From a virus, in the IMG/VR virus record IMGVR_UViG_3300046822_000108, positions 1 to 36,214 of that record: a DNA stretch of 36,214 nucleotides. The stretch is one strand, 5' to 3'. The position numbers and the translations under genes were made by a program. The notes below the pieces were generated by a model. It saw only the letters and a list, made by a program, of their open reading frames with translations. It ran no database searches and was not told where the DNA came from. This document shows positions 1 to 36,214 of this stretch, piece after piece. Numbering within the stretch: position 1 is the first letter of the stretch; each line of letters starts with the position of its first letter.

Positions 1-127
1 CATGCATATCCGGCTGGTTGACCCGACCGGCAAGCGCGACACCGTCATCAATCACCACCGCGTGTGGGACCGCGACCGGTTCTACCAAGCGCAGGTGAAG
101 CTGCACGAAAACCCAAATAAGGAGATC
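1..127. repeat. Terminal direct repeat copy 1 (identical to 36088..36214)
   Basis: Read by eye: catgcatatccggctggttgaccc...aaataaggagatc occurs at both ends. A 127-nt overlap is typical of a k=127 assembler circular overlap. Confidence 0.95.
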
Positions 128-196
128 GAGGACCGCCGTCTGGTGTCGATCGCCACCGAAGCCGAATACCAGGAAGCACGGAAGGTGACCAAATGA
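2..196 (+). CDS. Hypothetical protein, 3' part of the junction-spanning ORF (same gene as 36074..36214)
   Basis: The ORF continues from the ATG at 36074 across the circular junction. Its stop overlaps the recT start (ATGA at 193). Confidence 0.5.
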   Translation: MHIRLVDPTGKRDTVINHHRVWDRDRFYQAQVKLHENPNKEIEDRRLVSIATEAEYQEARKVTK

Positions 197-1131
197 GCCA
201 ACCCACCCAACTGGCGCAGATGCAAACCAGCGCCGTCGCCAAACCCAACGATGCCCCCATGTCGCTGCTGACCGGCTCCGGCTTCGAGCAGCTGCAGCGC
301 GTTGCCAAGGCGCTCAGCGCTTCCACCCTGGTACCTGCGCAGTACCGCGCGTTCACCGAGATCAAGAAGTTCGGTCGGGTTGAAGGCCACCAGCCAAACC
401 CCGCCGGCCTGCCCAACTGCGTGGTGGCGCTGAACATGGCCATGCGCATGGGCGCTGACCCGCTGATGGTGATGCAGAACCTGTACGTCATCGAGGGCCG
501 TCCCAGCTGGTCGAGCCAGTTCATCATCGCAGCCATCAATAGCTGCGGGCGGTTCAGCCCGCTGCGGTTCGAGATCAGCGAGCCGGGCAAGTCGGAGAAG
601 GTGAAGTACACCGCCGTGGTGTGGAAGTCGGGCAACAAGTCCGAAGAAGCCCGCGAGGTGACCATCCAGCATCGCACCTGCCGTGCCTGGGTCATCGAGA
701 AGGAAACAGGCGAACGCCTGGACGGCCCTACCGTATCGATGCAGATGTCCATCGACGAAGGCTGGCTCACCAAGAACGGCAGCAAGTGGCAGACGATGCC
801 AGAAATCATGCTGCGGTACCGGGCGGCCAGCCTGTTCGGGCGCCTCTACGCACCTGAGCTGCTGATGGGCCTGCAAACGCAGGAAGAAGTGCACGACTTC
901 ATCGACGCCACCCCTGATGGCGCTGGCAACTACACCGTCGACGTGAACGACCTGCGCAACCGCGAGCCCGAGGCCCCCGCCATCATCGAGACCGACGACG
1001 GCGACCAGGTCAACGTTGACACCGGCGAGATCATCGAGCCGACCTCTGCTGATGTGCAAAAACAGGAGACCACCGAGCAGGCAGACGCCGAGCCTGATGG
1101 CGCCGACGACGCCGAATTTCAGTTCGAGTAA
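193..1131 (+). CDS. recT: RecT-family single-strand annealing recombinase
   Basis: 312 aa. Core ALNMAMRMGADPLMVMQNLYVIEGRPSWSSQFIIAAINSCGRF and C-terminal MPEIMLRYRAASLFGRLYAPE resemble RecT/SSAP proteins, followed by an acidic tail. A partner exonuclease gene lies just upstream across the junction. Confidence 0.75.
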   Translation: MSQPTQLAQMQTSAVAKPNDAPMSLLTGSGFEQLQRVAKALSASTLVPAQYRAFTEIKKFGRVEGHQPNPAGLPNCVVALNMAMRMGADPLMVMQNLYVIEGRPSWSSQFIIAAINSCGRFSPLRFEISEPGKSEKVKYTAVVWKSGNKSEEAREVTIQHRTCRAWVIEKETGERLDGPTVSMQMSIDEGWLTKNGSKWQTMPEIMLRYRAASLFGRLYAPELLMGLQTQEEVHDFIDATPDGAGNYTVDVNDLRNREPEAPAIIETDDGDQVNVDTGEIIEPTSADVQKQETTEQADAEPDGADDAEFQFE

Positions 1132-1136
1132 CGCCC

Positions 1137-1337
1137 ATGCCAGCCCTGACCGTGCAAGAGCAGTACGACCACGTCGAGGAATTCACCGCCATCCTGGTCG
1201 CTGCTGAGCTGCACGCGGCCGGGGCCTGGGAAATCGAATTCACCGACGACATGCGGGCCAACTTCAACCGTTACGGCCCGCACACCCACCTGAGCCCCGC
1301 ACAGCGCAAGACGCTGGAGCGCATCGCCAAGCACTGA
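1137..1337 (+). CDS. Hypothetical protein (66 aa)
   Basis: ATG lies 5 nt after the recT stop. High GC3 and tight operon packing. Confidence 0.5.
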   Translation: MPALTVQEQYDHVEEFTAILVAAELHAAGAWEIEFTDDMRANFNRYGPHTHLSPAQRKTLERIAKH

Positions 1338-1346
1338 GGAATCTCA

Positions 1347-2183
1347 ATGAAGACTGAACACATCGAAGCAATCGACCGCGCCCGCCGCCATGGCGTCCCA
1401 TCCATGCTGTTCGCCCACCAGCTGATGGTGCGTGACCTGGTTGAGGCCGCGCTGTTCGAGCTGCGCAACACCAAGGTGCCCTTCCCCCGCCTGGGCGAAG
1501 ACGACCAGCAAGAGGTCATCGACCGCCTGACCCAGCAAGCCGAAGAAGTGGTCACCACCGCGATCAGCATCATCAGCTCGCGCAGCGTCGACACCATCCC
1601 GGTCACCGTGGTGGACGCCAAGTTCAAGGCCAAGGCCATCACTGTCACCGCGGCCATTGACGCCCAAGACCCGAACCGGCACGGGCTGATCGACGTTGCC
1701 GGCAAGCTGTGCCTGCTGGTGCTGGCGCCCAATGACTACGCCGAAGGCATCGACGGTGTGCGGGCTGAGCGTGATCAGCGTGAGCTGCCGCTGAGTGCTG
1801 GCGCCATTGCCGAGGCGATGTACCGCCGTGATCCCGCGCCGGAGCCAGACGACGAGCCGGACAGCCAGGCGGTGGACCTGGATCCAGCACCGCAAACCAA
1901 AGACGACATCGTCGACGCCGAATGGCCCTCGACGATGGCCAACTTCGACACCTTTGGTGAGCACACCTACACCGAGGCCAGCCAGATCGTGGTGCTGCAC
2001 GGTGACGTGATCGACGCTGCCTGGCTGCAGCGCCGCCTGGTCATCGACAGCGAATCGGCCACCAGCCTGCTGCTGCGCCTGCTCGAAGACAGCGTGATCC
2101 AGCTGGAGGCCGAAGCCGAAGACCGGATCGATTACACCTACAAGGTCACCGCCAACCTCGATGCCACCCTCGAACTGGAGTAA
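1347..2183 (+). CDS. Hypothetical acidic protein with possible C-terminal FtsK-gamma-like winged helix
   Basis: 278 aa, RBS GAGGA at 1336-1340. C-terminus ASQIVVLHGDVIDAAWLQRRLVIDSESATSLLLRLLEDSVI resembles the LQRRL..IGY.RAARL..LE motif of FtsK gamma domains. No metallophosphoesterase motifs. Confidence 0.55.
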   Translation: MKTEHIEAIDRARRHGVPSMLFAHQLMVRDLVEAALFELRNTKVPFPRLGEDDQQEVIDRLTQQAEEVVTTAISIISSRSVDTIPVTVVDAKFKAKAITVTAAIDAQDPNRHGLIDVAGKLCLLVLAPNDYAEGIDGVRAERDQRELPLSAGAIAEAMYRRDPAPEPDDEPDSQAVDLDPAPQTKDDIVDAEWPSTMANFDTFGEHTYTEASQIVVLHGDVIDAAWLQRRLVIDSESATSLLLRLLEDSVIQLEAEAEDRIDYTYKVTANLDATLELE

Positions 2184-2186
2184 GCC

Positions 2187-3929
2187 ATGCGCCTGAACAG
2201 CATCTTCGTCGAAAACTTCCAAGGCCTGCAGTCTGCAACCCTGGAACTGCCCCGCCCCATCACCGTGGTCACCGGCATGAACGGTGCCGGCAAGTCCTCC
2301 CTCAAGGAGGCCATCGGCGTGGCCCTGGGCGAACCCGCGCGCGTGTCGCTGAAAAAGGACTACGGTCAGATGGTCACCGAGGGCCACAAGAAGGGCCAGG
2401 TGGTGATCAACCACGACGACGCATCTAGCAGCTTCACCCTGCCGAAGGGCGTGGTGGAGCACTCGCCAGTCGCCGGCGAGGAATACTTGCACTTCGTGTT
2501 GAACCCTCAGGCCTTCGCCGCGATGGACGACAAGAGCCGACGCGGCATGCTGTTCAAGCTCTCCAAGGCCAGCGCCAGCCCCAACGTCACGATCCAGAAG
2601 CTGCGTGAACGTGGCGCCGACGCTGACAAGGCCGAGAAGATCAAGTCGATGTTGCTGAGCGGCTTCCCCGCTGCCCAGCAATCGGCCAAGGATTACGCCG
2701 CCGAGGCGCGCGGCGCCTGGAAAGCCATCACCGGCGAGGTCTACGGCAGCGAGAAGGCCGAGGGTTGGGCTGTCACCATCCCCGAAGGCCAGGACGCGTC
2801 GGACGCCAACGCAGAGGATGTGTTCAAACTGCACGAAACCGCGGCCGCCGAAGTCGAGAAGGGTGTGAAGTTCCTCGGCGGGCTGGAAGCGAAGCGCGAA
2901 GCAGCTGCAGGCTATGAGGCCCGTAAAGCGCAGCTCTCAGCGGATGCCGAGCTGCTTGAGCGTGCCGAGATCAAGAAGGGTGTCACTGAGCTGGACCTGA
3001 GCCGCCTGGTGCCCAAGGTCGAAGCCATGGCCGCCGAGCTCAACAGCCTGACGGTTGGCGCCGAAAGCTGCGACTGCCCGGGCTGCGGTATTGCGCTCAA
3101 GATTGCTGGCAACAAGGTGGAGCTGTTTGACGGTATCAAGGGGGAGGTGAAGAAGCGCAGCGACCTGGCCCTGGAACTGACCAAGACCAAGGACGCGGTG
3201 GCGATGCTGAACCGCACCCTGCAGAACGACGTGGCGGCGGTGACCACCGCGGCCAACGCCAAGGCCGAGCTAGACAAACTGTTGGCCGATGGCAACCAGG
3301 GTTTCGACCAAGCGCTGTTCGACAAGACCACTGAGGCCCTGACCGCTCAGCGCTTGAAGTCCGAGCAGCTGCGCGCCAAGTACAACGCACTGTTCGACCG
3401 TGAGCGCCTGATCAAAAGCGCCGCCGCCGAGACCGCCAAAGCAGCCGCACACCACCAGGACGTTGTCGAGTGGGTGCTGATCGAGAAAGCCCTGGCACCT
3501 GATGGCATCCCCACCGAGATCCTGAAAGGTGCGCTGCAACCCATCAACGATACGTTGGCCCAGCTTTCGACCAGGGCGAAGTGGCCCAAGGTCGAGATCG
3601 ATACCCAGATGGCAATCACCGCCGGCGGGCGCCTGTATGGGCTGCTGTCCGAGTCGGAAAAGTGGCGCTGCGACACCCTGCTTGGCCTGACTGTGTCGAA
3701 GCATGCCGGCTTGAAGTTCCTGGTACTGGACCGCTTCGACGTGCTGGACCTCCCGGGCCGTGGCCAGTTGCTGGGCATGCTGGTGGGGCTGGCCAAGTCC
3801 GGCGAGCTCGACAGCGCGGTGGTCTGCGGCACGCTCAAGGAGAAACCCAAGGATCACCCGGCCATCAACGCGGTGTGGATCGAAGGCGGCACGGCCAACG
3901 GCGCCGAACAGCTGCAGCAAGCCAGTTAA
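2187..3929 (+). CDS. Rad50/SbcC-like ABC-type ATPase with central CPxC zinc hook
   Basis: 580 aa. Walker A is GMNGAGKSS near the N-terminus. The long helical A/E/K/L-rich middle carries SCDCPGCGIALK at its midpoint (aa ~293-301). C-terminal signature-like LSESEKW and Walker B FLVLDRFDVLD. Confidence 0.75.
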   Translation: MRLNSIFVENFQGLQSATLELPRPITVVTGMNGAGKSSLKEAIGVALGEPARVSLKKDYGQMVTEGHKKGQVVINHDDASSSFTLPKGVVEHSPVAGEEYLHFVLNPQAFAAMDDKSRRGMLFKLSKASASPNVTIQKLRERGADADKAEKIKSMLLSGFPAAQQSAKDYAAEARGAWKAITGEVYGSEKAEGWAVTIPEGQDASDANAEDVFKLHETAAAEVEKGVKFLGGLEAKREAAAGYEARKAQLSADAELLERAEIKKGVTELDLSRLVPKVEAMAAELNSLTVGAESCDCPGCGIALKIAGNKVELFDGIKGEVKKRSDLALELTKTKDAVAMLNRTLQNDVAAVTTAANAKAELDKLLADGNQGFDQALFDKTTEALTAQRLKSEQLRAKYNALFDRERLIKSAAAETAKAAAHHQDVVEWVLIEKALAPDGIPTEILKGALQPINDTLAQLSTRAKWPKVEIDTQMAITAGGRLYGLLSESEKWRCDTLLGLTVSKHAGLKFLVLDRFDVLDLPGRGQLLGMLVGLAKSGELDSAVVCGTLKEKPKDHPAINAVWIEGGTANGAEQLQQAS

Positions 3930-3951
3930 CCCACATACGAACCACCCCTAC

Positions 3952-3972
3952 GGCGCCTACGGGCGCCTTTTT
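3952..3972 (+). terminator. Rho-independent terminator after the ATPase gene
   Basis: GGCGCC-tacg-GGCGCC hairpin followed by TTTTT. Confidence 0.6.
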
Positions 3973-3993
3973 CACGCCCAAAGGAAACTCAAC

Positions 3994-4605
3994 ATGTCCC
4001 AACTGATCTGCGTGTTCGACACCGAAACCACCGGCCTGCCGGCGTTCAAGCTGCCCAGCGATGCCCCATCGCAGCCCCACCTGGTGGACATCTGCGCCCT
4101 GCTTTACACGCCCGAGGGTGAGCTGGTCGATTCTTTCGAGGCCATGATCAAGCCTGACGGCTGGGTCATCCCCGACGAAGTGGCCGCGATCCACGGCATC
4201 ACCACCGAGATGGCCCTGGAACAAGGCATCCCGGAAATGGAAGCGCTGGGCGGCTTCCTCAACGTCTACATGCGCGCTGGCCTGCGGGTGGCCCACAACT
4301 GCAGCTTCGACGACCGGATCATGCGCATCGCCATCATGCGGATCATCGGCACCGAAGCCGCTGACGCGTTCAAGGTCGAGCCCAGCTACTGCACCGCGCT
4401 CATGTCGAAGCCCATCTGCCAGCTGCCGCCCACCGAGCGTATGAAGCAGACCAACTTCCGCAACAGCTTCAAGACCCCGACCGTTGCCGAGGCGCTGAGG
4501 CACTTCTACGGCGAAGAGCTGATCGGTGGCCACCGCGCGCGGCCCGACACCGAGGCCTGCGCCCGCATCTACTTCGCCATGAACCCGGCCGCGGCTGTCG
4601 CCTAA
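3994..4605 (+). CDS. DEDDh (DnaQ/epsilon-like) 3'-5' exonuclease
   Basis: Internal ATG of ORF 3760..4605, preceded by AAGGAAA. Exo I is VFDTETTGL, Exo II is HNCSFDDRIM, Exo III is HRARPDTEACARIY. Confidence 0.8.
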   Translation: MSQLICVFDTETTGLPAFKLPSDAPSQPHLVDICALLYTPEGELVDSFEAMIKPDGWVIPDEVAAIHGITTEMALEQGIPEMEALGGFLNVYMRAGLRVAHNCSFDDRIMRIAIMRIIGTEAADAFKVEPSYCTALMSKPICQLPPTERMKQTNFRNSFKTPTVAEALRHFYGEELIGGHRARPDTEACARIYFAMNPAAAVA

Positions 4606-4656
4606 CCCCGTTCCCCACACGCTGACCGCCTTCACGGGCGGCCGCACGGAGCAGTC

Positions 4657-4866
4657 ATGACCATAACGATTAAAGTTCGCCCCTGCTGCGGGGCCTACAT
4701 GGCGCGCGCGATGCGCCTGGGTGTCAGCGCCAGTTGTGCCGAAGGCCCCAAGGCCGCGGCTCAAGCGGTCTGCCGAAAGCTCGGCGTGGACCCGCAGCTG
4801 CTCGAGCAATCGAACAGCGACCCGGTGGTGGTGGAGTTCACGCACCCTGGTGAGGTGCAGAAATGA
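4657..4866 (+). CDS. Hypothetical protein (69 aa)
   Basis: GGAG RBS at 4648-4651. Stop overlaps the next start (ATGA). Confidence 0.5.
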   Translation: MTITIKVRPCCGAYMARAMRLGVSASCAEGPKAAAQAVCRKLGVDPQLLEQSNSDPVVVEFTHPGEVQK

Positions 4867-5078
4867 TCGCCGCCGCCATTTACCTCAACGTAATCTTCTG
4901 CACCACCGACACCCACACCGATTGCCGGCCCGCTCAGTTCATGTGGACCGAGTCCGAATTCCTGCCCACGTACGTGCGCGAGGCCAAGTGCCAGAGTAAC
5001 GCCGAGCTGATGAATCAGGCCCAGGCCGATAAATCGGTGTTCTACCGGTGCGACTCGGTGAAGGGAGAGAACCAATGA
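4863..5078 (+). CDS. Hypothetical Cys-containing protein with hydrophobic N-terminus (71 aa)
   Basis: Translationally coupled to its neighbours. N-terminus MIAAAIYLNVIFC; four further Cys. Confidence 0.45.
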   Translation: MIAAAIYLNVIFCTTDTHTDCRPAQFMWTESEFLPTYVREAKCQSNAELMNQAQADKSVFYRCDSVKGENQ

Positions 5079-5677
5079 AGCGCCTACCGATAGGAGAAAG
5101 GGCAATTGCTGCACTGGTCCGCTATGAGCGCGCTGCTGCCGAACTAGCCCGCATAAAAAAGGGGATCGTGACCACGTTGGAAAAGTGTCCAACCACCATT
5201 GAGGCGTATGAAAACAACAACCTCAACTGTGACTTTCTCAATGTCAGAGAAGAAGACCATGAACGGCTGTGGGATGGTTCGCGAGTTCGCCATCACCTGC
5301 ATGAGGTACTTCAGCTGACATACCACGACGGTGGCGAATACGACCCTGAGCGCAAGCTGGACGACTATGAAATTCGTGCCGCGCTTGAGGGTTACAGCGA
5401 AGACGAGTCGCAGCCGTACAAGTGTGAGCACTGTCTTGCGGCGTGGCTGCTAGTAGAGCGAAGAAAGCTCGCACGTAGGGAGTTCGGCTGCGCCAAACGC
5501 ACTGTGCGCGCCATTGGTAAAACAGCAATCAAGCAGGCGACCCCACTGTTTGTTCCAAAGCCCTGTGCAGCACACGCCTGTGAATGCCCGCGAGTCGGCG
5601 AAACAATATTCTGCGGTGCACATCAGTCGGCGCGCAGCCGCCTCACCAAGATGAGACTGGGAGGGTACGAGGAATGA
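5075..5677 (+). CDS. Hypothetical Cys-rich protein with foreign codon usage (200 aa)
   Basis: ATG at 5075 after GGGAGAG. Rare codons for this genome (cta, ata, aga, agg) and visibly lower GC. Cys clusters CEHC and CAAHACEC...FCGAH. Confidence 0.6.
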   Translation: MKRLPIGERAIAALVRYERAAAELARIKKGIVTTLEKCPTTIEAYENNNLNCDFLNVREEDHERLWDGSRVRHHLHEVLQLTYHDGGEYDPERKLDDYEIRAALEGYSEDESQPYKCEHCLAAWLLVERRKLARREFGCAKRTVRAIGKTAIKQATPLFVPKPCAAHACECPRVGETIFCGAHQSARSRLTKMRLGGYEE

Positions 5678-5847
5678 CCGCCCTCCGCCGCAAGGCCAAA
5701 CTCCGCGGCGCGCCTATGGCGCCGCTCGACCTCAACGTGATCTGCGACCAGTGCAACAAGTCGCGGGCCCACGGAAACCACACCAAGTGCAGCAAGCAGC
5801 GCCAGGCGGAAGCGGCGGCGCGGCGAGCTGCCGAGGGCGCCCGATGA
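5674..5847 (+). CDS. Hypothetical small basic protein with CxxC...C motif (57 aa)
   Basis: ATGA coupling, GGAGGG RBS, very high GC3. Contains CDQCNKSRAHGNHTKC. Confidence 0.5.
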   Translation: MTALRRKAKLRGAPMAPLDLNVICDQCNKSRAHGNHTKCSKQRQAEAAARRAAEGAR

Positions 5848-5945
5848 TCATGATCGGCCTGGGCGCCTGGTTTCTTCTCAGCTGCATCGCCGGCCCGCTG
5901 TACGGCCGGCGCATCTCCAAATCCACCGTAATCGTTAAACCTTGA
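5844..5945 (+). CDS. Small hydrophobic peptide (33 aa)
   Basis: ATGA coupling to the previous gene and high GC3. MIMIGLGAWFLLSCIAGPLYG forms one predicted TM segment. Confidence 0.4.
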   Translation: MIMIGLGAWFLLSCIAGPLYGRRISKSTVIVKP

Positions 5946-5954
5946 GGTTTCCCC

Positions 5955-6167
5955 ATGAATACCGCACACGAGATCACCACTGACATGGAGCTGCTGCGCC
6001 TTGCCGAAGTCAAACGCATGACGGGCCTGAGTACCACCACCATCTACGAATGGGGCAACAAGGGCATGTTCCCCAAGCAGATCAAGCTCGGGGGCAACAC
6101 GGTGGCCTGGGTCAAGTCTGAGGTTCAGGCTTGGATTCGTCAGAAGCTTGAGGCGGCCAGGGGCTGA
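5955..6167 (+). CDS. alpA: AlpA-family DNA-binding protein / excisionase
   Basis: LLRLAEVKRMTGLSTTTIYEWGNKGMFPKQIKLGGNTVAWVKSEVQAWI matches the AlpA/Xis winged-helix pattern. RBS GAGG. Adjacent to int. Confidence 0.8.
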   Translation: MNTAHEITTDMELLRLAEVKRMTGLSTTTIYEWGNKGMFPKQIKLGGNTVAWVKSEVQAWIRQKLEAARG

Positions 6168-7398
6168 GCGGATTAGCCCCGCCCTCGATTGCGTCCAGGT
6201 AATCCGCCCAGCTCTGCATCATCTGCCGGCGCTGCGGCACCCACAGCGCATGGTTGTACGTCCGCCTCACCTTGTTGCTGCCCACGTGGGACAGCTGCGC
6301 ATCGATCCAATCCTCGTGGTACCCCATCTCATTCAAGGCAGTCGACAGCGTGCCACGCAAGCCGTGGCCTGTGAGCTTGTCCTTGTATCCCATCTTGGTA
6401 ATTGCACCATTGACCGTGTTTTCGCTCATCGGCTGCCCGGGGTTGTTACGCCCTGGAATCAGCAGCCGAGCGCGCGAGGTCCTGGCCTGCAACCACCGCA
6501 CGATCTCCACCGCCTGCCGCGACAGTGGCACCAGATAAGGCGGTATATCCCCCCCTTCCGTTCGAACCCTACTCCTCAACTGCTTCACCGCATCAGCCGG
6601 GATAGTCCACAGCGCGGCGTCCAGATCGAATTGATCTGGCGTGGCGTTCCTGAGTTCGCCCGTGCGCACCCCAGTCAGTAACAGCAACCGGATCGCCGAC
6701 ACAGTGAAAATGTTCGTCCTGGACGTGCGCAAGGTGGCCAGGAAGGCGGGCAACTCCGTCTGGCGCAGGAACGGGTTGTGCTGCACCGGCGGTTGCTCGG
6801 CGGCCACGATGTCGATATCCGACGCCGGGTTCGTTTCCAGCAGGCCCTCGGCGATGGCGAACCGGAAAATCTGGTTGAGCCAGGTCCGGCACTTCTCGGC
6901 GACGTTTAGCGCCCCGCGCTTTTCCACCCGACGTACAGCGGCTAGTACATCGGCGCGGCGAATTTCGGCAATGGGCATGCGGCCCAGCACCGGGATCAGG
7001 TCCTTGTCCAGGTACAGGCGCGACTGGGCGGTGCCGCCCTTCTTGGCCGGTGTCAGCCGCGGCTTCTTGAATTCGTACCAGCGCTCGGCCACGGCCGCAA
7101 AGGTGTGCTCCTGGCTGGCGCTGGCTGCTTGCTGGGCCTGACGCCGTGCGGTGCGCGGGTCAATGCCCTTGGCCACCTGCCCCCGCGCCTCGTCTCTAAG
7201 CTCGCGCGCATCGCGCAGGCCGATCTCCGGATAGGTGCCCAGAGAAAAGCGAGGCTGCTTCCCGTGCCAGCTGAAGCGGAAATGCCACGACTTGGTGCCG
7301 TTGGCGGCGACGAACAGGGATAGTCCATCGCGATCGGAGAGGGTGAAGTCCTTGTCGCGGGGCTTGGCCTGTCGAACAGCCGTGTCAGTCAGGGGCAT
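6112..7398 (-). CDS. int: P4-type tyrosine integrase
   Basis: 428 aa. N-terminal arm-binding domain LTDTAVRQAKPRDKDFTLSDRDGLSLFVAANGTKSWHFRF. C-terminal HGLRGTLSTAL...LSHVGSNKVRRTYNHA carries the catalytic Tyr. Confidence 0.92.
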   Translation of the reverse strand: MPLTDTAVRQAKPRDKDFTLSDRDGLSLFVAANGTKSWHFRFSWHGKQPRFSLGTYPEIGLRDARELRDEARGQVAKGIDPRTARRQAQQAASASQEHTFAAVAERWYEFKKPRLTPAKKGGTAQSRLYLDKDLIPVLGRMPIAEIRRADVLAAVRRVEKRGALNVAEKCRTWLNQIFRFAIAEGLLETNPASDIDIVAAEQPPVQHNPFLRQTELPAFLATLRTSRTNIFTVSAIRLLLLTGVRTGELRNATPDQFDLDAALWTIPADAVKQLRSRVRTEGGDIPPYLVPLSRQAVEIVRWLQARTSRARLLIPGRNNPGQPMSENTVNGAITKMGYKDKLTGHGLRGTLSTALNEMGYHEDWIDAQLSHVGSNKVRRTYNHALWVPQRRQMMQSWADYLDAIEGGANPLSPWPPQASDESKPEPQT

Positions 7399-7485
7399 TA
7401 GTACATCACCAGTCAGATCAAATTCGGAATGTACTGGCTAATGTACTAAAAATTTACGGAAGGACGCGAAAGATTGCGAAAGCCC

Positions 7486-7515
7486 ACAAAAGCAAAAGGC
7501 CGCTCTAGGCGGCCT
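7486..7515 (-). terminator. Rho-independent terminator downstream of the tRNA-derived core
   Basis: Minus strand reads AGGCCGC-ctaga-GCGGCCT followed by TTTGCTTTTGT. It lies between the core and the int start. Confidence 0.55.
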
Positions 7516-7562
7516 CTGGCTTGGGTTTCGCGGAAGGCTACGGACCTTCCCGAAAGTACATC

Positions 7563-7587
7563 TGGTGCGGACGGAGGGAATCGAATC
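7563..7587 (-). other. attP core: 3' end of a tRNA gene (T-loop, T-stem, acceptor stem, A73, CCA)
   Basis: Minus strand reads gaTTCGATTCCCTCCGTCCGCACCA. The upstream sequence cannot form the rest of a tRNA cloverleaf. Confidence 0.75.
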
Positions 7588-7815
7588 AGAGCCGTAAATA
7601 CCAGCACCTGTTGGCTATCTCCGCGTACAGAAGCCCTGACTGTACTAACCGCTGTACTAAAAACTTGGCGCTGGAGTGATTTGCACCCCTTTCTGTAACG
7701 TAGGCTATCACCATCCCCAAAAAAAAGGGAAAGGCTTACACAAACGAAAATAGTCGGGAAACCGACACCCAATGCAGTGAAATGTGGAGTGCCCAGATAA
7801 CTAGAGAAAACCACA

Positions 7816-8025
7816 ATGCGGATTTTTTCCGAAACGATCATCGCGATCGCGCCGATCAGCGGCAGGGCTCGAAGAAATCACTTCCTGAAGCGGGTAGATG
7901 TATGGACAGCGAGAATGCATCGGCGGGGACTGATCACCCTCACGGAACGTCAAGAGCTTCGCATGCATATCGCAAACGCCTGCACGCGTTATCTCTTGTC
8001 GAGCTGCACCCGACAATTGACGTAG
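7816..8025 (+). CDS. Hypothetical small basic protein (69 aa) in cargo region
   Basis: Host-like codons (atc, gcg, ccg, ctg). GC3 is about 65 percent by hand count in a roughly 50 percent GC region. Weak RBS. Overlaps the 3' end of the convergent lipoprotein gene. Confidence 0.3.
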   Translation: MRIFSETIIAIAPISGRARRNHFLKRVDVWTARMHRRGLITLTERQELRMHIANACTRYLLSSCTRQLT

Positions 8026-8261
8026 GCGTCTGATCCAGGAACAGCGCCGTAGGACCTGCACTTGGCATCGTCCTGGGCGTTCTGGATTTCCACTGCGGAT
8101 TTTAGGTTGCCCAGGCTGCGCTGCCTGATCTCGTAACCCTTGGTGCCAGGAAGGCAGTCATCCCAGGCGATAAAGCCGGTCGCGCAATCCATGGGGTGGT
8201 TGGCGCAACCGACCAGCGCGAGCGTCATGAGCAGCAGGTATCGCTTCATTTGAGAATCCAT
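7989..8261 (-). CDS. Small lipoprotein (cargo/moron)
   Basis: Signal peptide with lipobox, MKRYLLLMTLALVG-C. The alternative ATG at 8249 gives 86 aa. Mature part has four more Cys. Located between attP and the tailspike gene. Confidence 0.65.
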   Translation of the reverse strand: MDSQMKRYLLLMTLALVGCANHPMDCATGFIAWDDCLPGTKGYEIRQRSLGNLKSAVEIQNAQDDAKCRSYGAVPGSDAYVNCRVQLDKR

Positions 8262-8413
8262 TCAGGGTTTTTCGGAGTTTGTCACCCAAACGGCGAAGAG
8301 TCACTTGGCGCTGAAGGATCTACCAATACCTGGCACCCCTGCCAACCTCTTGCCGTTCAGGCCTGCGCGCCCTTCCCCGCTATACTCACCTGGTCGACAC
8401 CAAGGAGCGGATC

Positions 8414-8620
8414 ATGACTACTACCAAGCCAGCGCCCACTTGGGCAGACCTGTGGATACTCTCCTCGGACAAGCTCAACTGCACCGAATGCCATGCGCCC
8501 CAGCTCATGAAGTGGCGCGAGTTCGCCTTTGTACATGCGCCAGGCTGTTCCCGCCAAGGCTGGGGCCAATACCCATATCTCGAACTGCGCACAATGCTGC
8601 AGGAAATCAGCGACGAATAG
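8414..8620 (+). CDS. Hypothetical small Cys-containing protein (68 aa)
   Basis: Strong RBS AAGGAG 6 nt before the ATG. Contains CTEC...C. Convergent with the tailspike gene. Confidence 0.55.
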   Translation: MTTTKPAPTWADLWILSSDKLNCTECHAPQLMKWREFAFVHAPGCSRQGWGQYPYLELRTMLQEISDE

Positions 8621-8638
8621 CCATAGCTTGCACTACGT

Positions 8639-10576
8639 TCATGGGTGGCTAGCCACGTACGCATCAAATTTACCGCTCAAGTCTTGAAGCGCTGCAACAA
8701 GCAGAGGGACCAGCTTCGAATGGTCCACAGTCTGCGGCAGGATCGTTTCACCGGTCTTGTGCCACACCTGCCCTTCCTGATCGGAAGTAGGCGCAACCAC
8801 ACCACTTGCCACTAGACGTCCTTCCGCGTCGACAATCGATCCGACATCTTGCATCGCGTCCTTTTCACCGATCACGGCATTCGGGACAACGCGCGATACC
8901 TCGTGCGCCAGAAAGCCATCAACACGCACACCAGGTGCGGCGATCATTTCGAAAGTCTTCGCTTGTAGCCCCTTGATTCGATCCAACGCGCCATCGAGTT
9001 TTAGGACGTTCTGCTTCAAGCGGTAGTCAGAGGTTGTGCCATAAGTGGTAGCGCCAGCACTCACAGATATCGCACCTGAGAAAGTCAGGTCGCGATAGAA
9101 GACAAGAACTTGCCCGTCTGTGGTTCGTCGGCGCAGATAGCCGCACGGGGCGCTTGGGCGTGAGGCATTGATTTCTCCGCCAGCGTTGACGGTGACACCA
9201 TCGGCAGTACCTGACGACGCGATGACCTGCGTGTCGGTGCCCAGGTGTGTCATGTTCGAAAGGTAGCTGCCTGGGCCGTTTGCATATAGATAGCCGCGCC
9301 CGGTGCCGCTCGGATCGGTCACGCAAGAAAGAATCTTGCGGAACGTCTGGGTGGCTCCGTCGAAAGCGTTTATGTTCATCGCGGCGGCGCTAGCGGTATT
9401 GACGGAAATGTTATACGGCTCAGTATTGCTGCCTAGGTATACGCCCCCCCACGTAGTTCGACCATCGATACTCCCAGGCAGTGCTGGAGCAAATGCCGGG
9501 CTGGTCTCAATGATGCCGCCCTTGTGCGCCAGGTAGCGTGCACCCGTAGCTGAGCCGTTGAATGTGACGTTCTTTACGATGATGTTGCCCTGAGCCGCGC
9601 CGGCAAAATAAGAGATGAACGCAGGCGTGCCGGTAACTGTGCACGTAATCACCGAGGTGAAGATCAGACCGAATGAACCAGTGTGCAAATGGCTGTTGCC
9701 ACCACCCGAAACGGTGTAGTCGGCAGTAAGGTAGATGAATGCTCCACCGCCTACGGCGAGATGGGATGACAGAGAAGCGCCATATTCCATTGCGCCAACG
9801 CTCATGAATGCGCCGGATTGCACGGCTACCCCATCACCTCCGGTATTCATTACCTTGAAGCCTCGGACCTCGAAGGCCGCGGACTGCTCCGCATAAAATG
9901 CGCCCTGTACGTCGTTTGCGTTGACGACGCAGCTGGCGGGCGTTGCTACGTTCCCTATAAATGCTACCGTGCCGCCACCAACCCATGGCTTTGCAACCTT
10001 GGCGCCGGCCGTATACGTTCCGTCGCCCACCTGAACAGTCACGGTAAACCCGTTCAGATCAAGCGCGGTTTGGATGTAATTGGCGGCTCGCTGAATGGTC
10101 AGGAAGGCGCCGGCCGCAGTATTCGCTAGCCCAGTGTTGGAGTCGTTGCCGTCCGTGCGCACGTAATAGGTGCGGTTCGCATAAAGCTTCTCGCGAAGGT
10201 GGTCAGCAACTGTTTTCCCCTTAAAGCCTACGAGTGCCGCCCCTTTTGCAGCATCCGTGTTATTGGCCAGGTTAGTCTGCAGGGCTGTTATGGCAGCGCT
10301 CGCGTCAGCTCCGCTATCGGAAATAACCTGATCCCAGATCAAATTGCCATAGGAGTCCTGTAGCACCTGGCGATAGGCTCCGGTACCGTAGATCGAGGCC
10401 TGACCACGTGCATCGAGAATTATGGGGTTTGTGTTAAACGTGGTTTGCCCCACGTCCTGGTAGGTATCTTTCGGCGTGCTGGTCCCCGCCTGGTAATGGA
10501 ATACTTTCCCGCCAATCAGCGGCCTACCATTGGCATCCTCGAACTGCTGTTTGCCGTTGGGCAGTAATTGGGTCAT
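8639..10576 (-). CDS. Tailspike/tail fibre with beta-helix (depolymerase-like) body and C-terminal S74 intramolecular chaperone domain
   Basis: N-terminal adaptor motif LPNGKQQFEDANGRPLIGGKVFHYQAGTSTPKDTY...ILDARGQ. YYVRTDGNDSNTGL...FLTIQRAANYI is typical of right-handed beta-helix enzymes. C-terminal SDYRLKQNV...KLVPLLVAALQDL (8642..9031) matches the S74 domain. Confidence 0.85.
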   Translation of the reverse strand: MTQLLPNGKQQFEDANGRPLIGGKVFHYQAGTSTPKDTYQDVGQTTFNTNPIILDARGQASIYGTGAYRQVLQDSYGNLIWDQVISDSGADASAAITALQTNLANNTDAAKGAALVGFKGKTVADHLREKLYANRTYYVRTDGNDSNTGLANTAAGAFLTIQRAANYIQTALDLNGFTVTVQVGDGTYTAGAKVAKPWVGGGTVAFIGNVATPASCVVNANDVQGAFYAEQSAAFEVRGFKVMNTGGDGVAVQSGAFMSVGAMEYGASLSSHLAVGGGAFIYLTADYTVSGGGNSHLHTGSFGLIFTSVITCTVTGTPAFISYFAGAAQGNIIVKNVTFNGSATGARYLAHKGGIIETSPAFAPALPGSIDGRTTWGGVYLGSNTEPYNISVNTASAAAMNINAFDGATQTFRKILSCVTDPSGTGRGYLYANGPGSYLSNMTHLGTDTQVIASSGTADGVTVNAGGEINASRPSAPCGYLRRRTTDGQVLVFYRDLTFSGAISVSAGATTYGTTSDYRLKQNVLKLDGALDRIKGLQAKTFEMIAAPGVRVDGFLAHEVSRVVPNAVIGEKDAMQDVGSIVDAEGRLVASGVVAPTSDQEGQVWHKTGETILPQTVDHSKLVPLLVAALQDLSGKFDAYVASHP

Positions 10577-10680
10577 TTCTCTGTCCTTTTGGAGGGCAAA
10601 TGGATTACGTCACCTCGATGTTGATCAAGGCGTTTCATGTGGTGACCGACTGGTCTAAGCAGGGGTTTTGGTTCTTCTGG

Positions 10681-13194
10681 CTAGCGGTTGCCGCTGAGGC
10701 CTGGCGAACCCGATCCAAGCGCGCTAGCGGGAGCTATCCCGCCACGACGGAGAAGGAGGTCAAGGGCACCCGAATTGACTGATCCCTGTTTCAGGACCTC
10801 GGCGCCGCGGGGGTTTAGCAGGTAATCAATCAATCGGGCCTCGATCTCTGGCCCTTGGGCATTCATGGCGCGGCTGGCAACGCCGGCAGCTTGCTGCGCC
10901 CCAACCGCACCAATCCCTGCCCCCATGCTGCCGCCCAACGCGTAACCGAGTGCCCCGCCCAGTGCGCTCGGGGTTACAGGGGCAACTGAACCGAGCTTGC
11001 CGGGCAGCATCGAGTCAATCAGCTGGTTGGTGGCGAAGTTCTGGAAGGTATTCGAGCCGATCGCCATGCCGCGCGCCGAGTTAGCCTGGCGCTGCAGGTC
11101 GGCATGTAGGTTCTGTAGCATCCCCAGCTGGTCATCGGTGATCGACTTGGCGTCATTGGCACCTGGTTTGGCGCGCAACTTGTCGATTGTGCCAAGCGCC
11201 GATTTGACCTTGGCCAGCGTGATCTTCTGGCTGGTCTGGTCCGTCAGGTTGAGTCCCTGCAGGTATTCCTGGGCGCTGACCGGCTTCGACAGATCGGCGT
11301 AGGTCTTCAGGAACTCCTTAAACCCGGGCGCCGCGTCCTGAATGGCGTCGTCCAGCTTTTCCCGCACTTGGATCAATTCCTTGGAAGCCAACTGCGCGGC
11401 CGAGTTGTCCCTGCCGGCGACGGTGGTGAGCTGGTCGTTGATGCTCTGGCGAATCCCATAGAGCTGATCGACATTCGACTGCAAACCATCCTTGCCAAGA
11501 TCCAGCTTGTCCTTGACCTTGTTCAGTGCCTTGACCACATCGTCACGCTGCCCGGCGCGGCTTTCGAGGATGGTGCCGATCTCGTCCATTACGGGGTTGG
11601 CATTGGCTGGGCGAGCGCCATCGAGTGCCTGTTTGAGGAAGGGCAACGCTTGCTGGTCGCGGGTGGCCATGGCCGCCTGCAGCGTCTCTGGAGTGCCTTT
11701 GATCTGTTGCAGATAGTCCAGGCGTGCGGAGTCGTTGGCCAAGGACCGTTCGGCAAAGGCGTTGGGGGAACGGCTCATCGCAGCACGCTCTAGCGCCGCT
11801 ACACCGGCGTTACCCGTGGCTTGCGCTAGCGTTGGCGTCGATCCTGGTACCAACTCGTCGAAGTTCGCGTTGATGCGGCCGCCAGCGCCAGCCCGGCCAA
11901 GGGCATCATCTGCAGTGCCCCCGAGCAGGTTCTGCGCCATGTTGCCCGGATCCTTAGCGGCCTCGGCTTTAATGGCGTTCTCGGCGATGCTGGCGCGCCC
12001 GGATGCAGTGAACGGTGCTACAGCAGCCTTGGCAGTTCCACCCAGATACTTGGCCATGGTGACACCGCCGGGAATCAAGGCCGCGAGCGCACCGCCGATT
12101 AATGCTTGGTCGCCAGTGTCGAGGCCGGGCTGGCCGCCAGAAAGCAAAGCACCTCCGGCCGCCCCCTGGGCAGCGTTGTACGCAGTCTTAGAGGCCAGGC
12201 CACCCTGGCCGCTCAGGAACTTGCCGGCGCTGGCCAAAGCCTGTGGATTGCCCAAAGCACTACTGAGGCGGCCGCCGACATTCGCTGCGACTGCCTCGGC
12301 CCCCGCTACCGGAACCATTACGCCAGCAGCGCCGCCACCCATTCGGGAAAGGAAACCCTGCACGCCAGCATCTGGATTGCGCGAGTCATAGTCGGCGCGG
12401 CTCTGCGCATTCATAGTCTGCTGCTGAGCGGCAGTAGGCATGTTGATCCCAGCCTTGCTCAATAAACCGGTCAGCCCGCTTTTCTCAGCGCCGGCCGCAA
12501 GCCACTCACTGGGCGCATCAAACGTATCCATAATGCCCCGCCCAAGAGCATTGGCGTTGCTGATGCCTTGAGCGCCTAGCGATGCCAAGCCATCCATGGC
12601 GGCGGTGCCCACACGAGCAGCCAAGCCCTGTTGCTCGGGCTGGGTAGTTGCTGCCGAGATCCGTACTTCATCTGGCGCGGCGGGTGCGGGGCTTGCTACA
12701 GGAGCAGCGGCGGATGCGGCAGGTGCCGCAAAGTCCTGGGCAGCAAAATCGCTTGCCCCTGGCGCAGCAGCAGGCGCGGAGGTGCCGAAATCCTGTGCGG
12801 CGAAATCGTTCTGGCTGGGGGTTGATGCTGCCACTTGTGGCGCTCCGTATTGAGCGGAGACCTTTTGCAGGTAAGCCTGCGTTTTAGGTCCCCAGTTGGC
12901 CTGATCGGTCCCGCCGTGGTACGCCAGCACCGCCTGCTCTGGCGAGCCGTAGCGGCGCAAGTTCTCGTCCAGCAGCTTTGCCACGCCTTCGATCGACTGC
13001 GCGGGGTTGGTGGGATCGATGCCGAGCGCCTTGGCAGTGGCCGGAATCTGCTGGCCAAGACCACTGGCCTTGGTCTCGCCGTTGTAGGCACCTGGGTCCC
13101 CACCGCTTTCGACATGCACCACCGATGCGATCAGCTTGGGGTCAACGTTGTACTTCTGGCCGGCAGCCTGAAAGAGCTGGTCCCATTGGCTCAT
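10681..13194 (-). CDS. Ejection/internal virion protein with N-terminal lytic transglycosylase (SLT) domain
   Basis: 837 aa. KLIASVVHVESGGDPGAYNGETKASGLGQ...AYHGG is an SLT motif with the catalytic Glu. The rest is Ala/Gly/Gln-rich. Occupies the position of P22 gp16. Confidence 0.8.
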   Translation of the reverse strand: MSQWDQLFQAAGQKYNVDPKLIASVVHVESGGDPGAYNGETKASGLGQQIPATAKALGIDPTNPAQSIEGVAKLLDENLRRYGSPEQAVLAYHGGTDQANWGPKTQAYLQKVSAQYGAPQVAASTPSQNDFAAQDFGTSAPAAAPGASDFAAQDFAAPAASAAAPVASPAPAAPDEVRISAATTQPEQQGLAARVGTAAMDGLASLGAQGISNANALGRGIMDTFDAPSEWLAAGAEKSGLTGLLSKAGINMPTAAQQQTMNAQSRADYDSRNPDAGVQGFLSRMGGGAAGVMVPVAGAEAVAANVGGRLSSALGNPQALASAGKFLSGQGGLASKTAYNAAQGAAGGALLSGGQPGLDTGDQALIGGALAALIPGGVTMAKYLGGTAKAAVAPFTASGRASIAENAIKAEAAKDPGNMAQNLLGGTADDALGRAGAGGRINANFDELVPGSTPTLAQATGNAGVAALERAAMSRSPNAFAERSLANDSARLDYLQQIKGTPETLQAAMATRDQQALPFLKQALDGARPANANPVMDEIGTILESRAGQRDDVVKALNKVKDKLDLGKDGLQSNVDQLYGIRQSINDQLTTVAGRDNSAAQLASKELIQVREKLDDAIQDAAPGFKEFLKTYADLSKPVSAQEYLQGLNLTDQTSQKITLAKVKSALGTIDKLRAKPGANDAKSITDDQLGMLQNLHADLQRQANSARGMAIGSNTFQNFATNQLIDSMLPGKLGSVAPVTPSALGGALGYALGGSMGAGIGAVGAQQAAGVASRAMNAQGPEIEARLIDYLLNPRGAEVLKQGSVNSGALDLLLRRGGIAPASALGSGSPGLSGNR

Positions 13195-14684
13195 TGCCCA
13201 ATCCTCTGGATCAGCCCCTGGGCAACGGCTTTGTTGTAGGAGGCGTCAAAGGCCTTCTGCTCGGTAGGCTTGAGGCTGTTGCGCATGGCGACAGCCTTGT
13301 CGCGCGGCATGTCCTGCAGGGTGAACAGGCGCGGATCCACATCCTTGTTCCACTGGCTGGAGAATTTGTTGTACTGCTCCGCAGGAAGCCCGGCAGCCTG
13401 CCAAGCGCTGTTCTTGGCCTGGGTAGCACGCTGGGTAGCGATCAGCACATCGATGATCTGCTCGTTGCCTAGCTTCGAGAGACTACTGTTTGGATTAGCG
13501 GCCACGGCAGAGGCCAGTTTGCTATCGGTACCTTCGCCCAGTTGACCAGCCACCGACTGCGCTAACTGGGTGGAGAACTTCTTGAACTCCTCCAAGCTGG
13601 CCACCTTCTGCGGATCGATGCCGAGTCGCTGAGCAACACCTGGTGCGACCTGCAACGCCAGCGCTTGGGCTTTTCCCTGCCAATCGGCATTCGGGCCGGT
13701 ACTGATATCGCCCAAGGAACTGCGCATATTCTGGAGCTGGTAGATGGCCTGCGGAGCATTGTCGGCTGACTGCTGGAGCGCCAGCGAGGCCTCGGCGGCC
13801 CCCTTGCCAACCACGTCAGCAGCACCGGCGGCGCCCAGCGACGGACCGGCCTGGATACCAGGGGCGCCACCTGTGATTGGGGTAAGTCGACCGCTACCCA
13901 TCGGGCCGCCGCTGGTATCTGGCGTGTAGCCTGGCTGTGCACCCTGACCATTCGCCATTGCTGCGGCCTGGGCCTTGGTTACCATGCGCTGGGTGCCGGT
14001 TTGAGGATCGAAGATCGTGACCATGCTGTTTGCATCGCCGGGCGCCATACTGTTTTGCACCTGGCCGGTAAGGGTAGGCTGCCCAGTGGATGGATCGATG
14101 TTCATGATTTGCTGAGATCCGCCGCTGTTGATTATCTGCGTCTGCGGAAGCATCGACTTCAAACGATCAGAGTTCTGGCTGAATCCGATATATTTTTGCT
14201 TCACCCAGTCACGCAAGGCGCCAGGGTCGGTCGGCATATCAGTCGTAAAGCTGACGGCCTCTTCCGGTGTGTAGAGACCAAGTTTTATACCCTCACTAGC
14301 AACTTTCATTACATTTTGCGGGGTTATGGTTTGCGATCCCAGCAAGCTACCAAAACCTGCTGACAGATTATCTGTGCGCTTTTGTGCCTGCTCGAGCTGA
14401 CCGGTGTCGTACTGAAGCTGGTTATTCTTTTGTTGGAGTATTTGTGCCTGAAACGCTGGCAGATTGTAGGCCGCGTCAGGGTCTTTTGCAGCCATTGACA
14501 GAGCCTTGTTCATATCAGGCTGGCCGGTAGCTGGATCAATAGATTGCTGAAGGATGCGCGATAGTGCCGAGTTCGATTTCTGAGCCTGAATTTGCCCGCG
14601 CAGCTGTGTAACACCCATCATATTTTGAAGAATATTTGGCTGGTTTCCAGCGGCATTAAGCGCGATTGACGAGTCGATTGCCAT
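13191..14684 (-). CDS. Putative ejection/internal virion protein (P22 gp20 position)
   Basis: 497 aa, Gln/Ala/Gly-rich. ATGA coupling to the downstream gene, RBS GAGGAA. Confidence 0.5.
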   Translation of the reverse strand: MAIDSSIALNAAGNQPNILQNMMGVTQLRGQIQAQKSNSALSRILQQSIDPATGQPDMNKALSMAAKDPDAAYNLPAFQAQILQQKNNQLQYDTGQLEQAQKRTDNLSAGFGSLLGSQTITPQNVMKVASEGIKLGLYTPEEAVSFTTDMPTDPGALRDWVKQKYIGFSQNSDRLKSMLPQTQIINSGGSQQIMNIDPSTGQPTLTGQVQNSMAPGDANSMVTIFDPQTGTQRMVTKAQAAAMANGQGAQPGYTPDTSGGPMGSGRLTPITGGAPGIQAGPSLGAAGAADVVGKGAAEASLALQQSADNAPQAIYQLQNMRSSLGDISTGPNADWQGKAQALALQVAPGVAQRLGIDPQKVASLEEFKKFSTQLAQSVAGQLGEGTDSKLASAVAANPNSSLSKLGNEQIIDVLIATQRATQAKNSAWQAAGLPAEQYNKFSSQWNKDVDPRLFTLQDMPRDKAVAMRNSLKPTEQKAFDASYNKAVAQGLIQRIGQ

Positions 14685-14693
14685 GATCGTTCC

Positions 14694-15383
14694 TCACTTG
14701 TAAAGGGCGTTGTAGAGCATGTAGTTGTTAACGCCGCTGGTTACGGCATTCGATGCACCTGTAATCCCGGAAGCCGTAGCATTGGCTGCCTGCGTTAGGT
14801 AGTTGCCGGCGGTGTTCGCCGCCGCCAGGCCAGCCTGCCCGGTCTGCGCCGCAGAGTTTTGGCCAGTGTTCACCAGGTTCTGCAGGTTGCTGACGTTGTT
14901 CGCCGCCACCTGATAGTTGGTGTTGTAGGTGCTCAACGCGTTGTTGTACTGCTGGTTGTAGGTCTGATCGGCCAGGCCTGTGGCATAGGTCGAAAGACCT
15001 TTAGCCTGCGCGCCGGAGAGCCCAAGGCCCTGAGCTGCCAATGAGTTGTTAGTGCTCTTCAGGCCCTGATTGAGGGTGAACTGGTAACCGGGCGTGTTGG
15101 CCAGGTCGCTACCATCGAAGCTGAACTGCTGTTGCAGCGTGGCGTTTGGGTTCTGGGTGACGTTGCCTCCGGCGTCGACGTTGTAGCCCATCGCCGACCA
15201 CAGGGGATTGATCGCCTGCGTGCCGACTGCGGTATACGGGGCAAGGTCCGACCGCATCTGAGCTGCGGCCTCAGATGATTGATCCGCCGCTTTGTTGGCC
15301 GCGTCCGCTTGTTTACTAGCTGCCGAGTTTGATGCCACAGCGCCAACGACCGCGCTTCCGGCTACAGCTGCTGCAATTCCCAT
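14694..15383 (-). CDS. Putative ejection/internal virion protein (P22 gp7 position)
   Basis: Internal ATG at 15383 preceded by GGGAGA. 229 aa, Ala/Asn/Gly/Gln-rich with a hydrophobic N-terminus GIAAAVAGSAVVGAVA. Confidence 0.45.
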   Translation of the reverse strand: MGIAAAVAGSAVVGAVASNSAASKQADAANKAADQSSEAAAQMRSDLAPYTAVGTQAINPLWSAMGYNVDAGGNVTQNPNATLQQQFSFDGSDLANTPGYQFTLNQGLKSTNNSLAAQGLGLSGAQAKGLSTYATGLADQTYNQQYNNALSTYNTNYQVAANNVSNLQNLVNTGQNSAAQTGQAGLAAANTAGNYLTQAANATASGITGASNAVTSGVNNYMLYNALYK

Positions 15384-15384
15384 A

Positions 15385-15840
15385 TCAGTCTCCCAGCCAC
15401 TTTGTGTGGATAGTTTCGATTTCCTCGTACCCTCGACGGGCAAAAAGCCACGCGGCAGGAAAGTGATTTTTGGAGTTTGTGACGAGTCGCTGAACGCCCC
15501 GCCGCCTCAACTCTTTTTCCACAAAATTGAAGAGTAGGTTGCCTGCAGCAGCGCCACGCTCGTCGGGTTTGACGTAAAAAATGTCCTGGATACAGGTCAG
15601 ACACGTGGAGTAATGCAGACCGGGCGCTACGAAGCCGATGAAGTAACCTGCCAGCCGGCCGGCATCACGAAGGGCCACGAATAGAAGCTCTCCAATGGCC
15701 TCCTGGGCTAGATACAGATCCCATCGCGGTGAGAGCGGGACCTTGTCTCTGTTCATAGCCAGCTCTTCGTAATGCAGCGGGATTATTTCTTTCAGCTCGG
15801 CGATATTGGCGGCGAAGGACTCGACATGGGCGGTAATCAT
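15385..15840 (-). CDS. GNAT-family N-acetyltransferase
   Basis: 152 aa from the ATG at 15840 (ATGA overlap with the upstream stop). Motif A is FYVKPDERGAAAGNLLFNFVEKELRRRG; C-terminal LFARRGYEEIE. Confidence 0.7.
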   Translation of the reverse strand: MITAHVESFAANIAELKEIIPLHYEELAMNRDKVPLSPRWDLYLAQEAIGELLFVALRDAGRLAGYFIGFVAPGLHYSTCLTCIQDIFYVKPDERGAAAGNLLFNFVEKELRRRGVQRLVTNSKNHFPAAWLFARRGYEEIETIHTKWLGD

Positions 15841-16406
15841 CGGGCGCACCGGATATCGATGATCAGATGGATACGATCCGTTGCGCTGTTGTTCACCACC
15901 TCGTGGTTCAGCGCATTGTTGAACCACCAGGTTTCGCCAGTGCCCATGTAGACGTGCTCTTCTTCGCAACGAAAATCAACACCAGGAGCGCTTTGCAGCA
16001 CGATGTGGTGGCGCTCGTAATATTCGGCATGCGCTGGTGAATCGGCGTGAGGAAAGATGCAGCCGCCAGGGGCCACTCGATTGATGATCACCCGCCCAAG
16101 CCGCGTGCCGCCAACATAGGACATCAAGGCCATCACCAACGGGCGCGCTTCGGGGAGCGCCGCGTAGGACGGTGTATCGAGGCTTTCATGCTCATCATTG
16201 TTGACGAGGTGTTGCTCGACCTCTTCGGCAGTGGCGACAATGATTCGCTTGGGGAACCGTAGGATGATTGAGTCCACTTGACCGAACGGCCCCTGTGGAT
16301 AATCACGAAGATATGTGTCTTCTCGCCACAGCTCCGGCCTGCGGGCAATCGCTGCCAGAAGCGGCACCACGTCCGTGCCTTGGCCGATCCTCAGGAAGTT
16401 ACGCAT
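15837..16406 (-). CDS. Aspartyl/asparaginyl beta-hydroxylase-like cupin (Fe(II)/2OG oxygenase fold)
   Basis: 189 aa. GGCIFPHADSP (HxD) ... GETWWFNNALNHEVVNNSATDRIHLIIDI gives an HxD...H facial triad, the pattern of the Asp/Arg hydroxylase (LpxO-type) family. Confidence 0.7.
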   Translation of the reverse strand: MRNFLRIGQGTDVVPLLAAIARRPELWREDTYLRDYPQGPFGQVDSIILRFPKRIIVATAEEVEQHLVNNDEHESLDTPSYAALPEARPLVMALMSYVGGTRLGRVIINRVAPGGCIFPHADSPAHAEYYERHHIVLQSAPGVDFRCEEEHVYMGTGETWWFNNALNHEVVNNSATDRIHLIIDIRCAR

Positions 16407-16408
16407 GG

Positions 16409-16747
16409 TCAGTTGTCCTGTACGAATTCAACGCCGCTGACGTTGAGGGTTGTGCCGAGGCCAAGGGCGTACAGCTGCGTGCCAGGCTCCAGCTTGTGGT
16501 TGATGGCGTCGTTCAGCGATCCCACTTGGCCCGCCGAGAGCACACGCGACGCGATCAATTGCGGGTTACCGGCAGAGCCGCCGGCGGCCACCTTGTAAAG
16601 GCTCACCGTTACCGGCGCGGCCGTAGGGTTGAAGGCCGTCACGGCATGGATGGCCGAATAGGTCAGCAGCGGAGCGACATAAAGCGCAGTCGAGGCCGCA
16701 GCCGTCAGCGTCTGGGCTGCGACCATCTCGCGATATTTGGTTGTCAT
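16409..16747 (-). CDS. Hypothetical virion-module protein (112 aa)
   Basis: ATGA coupling with the upstream gene. High GC3. Confidence 0.5.
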   Translation of the reverse strand: MTTKYREMVAAQTLTAAASTALYVAPLLTYSAIHAVTAFNPTAAPVTVSLYKVAAGGSAGNPQLIASRVLSAGQVGSLNDAINHKLEPGTQLYALGLGTTLNVSGVEFVQDN

Positions 16748-17634
16748 GGTTTCTCCAGCAGGATGGTGGCGTTCTTGGCGGTTGCGATGTTGCTAGCGTT
16801 CGCCTGGCTCCAGTTCCAGCCAATGCTCAGCGTGTTGGCTACGGTGGTATTGATCGTTGCGGCAGTGCTACCAACGATCGGGCCGCCGCTCAGTGCATTG
16901 AGGTTCGATGTCATCAGGGATGAAATCTGTGATGCGGCAGCAGCTCCCGCTGCCCGGATTGTCATGCCGGCGGTGTAGATGATCCCGGTGTTCGTCTGAC
17001 CCAGGGCTGGTAGCGTGAAGGTCTGGGTCATGACCTTGGTCGCTCCGACCTTGATCCAAACCGACAGCGTTCCCGATGTGGCCGCCGAGGAGATCAGGCC
17101 GTACAGGCGAAAGCTCAGCGATGTGCCGGCCACCATGGAGTTCGCTGGCATGACCAGCGAAAGAATCGCGCCGTCAGCCGTGCTGTTCTGGGTAACCACG
17201 TCGGCAATCAGCGACGAAGGACCTACAGCGGGTAGAACGACGGCATCGAGCCGCGCCTTATCTGTTGCGGACATGAACCCCGCCAGCAATTGGGTGGCCG
17301 CCTGGTGAAGCTCTGCATCGTTCTGGTTCCCGTGGGACGGAATGCGGTCCAACGGGTTTTCGCGCTGCCAGATCAGGCGCGGGGCCAAGCCCTCAGGCAA
17401 TTCCTGTCGTGGGGCCAGTTTGGGTACCCGGGCGTTTCCCTGGGCGTCCAGGCTGGTGATTTCTTTGGCGAATAGCGCGATCAGCACAGCAATCTCACCT
17501 AGATCCACCCCCGCCGTGCCGCCCGTACGCGCCAGCAAAGTGGTAAAGAATCGCCACCAGACCTCGCTGATGTTGCCGTTTCCATCAATGATTGGGGTCC
17601 CATAAGCGGGAATGTTGTTAGCGATATCGCTCAT
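16744..17634 (-). CDS. Tail needle/fibre-like protein
   Basis: ATG at 17634 (ATGA overlap). N-terminus PIIDGNGNISEVWWRFFTTLL and AATQLLAGFMSATDKARLD resemble fibre motifs. Occupies the P22 gp26 slot after the gp10-like gene. Confidence 0.5.
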   Translation of the reverse strand: MSDIANNIPAYGTPIIDGNGNISEVWWRFFTTLLARTGGTAGVDLGEIAVLIALFAKEITSLDAQGNARVPKLAPRQELPEGLAPRLIWQRENPLDRIPSHGNQNDAELHQAATQLLAGFMSATDKARLDAVVLPAVGPSSLIADVVTQNSTADGAILSLVMPANSMVAGTSLSFRLYGLISSAATSGTLSVWIKVGATKVMTQTFTLPALGQTNTGIIYTAGMTIRAAGAAAASQISSLMTSNLNALSGGPIVGSTAATINTTVANTLSIGWNWSQANASNIATAKNATILLEKP

Positions 17635-19052
17635 CTGGCACCTGGCGCGGCATCGATATAAGCCCCGTTCAACGCGATCTGTGCAGCAACAGACCACGAG
17701 ATTTCGAACACTCGATCACGCGCCATGCCCAAGCGGTGCCAACGCGCAATGCCTTGGTATTGCCCACGAAACCCGGTGGTGGTGGATATCGACGTGGACC
17801 ACGACAGCCCCTTGCTATCGCTCCAGCGAAGGCGAATTTCAGGTGCGGCGGCAGGCTCAAGGCTTGATGGCTGACCTGCCTCCATATCCGCCTGGAACAT
17901 CAGGTAGCTGACGCGGTTCCCGTCGTCCACCATGTGGGGAAAGGATCGAATCCGGCGGATCTCTTCGCCGGCGTCGGTGTATTCATCAAGGCGCAGCTCA
18001 TAAAGGCGCCCGTCCTGGTAATCGCCAACCACATGGCGCTTGTTCCAGAAGGCGAAACAGTTAGAGCGATGGCGTTCAAGCTTCCCACTGGCATTGAGAA
18101 AACCCAGCTCGTGCCATTCGTTGGTGGCGATGTCGAAAACCCACGTCTTGTTGGCGGTCGGGAAATTCAACACGTACCAGACATGGCCGCTCATTTGATG
18201 GATATAGCCAATGGCGTCATCGATCCTGGAGTAGCCCTGAATTTCGTTCTCGATCGCAAAGGTGCTGATGCGCTCGCGGTCGTAGTTCATGGTACGCAGC
18301 ACAATGCATTCGCCCTGCGGGGAGCGACTCACCCAATACAGCGAGCCATCCGACTCGCACAGGCTGTCAGCGGCAGCGCAGCCGAACTGGATAAAGGCTC
18401 CGGGAATGCGGGAGAAAGTGAAGTCCGTGCCGCCGGTGTTGGTCCATATCTCAGTGGTCCATTCGCCGAACAGGAAGAGGTTGCGACGGGTAACCCCAAC
18501 GCACACCAGCTTGTCGGCCGACCCGGTCTTGGATGCAAAGTCCAGGGCATCGAAATCAACCTGGTTCAGCAGGCTGATGTACCACTGATTCGTGCCTGGG
18601 CGGTTCATCACTAGATAGCCGTCGACCTCGGCAAGACGCGTCGAACCATAGAAGGCATCGTTGGTCACGGGGGCAAACGAAAGGTCACTCAGCGTGATCG
18701 TGTAGCCCGCAGTGGTGCCATCGACGATCAGGATCTGGTTACCGTTGTCGATCATGTAGCACTGGCCAGACTGCGATGCGGTCGCGCCCAATGTGGCAGT
18801 GGTGAGGTCGGCGTTGATGAGCAGCACAGAAGTCCCGCAAACGCCGAAAAGCCGCCCATCGGTTGCGGTATATAGGCAGCGCCACGGCCCTTTTGGAGCC
18901 GTGAGTAGCAGGCGCAGTCCCGGCGTCTGGTAGTGAGTGGATGGGAAAGCCTCGCCTTGGGGGTTTTTCTCCACATACAGGTTCACGCATCGCTGCGCGG
19001 CTGCAATGGCGCTGCGCGACTGGTACGCGCCACCGAGTAATGGAACCTTCAT
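17631..19052 (-). CDS. P22 gp10-like tail hub / packaged-DNA stabilisation protein
   Basis: 473 aa from the ATG at 19052 (P22 gp10 is 472 aa). MKVPLLGGAYQSRSAIAAAQRCVNLYVE and FLFGEWTTEIWTNTGG resemble gp10-family blocks. Synteny after the gp4-like gene. Confidence 0.6.
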   Translation of the reverse strand: MKVPLLGGAYQSRSAIAAAQRCVNLYVEKNPQGEAFPSTHYQTPGLRLLLTAPKGPWRCLYTATDGRLFGVCGTSVLLINADLTTATLGATASQSGQCYMIDNGNQILIVDGTTAGYTITLSDLSFAPVTNDAFYGSTRLAEVDGYLVMNRPGTNQWYISLLNQVDFDALDFASKTGSADKLVCVGVTRRNLFLFGEWTTEIWTNTGGTDFTFSRIPGAFIQFGCAAADSLCESDGSLYWVSRSPQGECIVLRTMNYDRERISTFAIENEIQGYSRIDDAIGYIHQMSGHVWYVLNFPTANKTWVFDIATNEWHELGFLNASGKLERHRSNCFAFWNKRHVVGDYQDGRLYELRLDEYTDAGEEIRRIRSFPHMVDDGNRVSYLMFQADMEAGQPSSLEPAAAPEIRLRWSDSKGLSWSTSISTTTGFRGQYQGIARWHRLGMARDRVFEISWSVAAQIALNGAYIDAAPGAR

Positions 19053-19053
19053 G

Positions 19054-19755
19054 TCAGTTATCCGAATACGGGTTGTAGTTGGCCCGACCCACAACTGCCG
19101 CCGGCATATACAGCTTGCCCACCTGGGTGTTGGCCTGGCGCAGCGTGCCCAGGGCGGCGGTGGCAAGGGCAATGGTCACGGGGTCGACCGGGCGCCCGTA
19201 CATCGAATAGAGCCGGCCGGCCAGGTTGTACATCAGGGCTTCCATGTACTCCGCCGGCAGGTTGATATCGTCGTAGGGGGTCGCGAACTGGGTTAGCGGC
19301 GCCAGCATCAGCAGGTGCAGCTCATAGCCGACAGTCGCGATGGGCCAGACGTGGAGCACGCCCAGCGGGTATTGAGGGTCGTAATAGACCAAGGAAGGCA
19401 TGGAACTGATGGTCTTGGTCGAGACCCTGCCCCAATCCTTCTGGGACATCAGCAGCTCCAGGTCGTAATCGATCGGCACCGGGGCTAGCTGGCGGCAGTA
19501 AGCACCCATAACGCGCGGCGGCCGGGCCGTGTTGAAGTCGCCGCCGGCGCCCACGGTATAGGTCGCGGCGCCCGTAGACACGCACGCCACGTCGAAGATC
19601 TGGTGCACCAGGTTCTTCTTCACCGACCACTGCGCGAGCATCATGTTGAGGATCGCGAATGCATCCGCGATATCCTCAGCAGCAGCGGTCTGACCGACCC
19701 CGAGCACTCCTACCTGCTTGAGTGCGAGGTTGATAATTTCAACTGGGGTCGTCAT
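19054..19755 (-). CDS. P22 gp4-like head-to-tail adaptor
   Basis: N-terminus EIINLALKQVGVLGVGQTAAAEDIADAFAILNMMLAQW parallels P22 gp4 DLVRAALRKLGV...DAVDDLEAMMAEW. Confidence 0.6.
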   Translation of the reverse strand: MTTPVEIINLALKQVGVLGVGQTAAAEDIADAFAILNMMLAQWSVKKNLVHQIFDVACVSTGAATYTVGAGGDFNTARPPRVMGAYCRQLAPVPIDYDLELLMSQKDWGRVSTKTISSMPSLVYYDPQYPLGVLHVWPIATVGYELHLLMLAPLTQFATPYDDINLPAEYMEALMYNLAGRLYSMYGRPVDPVTIALATAALGTLRQANTQVGKLYMPAAVVGRANYNPYSDN

Positions 19756-19761
19756 CAGGGG

Positions 19762-20295
19762 TTACTCCTGACCGCCAGTGCCCAGGTCGGTGTCCTTCGG
19801 CATGGCTGCCGGGGTCGACGACTTGGCAGCGACGAAGGCGTCGATTGCCGCTTGGATGGTCTTGGAGCCCGAGGCGTGATGCACCTCAACCCCCATTTCC
19901 TTGGCTTGGGCGAGGAGCGCCTTGCGCGCTTCTTCGCTGTCGACCATGACCAGGTTGTCTTGCGGGCCGACCGGACGGCCGACTTCGATTTGTGGAATGG
20001 CGCCGATCAGGCCGCGGTTTCCCTTGGCAGTGAAGGCCTTGAAGAACAGGGCTTTCACCTCGTCCGACTCTTCGGTCAGATCCTCGGCCGCAAGAAACTC
20101 CTGGAAAGCCTGTTCATCGGTGACCACCGGCACATCGGCGGCCGGCGCCACGGCGTTGACCGCGGGATCGACCTCGGTGGTGCCGTTCTTGTGCGGTTCA
20201 TCCTTCCAGCCGCTGCCCAATGCCGATTCTTCATCAGCGTTTTGCACGATGGTGGCCGGGCTGGTCTTGTGAAACTTCCACTTTGGGAATTCCAT
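19762..20295 (-). CDS. Hypothetical acidic protein downstream of coat (possible head accessory)
   Basis: ATG at 20295 preceded by AAGAGGA. 177 aa. Confidence 0.5.
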   Translation of the reverse strand: MEFPKWKFHKTSPATIVQNADEESALGSGWKDEPHKNGTTEVDPAVNAVAPAADVPVVTDEQAFQEFLAAEDLTEESDEVKALFFKAFTAKGNRGLIGAIPQIEVGRPVGPQDNLVMVDSEEARKALLAQAKEMGVEVHHASGSKTIQAAIDAFVAAKSSTPAAMPKDTDLGTGGQE

Positions 20296-20316
20296 GGTTT
20301 CGTCCTCTTGGATCAA

Positions 20317-20339
20317 CAAAAAAGGCCCCTAAGGGCCTT
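20317..20339 (-). terminator. Rho-independent terminator/attenuator after the coat gene
   Basis: Minus strand reads AAGGCCC-ttag-GGGCCTT followed by TTTTGTTG. Confidence 0.65.
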
Positions 20340-20355
20340 GAGTTGGTGGTGCGAG

Positions 20356-21579
20356 TTACATCACGTCTGCGACAGCAACGCCCCACTCTGGGCGGATGTT
20401 GGCCCAGCCATACAGCACGTCGAAACGGCTGATGAAGTTGTCGTTGGTGATGTCGTAGCCGGTGATAAAGCGCATCGACACGCCGTCGAAGGTCTCGCGG
20501 TAAGCTTCGTGAACGCCTTTAGGCAGCTCCAGGTCGGCGGTGGCCAGGGTGATCGCCATCGGATCCATGGCGAAGTTCTTGCGGAACGTGATGCCAGCAC
20601 CACCGACCAGGGTGATCAGCGCGCCAGCTGCAGGAGACGCGGTGACGGTGCCGTATGCCACGGTACCTGGGGTGATCGCCGGGTAGATCGGGATTGCAGT
20701 TGCGCCGGCGGCCACGTTGGCGGTCACCACGAACTGGCGCAGCTCGCCGGTGGACTGCTTGGTCACCGGATTCACGCCGAATACGCCAGCAATGACGATC
20801 ACGTCGCCCTTGTTGAAAGTGCCAGTGATCGCGGCGGTGGTCAGGGCCGAACCGGTTTGGCCAGCACCAGCAACCGCGCCGGCGCTGTAGGTACCGTTGG
20901 TGTGCTTGATGACGGTCTGATCGACGCCCCAATCCAGGCCCAGGGTATCCATGCCCATTTCGCCGGTCTTGTATTGCCCGCTGACCTTGTCGCTGGAGTT
21001 GAACAGGCCTTTGAGGCTGTCGACTGTGCGCGCCTGGGTTCGCGGATCAAGGATGGCCTTGCGGTTGCCCTTGGAGTTGACGCGAGGCGTTGCCGTCATA
21101 TCCAGCAGTGCACCGGCATCCAACCAGGTGCTGGAAGTTGGGGTAACGATGGTACCCGAGCTGTCGACGGTGTTGCGGCCCTGGAACGTCAGGTTACTGA
21201 ACGCATCCACCGACTGCATCACGTTGGTGGCGATGGTACCGGCCAGAGCGTTCATGGCCGGGAGCAAGCAACGGGTGCTGAAGTCGTCCAGAGAGAGCGC
21301 ACGCTCAGCGGAACTGAACGAAAGGTCAACGCCCTGCTGGGTGCCGACAGCCAATGGCACGCTACGCTCGATGGTGTCCTGCGGCGTCGCTACCTTACCG
21401 GTACGCACGGTGTAATCGTTCGGCAGACGGATGCGCAGGGTGTCGCCAATCTTCGCGCCTTTCTGGGCGAAGCTGTCGTCGTACTGCGTGTCCACGTTGC
21501 GCAGGAACAGGTTGGTGTTGCGGAAGAGGCGCAATGCCTCCCGAGTGATCATGCTGGGGGTAAGAAGGGCGTTTGCCAT
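20356..21579 (-). CDS. Major capsid protein, P22 coat (gp5)-like
   Basis: 407 aa, RBS AAGGAAA. C-terminus RFDVLYGWANIRPEWGVAV parallels P22 CRIALWYGVNATRPEAIGV. Lies between the scaffold and adaptor genes. Confidence 0.8.
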   Translation of the reverse strand: MANALLTPSMITREALRLFRNTNLFLRNVDTQYDDSFAQKGAKIGDTLRIRLPNDYTVRTGKVATPQDTIERSVPLAVGTQQGVDLSFSSAERALSLDDFSTRCLLPAMNALAGTIATNVMQSVDAFSNLTFQGRNTVDSSGTIVTPTSSTWLDAGALLDMTATPRVNSKGNRKAILDPRTQARTVDSLKGLFNSSDKVSGQYKTGEMGMDTLGLDWGVDQTVIKHTNGTYSAGAVAGAGQTGSALTTAAITGTFNKGDVIVIAGVFGVNPVTKQSTGELRQFVVTANVAAGATAIPIYPAITPGTVAYGTVTASPAAGALITLVGGAGITFRKNFAMDPMAITLATADLELPKGVHEAYRETFDGVSMRFITGYDITNDNFISRFDVLYGWANIRPEWGVAVADVM

Positions 21580-21591
21580 GGTGCTATTTCC

Positions 21592-22350
21592 TTAAAATCG
21601 AGTAGTGGTGTTCTTGGCACGCCACTTCATCCACTCGTCCGTGGACATCTTCGACGGGTCAGTCTCGACTGTCAGAGAGCCATCAACGGGGCTGATTGGC
21701 GCAGGTGCTTTTGACACAGCCTTAGGGGCTGGCTGGCCTGCCTTGAGGGCGAGGCGCTCCAGCTCCCGGCCTTGCTGTAACGGGGGTAGCGACAGGATGC
21801 GCGCGGCTTCCTCGGGGTTTTTGCCCAAGGTGTAGAGGACCTTGTGAGCGTCATCCATACCGAGGATCGACTCCACCGAGTCCTGGCTAATGCCTAGGGC
21901 ATCCAGGGTCTGCACCGCAGTCTGGAAGTCCGGGAAAGCCTCGCCACCGATCTTTGCAACCGACTGGCCACGTTCGGCCATGGCCTGCTGCTGGGCGATC
22001 TGCTTGGCACGCTGGTTGACCATCTCGTCGATGTTTGGCTGTTGGCCTGGCACCTGAGGCTGGTCACCCTGTTCTCCGTTGCGCATCTGCTCAACCAGCA
22101 GGCGATACCGCTCTGCCTCGCCGGACTTCGTTTGCGCAGTGCGCTCCGCTTCATGTCGCTGCCGAGTCAGTTCATTGATCCGCTTCAACGCCCAGCCGTT
22201 GGGGTCCTTTCCTTCCTGCGATTGCTCGGCGGGTGTTTCAGTGGTCTGTGATTGCTCGGTTTCGCTGGTGGGCTGGTCCAGCTGTTGGTCGCCCGGCTGC
22301 GCCGTTTCAACGTCCTGTTGGGTGAGCTGCACCTGTTCTTCGTCTGCCAT
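21592..22350 (-). CDS. Scaffolding protein
   Basis: Acidic, Gln-rich helical protein between portal and coat. ATG at 22350 is preferred over the TTG at 22365. Confidence 0.65.
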   Translation of the reverse strand: MADEEQVQLTQQDVETAQPGDQQLDQPTSETEQSQTTETPAEQSQEGKDPNGWALKRINELTRQRHEAERTAQTKSGEAERYRLLVEQMRNGEQGDQPQVPGQQPNIDEMVNQRAKQIAQQQAMAERGQSVAKIGGEAFPDFQTAVQTLDALGISQDSVESILGMDDAHKVLYTLGKNPEEAARILSLPPLQQGRELERLALKAGQPAPKAVSKAPAPISPVDGSLTVETDPSKMSTDEWMKWRAKNTTTRF

Positions 22351-22398
22351 AGCCTTGGTATCCAAGTAGAAAGCACCGGGAGCCGCCCGGAGTCGGTG

Positions 22399-24513
22399 TT
22401 ACTGAATGGGGGGTTTCTGCGGCGCCATGGGCATTTGCCCAAGCGCTGGATTTGCCTGGGGCTGATCGAGTGGCGCTGGATCGGCAAGGGCTGCCGACAC
22501 AGCCTGGCCGGACAAGATCGCCGCCTGCACCGGGTCGAGCTTGTCGATAAGCGCCTGGAGCCGGTCGGTGGTGGCCTTGAAGGCGTTGATCTCGTTGGCC
22601 TTGTCCTTGTCGGAGGCCTTCTTGTCGTTGTCGGCGGCGGCCTGCATGGCGGCGGCCAGCTGTGCCTGGAGCTGTTGCACCTGCTGTTGCGCCTGTTGCG
22701 CAGCCTGCTGGGCCTGCTGGAGCTCGGGCGATGGGCCGTCGCCCTTGATGGCGTCGGGGATGCTGTTGGCGAACCGCTCGGCCAGCTCATCGGCCATCGG
22801 GAAGTCCGCGGCGCGCATGTACAGGTCGCCAGCGATACCGAGGAAGTTGGGGTTGCCGGCCGCGAGCGCGGTCATGGCGTCGAACGCCTCTTCACGCTTG
22901 CTGGTGTAGTTCGGGCCGCTGTCAGCAACCACTTCGTACTGGCCCATGGCGGGATTGAAAGCGCGATCGACACCCTCTGTACCGTCCTGCTTTGGTTGCT
23001 CGACCATCGGCTGCTGCTGGTTCGGATCGATCTTCACCGTGTCGTCGCTGCCATCCTCGGCAAGGATGCGGATCACGCGGGGCGTGTCATAGATCTTGGG
23101 AATGATGTCGATCAGGATCTTGCCGGTGTAGCGGATGGCTTTGGCCAGATTGTCCCGGTAATGCATGGTGGCGCGGTCGCCCTGCTTCTGGCGCTTCGTG
23201 ATGGCTATACCGGCGATCTCGTTGGACGGCGCTCCCATCAATGGATCGTTCTGCCCGGTCACCATCTTCATTTCTTCGGCAGAGGCCTGCATGCCGGCCA
23301 GATACGCCTGGCTCATCGACGGCGGCTCCTGGCGCTGTGGCGGCGTTACCGGCTGCCCATTGTCGTCAACGTCGTTGTACGGCAGATAACTGTGGTTCTC
23401 GGTGTTCGCGGTGTTCCAGTAGGCCTCATAGCCATCGATGGCACGGGCGCCGGCGATATAGGGCGATTTCGACTGGAGTGCAACGAACTCGACGGCCGAG
23501 CTTGACCAATAGTTGTACATGCGCTGCGGGTCTTTCAGGTTGCGCACATGGCCTTTGCGGTCGAGCTTGCCGTCGATGATCATCTCTTCACCAACCACGC
23601 GCACGATGGGTACCGTGGTGCCTGGCCATATGCTCTTGTCGATGACCTTGTCACCGGCCAGCAGGTACCACTCGACCTTCTGCACCTGGATCTGGCGGCG
23701 CTGCACAGTCTTGTCCTTCAGCACTGCCTTTGCGAGCTCGGCATTGGCCTCAACCAGCTCGGAATGCTTGACCATCGCGATGTGCTCGCCACCCACGCCA
23801 TCAGGGACCGGCATCGCTATCAGCCAGTCCTTGGTGTAGGTGATCCGGTAGTACTCGGCCACGCGGATGGTGTCTTCGTTGCACCAGTCGTCGCGGTCAC
23901 CACCCTTGCCATCACCAATGGTGTCCTTATGGTCGGGATACTTGCGATCGAAATCATCGCGCTTCATGTCATCTTTGATGAAGCCATACTTGGCGTCGCT
24001 GCCGTCGGCTTCCTTGATATCCGGGTCCAGGTACACCGACAGCGGGTTGCGGATGCGACGAACGAAAGCGTCCTGGTCGAACGAATCATTGCCTGAATAT
24101 TCAGTGACGATGCGCCAGTAACCAATGCCTCCCTTGACCTGGAATTCCAGCGCGGTGTCGTAGGCGTCGGTGGCATTGGATTGATACTCGATGTGCCGGA
24201 TCACGCCTTCATAGACCTGAGCCGACTCGTAGCTGGCATCACCACCCACAGCGCTGACGCGCACCTGGGGCTTATTTTCCTTGGCCTCGTTGATGACCAT
24301 CAGGGCGTGCTGGCGGGTCTTGTTGATCGTAAGGCACGGCCGGGCGTCCTCGGTGCGCTGCTTCATCATCGCCTCGGGCCACTGGTACCCATTATCAGAG
24401 TCCGCGTTGACGAACTTCAGGTCGTCCGTGAACAGCTTGCGGAAGTCTCCCTCGAAATCCTCACAGCGCTGAAACCGAGCCTTCGCCTCGGTGATGATTT
24501 CGTCGTCTTTCAC
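22399..24513 (-). CDS. Portal protein, P22 gp1-like with C-terminal helical barrel
   Basis: 704 aa, GTG start. N-terminus AKARFQRCEDFEGDFRKLFTDDLKFVNADSDNGYQW. C-terminal ELQQAQQAAQQAQQQVQQLQAQLAAAMQ is a coiled coil like the P22 barrel. Confidence 0.85.
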   Translation of the reverse strand: MKDDEIITEAKARFQRCEDFEGDFRKLFTDDLKFVNADSDNGYQWPEAMMKQRTEDARPCLTINKTRQHALMVINEAKENKPQVRVSAVGGDASYESAQVYEGVIRHIEYQSNATDAYDTALEFQVKGGIGYWRIVTEYSGNDSFDQDAFVRRIRNPLSVYLDPDIKEADGSDAKYGFIKDDMKRDDFDRKYPDHKDTIGDGKGGDRDDWCNEDTIRVAEYYRITYTKDWLIAMPVPDGVGGEHIAMVKHSELVEANAELAKAVLKDKTVQRRQIQVQKVEWYLLAGDKVIDKSIWPGTTVPIVRVVGEEMIIDGKLDRKGHVRNLKDPQRMYNYWSSSAVEFVALQSKSPYIAGARAIDGYEAYWNTANTENHSYLPYNDVDDNGQPVTPPQRQEPPSMSQAYLAGMQASAEEMKMVTGQNDPLMGAPSNEIAGIAITKRQKQGDRATMHYRDNLAKAIRYTGKILIDIIPKIYDTPRVIRILAEDGSDDTVKIDPNQQQPMVEQPKQDGTEGVDRAFNPAMGQYEVVADSGPNYTSKREEAFDAMTALAAGNPNFLGIAGDLYMRAADFPMADELAERFANSIPDAIKGDGPSPELQQAQQAAQQAQQQVQQLQAQLAAAMQAAADNDKKASDKDKANEINAFKATTDRLQALIDKLDPVQAAILSGQAVSAALADPAPLDQPQANPALGQMPMAPQKPPIQ

Positions 24514-24516
24514 GGG

Positions 24517-26001
24517 TTATCCCATCCAGCTGTTGGAGCCGACCTTTGGCCGGGCCTTGAGTTTGATTGCGGCCTTGGGCTTGCCCACGGTCGACTTCTG
24601 CACGGCGAAGCGCCGCATCATGTAGGCGTAGCGGGAGGCGGCCAGCAGATCGTCGCGAAGCTTCACGATCTTGCCGTCGTCGCCGCGGTGGTAATTGAGC
24701 TTCTCGTCGAACCACTCATGAAGGTGGCTGAACACCTTGAAGGTGCCGGCATCCAGGCGGCTGTAAAGCTCGACCAGGCCCGCCTCGACGCCAACGCCAC
24801 CGCCCTGCCACGTTGCGTGCTCCTGGCACATCTTCCAGCCGGCATCGCGGTAAGCATCGCGCTGCTGGTTGCCGCTGGACTTCTCCGACTGCAAGCCATC
24901 CGCTGGCCACGCTGTTGGAACGCCAGCGGCCCATGACTTGATCGACGACCAGGCCACCTCTGGCACCGTCTTGGCCTTCTTCCAGGCATGGGTGAGGTAG
25001 ATCACATCCTCGTCCTTATCCCAAGCCAGCTGGATGTGCGCCTGCGGGTGATCCCACCCGAAGTCCATGCCGTTGATGATCCACCAGTGATCGGGGATCT
25101 CGAAGGCATCGCACTTGATGTCGTCGTTGCCGATATCGAAGATCAGGCCGGCGCCCAGCAGCGGCATGCCCTTGGTGCGCATATCGCGCTGCCATTCGGG
25201 GTACTGGCTGAGCAAGTTGCGCTTGGTGGACTCGCTCAGGTGCGGAGCGTCGTCCCACGTGGCGCGCTGCATGTACTGGCTTTCGCCAGGCTCATCCATG
25301 AACTGCACCACCAGCTCGGTACGCCCGTTCTCAGGGGTGAAGGTCAGGATGCCCCGACCGCCCTGCCCGCGGTCACCGTTCGCCGTACGGGTGATGACCT
25401 GCGGAAATATGGCCTTGTCGCGTGGTTCTTCGTCGATGTGGTACCAGTCGACCACATCGCCCATGATTGCGTGCTGGCCCTGGCTGTAGGACCAGAACTG
25501 CACGGTGGAAGTCTTGCCCGAGCTGTGCCGCACGGTGACCTGGCGCATGGCGCCAGACGTTCCGGTGGCCGACAGGTGACCGACGATGCGGTCAGCAGGG
25601 ATCAGGCCGCCAGTCCATGCACCGTTCTCATACACCCCGAACAGCGGCTTCTGCAGCAGGTCCCGGGTTTTCTCCATGGAGAAGCCCAGCAGCCAGCACA
25701 TCGGCGCGTGCTCAAACTTGTGGCCTTCCCAGCCCTCGGGGTAATCGCCCAGCAGGTGCGCCGCGTCGATCGTCAAACCGGTGCGCGTCTTGCCCACCTG
25801 GTTGGCCGCCATCAGCATGCATGCCGAATAGCTGGCTGTGGCCTTGATGAACCTGTTCTGCCAGTCGTAGAGGCTGGCGAACTGGGTACGGAAGAGGCGC
25901 TGGCGAACGCGGCGTTCGCGTTCCTCGAGCAGCTGTAGAAGTTCGACCCGCCCCGCTCTACCCGCTGGCGAGCTGAGCGATTCTGGCTTCAAGTTCTTCA
26001 T
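24517..26001 (-). CDS. terL: Terminase large subunit
   Basis: 494 aa. Walker-A-like MAANQVGKT. Lies between TerS and portal. Confidence 0.85.
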   Translation of the reverse strand: MKNLKPESLSSPAGRAGRVELLQLLEERERRVRQRLFRTQFASLYDWQNRFIKATASYSACMLMAANQVGKTRTGLTIDAAHLLGDYPEGWEGHKFEHAPMCWLLGFSMEKTRDLLQKPLFGVYENGAWTGGLIPADRIVGHLSATGTSGAMRQVTVRHSSGKTSTVQFWSYSQGQHAIMGDVVDWYHIDEEPRDKAIFPQVITRTANGDRGQGGRGILTFTPENGRTELVVQFMDEPGESQYMQRATWDDAPHLSESTKRNLLSQYPEWQRDMRTKGMPLLGAGLIFDIGNDDIKCDAFEIPDHWWIINGMDFGWDHPQAHIQLAWDKDEDVIYLTHAWKKAKTVPEVAWSSIKSWAAGVPTAWPADGLQSEKSSGNQQRDAYRDAGWKMCQEHATWQGGGVGVEAGLVELYSRLDAGTFKVFSHLHEWFDEKLNYHRGDDGKIVKLRDDLLAASRYAYMMRRFAVQKSTVGKPKAAIKLKARPKVGSNSWMG

Positions 26002-26503
26002 CCGATAGGTGGGTGTGGTTCACGTTGCCGCTGTGATTCACGTTCTCGCGGAAGGCATTCACACTGACGTGCTTGCCGATCAATTCCAGATTCTTGACCT
26101 TGTCGGGCCACTTGATTTTCTTGAGGATCCCGACCATGTCGCGCTCCTTCCCCTGGCCCTCGAACATCTCGGCCAGTTCGAAGCCCGACAGGTACTGGCG
26201 CCAGACCTTGGGCCACTTGTTCAGCGGCTTCATCGACAGGTCGTCTTCGAGGATGTCCAGGACGTCCATCTGATCGATCTCGGTGAGCCGGTGCAGCACG
26301 TAGTCGGCGTCGACCTGCGTGCGCTTGTTGCGAGCCTCGATGGCCGCAGCGATTGCGGTGGCCACCTCTGGCTGCTGGGTCAGGTTGTAGCCCTGGTCCT
26401 TCGAACCCTTCGCCGCGTATCCGGCACGAATCGCCGCCTGCGCCGCGTTCAGGTCAACCAGATACTCGTTGACGAAGCGCTGACGCTTTTTGGTAAGGGC
26501 CAT
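25958..26503 (-). CDS. terS: Terminase small subunit (Terminase_2-like)
   Basis: LTKKRQRFVNEYLVDLNAAQAAIRAGYAAKGSKDQGYNLTQQPEV. Overlaps terL by 44 nt. Confidence 0.8.
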   Translation of the reverse strand: MALTKKRQRFVNEYLVDLNAAQAAIRAGYAAKGSKDQGYNLTQQPEVATAIAAAIEARNKRTQVDADYVLHRLTEIDQMDVLDILEDDLSMKPLNKWPKVWRQYLSGFELAEMFEGQGKERDMVGILKKIKWPDKVKNLELIGKHVSVNAFRENVNHSGNVNHTHLSDEELEARIAQLASG

Positions 26504-26512
26504 AGCTGTGCT

Positions 26513-26758
26513 TTACGCCAGTTTCTTGGACAGGGCCACCAGGTGGTCCCACTCGACGGACACATCGTGGCCAAGCGCGAGCAACAGGGCTTTCAGCCGG
26601 TCGGTGTCAGTGATAACTACAGGAGCTGGCGCAGCGGCAGCAGATGCAGCAGTTGCCAGTACAGCGGCCAGGGTGCCAGCGTCGGCGGTTTGGTTTTCAT
26701 CAGCCATGGGTGTTTCCTTCGTGAAGAGCTTGGCGAACCAAGCGCGGATAGTTTTCAT
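26513..26758 (-). CDS. Hypothetical protein (81 aa)
   Basis: ATGA coupling with the Rz stop. An alternative internal Met at 26707 is possible. Confidence 0.45.
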   Translation of the reverse strand: MKTIRAWFAKLFTKETPMADENQTADAGTLAAVLATAASAAAAPAPVVITDTDRLKALLLALGHDVSVEWDHLVALSKKLA

Positions 26759-27228
26759 TGAGCGTCCCTCAGGGCGTCGTAAGAGCGTTCGCAGGCGAAT
26801 CCGGCCCGACGACTTGCGTCAAGCGCTGTTGCCAGCTGGCCCGCATGGTCGTCAGCCTCTGCGCGCAGCTGGGCGAGCAGATCGGCAAGGTCGTCGATTG
26901 TCTTGCCTCGCTCGGCAACGCGGGTACGGAGGGCGGCGCGGTCGGCGAGCAGCTGACCGGTTTGCTTGCGCAGGCTGTCACCAGCAGCGACAAGCTCAGC
27001 AGCGTGAGCATCGTCCTGAGCTTTCTGGGTAAGGGCATTGGCTTGCACCTGGTCAATGGCGGTCTGATGCCGCTGTTCGGTTTGGCGCGCCACGGACTCG
27101 GCAATCTGTTTCTCGCCTGCGATCTGCGCAACGTATTGGGCATGCGTGGTCTCCAGCGACATCAGGCGGTAGGTCTGGACGCCGGCGAGCAACACCAGGG
27201 CAGCGATCGCCACCAGCAAGGCCTTCAC
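26755..27228 (-). CDS. i-spanin (Rz-like)
   Basis: GTG at 27228 overlaps the endolysin stop (GTGA). N-terminal TM ALLVAIAALVLLAGV followed by a coiled-coil periplasmic domain. Confidence 0.7.
   Translation of the reverse strand: MKALLVAIAALVLLAGVQTYRLMSLETTHAQYVAQIAGEKQIAESVARQTEQRHQTAIDQVQANALTQKAQDDAHAAELVAAGDSLRKQTGQLLADRAALRTRVAERGKTIDDLADLLAQLRAEADDHAGQLATALDASRRAGFACERSYDALRDAQ
26769..27011 (-). CDS. o-spanin (Rz1-like), embedded out of frame in the i-spanin gene
   Basis: MLTLLSLSLLVTA-C lipobox followed by a Pro-rich mature region (SPTAPPSVPALPSE). Entirely inside the Rz gene. Confidence 0.65.
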   Translation of the reverse strand: MLTLLSLSLLVTACASKPVSCSPTAPPSVPALPSEARQSTTLPICSPSCAQRLTTMRASWQQRLTQVVGPDSPANALTTP

Positions 27229-27737
27229 TTGGTCAGCCCCGACAAGCACACGGCCATCTCGGCGTTGCGGCGATTGATCAGCCCCTTCACCACTTGGCCG
27301 CCGGCCTTGTTCCAGCGCGGCAGCTCACGACATGCGCCTTCATGGTCGCCGGCGTTGAGCTTGCGCTGCAGGTTGGAGCCGCAGACCAGCTGGGGCCCAA
27401 GGTTGTAGCCGCCCGACACGTAGGCTCCGCGTTCCTGGTTGCTGATCGGCACAGTGATGCAGCGATCGATGTAGCTGTTCGCCAGCTGCAGCTCGGGCGC
27501 CAGCGCCGCATCGCACTGGGCCGTGGTGTACTGGGCGTCGGGCTTCACGCCGCGAGTGATCCCATCACATGCGGTCCACACGCCGACAATGTCCTGGTAC
27601 GCCACGTAACGCTTGCCGCTGGGCGTGGTAATGGCCGTGGTCTCCCGCCCTTCCCACGGCTGAACCAGCGAAATGGCAATGGCCAACGCACTACCGGCCA
27701 GCGCACCGGCGCCGACCTTCTGGTTACGAGTTGCCAT
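27225..27737 (-). CDS. SAR endolysin (GH24 lysozyme, P21 R-like)
   Basis: N-terminal Gly/Ala-rich weak TM VGAGALAGSALAIAISLV. Catalytic E-D-T context is WEGRE...AYQDIVGVWTACDG. Confidence 0.85.
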   Translation of the reverse strand: MATRNQKVGAGALAGSALAIAISLVQPWEGRETTAITTPSGKRYVAYQDIVGVWTACDGITRGVKPDAQYTTAQCDAALAPELQLANSYIDRCITVPISNQERGAYVSGGYNLGPQLVCGSNLQRKLNAGDHEGACRELPRWNKAGGQVVKGLINRRNAEMAVCLSGLTK

Positions 27738-27936
27738 TGATGCGCCTCACCTTGGGCTGATGGATGAACCGGGCGCCCAGGGCAATCACAAGCGCCACGC
27801 GGTACACCACCAGCTCGCCAGTAGTTGGGTCGTAGTGCATGAATATCTGCACCACGTCAGGCAGGAACTGCAGCAGGAACAGGGCCTGCACGCTCGCGAG
27901 ACGCCAGGCGCTGCGCCATTCGGGGATGATCTTCAC
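27724..27936 (-). CDS. Putative class II holin / pinholin (2 TM)
   Basis: GTG at 27936 overlaps the upstream stop (GTGTGA); the alternative start is TTG at 27966. Two hydrophobic segments, LASVQALFLLQFLPDVVQIF and LVVYRVALVIALGARFI. Directly upstream of the SAR endolysin. Confidence 0.5.
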   Translation of the reverse strand: MKIIPEWRSAWRLASVQALFLLQFLPDVVQIFMHYDPTTGELVVYRVALVIALGARFIHQPKVRRINGNS

Positions 27937-28259
27937 ACCCCGAGACCTTTGGAGATGACCGGCCAAAGCTTGTCCACCAGGATCATGCCGCCTGCGACAG
28001 CGCCGAGCGCCCAGGTTATCTTGGTGCCCATCTTCTCGATGGTGGAGTTGACTCGTTCCATGCCGACCTCGAGGTCATCGAGCTTGTCGGACTGGTGGGC
28101 GAACTGCTGCTCGAGCCGAATGATGCGGCCGGGGCTTTCGTTGTGCTGTTCCTGGAGCTGGCGGATATTGTTTTTCACAACTGCCATGTCCTGTTCGAGG
28201 GCACCAATACGCTCGCCCTGGTTGCGACCACGTTCGGACCGGGGTTCTTGGTTCTGCAT
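27933..28259 (-). CDS. Coiled-coil protein with C-terminal TM (putative holin or lysis regulator)
   Basis: 108 aa, first gene of the lysis cassette. C-terminal TM is ITWALGAVAGGMILVDKLWPVI. Confidence 0.5.
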   Translation of the reverse strand: MQNQEPRSERGRNQGERIGALEQDMAVVKNNIRQLQEQHNESPGRIIRLEQQFAHQSDKLDDLEVGMERVNSTIEKMGTKITWALGAVAGGMILVDKLWPVISKGLGV

Positions 28260-28310
28260 CGACTTCTTCCAATGACGTGAGCCAGCACCAGAACGGGTCG
28301 GCCAGTAACG

Positions 28311-28332
28311 AAAAACCCCACACTGGGCGGGG
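28311..28332 (-). terminator. Second of two tandem terminator hairpins in the late leader
   Basis: Minus strand reads CCCCGC-ccagt-GTGGGG followed by TTTTT (one G-U pair). Confidence 0.5.
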
Positions 28333-28353
28333 TCCTAAAACTTTCGTGAGGGC

Positions 28354-28379
28354 AACAAAAAACCCGCACTTGGCGGGTT
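28354..28379 (-). terminator. First terminator hairpin after the 289-aa gene (late leader)
   Basis: Minus strand reads AACCCGC-caagt-GCGGGTT followed by TTTTGTTG. Confidence 0.65.
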
Positions 28380-28440
28380 TCTTTGAGGCGGGCGTAACTT
28401 CGCAACTTGGGAGAAATGTACCTAAACACTCCTCATTTGG

Positions 28441-29310
28441 TCAAGCGACGTGTTTGGCGCGCTGGCGATGGTTCCAGTACTCGGCAACGCGGTCGAGGTA
28501 GATCAGGTGCCGCCCAGGGTTCTCCACCACGTCGCTGCCCCACTCGGCGCGGTAAGCATCGGCGTACACGCGCATGCGCTTGAACCAGTGGCGCAGTTGC
28601 TCCTCACCCATGCCGCACAAGCGGTCGCGAAGCGCGGCCACCGAGGAATCACGGTGCAGTGCGTAGCTGGCCGAACGATCCTGGGCAACATGCGCACGGT
28701 CGTGCACTTCCCACCGGCAGAGCTCAGTGCCAACCCGCTCAGTCATCCGGACAATCACAGCAGCCACGGGACGCAACGCCTTGGCGTCCAGCATATCCAC
28801 CGTGCTGGCGATGGAGGCCCAGATCGGCGCCCAATCCCGGGCCCAATTCTTCACGTACACCGTGGTGCCGTACCATTCCAGCACAAACTCACACACCCGC
28901 CCTGGCCCCCAAGCCTCACGACCGGTGACTGCTGCCTGGTGACTCTTGATCGCGGCCAGGGCCATCCAGTAGGCAACCTCCTTGCGCTTGGCCGTGCAGT
29001 CTCCCAGCTCGACGGTGAGCCACACCAGGGCATGGGCGATGTTGATGTCTTGGCCGGTGGCCACGGGCGAATACAGCGCATGCCCGAAGTGCTGGAGGGG
29101 CTTGGGCAACGTGCCTATGGCCGACTGCACCAGCCCGGCGGCGAACATGTGGGCGCACCGCCCGTTGCTGTCGCGCATCGACGGCATGGTCTCGCCGATC
29201 ACCCGCCCGCGCTTGCCCAGCTTGAGCCGCTCGGCTGCGGCGGCCAGCACCGAGTCCCGGCTTTCGTGGAGTGCTTCCCTCCAAGCTTGGCGTGCGCTTA
29301 TCAGCTTCAT
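28441..29310 (-). CDS. Hypothetical protein in the Q (late regulator) position
   Basis: 289 aa from the ATG at 29310 (RBS GAGGTGGGG). Lies between the nin-like region and the lysis genes and is followed by tandem terminators. No recognisable motif. Confidence 0.55.
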   Translation of the reverse strand: MKLISARQAWREALHESRDSVLAAAAERLKLGKRGRVIGETMPSMRDSNGRCAHMFAAGLVQSAIGTLPKPLQHFGHALYSPVATGQDINIAHALVWLTVELGDCTAKRKEVAYWMALAAIKSHQAAVTGREAWGPGRVCEFVLEWYGTTVYVKNWARDWAPIWASIASTVDMLDAKALRPVAAVIVRMTERVGTELCRWEVHDRAHVAQDRSASYALHRDSSVAALRDRLCGMGEEQLRHWFKRMRVYADAYRAEWGSDVVENPGRHLIYLDRVAEYWNHRQRAKHVA

Positions 29311-29321
29311 TTCCCCACCTC

Positions 29322-29376
29322 TTTGCGTATTTTTGCGTATTTCTCGATAAAAACCGGCTGTTTGCGCATAAAAACC
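29322..29376. promoter_or_regulatory. AT-rich repeat cluster: 3x TTTGCG(T/C)AT and 2x ATAAAAACC, including TTGC-N6-TTGC
   Basis: TTTGCGTAT at 29322 and 29332 (tandem, 10-bp period) and TTTGCGCAT at 29361. ATAAAAACC at ~29346 and ~29367. Directly upstream of the 289-aa gene. Confidence 0.5.
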
Positions 29377-29472
29377 ATCAAAAACACATCGGAAAGCCAC
29401 TTCTCAGGTATGAATTCACCGCGATGAGGATCCAGGTTCCGGTGGCAGCGATGAGGCAGATCATTGGAGTTC

Positions 29473-30147
29473 TCACGACGAGGCTCCGTTGGGTGAGGCG
29501 AACTCTCCGTGGTGCAGCCGGGCCGCAGCGTCATACGCGGCTGCCGCTTCCTCTCGCGTGTCGAAGTTGCCCAATCGGATCTCGACGCGGTCGACGGTGA
29601 TACGCGCCCGCCAGCGCCCTTCGGCAGTCGTGGTAACTCCCTTGAAGCCACTGCTGTTGGTGACCTTCAACCGCGTGTTGCGCATGTTCTGGGTATGCGT
29701 AGCGATACGCAGGTTTGATCGGCGATTGTTCAGGCGGTCGCCAGATGCATGATCAACACCGCCACCCTTTGCAGCCCCGAAGATGATCCAGCGATGCAGG
29801 GTTGTGGACGTCTTAAACCCTGGCGGTCTGCCTGCCACGTAACCACGCGGGTCAAGCGTCCAGGCGATATCGCGCACGTCGTCGAGGTCCTGCAGGTCAA
29901 TCTCGGCATAGCCGTAGAACACGCCCTTGCGCCCATGCAGCGGGATCAAGGCATGGTCTTCGAGGGCTTGAATTTCCCGCCGATCAAACACGGCGCCGAA
30001 CAACTCCACCTCGGCGATCAGCCGCGCTTGCTTAGCGTCGTCGAACACCCGGTACCAGCCGAGGTATTTGTTCTTGCCCTCGTGCCCTATGGCAGCAGTC
30101 CAGCCACCGTCTTTGTGGACGTACACGCCCCTGAATTTCTGTTCCAT
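29473..30147 (-). CDS. HNH homing endonuclease with two AP2 DNA-binding domains
   Basis: AP2-like FRGVYVHKDGGWTAAIGHEGKNKYLGWY and FKGVTTTAEGRWRARITVDRVEIRLGNFDTREEAAAAYD. HNH core is VDHASGDRLNNRRSNLRIAT. Confidence 0.8.
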   Translation of the reverse strand: MEQKFRGVYVHKDGGWTAAIGHEGKNKYLGWYRVFDDAKQARLIAEVELFGAVFDRREIQALEDHALIPLHGRKGVFYGYAEIDLQDLDDVRDIAWTLDPRGYVAGRPPGFKTSTTLHRWIIFGAAKGGGVDHASGDRLNNRRSNLRIATHTQNMRNTRLKVTNSSGFKGVTTTAEGRWRARITVDRVEIRLGNFDTREEAAAAYDAAARLHHGEFASPNGASS

Positions 30148-30156
30148 GGTCAGCTC

Positions 30157-30600
30157 CTACGCCGGAAGCATTTCGAGTGGGACAACGCGCACGCTGACAC
30201 CTGGGGTTTCCGCAAAGCGTTTGCTCAGCACCACGTTTACGACCTGAACGTCGTCCTTCCAGACGATCCCGTTTAGCGCATCGCACACCGCCTTGAGGCA
30301 GTTGTCGGCATCGCACTTGATCGTCGGGGCGATCTCACCCGCCAGGGCGCCGGCCTTTTTCTTTTTCGACCAAGAGTCGCGGATGGGGTGGAGCATTTTC
30401 ATCTCCAGCAATACAGGCCCAGCGAGCATGGGGCGCCCGTCCATTGCGGTCTGCGCTGCCAATGCAATCAAACCCTCATAGGCCAGGGTCTTTGTGGGGG
30501 TAAACATCCTGGCATGGGCGCCGACCTTGCCGATGCGCGGCCGCCCCTTGCCTTGCGGCTCACCGGGCACCAGGAATGAGACTGGCTTGAGATCAGACAC
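30157..30600 (-). CDS. rusA: RusA Holliday junction resolvase
   Basis: GTG at 30600 with GGAG 7 nt upstream. FLVPGEPQGKGRPR ... KCDADNCLKAVCDALNGIVWKDDVQV are RusA family motifs. Confidence 0.8.
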   Translation of the reverse strand: MSDLKPVSFLVPGEPQGKGRPRIGKVGAHARMFTPTKTLAYEGLIALAAQTAMDGRPMLAGPVLLEMKMLHPIRDSWSKKKKAGALAGEIAPTIKCDADNCLKAVCDALNGIVWKDDVQVVNVVLSKRFAETPGVSVRVVPLEMLPA

Positions 30601-30775
30601 GGGCGAGCTCCTTCTGCATGGCTTCGGTGAGCAGCTCGCGAATGGCCTTGGCGCTTTGCTCGAGCAACAGCACCGTGGCGAGCACTTCGCCCTGGGCGAG
30701 TGCGCGGGTGTTCTGGGTGGCCAGTACCTGGGCCTTGGCGTCGATGCGCAGCAACAGGCTTGTGTAATCAAGCAT
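30593..30775 (-). CDS. Hypothetical protein (60 aa)
   Basis: Internal ATG at 30775 overlaps the P-like gene stop by 8 nt. Confidence 0.45.
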   Translation of the reverse strand: MLDYTSLLLRIDAKAQVLATQNTRALAQGEVLATVLLLEQSAKAIRELLTEAMQKELARV

Positions 30776-31511
30776 CGGGGCTTCTCCGAATGCCCATACG
30801 GGCCAGCAACAGCGCACGGGCTGCCTTGGGGTCGGTGGGGATGTTCTGGGCAATCAGCAGATCGCGGGCTTCCTGGTGCGACTGGGCGAGCTGCATCTGG
30901 CGTGGTGTCTTGCCGTCGTGGCTTATCCCGGCGTTGATGCGTCCTTCCAGCGGCTGCCCGGTCTGTGCACGGCGCATGACGATCGCGTAGTTGCGCTCGA
31001 ACTGCTGGTACAGGGCCTTGTTGGTCGGCTTGGACTCGCGCAGATCGAACGTGCCTGTTGCCTCGGCGGCGATCTTGACGGCCGGGTGGGTGTACACGCC
31101 TTTCAGGGCTTGGATCCAGGCTTCGTCGGTCGATGGCATGCCGCTGACCTGCAGGCACAACTGACGAAAGACGTTGGCAGGTGGCGGCCAATCGAACTCG
31201 GCGCCCTTCTCCACCAGAACACCCATCCCGATGGCCAGCTGCGCACCGCTGAGACCTCCAAGCACCTTGCCCCAGACGCTGTCGGGCTGCGGCTCAAGGC
31301 CGTAGTTGGTGACCCAGCGGTGGCCGTACATCTCAATCATCTTGAACCACAGTTTCTCCAGCAGCCTGTCGGGCAGCTTGTCTGGCGTCGAGTCGCTCTC
31401 GGGCTTGGTCGACAACGGATCGAGCGCCTTGCCGAGAAGATCTGCGGCCTTGGGAGGCAGAGTTTTGGGTTTCTGCTTGGGCAGATCCTGATCGGTCGTG
31501 TCCACGGTCAT
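30768..31511 (-). CDS. Lambda P-like replication protein (helicase loader)
   Basis: WGKVLGGLSGAQLAIGMGVLVEKGAEFDWPPPANVFRQLC is collinear with lambda P WVLAFRENGITTMEQVNAGMRVARRQNRPFLPSPGQFVAWC. GC3 in this frame is about 79 percent over codons 1-58 (hand count). Confidence 0.7.
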   Translation of the reverse strand: MTVDTTDQDLPKQKPKTLPPKAADLLGKALDPLSTKPESDSTPDKLPDRLLEKLWFKMIEMYGHRWVTNYGLEPQPDSVWGKVLGGLSGAQLAIGMGVLVEKGAEFDWPPPANVFRQLCLQVSGMPSTDEAWIQALKGVYTHPAVKIAAEATGTFDLRESKPTNKALYQQFERNYAIVMRRAQTGQPLEGRINAGISHDGKTPRQMQLAQSHQEARDLLIAQNIPTDPKAARALLLARMGIRRSPDA

Positions 31512-32175
31512 TGCTCCCGCTGGCTTGATGGGTGCGAAGGTTGCGTTTCAGGTGGCTGGCCAACGTGTGTTCCCACTTGGCGTGGGTTCGGTGGTCATCA
31601 GGTGATGCGAGCCAGAACGATCGAAATTCCAGAAACAAGTCCTGGTCGAAGTCTTGGCCAGCGATACCGAGCTGCATCAGCACGGCGGGAAAGGTCTTTG
31701 CGCCTGGCTCCCAGTTCGGGGTCATGGCGAATTTTGAACGTGAGCCGAAATCGTCCTCACGCGGAATAGGTGGTGGTATCTGTTCTGTATCTGTTCTGTT
31801 CTGTTCTGGGGCGTTACTGGAACGTTTCATGTCCGTTTCACGCTGTTCGGCCTCTAAACGCTTCTTGTCGCGATGCGCTCTAACCCTTGCTGTGCTTGAG
31901 TCGGAGACGTATTGGCGCTTACTCCAGTTGCAGAGCGTCCAGTCATCGTTGATGAAGCTTTTGCGCATGAACAGCGCTTTGGTTTCAGCTAGATCGGCCT
32001 CTGAAACACGTAGTGCGAAAGCAATGGATGTTTCGCGTTCCGTTACATGAAACGTTTCAATCCCGTTACTGCATTCAAGGCAGAAGAGCATCACCAGACG
32101 GCGCTGCATCGCTTCGCTGAGCATCTGCACCTTGGGGTCGGTGGCGAACTCGCCATACATCCGGAACCAATCCAC
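31333..32175 (-). CDS. Replication initiator/organiser (O-like) with C-terminal DnaT-type domain
   Basis: GTG at 32175 with GAGGAGG 7 nt upstream. N-terminus DWFRMYGEFATDPKVQMLSE resembles a replisome organiser. C-terminus FAMTPNWEPG...FLEFRSFWLA...WEHTLASHLKRN resembles a DnaT DNA-binding domain. The 3' 179 nt overlap the P-like gene. Confidence 0.65.
   Translation of the reverse strand: MDWFRMYGEFATDPKVQMLSEAMQRRLVMLFCLECSNGIETFHVTERETSIAFALRVSEADLAETKALFMRKSFINDDWTLCNWSKRQYVSDSSTARVRAHRDKKRLEAEQRETDMKRSSNAPEQNRTDTEQIPPPIPREDDFGSRSKFAMTPNWEPGAKTFPAVLMQLGIAGQDFDQDLFLEFRSFWLASPDDHRTHAKWEHTLASHLKRNLRTHQASGSNDRGHDRSGSAQAETQNSASQGRRSSRQGARSVVDQARERLDARQAARQAAGETVVQDD
31777..31808. repeat. Tandem 11-bp direct repeats inside the O-like gene (candidate ori iterons)
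   Basis: tatctgttctg occurs twice, followed by ttctgttctg. The repeats lie in the inter-domain linker of the O-like gene, next to a lower-GC stretch. Confidence 0.4.
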
Positions 32176-32177
32176 GG

Positions 32178-32486
32178 TCAGTCCTCCTCGAGCTGGTCGA
32201 CATGCTGCACGTGTTCCATCCAGCGTTTGGCCTGGTGGAAGATCGCTTCGATGTCGCGCTGGTTGAAGCACCGCATCTCGCCCGGGACGATCTTGAGGTC
32301 AAGCACCGCCAGGATCTGGGCGAACTGCTCGAACTTCTCTGGCTTCATCCGGCTGATCGTCGCCTCATCGCAACCGACTGCAAGCGCGACCGGAGCATTG
32401 CCGATCGACGCAAGCTTCTGCATGAGCACCGCGTAGTTCTTGCGGGCCCTTACGGTCTGCTCTTGGCTTAATGGGGACGTGGGCAT
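32178..32486 (-). CDS. cII: Lambda CII-like transcriptional activator
   Basis: LMQKLASIGNAPVALAVGCDEATISRMKPEKFEQFAQILAVLDL parallels lambda CII LLNKIAMLGTEKTAEAVGVDKSQISRWK...KFSMLLAVLE. Located immediately after cro. Confidence 0.7.
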   Translation of the reverse strand: MPTSPLSQEQTVRARKNYAVLMQKLASIGNAPVALAVGCDEATISRMKPEKFEQFAQILAVLDLKIVPGEMRCFNQRDIEAIFHQAKRWMEHVQHVDQLEED

Positions 32487-32488
32487 GG

Positions 32489-32728
32489 TCAGGCCGCCTC
32501 AGTGGAGTCGCCGACAAAGCGCTCCGGGTAGAGGATGTGAATCTCGGTGATCTCACCGTCAAACACGCGGCTCAAGCTCTCAGCCAGAGAGACCGAGGCG
32601 CGCTGAGTGCCCCGCTCCACCCGGGAAAGGTTTCCGGTGTCGACCGGATCGCCGAGCTTGGCCAGACGGGCGGATACCTCTGCCAGCGTCCACTTTCGAG
32701 CGGTACGAACACGTTTTAGGGGGGTCAT
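32489..32728 (-). CDS. cro: Cro-like HTH repressor
   Basis: 79 aa from the ATG at 32728, divergent from cI. Its HTH WTLAEVSARLAKLGDPVDTGNLSRVERGTQRAS shares DTGNLSR.ERG.Q.AS with CI. Confidence 0.75.
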   Translation of the reverse strand: MTPLKRVRTARKWTLAEVSARLAKLGDPVDTGNLSRVERGTQRASVSLAESLSRVFDGEITEIHILYPERFVGDSTEAA

Positions 32729-32743
32729 GGTGATAGACCTTGG

Positions 32744-32811
32744 GATGGATGACACGCAGATTCTGCGCAGTGCGCAGATTGAATGCAACATAAATCTGCG
32801 TGGTGCGCTTT
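32744..32811. promoter_or_regulatory. Right operator region (OR) between cro and cI
   Basis: Perfect 17-bp palindrome TCTGCGCAGTGCGCAGA at 32762-32778. Extra half-sites are CGCAGA at 32755-32760 and TCTGCG at 32795-32800. Confidence 0.6.
32760..32788 (-). promoter_or_regulatory. Candidate PR promoter for cro
   Basis: Minus strand reads TTGCAT (32788-32783), 17-nt spacer, CAGAAT (32765-32760). The 17-bp operator fills the spacer. Confidence 0.45.
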
Positions 32812-32841
32812 GCGCGCAACGCAGCAAGGACCGAAAATTCA

Positions 32842-33528
32842 ATGATGGACATCGGTGAAAAAATTAGAGAAGCGCGTAAGGCCAAAGGCCTCACGCTAGA
32901 GGCGCTTGCCAACCAGGTCGATACGGATACTGGCAATTTGTCACGCCTTGAGCGCGGCAAGCAGGGGGCGAGTCAGGATCTACTTAAGCGTATATTGGGT
33001 GTGCTTGATATGCAGGTCACCCACGTTATCCCGCAAACCTACTACAACACCCTGGATGTCGATAATGTGACGTTTCAAGATATTGAAACGAATAGTGCTC
33101 GCACGGCTCCGCACAGTTTATTTCCGCCTAGAAAATACCCCGTTGTTTCGTGGTACGAAGCAGAGCAATGGGCGCTAGATAGGGACTCATTTTTCGTTGA
33201 GGAAGGATGCGAAGAGCATTCCAGCGGTGTGGATCCAGTTCAGGACGCCTTCTGGCTCAAGGTAGCTGGTGACGCAATGGCATCTACCGGCAACCCATCA
33301 TTTCCGGAAGGGTGTCTTATTCTGGTAGAGCCCAGATCGCAATTAATAAGCGGAAAATACTACGCGTTCTCGATCAACAGATCAGGCGACTACACGTTTA
33401 AGCAATATATTGAGGACGCAGGGCACAAATATTTGCGTCCGCTTAATAATAATTACAGAACTATCGAACTGAAAGACGAACACTTTTTGATTGGACGAAT
33501 AATAGACGTAAAAATGACTGGCCCATGA
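32842..33528 (+). CDS. cI: Lambda CI-like repressor (XRE HTH plus S24/LexA-like C-terminal domain lacking the catalytic Ser)
   Basis: 228 aa. The C-terminal domain is collinear with lambda CI (AFWLKVAGDAMASTGNPSFPEGCLILVEP...DYTFKQYIED...LRPLNNNY). GDAM replaces GNSM, and YEAEQW replaces VQAGMF. Confidence 0.85.
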   Translation: MMDIGEKIREARKAKGLTLEALANQVDTDTGNLSRLERGKQGASQDLLKRILGVLDMQVTHVIPQTYYNTLDVDNVTFQDIETNSARTAPHSLFPPRKYPVVSWYEAEQWALDRDSFFVEEGCEEHSSGVDPVQDAFWLKVAGDAMASTGNPSFPEGCLILVEPRSQLISGKYYAFSINRSGDYTFKQYIEDAGHKYLRPLNNNYRTIELKDEHFLIGRIIDVKMTGP

Positions 33529-33538
33529 GGGATCAACG

Positions 33539-33865
33539 ATGAGTCATCAGGGAATTGTGACGATAATATGTTTTGTCGCATTGGGGGCCCTTCTCTCCTT
33601 TGCACAAACCGCCAAGCATGGCTCCGTAGGGCCAGTTTCATTCATCATCAGCCTACTCGCCGTACCAGCAGGGGTAGCGATTCTTTGGAAGCTGTCGACG
33701 CTTTTTGGATGGTGGACGATCCTGATTTTTGTCCTCATGTCCCTAGTGATCGGCGTCCTCAACTATAGATTCCGTGCAAAATTCGGCACTAGCGCGCTTT
33801 TCTCCCTCCAGCCCGTACTTGGATCTGTCTACGTTATCGGTGCAACCGCGTCCTGGTTGATTTGA
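33539..33865 (+). CDS. Four-TM membrane protein co-transcribed with cI
   Basis: 108 aa, RBS GAGGG 7 nt upstream. Four hydrophobic segments. Low GC. A terminator follows. Confidence 0.65.
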   Translation: MSHQGIVTIICFVALGALLSFAQTAKHGSVGPVSFIISLLAVPAGVAILWKLSTLFGWWTILIFVLMSLVIGVLNYRFRAKFGTSALFSLQPVLGSVYVIGATASWLI

Positions 33866-33889
33866 CACCCTAGCCACCGCCTCAACACG

Positions 33890-33915
33890 AGCCCGCCATG
33901 TGCGGGCTTTTTTTT
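33890..33915 (+). terminator. Rho-independent terminator of the cI operon
   Basis: AGCCCGC-catgt-GCGGGCT followed by TTTTTTTT. Confidence 0.7.
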
Positions 33916-33940
33916 GCCCTCAATTTTACCCCGCCAAAAA

Positions 33941-34003
33941 TCTGCGCTTGACGCAGATAATTTTCTGCGCATAATGCAAATCACGGTCTGCGCTACACGC
34001 AGA
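33941..34003. promoter_or_regulatory. Left operator region (OL): three 17-bp operators at 23-bp spacing
   Basis: TCTGCGcttgaCGCAGA (33941-33957), TCTGCGcataaTGCAAA (33964-33980) and TCTGCGctacaCGCAGA (33987-34003). Confidence 0.65.
33948..33975 (+). promoter_or_regulatory. Candidate PL promoter of the early-left operon
   Basis: TTGACG (33948-33953), 16-nt spacer, CATAAT (33970-33975). The -35 lies inside OL1 and the -10 inside OL2. Confidence 0.6.
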
Positions 34004-34220
34004 TTCTGAACGCCTAGTAACACGGCGAAAGCCACCGCTCTTTAAAAACCAACTGATTCACCGCTGACGGCTTGGAAAGGCTTTGACGCGCTGGGCGGGG
34101 GCGATTCCCTCACTGGCTGCGCCGTATAGACCTCGGGGCCATCGGCAAAACGGAAAGCATCACCTCTGCCCATTCCACCGAGTGGGCAGACGGATGTAAC
34201 AACCCACCGGAGGAACAGCC

Positions 34221-34349
34221 ATGAATGACTCACTCGTACAGCAACTGCTGGCCAAGGCACGCAAGAGCCTGGCTGCCGGTGACAAGACTCAAGCAATCGT
34301 GTGGCACAACCTGGCGAAACAGGCCAAGGCGTGCATGCACCGTATCTGA
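34221..34349 (+). CDS. Hypothetical small protein (42 aa), first ORF of the PL operon
   Basis: GGAGGA at 34209-34214, then ATG at 34221. Sequence MNDSLVQQLLAKARKSLAAGDKTQAIVWHNLAKQAKACMHRI. Below the ORF-track length cutoff. Confidence 0.4.
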   Translation: MNDSLVQQLLAKARKSLAAGDKTQAIVWHNLAKQAKACMHRI

Positions 34350-34376
34350 ATCAGCCACCTCGCCAGGAGGCGAACC

Positions 34377-34619
34377 ATGCTCAACCGAACAGCACGTGCT
34401 GCGTTTGACGATTATTTGATTCAGGCCGAAGCCATGCCAAGCGCTCACGAGCTGGGCTCTGAGCATGTGCTGGGGTGGGCAGCGGGCCTGGTGGCCTACG
34501 CCCTCTTCGCCGGCGACATCAACCACAAAGAATCGACCCTGCTGCACACACGCATTCAAGCGGTGCGCAGCCGCCGGGTCGTAATGCTTTGCCAAGAAGC
34601 CCGGAGGGCGACGGCATGA
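34377..34619 (+). CDS. Hypothetical protein (80 aa)
   Basis: AGGAGG RBS. Coupled to the next ORF by ATGA. Confidence 0.5.
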   Translation: MLNRTARAAFDDYLIQAEAMPSAHELGSEHVLGWAAGLVAYALFAGDINHKESTLLHTRIQAVRSRRVVMLCQEARRATA

Positions 34620-34813
34620 CCACATCACTGGTTAAGACGCTCATCGATGAGCAGCTCGAAGAAGTCGAGTTCGCCGGCAAGACCAAAGCAATCGCCCTGC
34701 GGCTGGCCCAGCGCCAGGGCTTCACCGGTGATCCAGCTCGCTATGGCTGGGTCGCTCCTGGTATCTGGCTGCTGCGGTACCGCCAGCCGATTCGCCCTCG
34801 GGGGAAATCATGA
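34616..34813 (+). CDS. Hypothetical protein (65 aa)
   Basis: Internal ATG at 34616 after GGAGGG. ATGA overlaps at both ends. Confidence 0.45.
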   Translation: MTTSLVKTLIDEQLEEVEFAGKTKAIALRLAQRQGFTGDPARYGWVAPGIWLLRYRQPIRPRGKS

Positions 34814-35292
34814 ATGTCGGCCTGTGCTTGTGCGGATGCGGACAAGCAACACGGATTGCACCGGTAACTGATCGCAGTAAGGGCTGGATAAAGGGGCAGC
34901 CGCTCAAATACATGATGGGCCATCGGCTAAAAGCGGGTGCCTCCATGGAGAAATCTCCACGTTGGAAAGGTGGCCGCTACCTCTCAACGCATGGGTATGT
35001 GCTGCTCAGCACTCCTGATGGCAGGCAGTACGAGCACATTCTGGTAGCAGAAAAAGCTATTGGGCGAGCGCTGCTTTACATCAGTCCAGGCCACCCCGAC
35101 AACGAGGTCGTACACCACATCAACGGCGACAAGCAGAACAACGGGCCCAACAACCTGCTGGTTTGCACTCACCGTTATCACTTAGAGCTGCATCACCGAC
35201 TGGAGGATTCGCCCGAATGGCCTGAGTTCACCAAGGTAGTGCGCAACACCAAGGAGAAAGCCCGTGAGCACTATCACAATTCGAGCCAGTAG
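34810..35292 (+). CDS. HNH endonuclease
   Basis: EVVHHINGDKQNNGPNNLLVCTHRYHLELHH is the HNH core. N-terminal Cys cluster is CLCGCG. Confidence 0.8.
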   Translation: MNVGLCLCGCGQATRIAPVTDRSKGWIKGQPLKYMMGHRLKAGASMEKSPRWKGGRYLSTHGYVLLSTPDGRQYEHILVAEKAIGRALLYISPGHPDNEVVHHINGDKQNNGPNNLLVCTHRYHLELHHRLEDSPEWPEFTKVVRNTKEKAREHYHNSSQ

Positions 35293-36067
35293 TTGGGGCT
35301 CCCTCTTCTCTTGCGCCTACCAGTGGGAATACGTGCACATCCTCGGGCACCGCTCTGCTGGCAGCCCCCGCGCCCAGCTCGGCACCGCGATTCACGCCAG
35401 CACGGCCGCCTTCGATGCTTCGCGCATCAACGGCAGCGGCCTGTCGGCCTACGACACCGCCGAGCTGCTGGTGCACACGCTGCGCAATCCGGACTACGAC
35501 GTGGACTGGCGCGGCTCCGACATCACGCTGGGCCAGGCCGAACAGGTCGGGCTGCAGCTGCACACCAAGTACTGCACCGAGATCAGCCCCCGCTATGACT
35601 ATGTGGCGATTGAGCTGACCACCAAGCCGCTGGAAATCGATTGCGGCAACGGTGTGGTGATCCGCCTGACCGGCCAGCTGGACCGGGCGCGCATATGCAA
35701 GAGCGGCGACGGCGTCGGGATTGCTGACGTGAAGACTGGCGCCGCGGCCGTTTCTGATGGGGTAGCCAAGACCAAGGGCCACGCCCCGCAGATCGGCACC
35801 TACGAAATCCTATACGAGCACACCACCGGCGAGCCCATCACCGCCGACGCCCACATCATCGGGTTGAAGACGAAGGGCAAGCCGGAAGCCGGCGTCGGGG
35901 AGATCCGCGGCGCCAAGCAAATGATGGTCGGTACCGAGGAATTTCCCGGCCTGATCCAGATCGGCGCCGAGATGCTGCGCACCGGCCTGTTCCCACCCAA
36001 CCCGCAAAGCTTCACCTGCAGCGCCCGCTATTGCCCGCGTTGGTCCACCTGCCCTTACCACGAGTAA
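35264..36067 (+). CDS. PD-(D/E)XK (Cas4/RecB-like) exonuclease with C-terminal Cys cluster
   Basis: GTG start 7 nt after AAGGAG. Nuclease motifs LTGQLDRAR...GIADVKTG and QIGTYEILY. C-terminal CSARYCPRWSTC plus an N-terminal Cys resemble the Cas4/AddB Fe-S arrangement. Confidence 0.7.
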   Translation: MSTITIRASSWGSLFSCAYQWEYVHILGHRSAGSPRAQLGTAIHASTAAFDASRINGSGLSAYDTAELLVHTLRNPDYDVDWRGSDITLGQAEQVGLQLHTKYCTEISPRYDYVAIELTTKPLEIDCGNGVVIRLTGQLDRARICKSGDGVGIADVKTGAAAVSDGVAKTKGHAPQIGTYEILYEHTTGEPITADAHIIGLKTKGKPEAGVGEIRGAKQMMVGTEEFPGLIQIGAEMLRTGLFPPNPQSFTCSARYCPRWSTCPYHE

Positions 36068-36073
36068 ACGCCC

Positions 36074-36214
36074 ATGAAAGCCCAAGACATGCATATCCGG
36101 CTGGTTGACCCGACCGGCAAGCGCGACACCGTCATCAATCACCACCGCGTGTGGGACCGCGACCGGTTCTACCAAGCGCAGGTGAAGCTGCACGAAAACC
36201 CAAATAAGGAGATC
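36074..36214 (+). CDS. Hypothetical protein, 5' part of the junction-spanning ORF (continues at 128..196 in circular coordinates)
   Basis: ATG at 36074; reads MKAQDMHIRLVDPTGKRD... into the terminal repeat. Confidence 0.5.
   Translation, partial: MKAQDMHIRLVDPTGKRDTVINHHRVWDRDRFYQAQVKLHENPNKEI
36088..36214. repeat. Terminal direct repeat copy 2 (identical to 1..127)
   Basis: Base-for-base identity with positions 1..127, read by eye. Confidence 0.95.

Follow-up and report, generated by a model that had tools for sequence, protein, structure and literature searches.

What can an ATPase resembling Rad50 and SbcC contribute to a phage recombination operon that encodes RecT but no Mre11/SbcD partner? 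The question arose from a 36,214-nucleotide stretch of viral DNA (IMG/VR record IMGVR_UViG_3300046822_000108, hereafter the window), in which a sequence-only reading had described three ORFs of 66, 278 and 580 aa packed behind recT, the last encoding such an ATPase, and had proposed them, next to a DEDDh exonuclease, as an undescribed multi-gene module. The window assembles as a circle, with an exact terminal repeat of 127 bp, corresponding to a phage genome of 36.1 kb, and the phage carrying the module is temperate. ORF calling confirmed the packing, with gaps of 5, 9 and 3 nt between recT and the three successive ORFs, all on the plus strand, and a further 64 nt separate the ATPase gene from that of the DEDDh exonuclease (Table 1). 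All genes of the module share one strand and occupy the interval from the repressor region to xis/int. Because the window is circular, a PD-(D/E)XK exonuclease encoded at its far end also belongs to the recT operon: it precedes recT on the other side of the junction and opens the recombination module. RecT and the DEDDh exonuclease had been rightly named as neighbours, but this lambda-Exo-like nuclease, a candidate partner for the ATPase, had been overlooked. Its size and position match those of the exonuclease of phages phi297, PfAn1, Magia and CF418P1. Between exo and recT lies a 69-aa ORF (N-terminus MKAQDMHIRL...) whose start, at 36074, falls within the terminal repeat. The RecT-like protein has a weak Pfam RecT match (19.3 bits, under the cut-off), and its gene shares 78% DNA identity with recT of the Pseudomonas phages YMC P52/P54 and PP9W; in phi297, the 66-aa gene occupies the same position as here.

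Table 1. Features of the recombination module, in operon order (positions in the window)
Feature	Position	Strand	Support or remark
PD-(D/E)XK (YqaJ/lambda-Exo-like) exonuclease	35264..36067	+	PHROG phrog_69 'exonuclease', 4.5e-24
Small ORF, 69 aa in the circular genome	2..196	+	phrog_16104, 3.2e-21
RecT-like single-strand annealing protein	193..1131	+	phrog_561 'RecT-like', 1.6e-91
66-aa protein, optional module member	1137..1337	+	phrog_7521, 1.2e-29
278-aa acidic accessory protein	1347..2183	+	phrog_6576, 8.6e-59
C-terminal winged helix of the 278-aa protein, aa ~200-270	1944..2156	+	
580-aa Rad50/SMC-superfamily ABC ATPase, antiparallel coiled coil, apical CPxC	2187..3929	+	Pfam, PHROG, AF2, Foldseek
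Walker A / P-loop GMNGAGKSS, aa 30-38	2274..2300	+	N32, G35, K36 invariant in alignment A1
CDCPGC, aa 295-300 of 580 (midpoint)	3069..3086	+	Conserved pair C297/C300, CPxC zinc-hook-like knuckle
Signature-like LSESEKW, aa 487-493	3645..3665	+	N-terminus of helix 489-507 in model
Walker B FLVLDRFD (D515, R516, D518), aa 511-518	3717..3740	+	Strand 511-514 in model
Terminator-like hairpin GGCGCC-TACG-GGCGCC, then TTTTT	3952..3972	+	Between ATPase and exonuclease
DEDDh (DnaQ/RNase T-type) 3'-5' exonuclease, 203 aa	3994..4605	+	Pfam RNase_T, PHROG, PADLOC

The 580-aa protein is a Rad50/SMC-superfamily ABC ATPase whose bipartite head is split by an antiparallel coiled coil with CPxC at its tip, an architecture that it shares with Rad50, SbcC and T4 gp46, the last of which, at about 560 aa, is also close to it in length. 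Sequence and fold comparisons agreed with the earlier description of the protein as Rad50/SbcC-like. Pfam AAA_23 (2.9e-10) and SMC_N (2.5e-8) match its N-terminus only, phrog_77 'SbcC-like' (4.9e-24) matches across aa 107-542, and Rad50 comes out as the best NCBIfam match (2.7e-14, far under the cut-offs of these models), the best match in the PDB profile search (3qf7, 2e-13) and the best Foldseek match (7zr1, 3.3e-12) of the AlphaFold2 model (pLDDT 87.6). Gp46-like 'recombination endonuclease subunit' proteins are the top viral structural matches, and the heads of Smc, cohesin, JetC and MukB are matched as well. The protein sits in a large, uncharacterised, prophage-borne clade, comprising at least 1,683 clusters at 50% identity, one member of which carries a fused H-NS-type DNA-binding tail; our literature searches found no paper characterising this family.

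Walker A and the signature-like LSESEKW are present as first read, and both are conserved: K36 occurs in 100% of 349 family members, while S488, E489 and S490 are invariant in alignment A1 and present in at least 95% across the family. The Walker B sequence FLVLDRFD is likewise where it had been placed, but it lacks the catalytic Glu. K36, D515 and D518 are invariant save for one alignment gap, and the position of the catalytic Glu is held by Arg (R516, seen in 76 of 80 loci, 118 of 120 homologues and 133 of 149 representatives); in the H-loop, AVVCGTLK, His gives way to Lys551, which about 96% share. No sequence match to Rad50 was detectable in the C-terminal head lobe; signature, Walker B and H-loop were assigned from the model and from the spacing of the motifs. 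The predicted catalytic site is degenerate family-wide (D-R for D-E, K for H), which sets the protein apart from a standard Rad50 ATPase. From Rad50, SbcC and gp46 it differs in all these respects, as well as in having LSESE instead of LSGG, a C-terminal lobe unrecognisable by sequence and, in half of the species-level loci, an apex free of cysteines.

Rad50 has CPVC at its zinc hook and SbcC has CPLC. The CPxC motif reported for the exact midpoint of the 580-aa protein is indeed there, and the AlphaFold2 model places it between helix 257-289 and helix 316-368, at the apex where the two coiled-coil arms meet; confidence in the ATPase model is lowest here (local pLDDT 64-68), and a beta-hairpin comes after the motif. 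The motif falls in one alignment column in 116 of 119 close homologues and in 39 of 80 species-level loci, the proteins of which are 31-57% identical to that of the window, and therefore is not a chance occurrence. In roughly half of the species-level loci an apex without cysteines replaces the hook, which means that the family does not depend on the hook for its function. As a single Cys pair is conserved, coordination of zinc by four ligands would take two chains, like that in Rad50.

The absence of an Mre11/SbcD partner, which the sequence-only reading had noted, was upheld at every level searched: the six-frame ORFs of at least 100 aa of the window contain no GNH[D/E], Pfam and PHROG scans of the neighbouring genes gave no Metallophos match, and the 155 ORFs examined on the flanks of the ATPase in 80 related loci included no metallophosphoesterase. 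The 278-aa protein, checked as a possible divergent Mre11/SbcD, is not a metallophosphoesterase, with no Metallophos match and no phosphoesterase motifs in the Pfam scan, the AlphaFold2 model or the Foldseek search. Whereas Rad50, SbcC and gp46 have Mre11, SbcD or gp47 as partner, the ATPase has none of these here or in the 80 related loci, and its constant neighbours are the PD-(D/E)XK exonuclease and RecT; what it would share with those proteins, besides its architecture, is a presumed role in a recombination module.

A survey of 80 species-level loci of the ATPase family revealed that (i) a homologue of the PD-(D/E)XK exonuclease is present in 67 and RecT in 58, (ii) a DEDDh exonuclease lies near the ATPase in 38, being the first downstream ORF in 21 of 76, so that this earlier-noted neighbour does recur, (iii) the N-domain of the 278-aa protein is found in 37, and (iv) the 66-aa gene is found in 22, in 21 of them directly upstream of a gene of the 278-aa family. 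In several loci, the ATPase gene directly follows that of RecT, with a gap of about 20-30 nt. The constant core is Exo-RecT-ATPase and the 66- and 278-aa genes are optional; the trio of 66-, 278- and 580-aa proteins is not what is conserved as a unit. The same gene order is seen in the cultured phages phi297, PfAn1, CF418P1, Magia, BgManors32 and PY223. As to the module being undescribed, the family is uncharacterised, but the gene order already stands in published phage genomes (phi297, PfAn1 and YMC P52/P54, for example), there only as automatic annotation. In relatives, FtsK-gamma, RdgC or MarR-like winged-helix proteins adjoin the ATPase; these DNA-binding add-ons, together with the H-NS-type fusion, point to work on DNA. 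In Burkholderia phages, a winged-helix protein overlaps the ATPase stop by 4 nt.

The 278-aa protein is acidic, as stated earlier (pI 4.42; the values for this and the 66-aa protein are 4.4 and 5.6), and consists of a conserved N-domain (aa 1-150, alignment A2), a disordered acidic linker (aa ~137-196) and the C-terminal winged helix. Its AlphaFold2 model shows helices, one hairpin, the disordered linker and the winged helix, with pLDDT of ~90 in the C-terminal part and 55-76 in the N-domain, and Foldseek returned generic wHTH proteins only. The tail had been likened to FtsK gamma, the KOPS-reading, XerD-activating domain; a winged helix it is, and its weak kinship with a true FtsK-gamma insert (hhalign E 1.4e-4, probability 52%) stands, but a true gamma insert and a Pfam FtsK_gamma match are absent. 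Longer relatives of the protein carry a bona fide gamma domain (P. aeruginosa FtsK gamma structures, 5e-24), with which the winged helix of the window aligns in register; its would-be recognition helix, however, reads DSESATS and not GYNRAAR, and the domain is acidic (pI 4.2). Since the translocase motor is absent, the database name 'DNA translocase FtsK' is a misnomer. Elsewhere the slot holds RdgC-FtsK gamma fusions, and the 278-aa family also adjoins Erf/Exo in phage AF, where the ATPase is absent. Taken with this slot, the N-domain, acidic linker and winged helix suggest that the protein may be an optional adaptor.

Downstream, both the hairpin and the DEDDh exonuclease were found as described. 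The hairpin is terminator-like by sequence, with a fold z-score of -1.2, and hairpin-type sites in the region are not more numerous than in shuffles; its position between the ATPase and exonuclease genes here argues against a tight Mre11-like complex. The exonuclease starts at an ATG (3994) with AAAGGAAAC ahead of it and is a bare domain, displaying FDTETTG, NCSFDD and HRARPD and matching Pfam RNase_T (4.5e-11; 44 bits, cut-off 24), phrog_192 (2.6e-29) and the PADLOC DEDDh profile (1.6e-23).

The best explanation, to which we would give an even chance of being right, is that the ATPase serves as a clamp or tether for DNA ends, ATP-dependent and slow in hydrolysis, and so aids Exo/RecT annealing or shields ends from RecBCD. 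On binding ATP, two heads would come together as a clamp around double-stranded DNA or DNA ends, and two coiled coils would join through zinc shared at their CPxC tips or, in other members, through a cysteine-free helical tip. With Arg for the catalytic Glu and Lys for the H-loop His, ATP is probably hydrolysed slowly, which would make the clamp long-lived. It would keep the ends of phage DNA, or a pair of homologous molecules, together during nuclease processing and RecT annealing, the phage nucleases (5'-3' lambda-Exo-like, and 3'-5' DEDDh in about half of the loci) would replace Mre11, and RecBCD would also be barred from the ends. Zinc binding, dimerisation, DNA binding and the ATPase rate of the 580-aa protein are properties that we infer. 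Counted against the end clamp are the Exo/RecT pairs that function in many phages without such an ATPase, the low-confidence apex, the cysteine-free apices of about half of the loci, the C-terminal lobe without a sequence match to Rad50, the bare DEDDh domain set apart by the hairpin, and the 278-aa family occurring without the ATPase in phage AF.

Less probable, yet to be taken seriously, is a counter-defence role similar to that of Gam, in which the ATPase, perhaps with the 66- and 278-aa proteins, would mainly cap phage DNA ends, or bind and neutralise host machines such as RecBCD, SbcCD or Gabija/Lamassu-type sensors, while itself standing outside annealing. The module lies at the site of lambda gam and P22 abc1/abc2, beside exo and an annealing protein, a hydrolysis-impaired clamp (D-R, K for H) suits a blocker better than a processive enzyme, both partners are acidic, and the neighbouring slot holds, in other phages, RdgC, a known RecA antagonist (PMC1885664). 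Phage recombination proteins that bind ends and exclude RecBCD offer a precedent for this reading and for the preferred one (PMC12407980); the two overlap, as an end clamp would serve both. No similarity to known RecBCD inhibitors or anti-defence proteins was found, and the tight linkage is with Exo and RecT, not with other anti-defence genes.

An SMC-kleisin-like pair seems to us improbable. Here the 278-aa protein would bridge the neck of one ATPase (through its N-domain) and the head of the other (through its winged helix), and the ring so formed would trap phage DNA or organise it, for instance by keeping sister or concatemeric genomes together. The layout of a folded N-domain, long disordered acidic linker and C-terminal winged helix is kleisin-like, the acidity of the winged helix suggests protein rather than DNA binding, the stop codon of the 278-aa gene lies 3 nt ahead of the ATPase start, and the overlapping winged-helix gene of the Burkholderia phages and the Foldseek matches to Smc, cohesin, JetC and MukB heads go in the same direction; like Smc-ScpAB, MukBEF and JetABC, the locus joins a head and coiled coil to an adjacent protein of this layout. 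However, the ATPase has no hinge domain, and the 278-aa protein matched neither ScpA, MukF, JetA nor another kleisin in sequence or fold and showed no detectable KITE homology; its N-domain is poorly modelled and has a beta-hairpin, it is missing in more than half of the loci, in several of which RecT abuts the ATPase, and its family stands without the ATPase in phage AF.

More doubtful still is a prophage defence or superinfection-exclusion sensor, in which a Rad50-like end sensor would, as Lamassu LmuB, activate the DEDDh exonuclease or Exo against incoming DNA. With LmuB, PtuA, GajA and AriA the ATPase has in common an SMC/Rad50-like head and short coiled coils, PADLOC profiles of all four match it, LmuB is fourth among its Foldseek matches (9hqx, 3.8e-11), and the DEDDh exonuclease is adjacent. 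The PADLOC matches, however, are confined to the N-terminal head, mostly to residues ~1-50 and none past ~160, a generic P-loop region; the Lamassu-like sensing and exclusion suggested at the outset gained no positive support. LmuA, LmuC, PtuB, GajB and TOPRIM partners are absent, the gene lies within an early recombination operon (exo/recT to xis/int) and not in a moron-type locus or defence island, and its constant companions are Exo and RecT. Finally, a canonical Rad50-Mre11, SbcCD or gp46-gp47 nuclease with an Mre11-like subunit too diverged to recognise, such as the 278-aa protein, may be brought to mind by the PHROG family name 'SbcC-like subunit of palindrome specific endonuclease' and by the gp46-like viral fold matches, but it is almost certainly wrong and, within reach of the motif, profile and model searches used, already refuted, given the absence of GNH[D/E] from the genome and of Metallophos from the 155 flanking ORFs, a 278-aa protein with neither phosphoesterase motifs nor a sandwich fold, and an ATPase with neither the catalytic Glu nor the H-loop His that Rad50, SbcC and gp46 have.

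Systems of the lambda Red and RecET type comprise a 5'-3' exonuclease and an annealing protein, with Gam as an accessory, and to our knowledge none of those described includes a Rad50-like ATPase. Like lambda Red and Rac RecET, the module of the window has a lambda-Exo/YqaJ-like exonuclease followed by RecT, in an early operon towards xis/int; unlike them, it has as conserved third and fourth components the ATPase and, often, a DEDDh exonuclease and a winged-helix/RdgC-type protein. The ATPase gene is a conserved accessory of recombination modules that pair a PD-(D/E)XK exonuclease with RecT, and such modules hold the position of lambda exo-bet-gam in temperate phages of Gamma- and Betaproteobacteria.

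The two ends of the window proved on comparison to be an exact 127-bp direct repeat, so the assembly is circular, with a genome of 36,087 bp. The window is a complete temperate-phage genome, in which we identified genes for the portal, the large terminase, the major head protein, a tail fibre, RusA, a replication initiator, a repressor, an excisionase and an integrase. The RusA match (phrog_140, 5e-43) is confined to the C-terminal ~140 residues of a 344-aa ORF, leaving an N-terminal stretch of ~200 residues. Because the contig is circular, the gene for a PD-(D/E)XK nuclease (Exo), a 69-aa ORF and recT are contiguous, and the operon does not start at recT, which is directly preceded by the HNH gene, the Exo gene and the 69-aa ORF, in this order. 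The sequence-only reading, which had named the DEDDh exonuclease as a neighbour of the ATPase, overlooked this upstream nuclease, situated across the circular junction. Its description of recT followed by genes for proteins of 66, 278 and 580 aa, with gaps of 5, 9 and 3 nt, was confirmed by the ORF listing, as was the hairpin preceding the DEDDh gene. This early-operon module, leading to xis and int, corresponds in position to exo-bet-gam, which lambda carries at that site. The HNH gene runs 29 nt into the 5' end of the exonuclease gene; PfAn1, BgManors32 and phage AF also have an HNH gene at this location, and such genes may be a further recurrent member of these modules.

Features of the recombination module and other coordinates in the window
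Feature	Position	Strand	Evidence
Direct repeat, 127 bp	1-127 and 36088-36214		end comparison
RecT-like protein	193-1131	+	phrog_561 'RecT-like', 1.6e-91
66-aa ORF	1137-1337	+	ORF listing
278-aa protein	1347-2183	+	phrog_6576, 8.6e-59
580-aa ATPase	2187-3929	+	ORF listing, motifs, profiles
GC-rich terminator-like hairpin and T5, between ATPase and DEDDh exonuclease genes	3952-3972
DEDDh exonuclease, 203 aa	3994-4605		Pfam RNase_T, 4.5e-11
344-aa ORF with RusA match	30157-31191	-	phrog_140, 5e-43
HNH endonuclease gene	34810-35292		phrog_25114, 1.1e-67
PD-(D/E)XK exonuclease (lambda-Exo/YqaJ-like)	35264-36067		phrog_69, 4.5e-24
69-aa ORF	spans circular junction, between Exo and recT

The recT product scores 19.3 bits with Pfam RecT, below the cut-off of 24, and is therefore a diverged member of the RecT/Red-beta family, whose PHROGs profile it matches. 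Its C-terminus is a long acidic tail (final residues ...DGADDAEFQFE), reminiscent of the acidic-hydrophobic C-terminal tails of SSB, that may be a protein-interaction peptide. The DEDDh exonuclease reaches 44 bits with RNase_T against a cut-off of 24, and carries the Exo I, II and III motifs with H-x4-D (FDTETTG, NCSFDD, HRARPD). Its longest ORF begins at a GTG (3760-4605) and would overlap the ATPase gene by 170 nt, while the start supported by homology is the ATG at 3994, after AAAGGAAAC and downstream of the hairpin. Searched as DNA against phage records, the module matched in its recT part alone (78% identity); relatives of the module beyond recT were found by protein-level search.

All the ATPase motifs previously listed are present, namely Walker A (GMNGAGKSS, aa 30-38) in the N-lobe, CDCPGC (aa 295-300) at the protein midpoint, LSESEKW (aa 487-493) and FLVLDRFD (aa 511-518). 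The N-terminal P-loop region is the only part recognised as SMC/Rad50-like by Pfam, NCBIfam and PDB sequence profiles. AAA_23 and SMC_N match the Walker A region, the PDB Rad50 profile 3qf7 covers residues 1-60 (2e-13), and NCBIfam Rad50 models match at up to 2.7e-14 but with at most 52 bits against cut-offs of 700-1087; with sbcc at 16 bits against 478, none of these curated NCBIfam cut-offs is reached. Among PHROGs, aa 107-542 match phrog_77 'SbcC-like' (4.9e-24). In an AlphaFold2 model computed with 28 homologues as input (mean pLDDT 87.6), the N-lobe forms a beta-sheet followed by a helical region, and an antiparallel coiled coil, with helices 206-289 ascending and 316-435 descending (pLDDT mostly 82-95), is predicted to be inserted between the head lobes. 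The modelled apex (290-315; pLDDT 64-68) is short and non-helical with small strands and contains all three cysteines, while the C-lobe bears the LSESE helix and the FLVLD strand. Foldseek ranked Rad50 first in the PDB (7zr1, 3.3e-12), followed by Smc, Lamassu LmuB, cohesin, JetC and MukB heads; the best predicted viral structures were gp46-like 'recombination endonuclease subunit' and 'SMC' phage proteins, at no more than 16% identity. These profile and fold matches identify the 580-aa protein as a Rad50/SMC-superfamily ATPase, with Rad50 and gp46 as its nearest known relatives. Because the C-terminal head lobe alone (profile A3) gave no Rad50, SMC or other ABC match by sequence in the PDB, the signature, Walker B and H-loop were placed from the model and motif spacing.

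When 1.84 billion representative proteins (clusters at 50% identity) were searched with a profile of the family, 1,683 clusters were retrieved at E <= 1e-30 and 3,079 at E <= 1e-10. All but two of the best-scoring 150 members measure 560-630 aa, and almost every one is matched along its whole length. Conservation was read from alignments of the 80 species-level loci, of 120 close homologues and of 149 representatives, each set being aligned to the profile of the family. Throughout these, K36, D515 and D518 are invariant bar one alignment gap, and S488-E489-S490 is kept in at least 95% of the family. The residue after the Walker B Asp is Arg516 in 76 of the 80 loci, 118 of the 120 homologues and 133 of the 149 representatives, and Glu in only 1 locus and 5 representatives; the H-loop position reads G-T-L-K, with Lys551 in ~96% of the family. 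Placed by the strand and helix positions of the model and by motif spacing, the catalytic Glu and the H-loop His of hydrolysing ABC ATPases are thus shown, by position, to be lost family-wide. We infer that the family binds ATP, with hydrolysis slow or absent.

Of the close homologues, 116/119 retain the CPxC pair (C297/C300), as do 100/149 representatives and 39/80 species loci; in its carriers it is always followed by a hydrophobic hairpin. Since there is a single conserved Cys pair, four zinc ligands would have to come from two chains together, as they do in the Rad50 hook. For the window ATPase the hook reading is well supported by the motif and its predicted place, with zinc binding and the joining of two chains as putative properties. 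The motif that had been proposed as a hook lies at the predicted coiled-coil apex, but it is facultative and not universal in the family. The remaining 41 loci (L014-L016, L019, L020, L024, L025 and 34 more) have a Cys-free apex, aligned to window aa 280-330, that is 15-30 residues longer, carries the motif GL[VI]HDLA…YExxHG and may provide another kind of tip for dimerisation. RdgC is a more frequent neighbour in these loci than in the CPxC loci (13/41 versus 2/39). One family representative (P0303, 829 aa) has a C-terminal extension, residues ~600-829, ending in the H-NS/MvaT-type DNA-binding motif TWSGRGLRPRW, by which it is a natural fusion of the ATPase with a putative DNA-binding domain.

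The order in Pseudomonas phage phi297 is exo, RecT, the 66-aa gene, an 'FtsK-gamma' protein and the ATPase, and variant orders occur in PfAn1, Achromobacter phage CF418P1, Burkholderia phages BgManors32 and Magia, and Bordetella phage PY223. With profiles built from the named phages, we scanned the 80 loci, each from a different species (Gamma- and Betaproteobacteria and a few further taxa), over the 6 kb before and the 3 kb after the ATPase. The PD-(D/E)XK exonuclease was found in 67 loci, RecT in 58, the DEDDh exonuclease in 38, the N-domain of the 278-aa protein in 37, the 66-aa gene in 22 and RdgC in 15; in several, RecT is directly followed by the ATPase, with a gap of ~20-30 nt. According to Pfam, the 79 ORFs immediately upstream of the ATPase include FtsK_gamma (19), RdgC (8), RMF (8), RecT (7) and RNase_T (5), and the 76 immediately downstream RNase_T (21), DNA methylases (5) and SSB (1). 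None of these 155 flanking ORFs is a metallophosphoesterase. The window itself has no GNH[D/E], a motif of Mre11/SbcD, in any six-frame ORF of at least 100 aa, and no Metallophos match in the neighbours of its ATPase gene, in line with the earlier failure to see such an enzyme. The neighbour counts make Exo-RecT-ATPase the conserved unit, with the DEDDh exonuclease frequent and a DNA-associated adaptor variable and optional; the trio of 66-, 278- and 580-aa proteins previously put forward as the module does not emerge from this co-occurrence. The association of the ATPase with Exo and RecT looks obligate, and Mre11 is absent.

RdgC, a RecA-modulating DNA ring protein, is often fused near the ATPase to FtsK gamma, the KOPS-reading, XerD-activating domain, and usually occupies the slot of the 278-aa protein. 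The slot protein of CF418P1 (L006:3331-4491) is such a fusion (RdgC, Pfam 1.1e-86; FtsK_gamma, 3.3e-20), as are those of loci L024, L025, L030, L034, L051, L052 and L084. The upstream RMF matches ('ribosome modulation factor', best E 2.6e-8; 8/79, alignment A5) are unexpected in a recombination module. Where Pseudomonas phages have the DEDDh exonuclease, Magia gp48 (L007:6264-6887) and BgManors32 gp22 (L003:6267-6956) are MarR/TrmB-like winged-helix proteins of 207-229 aa, and this Burkholderia gene overlaps the ATPase stop codon by 4 nt.

The 278-aa protein consists of a conserved N-domain (aa 1-150), for which AlphaFold2 gives three helices, then a hairpin and further helices (pLDDT 55-76), a disordered acidic linker and a confidently modelled C-terminal winged helix (pLDDT ~90). 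Relatives of 330-360 aa (e.g. P0122, P0123 and P0130; loci L008 and L009) contain an inserted bona fide FtsK gamma domain, which matches P. aeruginosa FtsK gamma structures (PDB 2j5o, 5e-24) and is near-identical to the host Pseudomonas one. It adjoins the winged helix, itself older and diverged, an arrangement that points to recent acquisition from the host. This insert explains the NCBI name 'DNA translocase FtsK' of proteins that contain no motor. The window protein lacks it, with no PF09397 match at E up to 1; its winged helix aligns in register, if weakly, with FtsK gamma (hhalign E 1.4e-4, probability 52%), but is acidic (pI 4.2) and without the GYNRAAR recognition helix. The earlier description of an FtsK-gamma-like tail is hence fair for the fold and possibly the origin, not for a KOPS-binding function. 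By hhalign the N-domain shows no relation to RdgC (E 0.67), the link between them being positional only. Comparisons of the 278-aa family with the post-ATPase winged-helix proteins of Magia and BgManors32 were not significant (E 0.076 and 0.41), and it is unrelated (E 0.31) to gp53 of phage D3, described in a preprint as a Gabija-licensing factor adjoining Erf (PMC12407980). In Pseudomonas phage AF, a member of the 278-aa family lies next to Erf, Exo and NinB, without the ATPase.

Architecturally, the ATPase is most like Rad50, SbcC or gp46, sharing with them an ABC-type head with an N-lobe Walker A (K36) and, in the model, the long antiparallel coiled coil, at whose predicted apex C297-P-G-C300 is a candidate counterpart of their CxxC hook. 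It nevertheless fails three of the defining features tested: D515-R516 and Lys551 stand in place of the catalytic Glu and the H-loop His, an adjacent Mre11/SbcD/gp47 partner is absent, and the curated family cut-off is not reached. In the window and its relatives the ATPase is housed in a Red/RecET-type module, and we know of no such module reported to include a Rad50-like ATPase. Members lie in public phage genomes under automatic names such as 'AAA family ATPase', 'putative recombinase', 'chromosome segregation protein' and 'SbcC-like…'. The literature searched gave no characterisation of the family; a study of Firmicutes annealing proteins notes in passing that SMC-like or AAA ATPase genes adjoin recT in Firmicutes phages (PMC8093625). 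The family is real and widespread, and as yet uncharacterised. It differs mechanistically from canonical Rad50 but constitutes no new category.

The analyses show a predicted Rad50-like fold, an apical CPxC and a degenerate catalytic site. In such a protein, ATP would close two heads on DNA and two coiled coils would pair at their tips, giving a long-lived clamp or tether that could hold ends or homologous duplexes for RecT annealing and for resection by the 5'-3' nuclease that the phage itself encodes and, in phages that have one, by a 3'-5' nuclease. The clamp might also keep RecBCD from the ends, as a by-product or as its main purpose. Phage Exo-Erf and Mu-Gam-type end binders, in work not involving this ATPase family, exclude RecBCD in Pseudomonas according to a recent preprint (PMC12407980), which makes an end-protecting role of the ATPase plausible. 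Among the roles previously listed, a non-canonical end-processing complex feeding RecT fits best, once amended as to the conserved unit, Exo, the ATPase site and the facultative hook. More speculatively, and with low confidence in the whole, temperate phages may possess in this family a Rad50-like 'recombinosome' independent of Mre11. DNA ends would be clamped and bridged by a hook ATPase impaired in hydrolysis, the lambda-Exo-like and DEDDh nucleases would provide both resection polarities, and RecT would anneal. The machine would be targeted by interchangeable adaptors, either the protein with N-domain and winged helix or RdgC, in many cases joined to an FtsK gamma of host origin that reads the polar KOPS motif; this could allow Chi-like discrimination of host from phage DNA, or orientation reading, while the phage recombines and evades RecBCD.

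A purely Gam-like counter-defence role is possible, though we hold it rather unlikely. That the ATPase and the 278-aa protein form an SMC-kleisin-like pair is doubtful: the layout of the 278-aa protein is kleisin-like but shows no detectable kleisin homology, and the hinge of Smc/ScpA, MukBEF and JetABC is absent, the modelled apex being ~25 residues with CPxC and a hairpin. A prophage defence sensor, akin to the Lamassu-like sensing and exclusion once suggested, is very improbable, having no positive support beyond P-loop profile matches. The best PADLOC LmuB stretches cover residues 1-52 and 1-49 only, membership in a defence system was rejected, the only matches being to the P-loop, and neither the LmuA effector nor LmuC was found in the window. 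A cryptic canonical Rad50-Mre11 pair is scarcely credible and excluded as far as the analyses used allow, as the 278-aa protein has no phosphoesterase motifs, no Pfam, NCBIfam or PADLOC match, and only generic winged-helix proteins in Foldseek (E ~3e-3), and so did not turn out to be a divergent Mre11/SbcD.

Some database names for the genes mislead and merit correction, namely 'DNA translocase FtsK', 'chromosome segregation protein' and 'SbcC-like subunit of palindrome specific endonuclease'. Exo/RecT pairs from Pseudomonas and Burkholderia prophages serve recombineering without the ATPase and adaptor genes; if these raise dsDNA recombination or shield linear DNA from RecBCD, adding them could improve genome editing in non-model Proteobacteria. 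The ways in which temperate phages deal with RecBCD, and with defences such as Gabija that sense ends, are a further matter on which the module bears. To our knowledge, almost all that is understood of Rad50-type ATPases concerns their partnership with Mre11-type nucleases. The present family is large (at least 1,683 clusters at 50% identity), has dropped Mre11 as well as the catalytic glutamate, and is wired instead to Exo/RecT single-strand annealing; it so offers a natural test of the Rad50 scaffold alone, that is, of head clamp, coiled coil and hook.

What the first reader, a model, noticed from the sequence alone, without database searches (positions are those of the whole stretch)
15385..16406. 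Enzyme pair (Asp/Asn-hydroxylase-like cupin oxygenase plus GNAT acetyltransferase) inserted in the middle of the virion/ejection operon
**Position.** Two translationally coupled genes (ATGA overlap) with enzyme signatures sit between the needle/fibre genes and the ejection proteins. P22-like phages normally have only structural genes there.

**The two enzymes.**
- 15837..16406 has the cupin HxD...H iron triad in the context GGCIFPHAD ... WWFNNALNHEVVNNSATDRIHLIIDI. This is typical of the aspartyl/asparaginyl beta-hydroxylase / LpxO family.
- 15385..15840 has the GNAT acetyl-CoA motif (ERGAAAGNLLFNFVEKELRRRG).

**Possible roles (inference).**
- Both are expressed from the late operon together with proteins that are injected into the host.
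- They could post-translationally modify virion or ejection proteins by hydroxylation or acetylation.
- They could be packaged and injected to modify host targets.
- They could alter envelope lipid or glycan, since LpxO-type enzymes hydroxylate lipid A.

I am not aware of a described function for such a pair in a podophage structural module.
Basis: partly seen in the sequence, partly recalled or inferred. Interest (0 to 1): 0.7.

Follow-up and report, generated by a model that had tools for sequence, protein, structure and literature searches.

The report
Paired hydroxylase and acetyltransferase beside phage ejection genes
A P22-like phage carries an inseparable hydroxylase-acetyltransferase gene pair immediately before its DNA-ejection protein genes, in the slot where phage P22 has its poorly understood gene 14, which turns out to be an acetyltransferase-fold protein too.

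Summary
On the minus strand, 15837-16406 encodes a 189-aa Fe(II)/2-oxoglutarate dioxygenase (PF05118; the H120/D122/H168 iron ligands and R178 are invariant). 15385-15840 encodes a 151-aa GNAT acetyltransferase. The two genes share an ATGA overlap and sit inside the late operon of a P22-like phage.

The interpretation needs correcting. The slot before the first ejection-protein gene is not purely structural in P22-like phages. P22 has gene 14 there (151 aa, DUF2824, annotated "virion stability factor"), and I show that DUF2824 is a GNAT-superfamily family. A close relative, Pseudomonas phage PAE2, has a gene-14-type gene where this window has the hydroxylase plus GNAT.

The pair always travels together:
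- 109 of 110 hydroxylase-seeded loci have the GNAT directly downstream.
- 79 of 80 GNAT-seeded loci have the hydroxylase directly upstream.

It occurs in at least 409 viral contigs and in prophages of 34 bacterial species. It nearly always sits directly upstream of a gp7-like ejection protein gene.

Both proteins are soluble, so an LpxO-like lipid A role is unlikely. The substrate is unknown. My best guess is late-expressed modification linked to ejection-protein or virion assembly; a small-molecule substrate is a serious rival. I rate this a new variant of a known slot, of moderate interest.

The parts
15837..16406 (-). HYD: a 189-aa soluble Fe(II)/2-oxoglutarate dioxygenase of the Asp/Arg-hydroxylase family (PF05118). 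It consists of a minimal double-stranded beta-helix core only.
   Evidence: PF05118 at E 5e-15. Best PDB sequence hit is L-proline cis-4-hydroxylase 4p7w at E 3e-8, with HxD, H and R aligned. H120, D122, H168 and R178 (full-length numbering) are invariant in alignments A1 and A3. The AF2 model has pLDDT 87.9; its top fold hit is 4p7w at TM 0.70. No transmembrane segment.
15385..15840 (-). GNAT: a 151-aa GCN5-related N-acetyltransferase. It shares an ATGA overlap with HYD and occupies the P22 'gene 14' slot.
   Evidence: PF13508 and PF00583 above their cut-offs. phrog_1249. R95 and G100 of the RGAAAG acetyl-CoA loop are invariant. The AF2 model has pLDDT 86.9 and hits phage and cellular GNATs. 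Weak profile similarity to the gp14/DUF2824 family, E 3.6e-4 to 6.9e-4.
14694..15383 (-). gp7-like first ejection protein (229 aa counted from the ATG at 15383). It starts 1 nt after the GNAT stop codon.
   Evidence: phrog_598 'DNA ejection' at 1.8e-27. Junction sequence TGATATG. The gene downstream of the pair forms one homologous cluster in 95 of 101 loci.
13191..14684 (-). Second ejection-protein slot (the position of gp20 in P22), 497 aa.
   Evidence: Assigned by position and by conserved homologues downstream of the gp7-like gene in related loci. No PHROG hit.
10681..13194 (-). Third ejection-protein slot (the position of gp16 in P22), 837 aa, with an N-terminal lytic transglycosylase domain.
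   Evidence: phrog_13449 'transglycosylase' at 7e-30 over residues 3-115.
16409..16747 (-). p112: a 112-aa protein of unknown function immediately upstream of HYD. It is a variable neighbour and not part of the conserved cassette.
   Evidence: phrog_20100 (unknown function) at 8.8e-5. The gene upstream of HYD falls into 30 different clusters across loci.
16744..17697 (-). p317: an unassigned protein in the slot that holds the needle gene (gp26) in P22. Its true start is probably the ATG at 17634.
   Evidence: No PHROG or Pfam hit. Position after the gp10-like tail hub gene.

Best explanation
SHOWN.
- HYD and GNAT form an obligate, translationally coupled two-enzyme cassette: a soluble Fe(II)/2-oxoglutarate dioxygenase followed by an acyl-CoA-dependent GNAT transferase.
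- The cassette is transcribed as part of the late morphogenesis operon of a P22-like phage.
- It sits directly upstream of the first ejection-protein gene.
- This is the slot that holds gene 14 in P22 and in Pseudomonas phage PAE2. Gene 14 encodes a DUF2824 protein, a diverged GNAT-fold protein annotated as virion stability or head assembly factor.

INFERRED.
- The cassette is a functional alternative to gene 14.
- It acts late in infection, while procapsids are loaded with ejection proteins.
- It covalently modifies a component of the ejection/virion apparatus. The dioxygenase would hydroxylate a side chain, and the GNAT would acetylate an amine, either an N-terminus or a lysine, on the same or a partner substrate.
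- This would tune the stability of the packaged particle or the release and refolding of the ejection proteins at the next infection.
- Because the two enzymes are never found apart, they most likely act on one substrate or one pathway.
For: Family and catalytic residues:
- HYD: PF05118 at 5e-15. H120, D122, H168 and R178 are invariant down to homologues of 27% identity. The fold matches solved 2OG oxygenases.
- GNAT: Pfam hits above cut-off, invariant R95 and G100, and fold matches to solved GNATs.

Operon structure:
- Overlaps or 1-2 nt spacers link p317, p112, HYD, GNAT and the gp7-like gene.
- No promoter-like site was found in 13000-20500, and no terminator-like site flanks the cassette; of two weak stem-loop matches inside p112 and one inside HYD, none is followed by a clean T run, and the total (7) equals the shuffle expectation.

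Obligate pairing:
- 109 of 110 HYD-seeded loci have the GNAT immediately downstream, 87 of them with a 4-nt overlap.
- 79 of 80 GNAT-seeded loci have HYD immediately upstream. In the 80th, an extra ORF lies between them.
- The pair is also kept together in 36 of 36 DC33-like phages, which have a different genome layout.

Linkage to the ejection module:
- The downstream gene forms one gp7-like cluster in 95 of 101 loci, whereas the upstream gene falls into 30 clusters.
- In the divergent Caballeronia prophage L088, the pair is followed by phrog_4287 'DNA ejection protein'.
- A distant HYD without a GNAT (L003/L200) is still followed directly by phrog_21132 'DNA ejection'.

Gene-14 slot:
- P22 gene 14 is 151 aa and lies between genes 26 and 7. 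It matches PF11039.
- All 48 members of the extended DUF2824 family match PF11039. Of these, 10, 8 and 2 members also match Acetyltransf_4, Acetyltransf_3 and Acetyltransf_1 respectively, with best E-values of 5e-6 to 7e-5.
- PAE2_12 belongs to DUF2824 (hhalign 99.35%, E 6e-21). It precedes a gp7-like gene that is 57% identical to the window's.
- A distant DUF2824 member is also directly upstream of a PF25688 P22_gp7 gene.
Against: - No substrate has been identified.
- HYD is far more conserved (mean pairwise identity 67%) than the gp7-like protein (30%). HYD identity does not co-vary with gp7-like identity (Spearman 0.04). This fits a universal substrate better than a fast-evolving one.
- The best-conserved gp7-like motif (NTPGYQF) is also present in PAE2, which lacks HYD, and is absent from some HYD-carrying loci.
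- In DC33-like phages the pair lies between the terminase and portal genes, not next to ejection genes.
- The nearest solved relatives of HYD hydroxylate free amino acids.
- Homology between the window GNAT and gp14 is only marginal (hhalign probability 27-37%; not significant against the shallow alignments).
- PAE2 shows that a closely similar gp7-like protein can exist without the hydroxylase.
Confidence: 0.4

Rival explanations
1. Small-molecule enzymes. The pair would hydroxylate and N-acetylate a free metabolite late in infection, for example an amino acid, a polyamine or another amine. This would condition the cytoplasm or the capsid interior, or remove or produce a compound. Its position next to the ejection genes would then reflect operon hitch-hiking only.
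For: - The best sequence and fold matches of HYD are free-amino-acid hydroxylases: L-proline cis-4-hydroxylase 4p7w at E 3e-8 and TM 0.70, and proline 3-hydroxylase 1e5r.
- GNAT fold hits include aminoglycoside, polyamine and glucosamine-6-phosphate acetyltransferases.
- HYD is much more conserved than any neighbouring virion protein and does not co-vary with the ejection protein (identities).
- The pair keeps together in a different genomic position in DC33-like phages.
Against: - HYD is only the 189-aa core. It lacks the roughly 100-residue extra domain and lid of the proline hydroxylases (TM score normalised to the target is only 0.49).
- The cassette lies strictly inside morphogenesis operons and is not found in early or metabolic modules.
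- The slot is shared with gene 14, which is annotated as a virion stability or head assembly factor.
- GNAT fold hits equally include protein N-terminal acetyltransferases of the RimI type.
Confidence: 0.3
2. Injected effectors. HYD and/or GNAT would be packaged with the ejection proteins and delivered into the next host. There they would modify a host target, for host takeover or anti-defence.
For: - The pair is co-expressed and translationally coupled with the ejection-protein genes.
- It is consistently adjacent to them in P22-like lineages.
- High conservation across phages of different hosts would suit a conserved host target.
Against: - There is no evidence of packaging.
- The annotations seen for P22 gp14 are 'virion stability factor' and 'head assembly protein'. 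From my own recollection of the P22 literature, not verified here, gp14 is not a virion component.
- DC33-like phages place the pair away from the ejection genes.
- Neither protein resembles any model in PADLOC-DB, although that library covers defence systems, not anti-defence proteins.
Confidence: 0.15
3. Envelope or lipid A modification of the LpxO type, as a lysogenic-conversion function.
For: LpxO and related lipid hydroxylases belong to the same Pfam family, PF05118 (established knowledge). P22-like phages often carry surface-conversion genes.
Against: - Neither protein has a transmembrane segment or signal-like region (maximum 19-residue hydropathy 1.35 and 1.22).
- The genes have no promoter of their own and lie in the late operon, so they should be silent in a lysogen.
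- The nearest relatives are soluble enzymes.
Confidence: 0.03
4. Catalytically dead relics that now serve only as scaffolds or chaperones.
For: P22 gp14 has a degenerate acetyl-CoA loop (RGFSKEIG) and does not reach the GNAT Pfam models itself. The slot can therefore apparently tolerate loss of canonical motifs.
Against: - In the window's families the iron triad, the 2OG-binding Arg and the GNAT loop residues are invariant across hundreds of sequences.
- HYD is the best-conserved gene of the neighbourhood.
Confidence: 0.05

Closest known systems
Salmonella phage P22 gene 14 product (gp14, PF11039 DUF2824; annotated 'virion stability factor' or 'head assembly protein')
   Same: - Same slot, directly upstream of the first ejection-protein gene and after the tail needle/hub genes.
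- Same length, 151 aa.
- GNAT-superfamily fold, shown here through extended family members that hit the Acetyltransf_1, _3 and _4 models.
- The slot is interchangeable: PAE2 has a DUF2824 gene where the window has HYD plus GNAT.
   Different: - No significant pairwise similarity, and only marginal profile similarity (E about 4e-4 to 7e-4).
- The window GNAT does not match PF11039.
- It keeps a near-canonical acetyl-CoA loop.
- It is always preceded by a dioxygenase, which P22 lacks.
L-proline cis-4-hydroxylase and proline 3-hydroxylase (PDB 4p7w, 1e5r), Fe(II)/2OG oxygenases of the PF05118-related group
   Same: - Best sequence match (E 3e-8) and best fold match (TM 0.70).
- HxD...H triad and the Arg of the R-[IL]-H-L motif align.
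   Different: - HYD has 189 aa against 280-290 aa and lacks the additional domain.
- Identity is 18-23%.
- The substrate is unknown.
- The genomic context is phage morphogenesis, not metabolism.
Human AspH and bacterial LpxO (name-giving PF05118 members)
   Same: Same Pfam family and the same double-stranded beta-helix core.
   Different: - No TPR domain and no EGF-type substrate context (AspH).
- No membrane anchor (LpxO).
- AspH matches are weaker than the proline hydroxylase matches (E 0.02-0.7 by sequence).
Small phage GNATs (phrog_1249; for example the Vibrio phage VpV262 N-acetyltransferase) and RimI-type N-terminal acetyltransferases
   Same: Fold and size match: BFVD top hits at TM 0.78-0.79, and PDB 7n1l RimI at TM 0.67.
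   Different: - Identity is 12-24%.
- The N-terminal motif HYEELA-N-DKVPL-P and the LHYSTCLTC motif (H76, C80 and D86 invariant; C83 in at least 90% of sequences) are specific to this family.
- Those GNATs have no fixed dioxygenase partner.

Membership tests
PF05118 Asp/Arg-hydroxylase-type Fe(II)/2OG dioxygenase | Profile match above the curated threshold | tested here: met
   56.1 bits against a cut-off of 22.6, E 5e-15.
PF05118 Asp/Arg-hydroxylase-type Fe(II)/2OG dioxygenase | HxD...H facial triad for Fe(II) and a basic residue for the 2OG C5 carboxylate | tested here: met
   H120, D122, H168 and R178 are invariant in A1 and A3, including homologues of 27-32% identity. They align to the corresponding residues of 4p7w and 1e5r.
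PF05118 Asp/Arg-hydroxylase-type Fe(II)/2OG dioxygenase | Double-stranded beta-helix fold | tested here: met
   AF2 model with pLDDT 87.9. Foldseek hits 4p7w at E 3e-11 and TM 0.70, then AspH, P3H and other 2OG oxygenases.
PF05118 Asp/Arg-hydroxylase-type Fe(II)/2OG dioxygenase | 2OG-dependent hydroxylase activity | not testable with these tools
   Needs an enzyme assay.
AspH proper (protein Asp/Asn beta-hydroxylase) | TPR domain plus oxygenase domain acting on EGF-like domains | tested here: not met
   HYD is 189 aa and covers only the oxygenase core. TM score normalised to AspH is 0.25. No other Pfam domain was found.
LpxO-type lipid hydroxylase | Membrane anchoring | tested here: not met
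   No hydrophobic segment: maximum 19-residue Kyte-Doolittle score is 1.35.
GNAT (GCN5-related N-acetyltransferase) superfamily | Profile match above the curated threshold | tested here: met
   PF13508 at 28.5 bits (cut-off 27) and PF00583 at 25.6 bits (cut-off 20.7). The same domains are precomputed on most family members.
GNAT (GCN5-related N-acetyltransferase) superfamily | Acetyl-CoA pyrophosphate-binding loop R/Q-x-x-G-x-G/A after strand beta-4 | tested here: met
   The loop is R95-G-A-A-A-G100, with Ala in place of the central Gly. R95 and G100 are invariant in A2. It aligns with RGKGLG of 3fyn.
GNAT (GCN5-related N-acetyltransferase) superfamily | GNAT fold | tested here: met
   AF2 model with pLDDT 86.9. 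TM 0.6-0.8 to phage and cellular GNATs. DSSP assigns little secondary structure to the C-terminal third of the model (one helix at 130-135, no strands after residue 90).
P22 gp14 / DUF2824 (PF11039) | Match to the PF11039 profile | tested here: not met
   The window GNAT has no PF11039 hit at E up to 1. P22 gp14 scores 179 bits.
P22 gp14 / DUF2824 (PF11039) | A gene of about 150 aa directly upstream of the gp7-type ejection protein gene | tested here: met
   The window gene is 151 aa, with its stop codon 1 nt before the gp7-like start. P22 gene 14 is 151 aa with gene 7 following. The distant member P0354 shows the same arrangement.
P22 gp14 / DUF2824 (PF11039) | Detectable homology by profile-profile comparison | tested here: inconclusive
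   hhalign against the extended family A6 gives E 6.9e-4 with 26.6% probability (A2 as query) and E 3.6e-4 with 36.9% probability (window GNAT alone), in the expected GNAT register. It is not significant against the shallow alignments.
P22-type ejection (E) protein module | The first E protein belongs to the gp7 family | tested here: inconclusive
   The window protein matches phrog_598 'DNA ejection' at 1.8e-27 but not PF25688 P22_gp7. It is 23% identical to P22 gp7 in alignment A7.

The most novel reading that the evidence does not exclude
The gene directly upstream of the ejection-protein genes in P22-like phages would be, in general, an acyl-CoA-dependent modification enzyme: gp14/DUF2824 in P22, and HYD plus GNAT here. 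Its job would be to modify the ejection proteins, or another packaged component, covalently. The hydroxylase-GNAT cassette would perform a two-step hydroxylation and acetylation. This would be the first enzymatic maturation pathway for podophage ejection proteins. It would also give P22 gene 14 a function; I found none described in the literature searched.
Probability: 0.2. Interest if true: 0.75.

Novelty: new variant of a known kind. Interest (0 to 1): 0.5.

Why it matters
How ejection proteins are loaded into procapsids, kept soluble in the head, and refolded into a trans-envelope channel is still poorly understood (my assessment; compare the review PMC8954989).

P22 gene 14 is annotated only as a 'virion stability factor' or 'head assembly protein', and I found no mechanism for it in the literature I could search. 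Two results here give it a concrete and testable biochemical hypothesis, namely acyl-CoA-dependent modification:
- The gene-14 slot holds a GNAT-fold protein across P22-like phages.
- A large and widespread lineage fills that slot with a canonical GNAT fused in operon to a strictly conserved 2OG dioxygenase.

The pair is also a clean marker cassette. It occurs in at least 409 viral contigs and in prophages of Pseudomonas, Burkholderiales, Xanthomonadales and Acinetobacter. An isolated phage, PfAn1, is available for genetics.

Tried and rejected
- Direct BLASTP of the window GNAT against P22 gp14 found nothing.
- hhalign of the shallow family alignments (A2 against A4, and locally enlarged versions) was not significant. 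Only after extending the gp14 family with the all-representatives HMMER search did a marginal match and the Pfam GNAT hits appear.
- The BFVD fold search with the GNAT model did not list P22 gp14 among the 50 rows shown.
- The gp14 profile against PDB sequences gave mostly an artefact from designed repeat proteins (Cake/Scone). The best real hit was the GNAT PseH at E 0.1.
- A search for a conserved hydroxylation target in gp7-like proteins failed. The only strongly conserved motif (NTPGYQF, P98) is also present in PAE2, which lacks HYD, and is absent from some HYD-carrying loci.
- The mirror-tree correlations (HYD-GNAT 0.44, GNAT-E1 0.45, HYD-E1 0.04) are explained just as well by physical adjacency and mosaic recombination, so I do not use them as functional evidence.
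- PADLOC gave no hits.
- Literature searches for the pair, for PfAn1, for DUF2824 and for P22 gene 14 function returned nothing informative. The classic P22 papers were not held.
- I rejected a DNA-hypermodification role without a test. The genes lie in the morphogenesis module rather than the replication module, and they belong to neither the TET/JBP family nor any known thymidine-hypermodification family.
Full report
**1. What is there**

The window is a P22-like temperate phage genome read on the minus strand. In order of transcription it encodes:
- endolysin, spanin, small and large terminase;
- portal, scaffold, major capsid protein;
- a gp4-like adaptor (19054-19755) and a gp10-like tail hub (17631-19172);
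- two unassigned proteins, p317 (16744-17697) and p112 (16409-16747);
- the two genes of the finding;
- a gp7-like protein (14694-15383; phrog_598 'DNA ejection', 1.8e-27);
- a 497-aa protein in the gp20 slot, and an 837-aa protein in the gp16 slot with an N-terminal lytic transglycosylase domain;
- a tail fibre/spike (8639-10576) and an integrase (6112-7398).

The quoted motifs are present in the translations.

The genes are joined very tightly:
- p317/p112: ATGA overlap.
- p112/HYD: 2-nt spacer.
- HYD/GNAT: ATGA overlap.
- GNAT/gp7-like: 1-nt spacer.

No promoter-like site lies anywhere in 13000-20500, and no terminator-like site flanks the cassette. Seven weak terminator-like matches were found, no more than in shuffled sequence (mean 6.8). 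Three lie inside the block (two in p112, one in HYD), but none is followed by a clean T run. The only convincing hairpin follows the capsid gene. The pair is therefore an integral part of the late operon and not an independently expressed 'moron'.

**2. The two enzymes**

HYD (189 aa):
- It matches PF05118 at E 5e-15.
- Its best solved relative by sequence is L-proline cis-4-hydroxylase 4p7w (E 3e-8), with HxD, the distal His and the R-I-H-L arginine aligned. Proline 3-hydroxylase and AspH follow.
- In alignments that include homologues of 27-32% identity, H120, D122, H168 and R178 (full-length numbering) are invariant.
- The AF2 model (pLDDT 87.9) matches 4p7w at TM 0.70, but covers only about half of that larger enzyme (TM normalised to the target 0.49). 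HYD is thus a minimal oxygenase core.

GNAT (151 aa):
- It passes the PF13508 and PF00583 thresholds.
- It has a near-canonical acetyl-CoA loop, R95-G-A-A-A-G100, with R95 and G100 invariant.
- It folds as a GNAT (pLDDT 86.9) and matches phage GNATs, RimI-type, aminoglycoside and polyamine acetyltransferases without discriminating among them.

Neither protein has a hydrophobic segment, and neither resembles a PADLOC defence model.

**3. The pair is an obligate and widespread cassette**

- HYD has at least 1543 homologues and the GNAT at least 948, in a 5.8-billion-protein collection. Many lie on contigs of 35-42 kb, the size of a phage genome.
- HYD relatives occur in 409 IMG/VR stretches.
- They also occur in genomes of 34 GTDB species. 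Most are Burkholderiales (Burkholderia, Paraburkholderia, Caballeronia, Ralstonia, Massilia, Janthinobacterium, Achromobacter, Variovorax). Others are Xanthomonadales and Acinetobacter.
- Pseudomonas homologues are named.
- Of 110 HYD-seeded loci with enough downstream DNA, 109 have the GNAT immediately downstream, 87 of them with a 4-nt overlap.
- Reciprocally, 79 of 80 GNAT-seeded loci have HYD immediately upstream. In the 80th a 153-aa ORF lies between them; by eye its sequence resembles a homing endonuclease, which was not tested.
- Only three records in the GenBank phage collection (INPHARED) carry HYD: two isolated phages, Pseudomonas phage PfAn1 (same layout as the window) and Limnohabitans phage DC33, plus one uncultured Caudoviricetes genome.

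**4. What the pair is linked to**

- The gene downstream of the pair forms a single homologous cluster, the gp7-like family, in 95 of 101 loci. The upstream gene falls into 30 clusters.
- In the divergent Caballeronia prophage L088 the GNAT is only 36% identical and no other virion protein is recognisable by BLAST. The pair is still followed by phrog_4287 'DNA ejection protein'.
- A distant HYD (27% identity) that lacks a GNAT is still followed directly by phrog_21132 'DNA ejection'.
- The DC33-like freshwater lineage is the exception. There the pair lies between the large terminase and the portal-type gene. It stays together in 36 of 36 loci, even where the terminase is replaced.

The common denominator is a morphogenesis operon. 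In P22-like genomes specifically, it is the head of the ejection-protein gene block.

**5. The gene-14 connection**

P22 itself has gene 14 between needle gene 26 and ejection gene 7. It is 151 aa and is annotated 'virion stability factor' or 'head assembly protein'. It matches PF11039 DUF2824.

Pairwise comparison and shallow profile comparisons with the window GNAT are negative. I therefore extended the gp14 family with an exhaustive HMMER search, which found 80 representatives at E up to 1e-3.
- All 48 full-length members match PF11039.
- 10 of them also match Acetyltransf_4, 8 match Acetyltransf_3 and 2 match Acetyltransf_1, with best E-values of 7e-6, 5e-6 and 7e-5.

DUF2824 is thus a diverged GNAT-superfamily family.

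Against this broader profile the window GNAT family aligns over 122 columns in the expected register (beta-4/RG loop, VQ-x-hydrophobic strand, G-[FY]-x-x-[IV]-x-T-I). The score is only E 6.9e-4 at 26.6% probability, or E 3.6e-4 for the single sequence. I take this as a shared fold. Specific orthology is not established.

Two further points support an interchangeable slot:
- Pseudomonas phage PAE2 has a gp7-like protein 57% identical to the window's and lacks HYD. Immediately upstream of that gene it has a 135-aa protein that is a clear DUF2824 member (hhalign 99.35%, E 6e-21).
- A distant DUF2824 member also sits directly upstream of a PF25688 P22_gp7 gene.

The same slot therefore holds either a gp14-type protein or HYD plus a canonical GNAT.

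**6. Mechanism**

Shown:
- There are two soluble enzymes with intact catalytic signatures.
- They are always together.
- They are expressed with the virion genes.
- In P22-like phages they lead the ejection-protein genes and occupy the gene-14 slot.

Inferred (confidence about 0.4): they act late in infection on a component of the ejection/virion apparatus as a two-step modification, hydroxylation plus N-acetylation. This would be functionally analogous to whatever gp14 does for virion stability.

Against a gp7-like substrate:
- HYD is far more conserved (mean pairwise identity 67%) than the GNAT (54%) or the gp7-like protein (30%).
- HYD does not co-vary with the gp7-like protein.
- No candidate target motif is specific to HYD-carrying phages.
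- PAE2 manages without HYD.
- The nearest solved relatives act on free amino acids.

A small-molecule substrate is therefore a serious rival (about 0.3). Injection as effectors is possible but unsupported (about 0.15). An LpxO-like envelope role (about 0.03) and dead relics (about 0.05) are unlikely.

**7. Novelty and verdict**

The enzyme families are known, and a GNAT-fold gene in this slot is, in hindsight, a regular feature of P22-like phages. What is new:
- the obligate dioxygenase-GNAT cassette and its wide distribution;
- its interchangeability with gene 14;
- the resulting biochemical hypothesis for gene 14.

The searchable literature has only a passing 'auxiliary metabolic gene' mention for DC33 ORF8 (PMC12195039). 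I classify the finding as a new variant of a known kind and score its interest at about 0.5. The most novel reading still open is enzymatic maturation of ejection proteins. I give it a probability of about 0.2, and it would deserve an interest of about 0.75 if true.

Noticed in passing
L024 3737-4198 (same contig as L176): A 153-aa ORF lies exactly between HYD and the GNAT. It overlaps the HYD stop codon and ends at the GNAT start. By eye its sequence (YNSWRGMRERC...GVTICPEW...IERQKSDQGYSPANC) looks like an HNH/AP2-type homing endonuclease. It is the only case where the pair is split by a gene. L087 and L105 have spacers of about 200-235 nt, which I did not examine.
   Followed up: partly
L119 5751-6659 (Pseudomonas phage PAE2 gene PAE2_13): The gp7-like ejection protein of PAE2 carries a C-terminal Peptidase_S74 'chaperone of endosialidase' domain (E 5e-11, residues 240-288). 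This is an intramolecular chaperone domain usually found on tail fibres and spikes, which is unusual for an internal ejection protein.
   Followed up: no
window 10681-13194 (minus strand): The protein in the gp16 slot (837 aa) has an N-terminal lytic transglycosylase domain (phrog_13449, 7e-30). The peptidoglycan-cutting activity is therefore built into an ejection protein here, which P22 gp16 is not known to have.
   Followed up: no
window 20322-20339 (minus strand): There is a strong GC-rich hairpin followed by a T run immediately after the major capsid gene. It is in the same position as the stem-loop annotated after P22 gene 5 (BK000583 6102-6119). It is probably an attenuator that sets the capsid-to-tail protein ratio.
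   Followed up: no
L002 (PQ492659 Limnohabitans phage DC33): The GenBank taxonomy line places DC33 in Inoviridae (filamentous ssDNA phages). However, the genome is 39 kb and encodes a large terminase and a portal-type protein (phrog_2, phrog_332). The record's classification looks wrong.
   Followed up: partly
L090, L094, L116 (genome contigs): Contigs carrying this proteobacterial P22-like prophage module are filed in MAGs labelled Patescibacteria, Paceibacterota and Thermoplasmata archaeon. This is probably binning contamination, or free phage contigs binned with unrelated genomes.
   Followed up: no
L106 (Dyella jiangningensis CP007444, 1068711-1081304): The HYD, GNAT, gp4-like, gp10-like and capsid homologues are all broken into short fragments. 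This looks like a decaying prophage in a complete genome.
   Followed up: no
window GNAT residues 73-86 (within 15385-15840): There is a family-specific motif P-G-L-H-Y-S-T-C-L-T-C-x-x-D. H76, C80 and D86 are invariant, and C83 is present in at least 90% of sequences. It is not a standard GNAT feature. It could be a metal site or part of the acceptor pocket.
   Followed up: no
window 7446-8638: Between the tail fibre/spike gene and the integrase lie a 131-aa ORF with no PHROG or PADLOC hit and about 800 nt without a long ORF. In P22-like phages this is the usual place for lysogenic-conversion or superinfection-exclusion genes.
   Followed up: no
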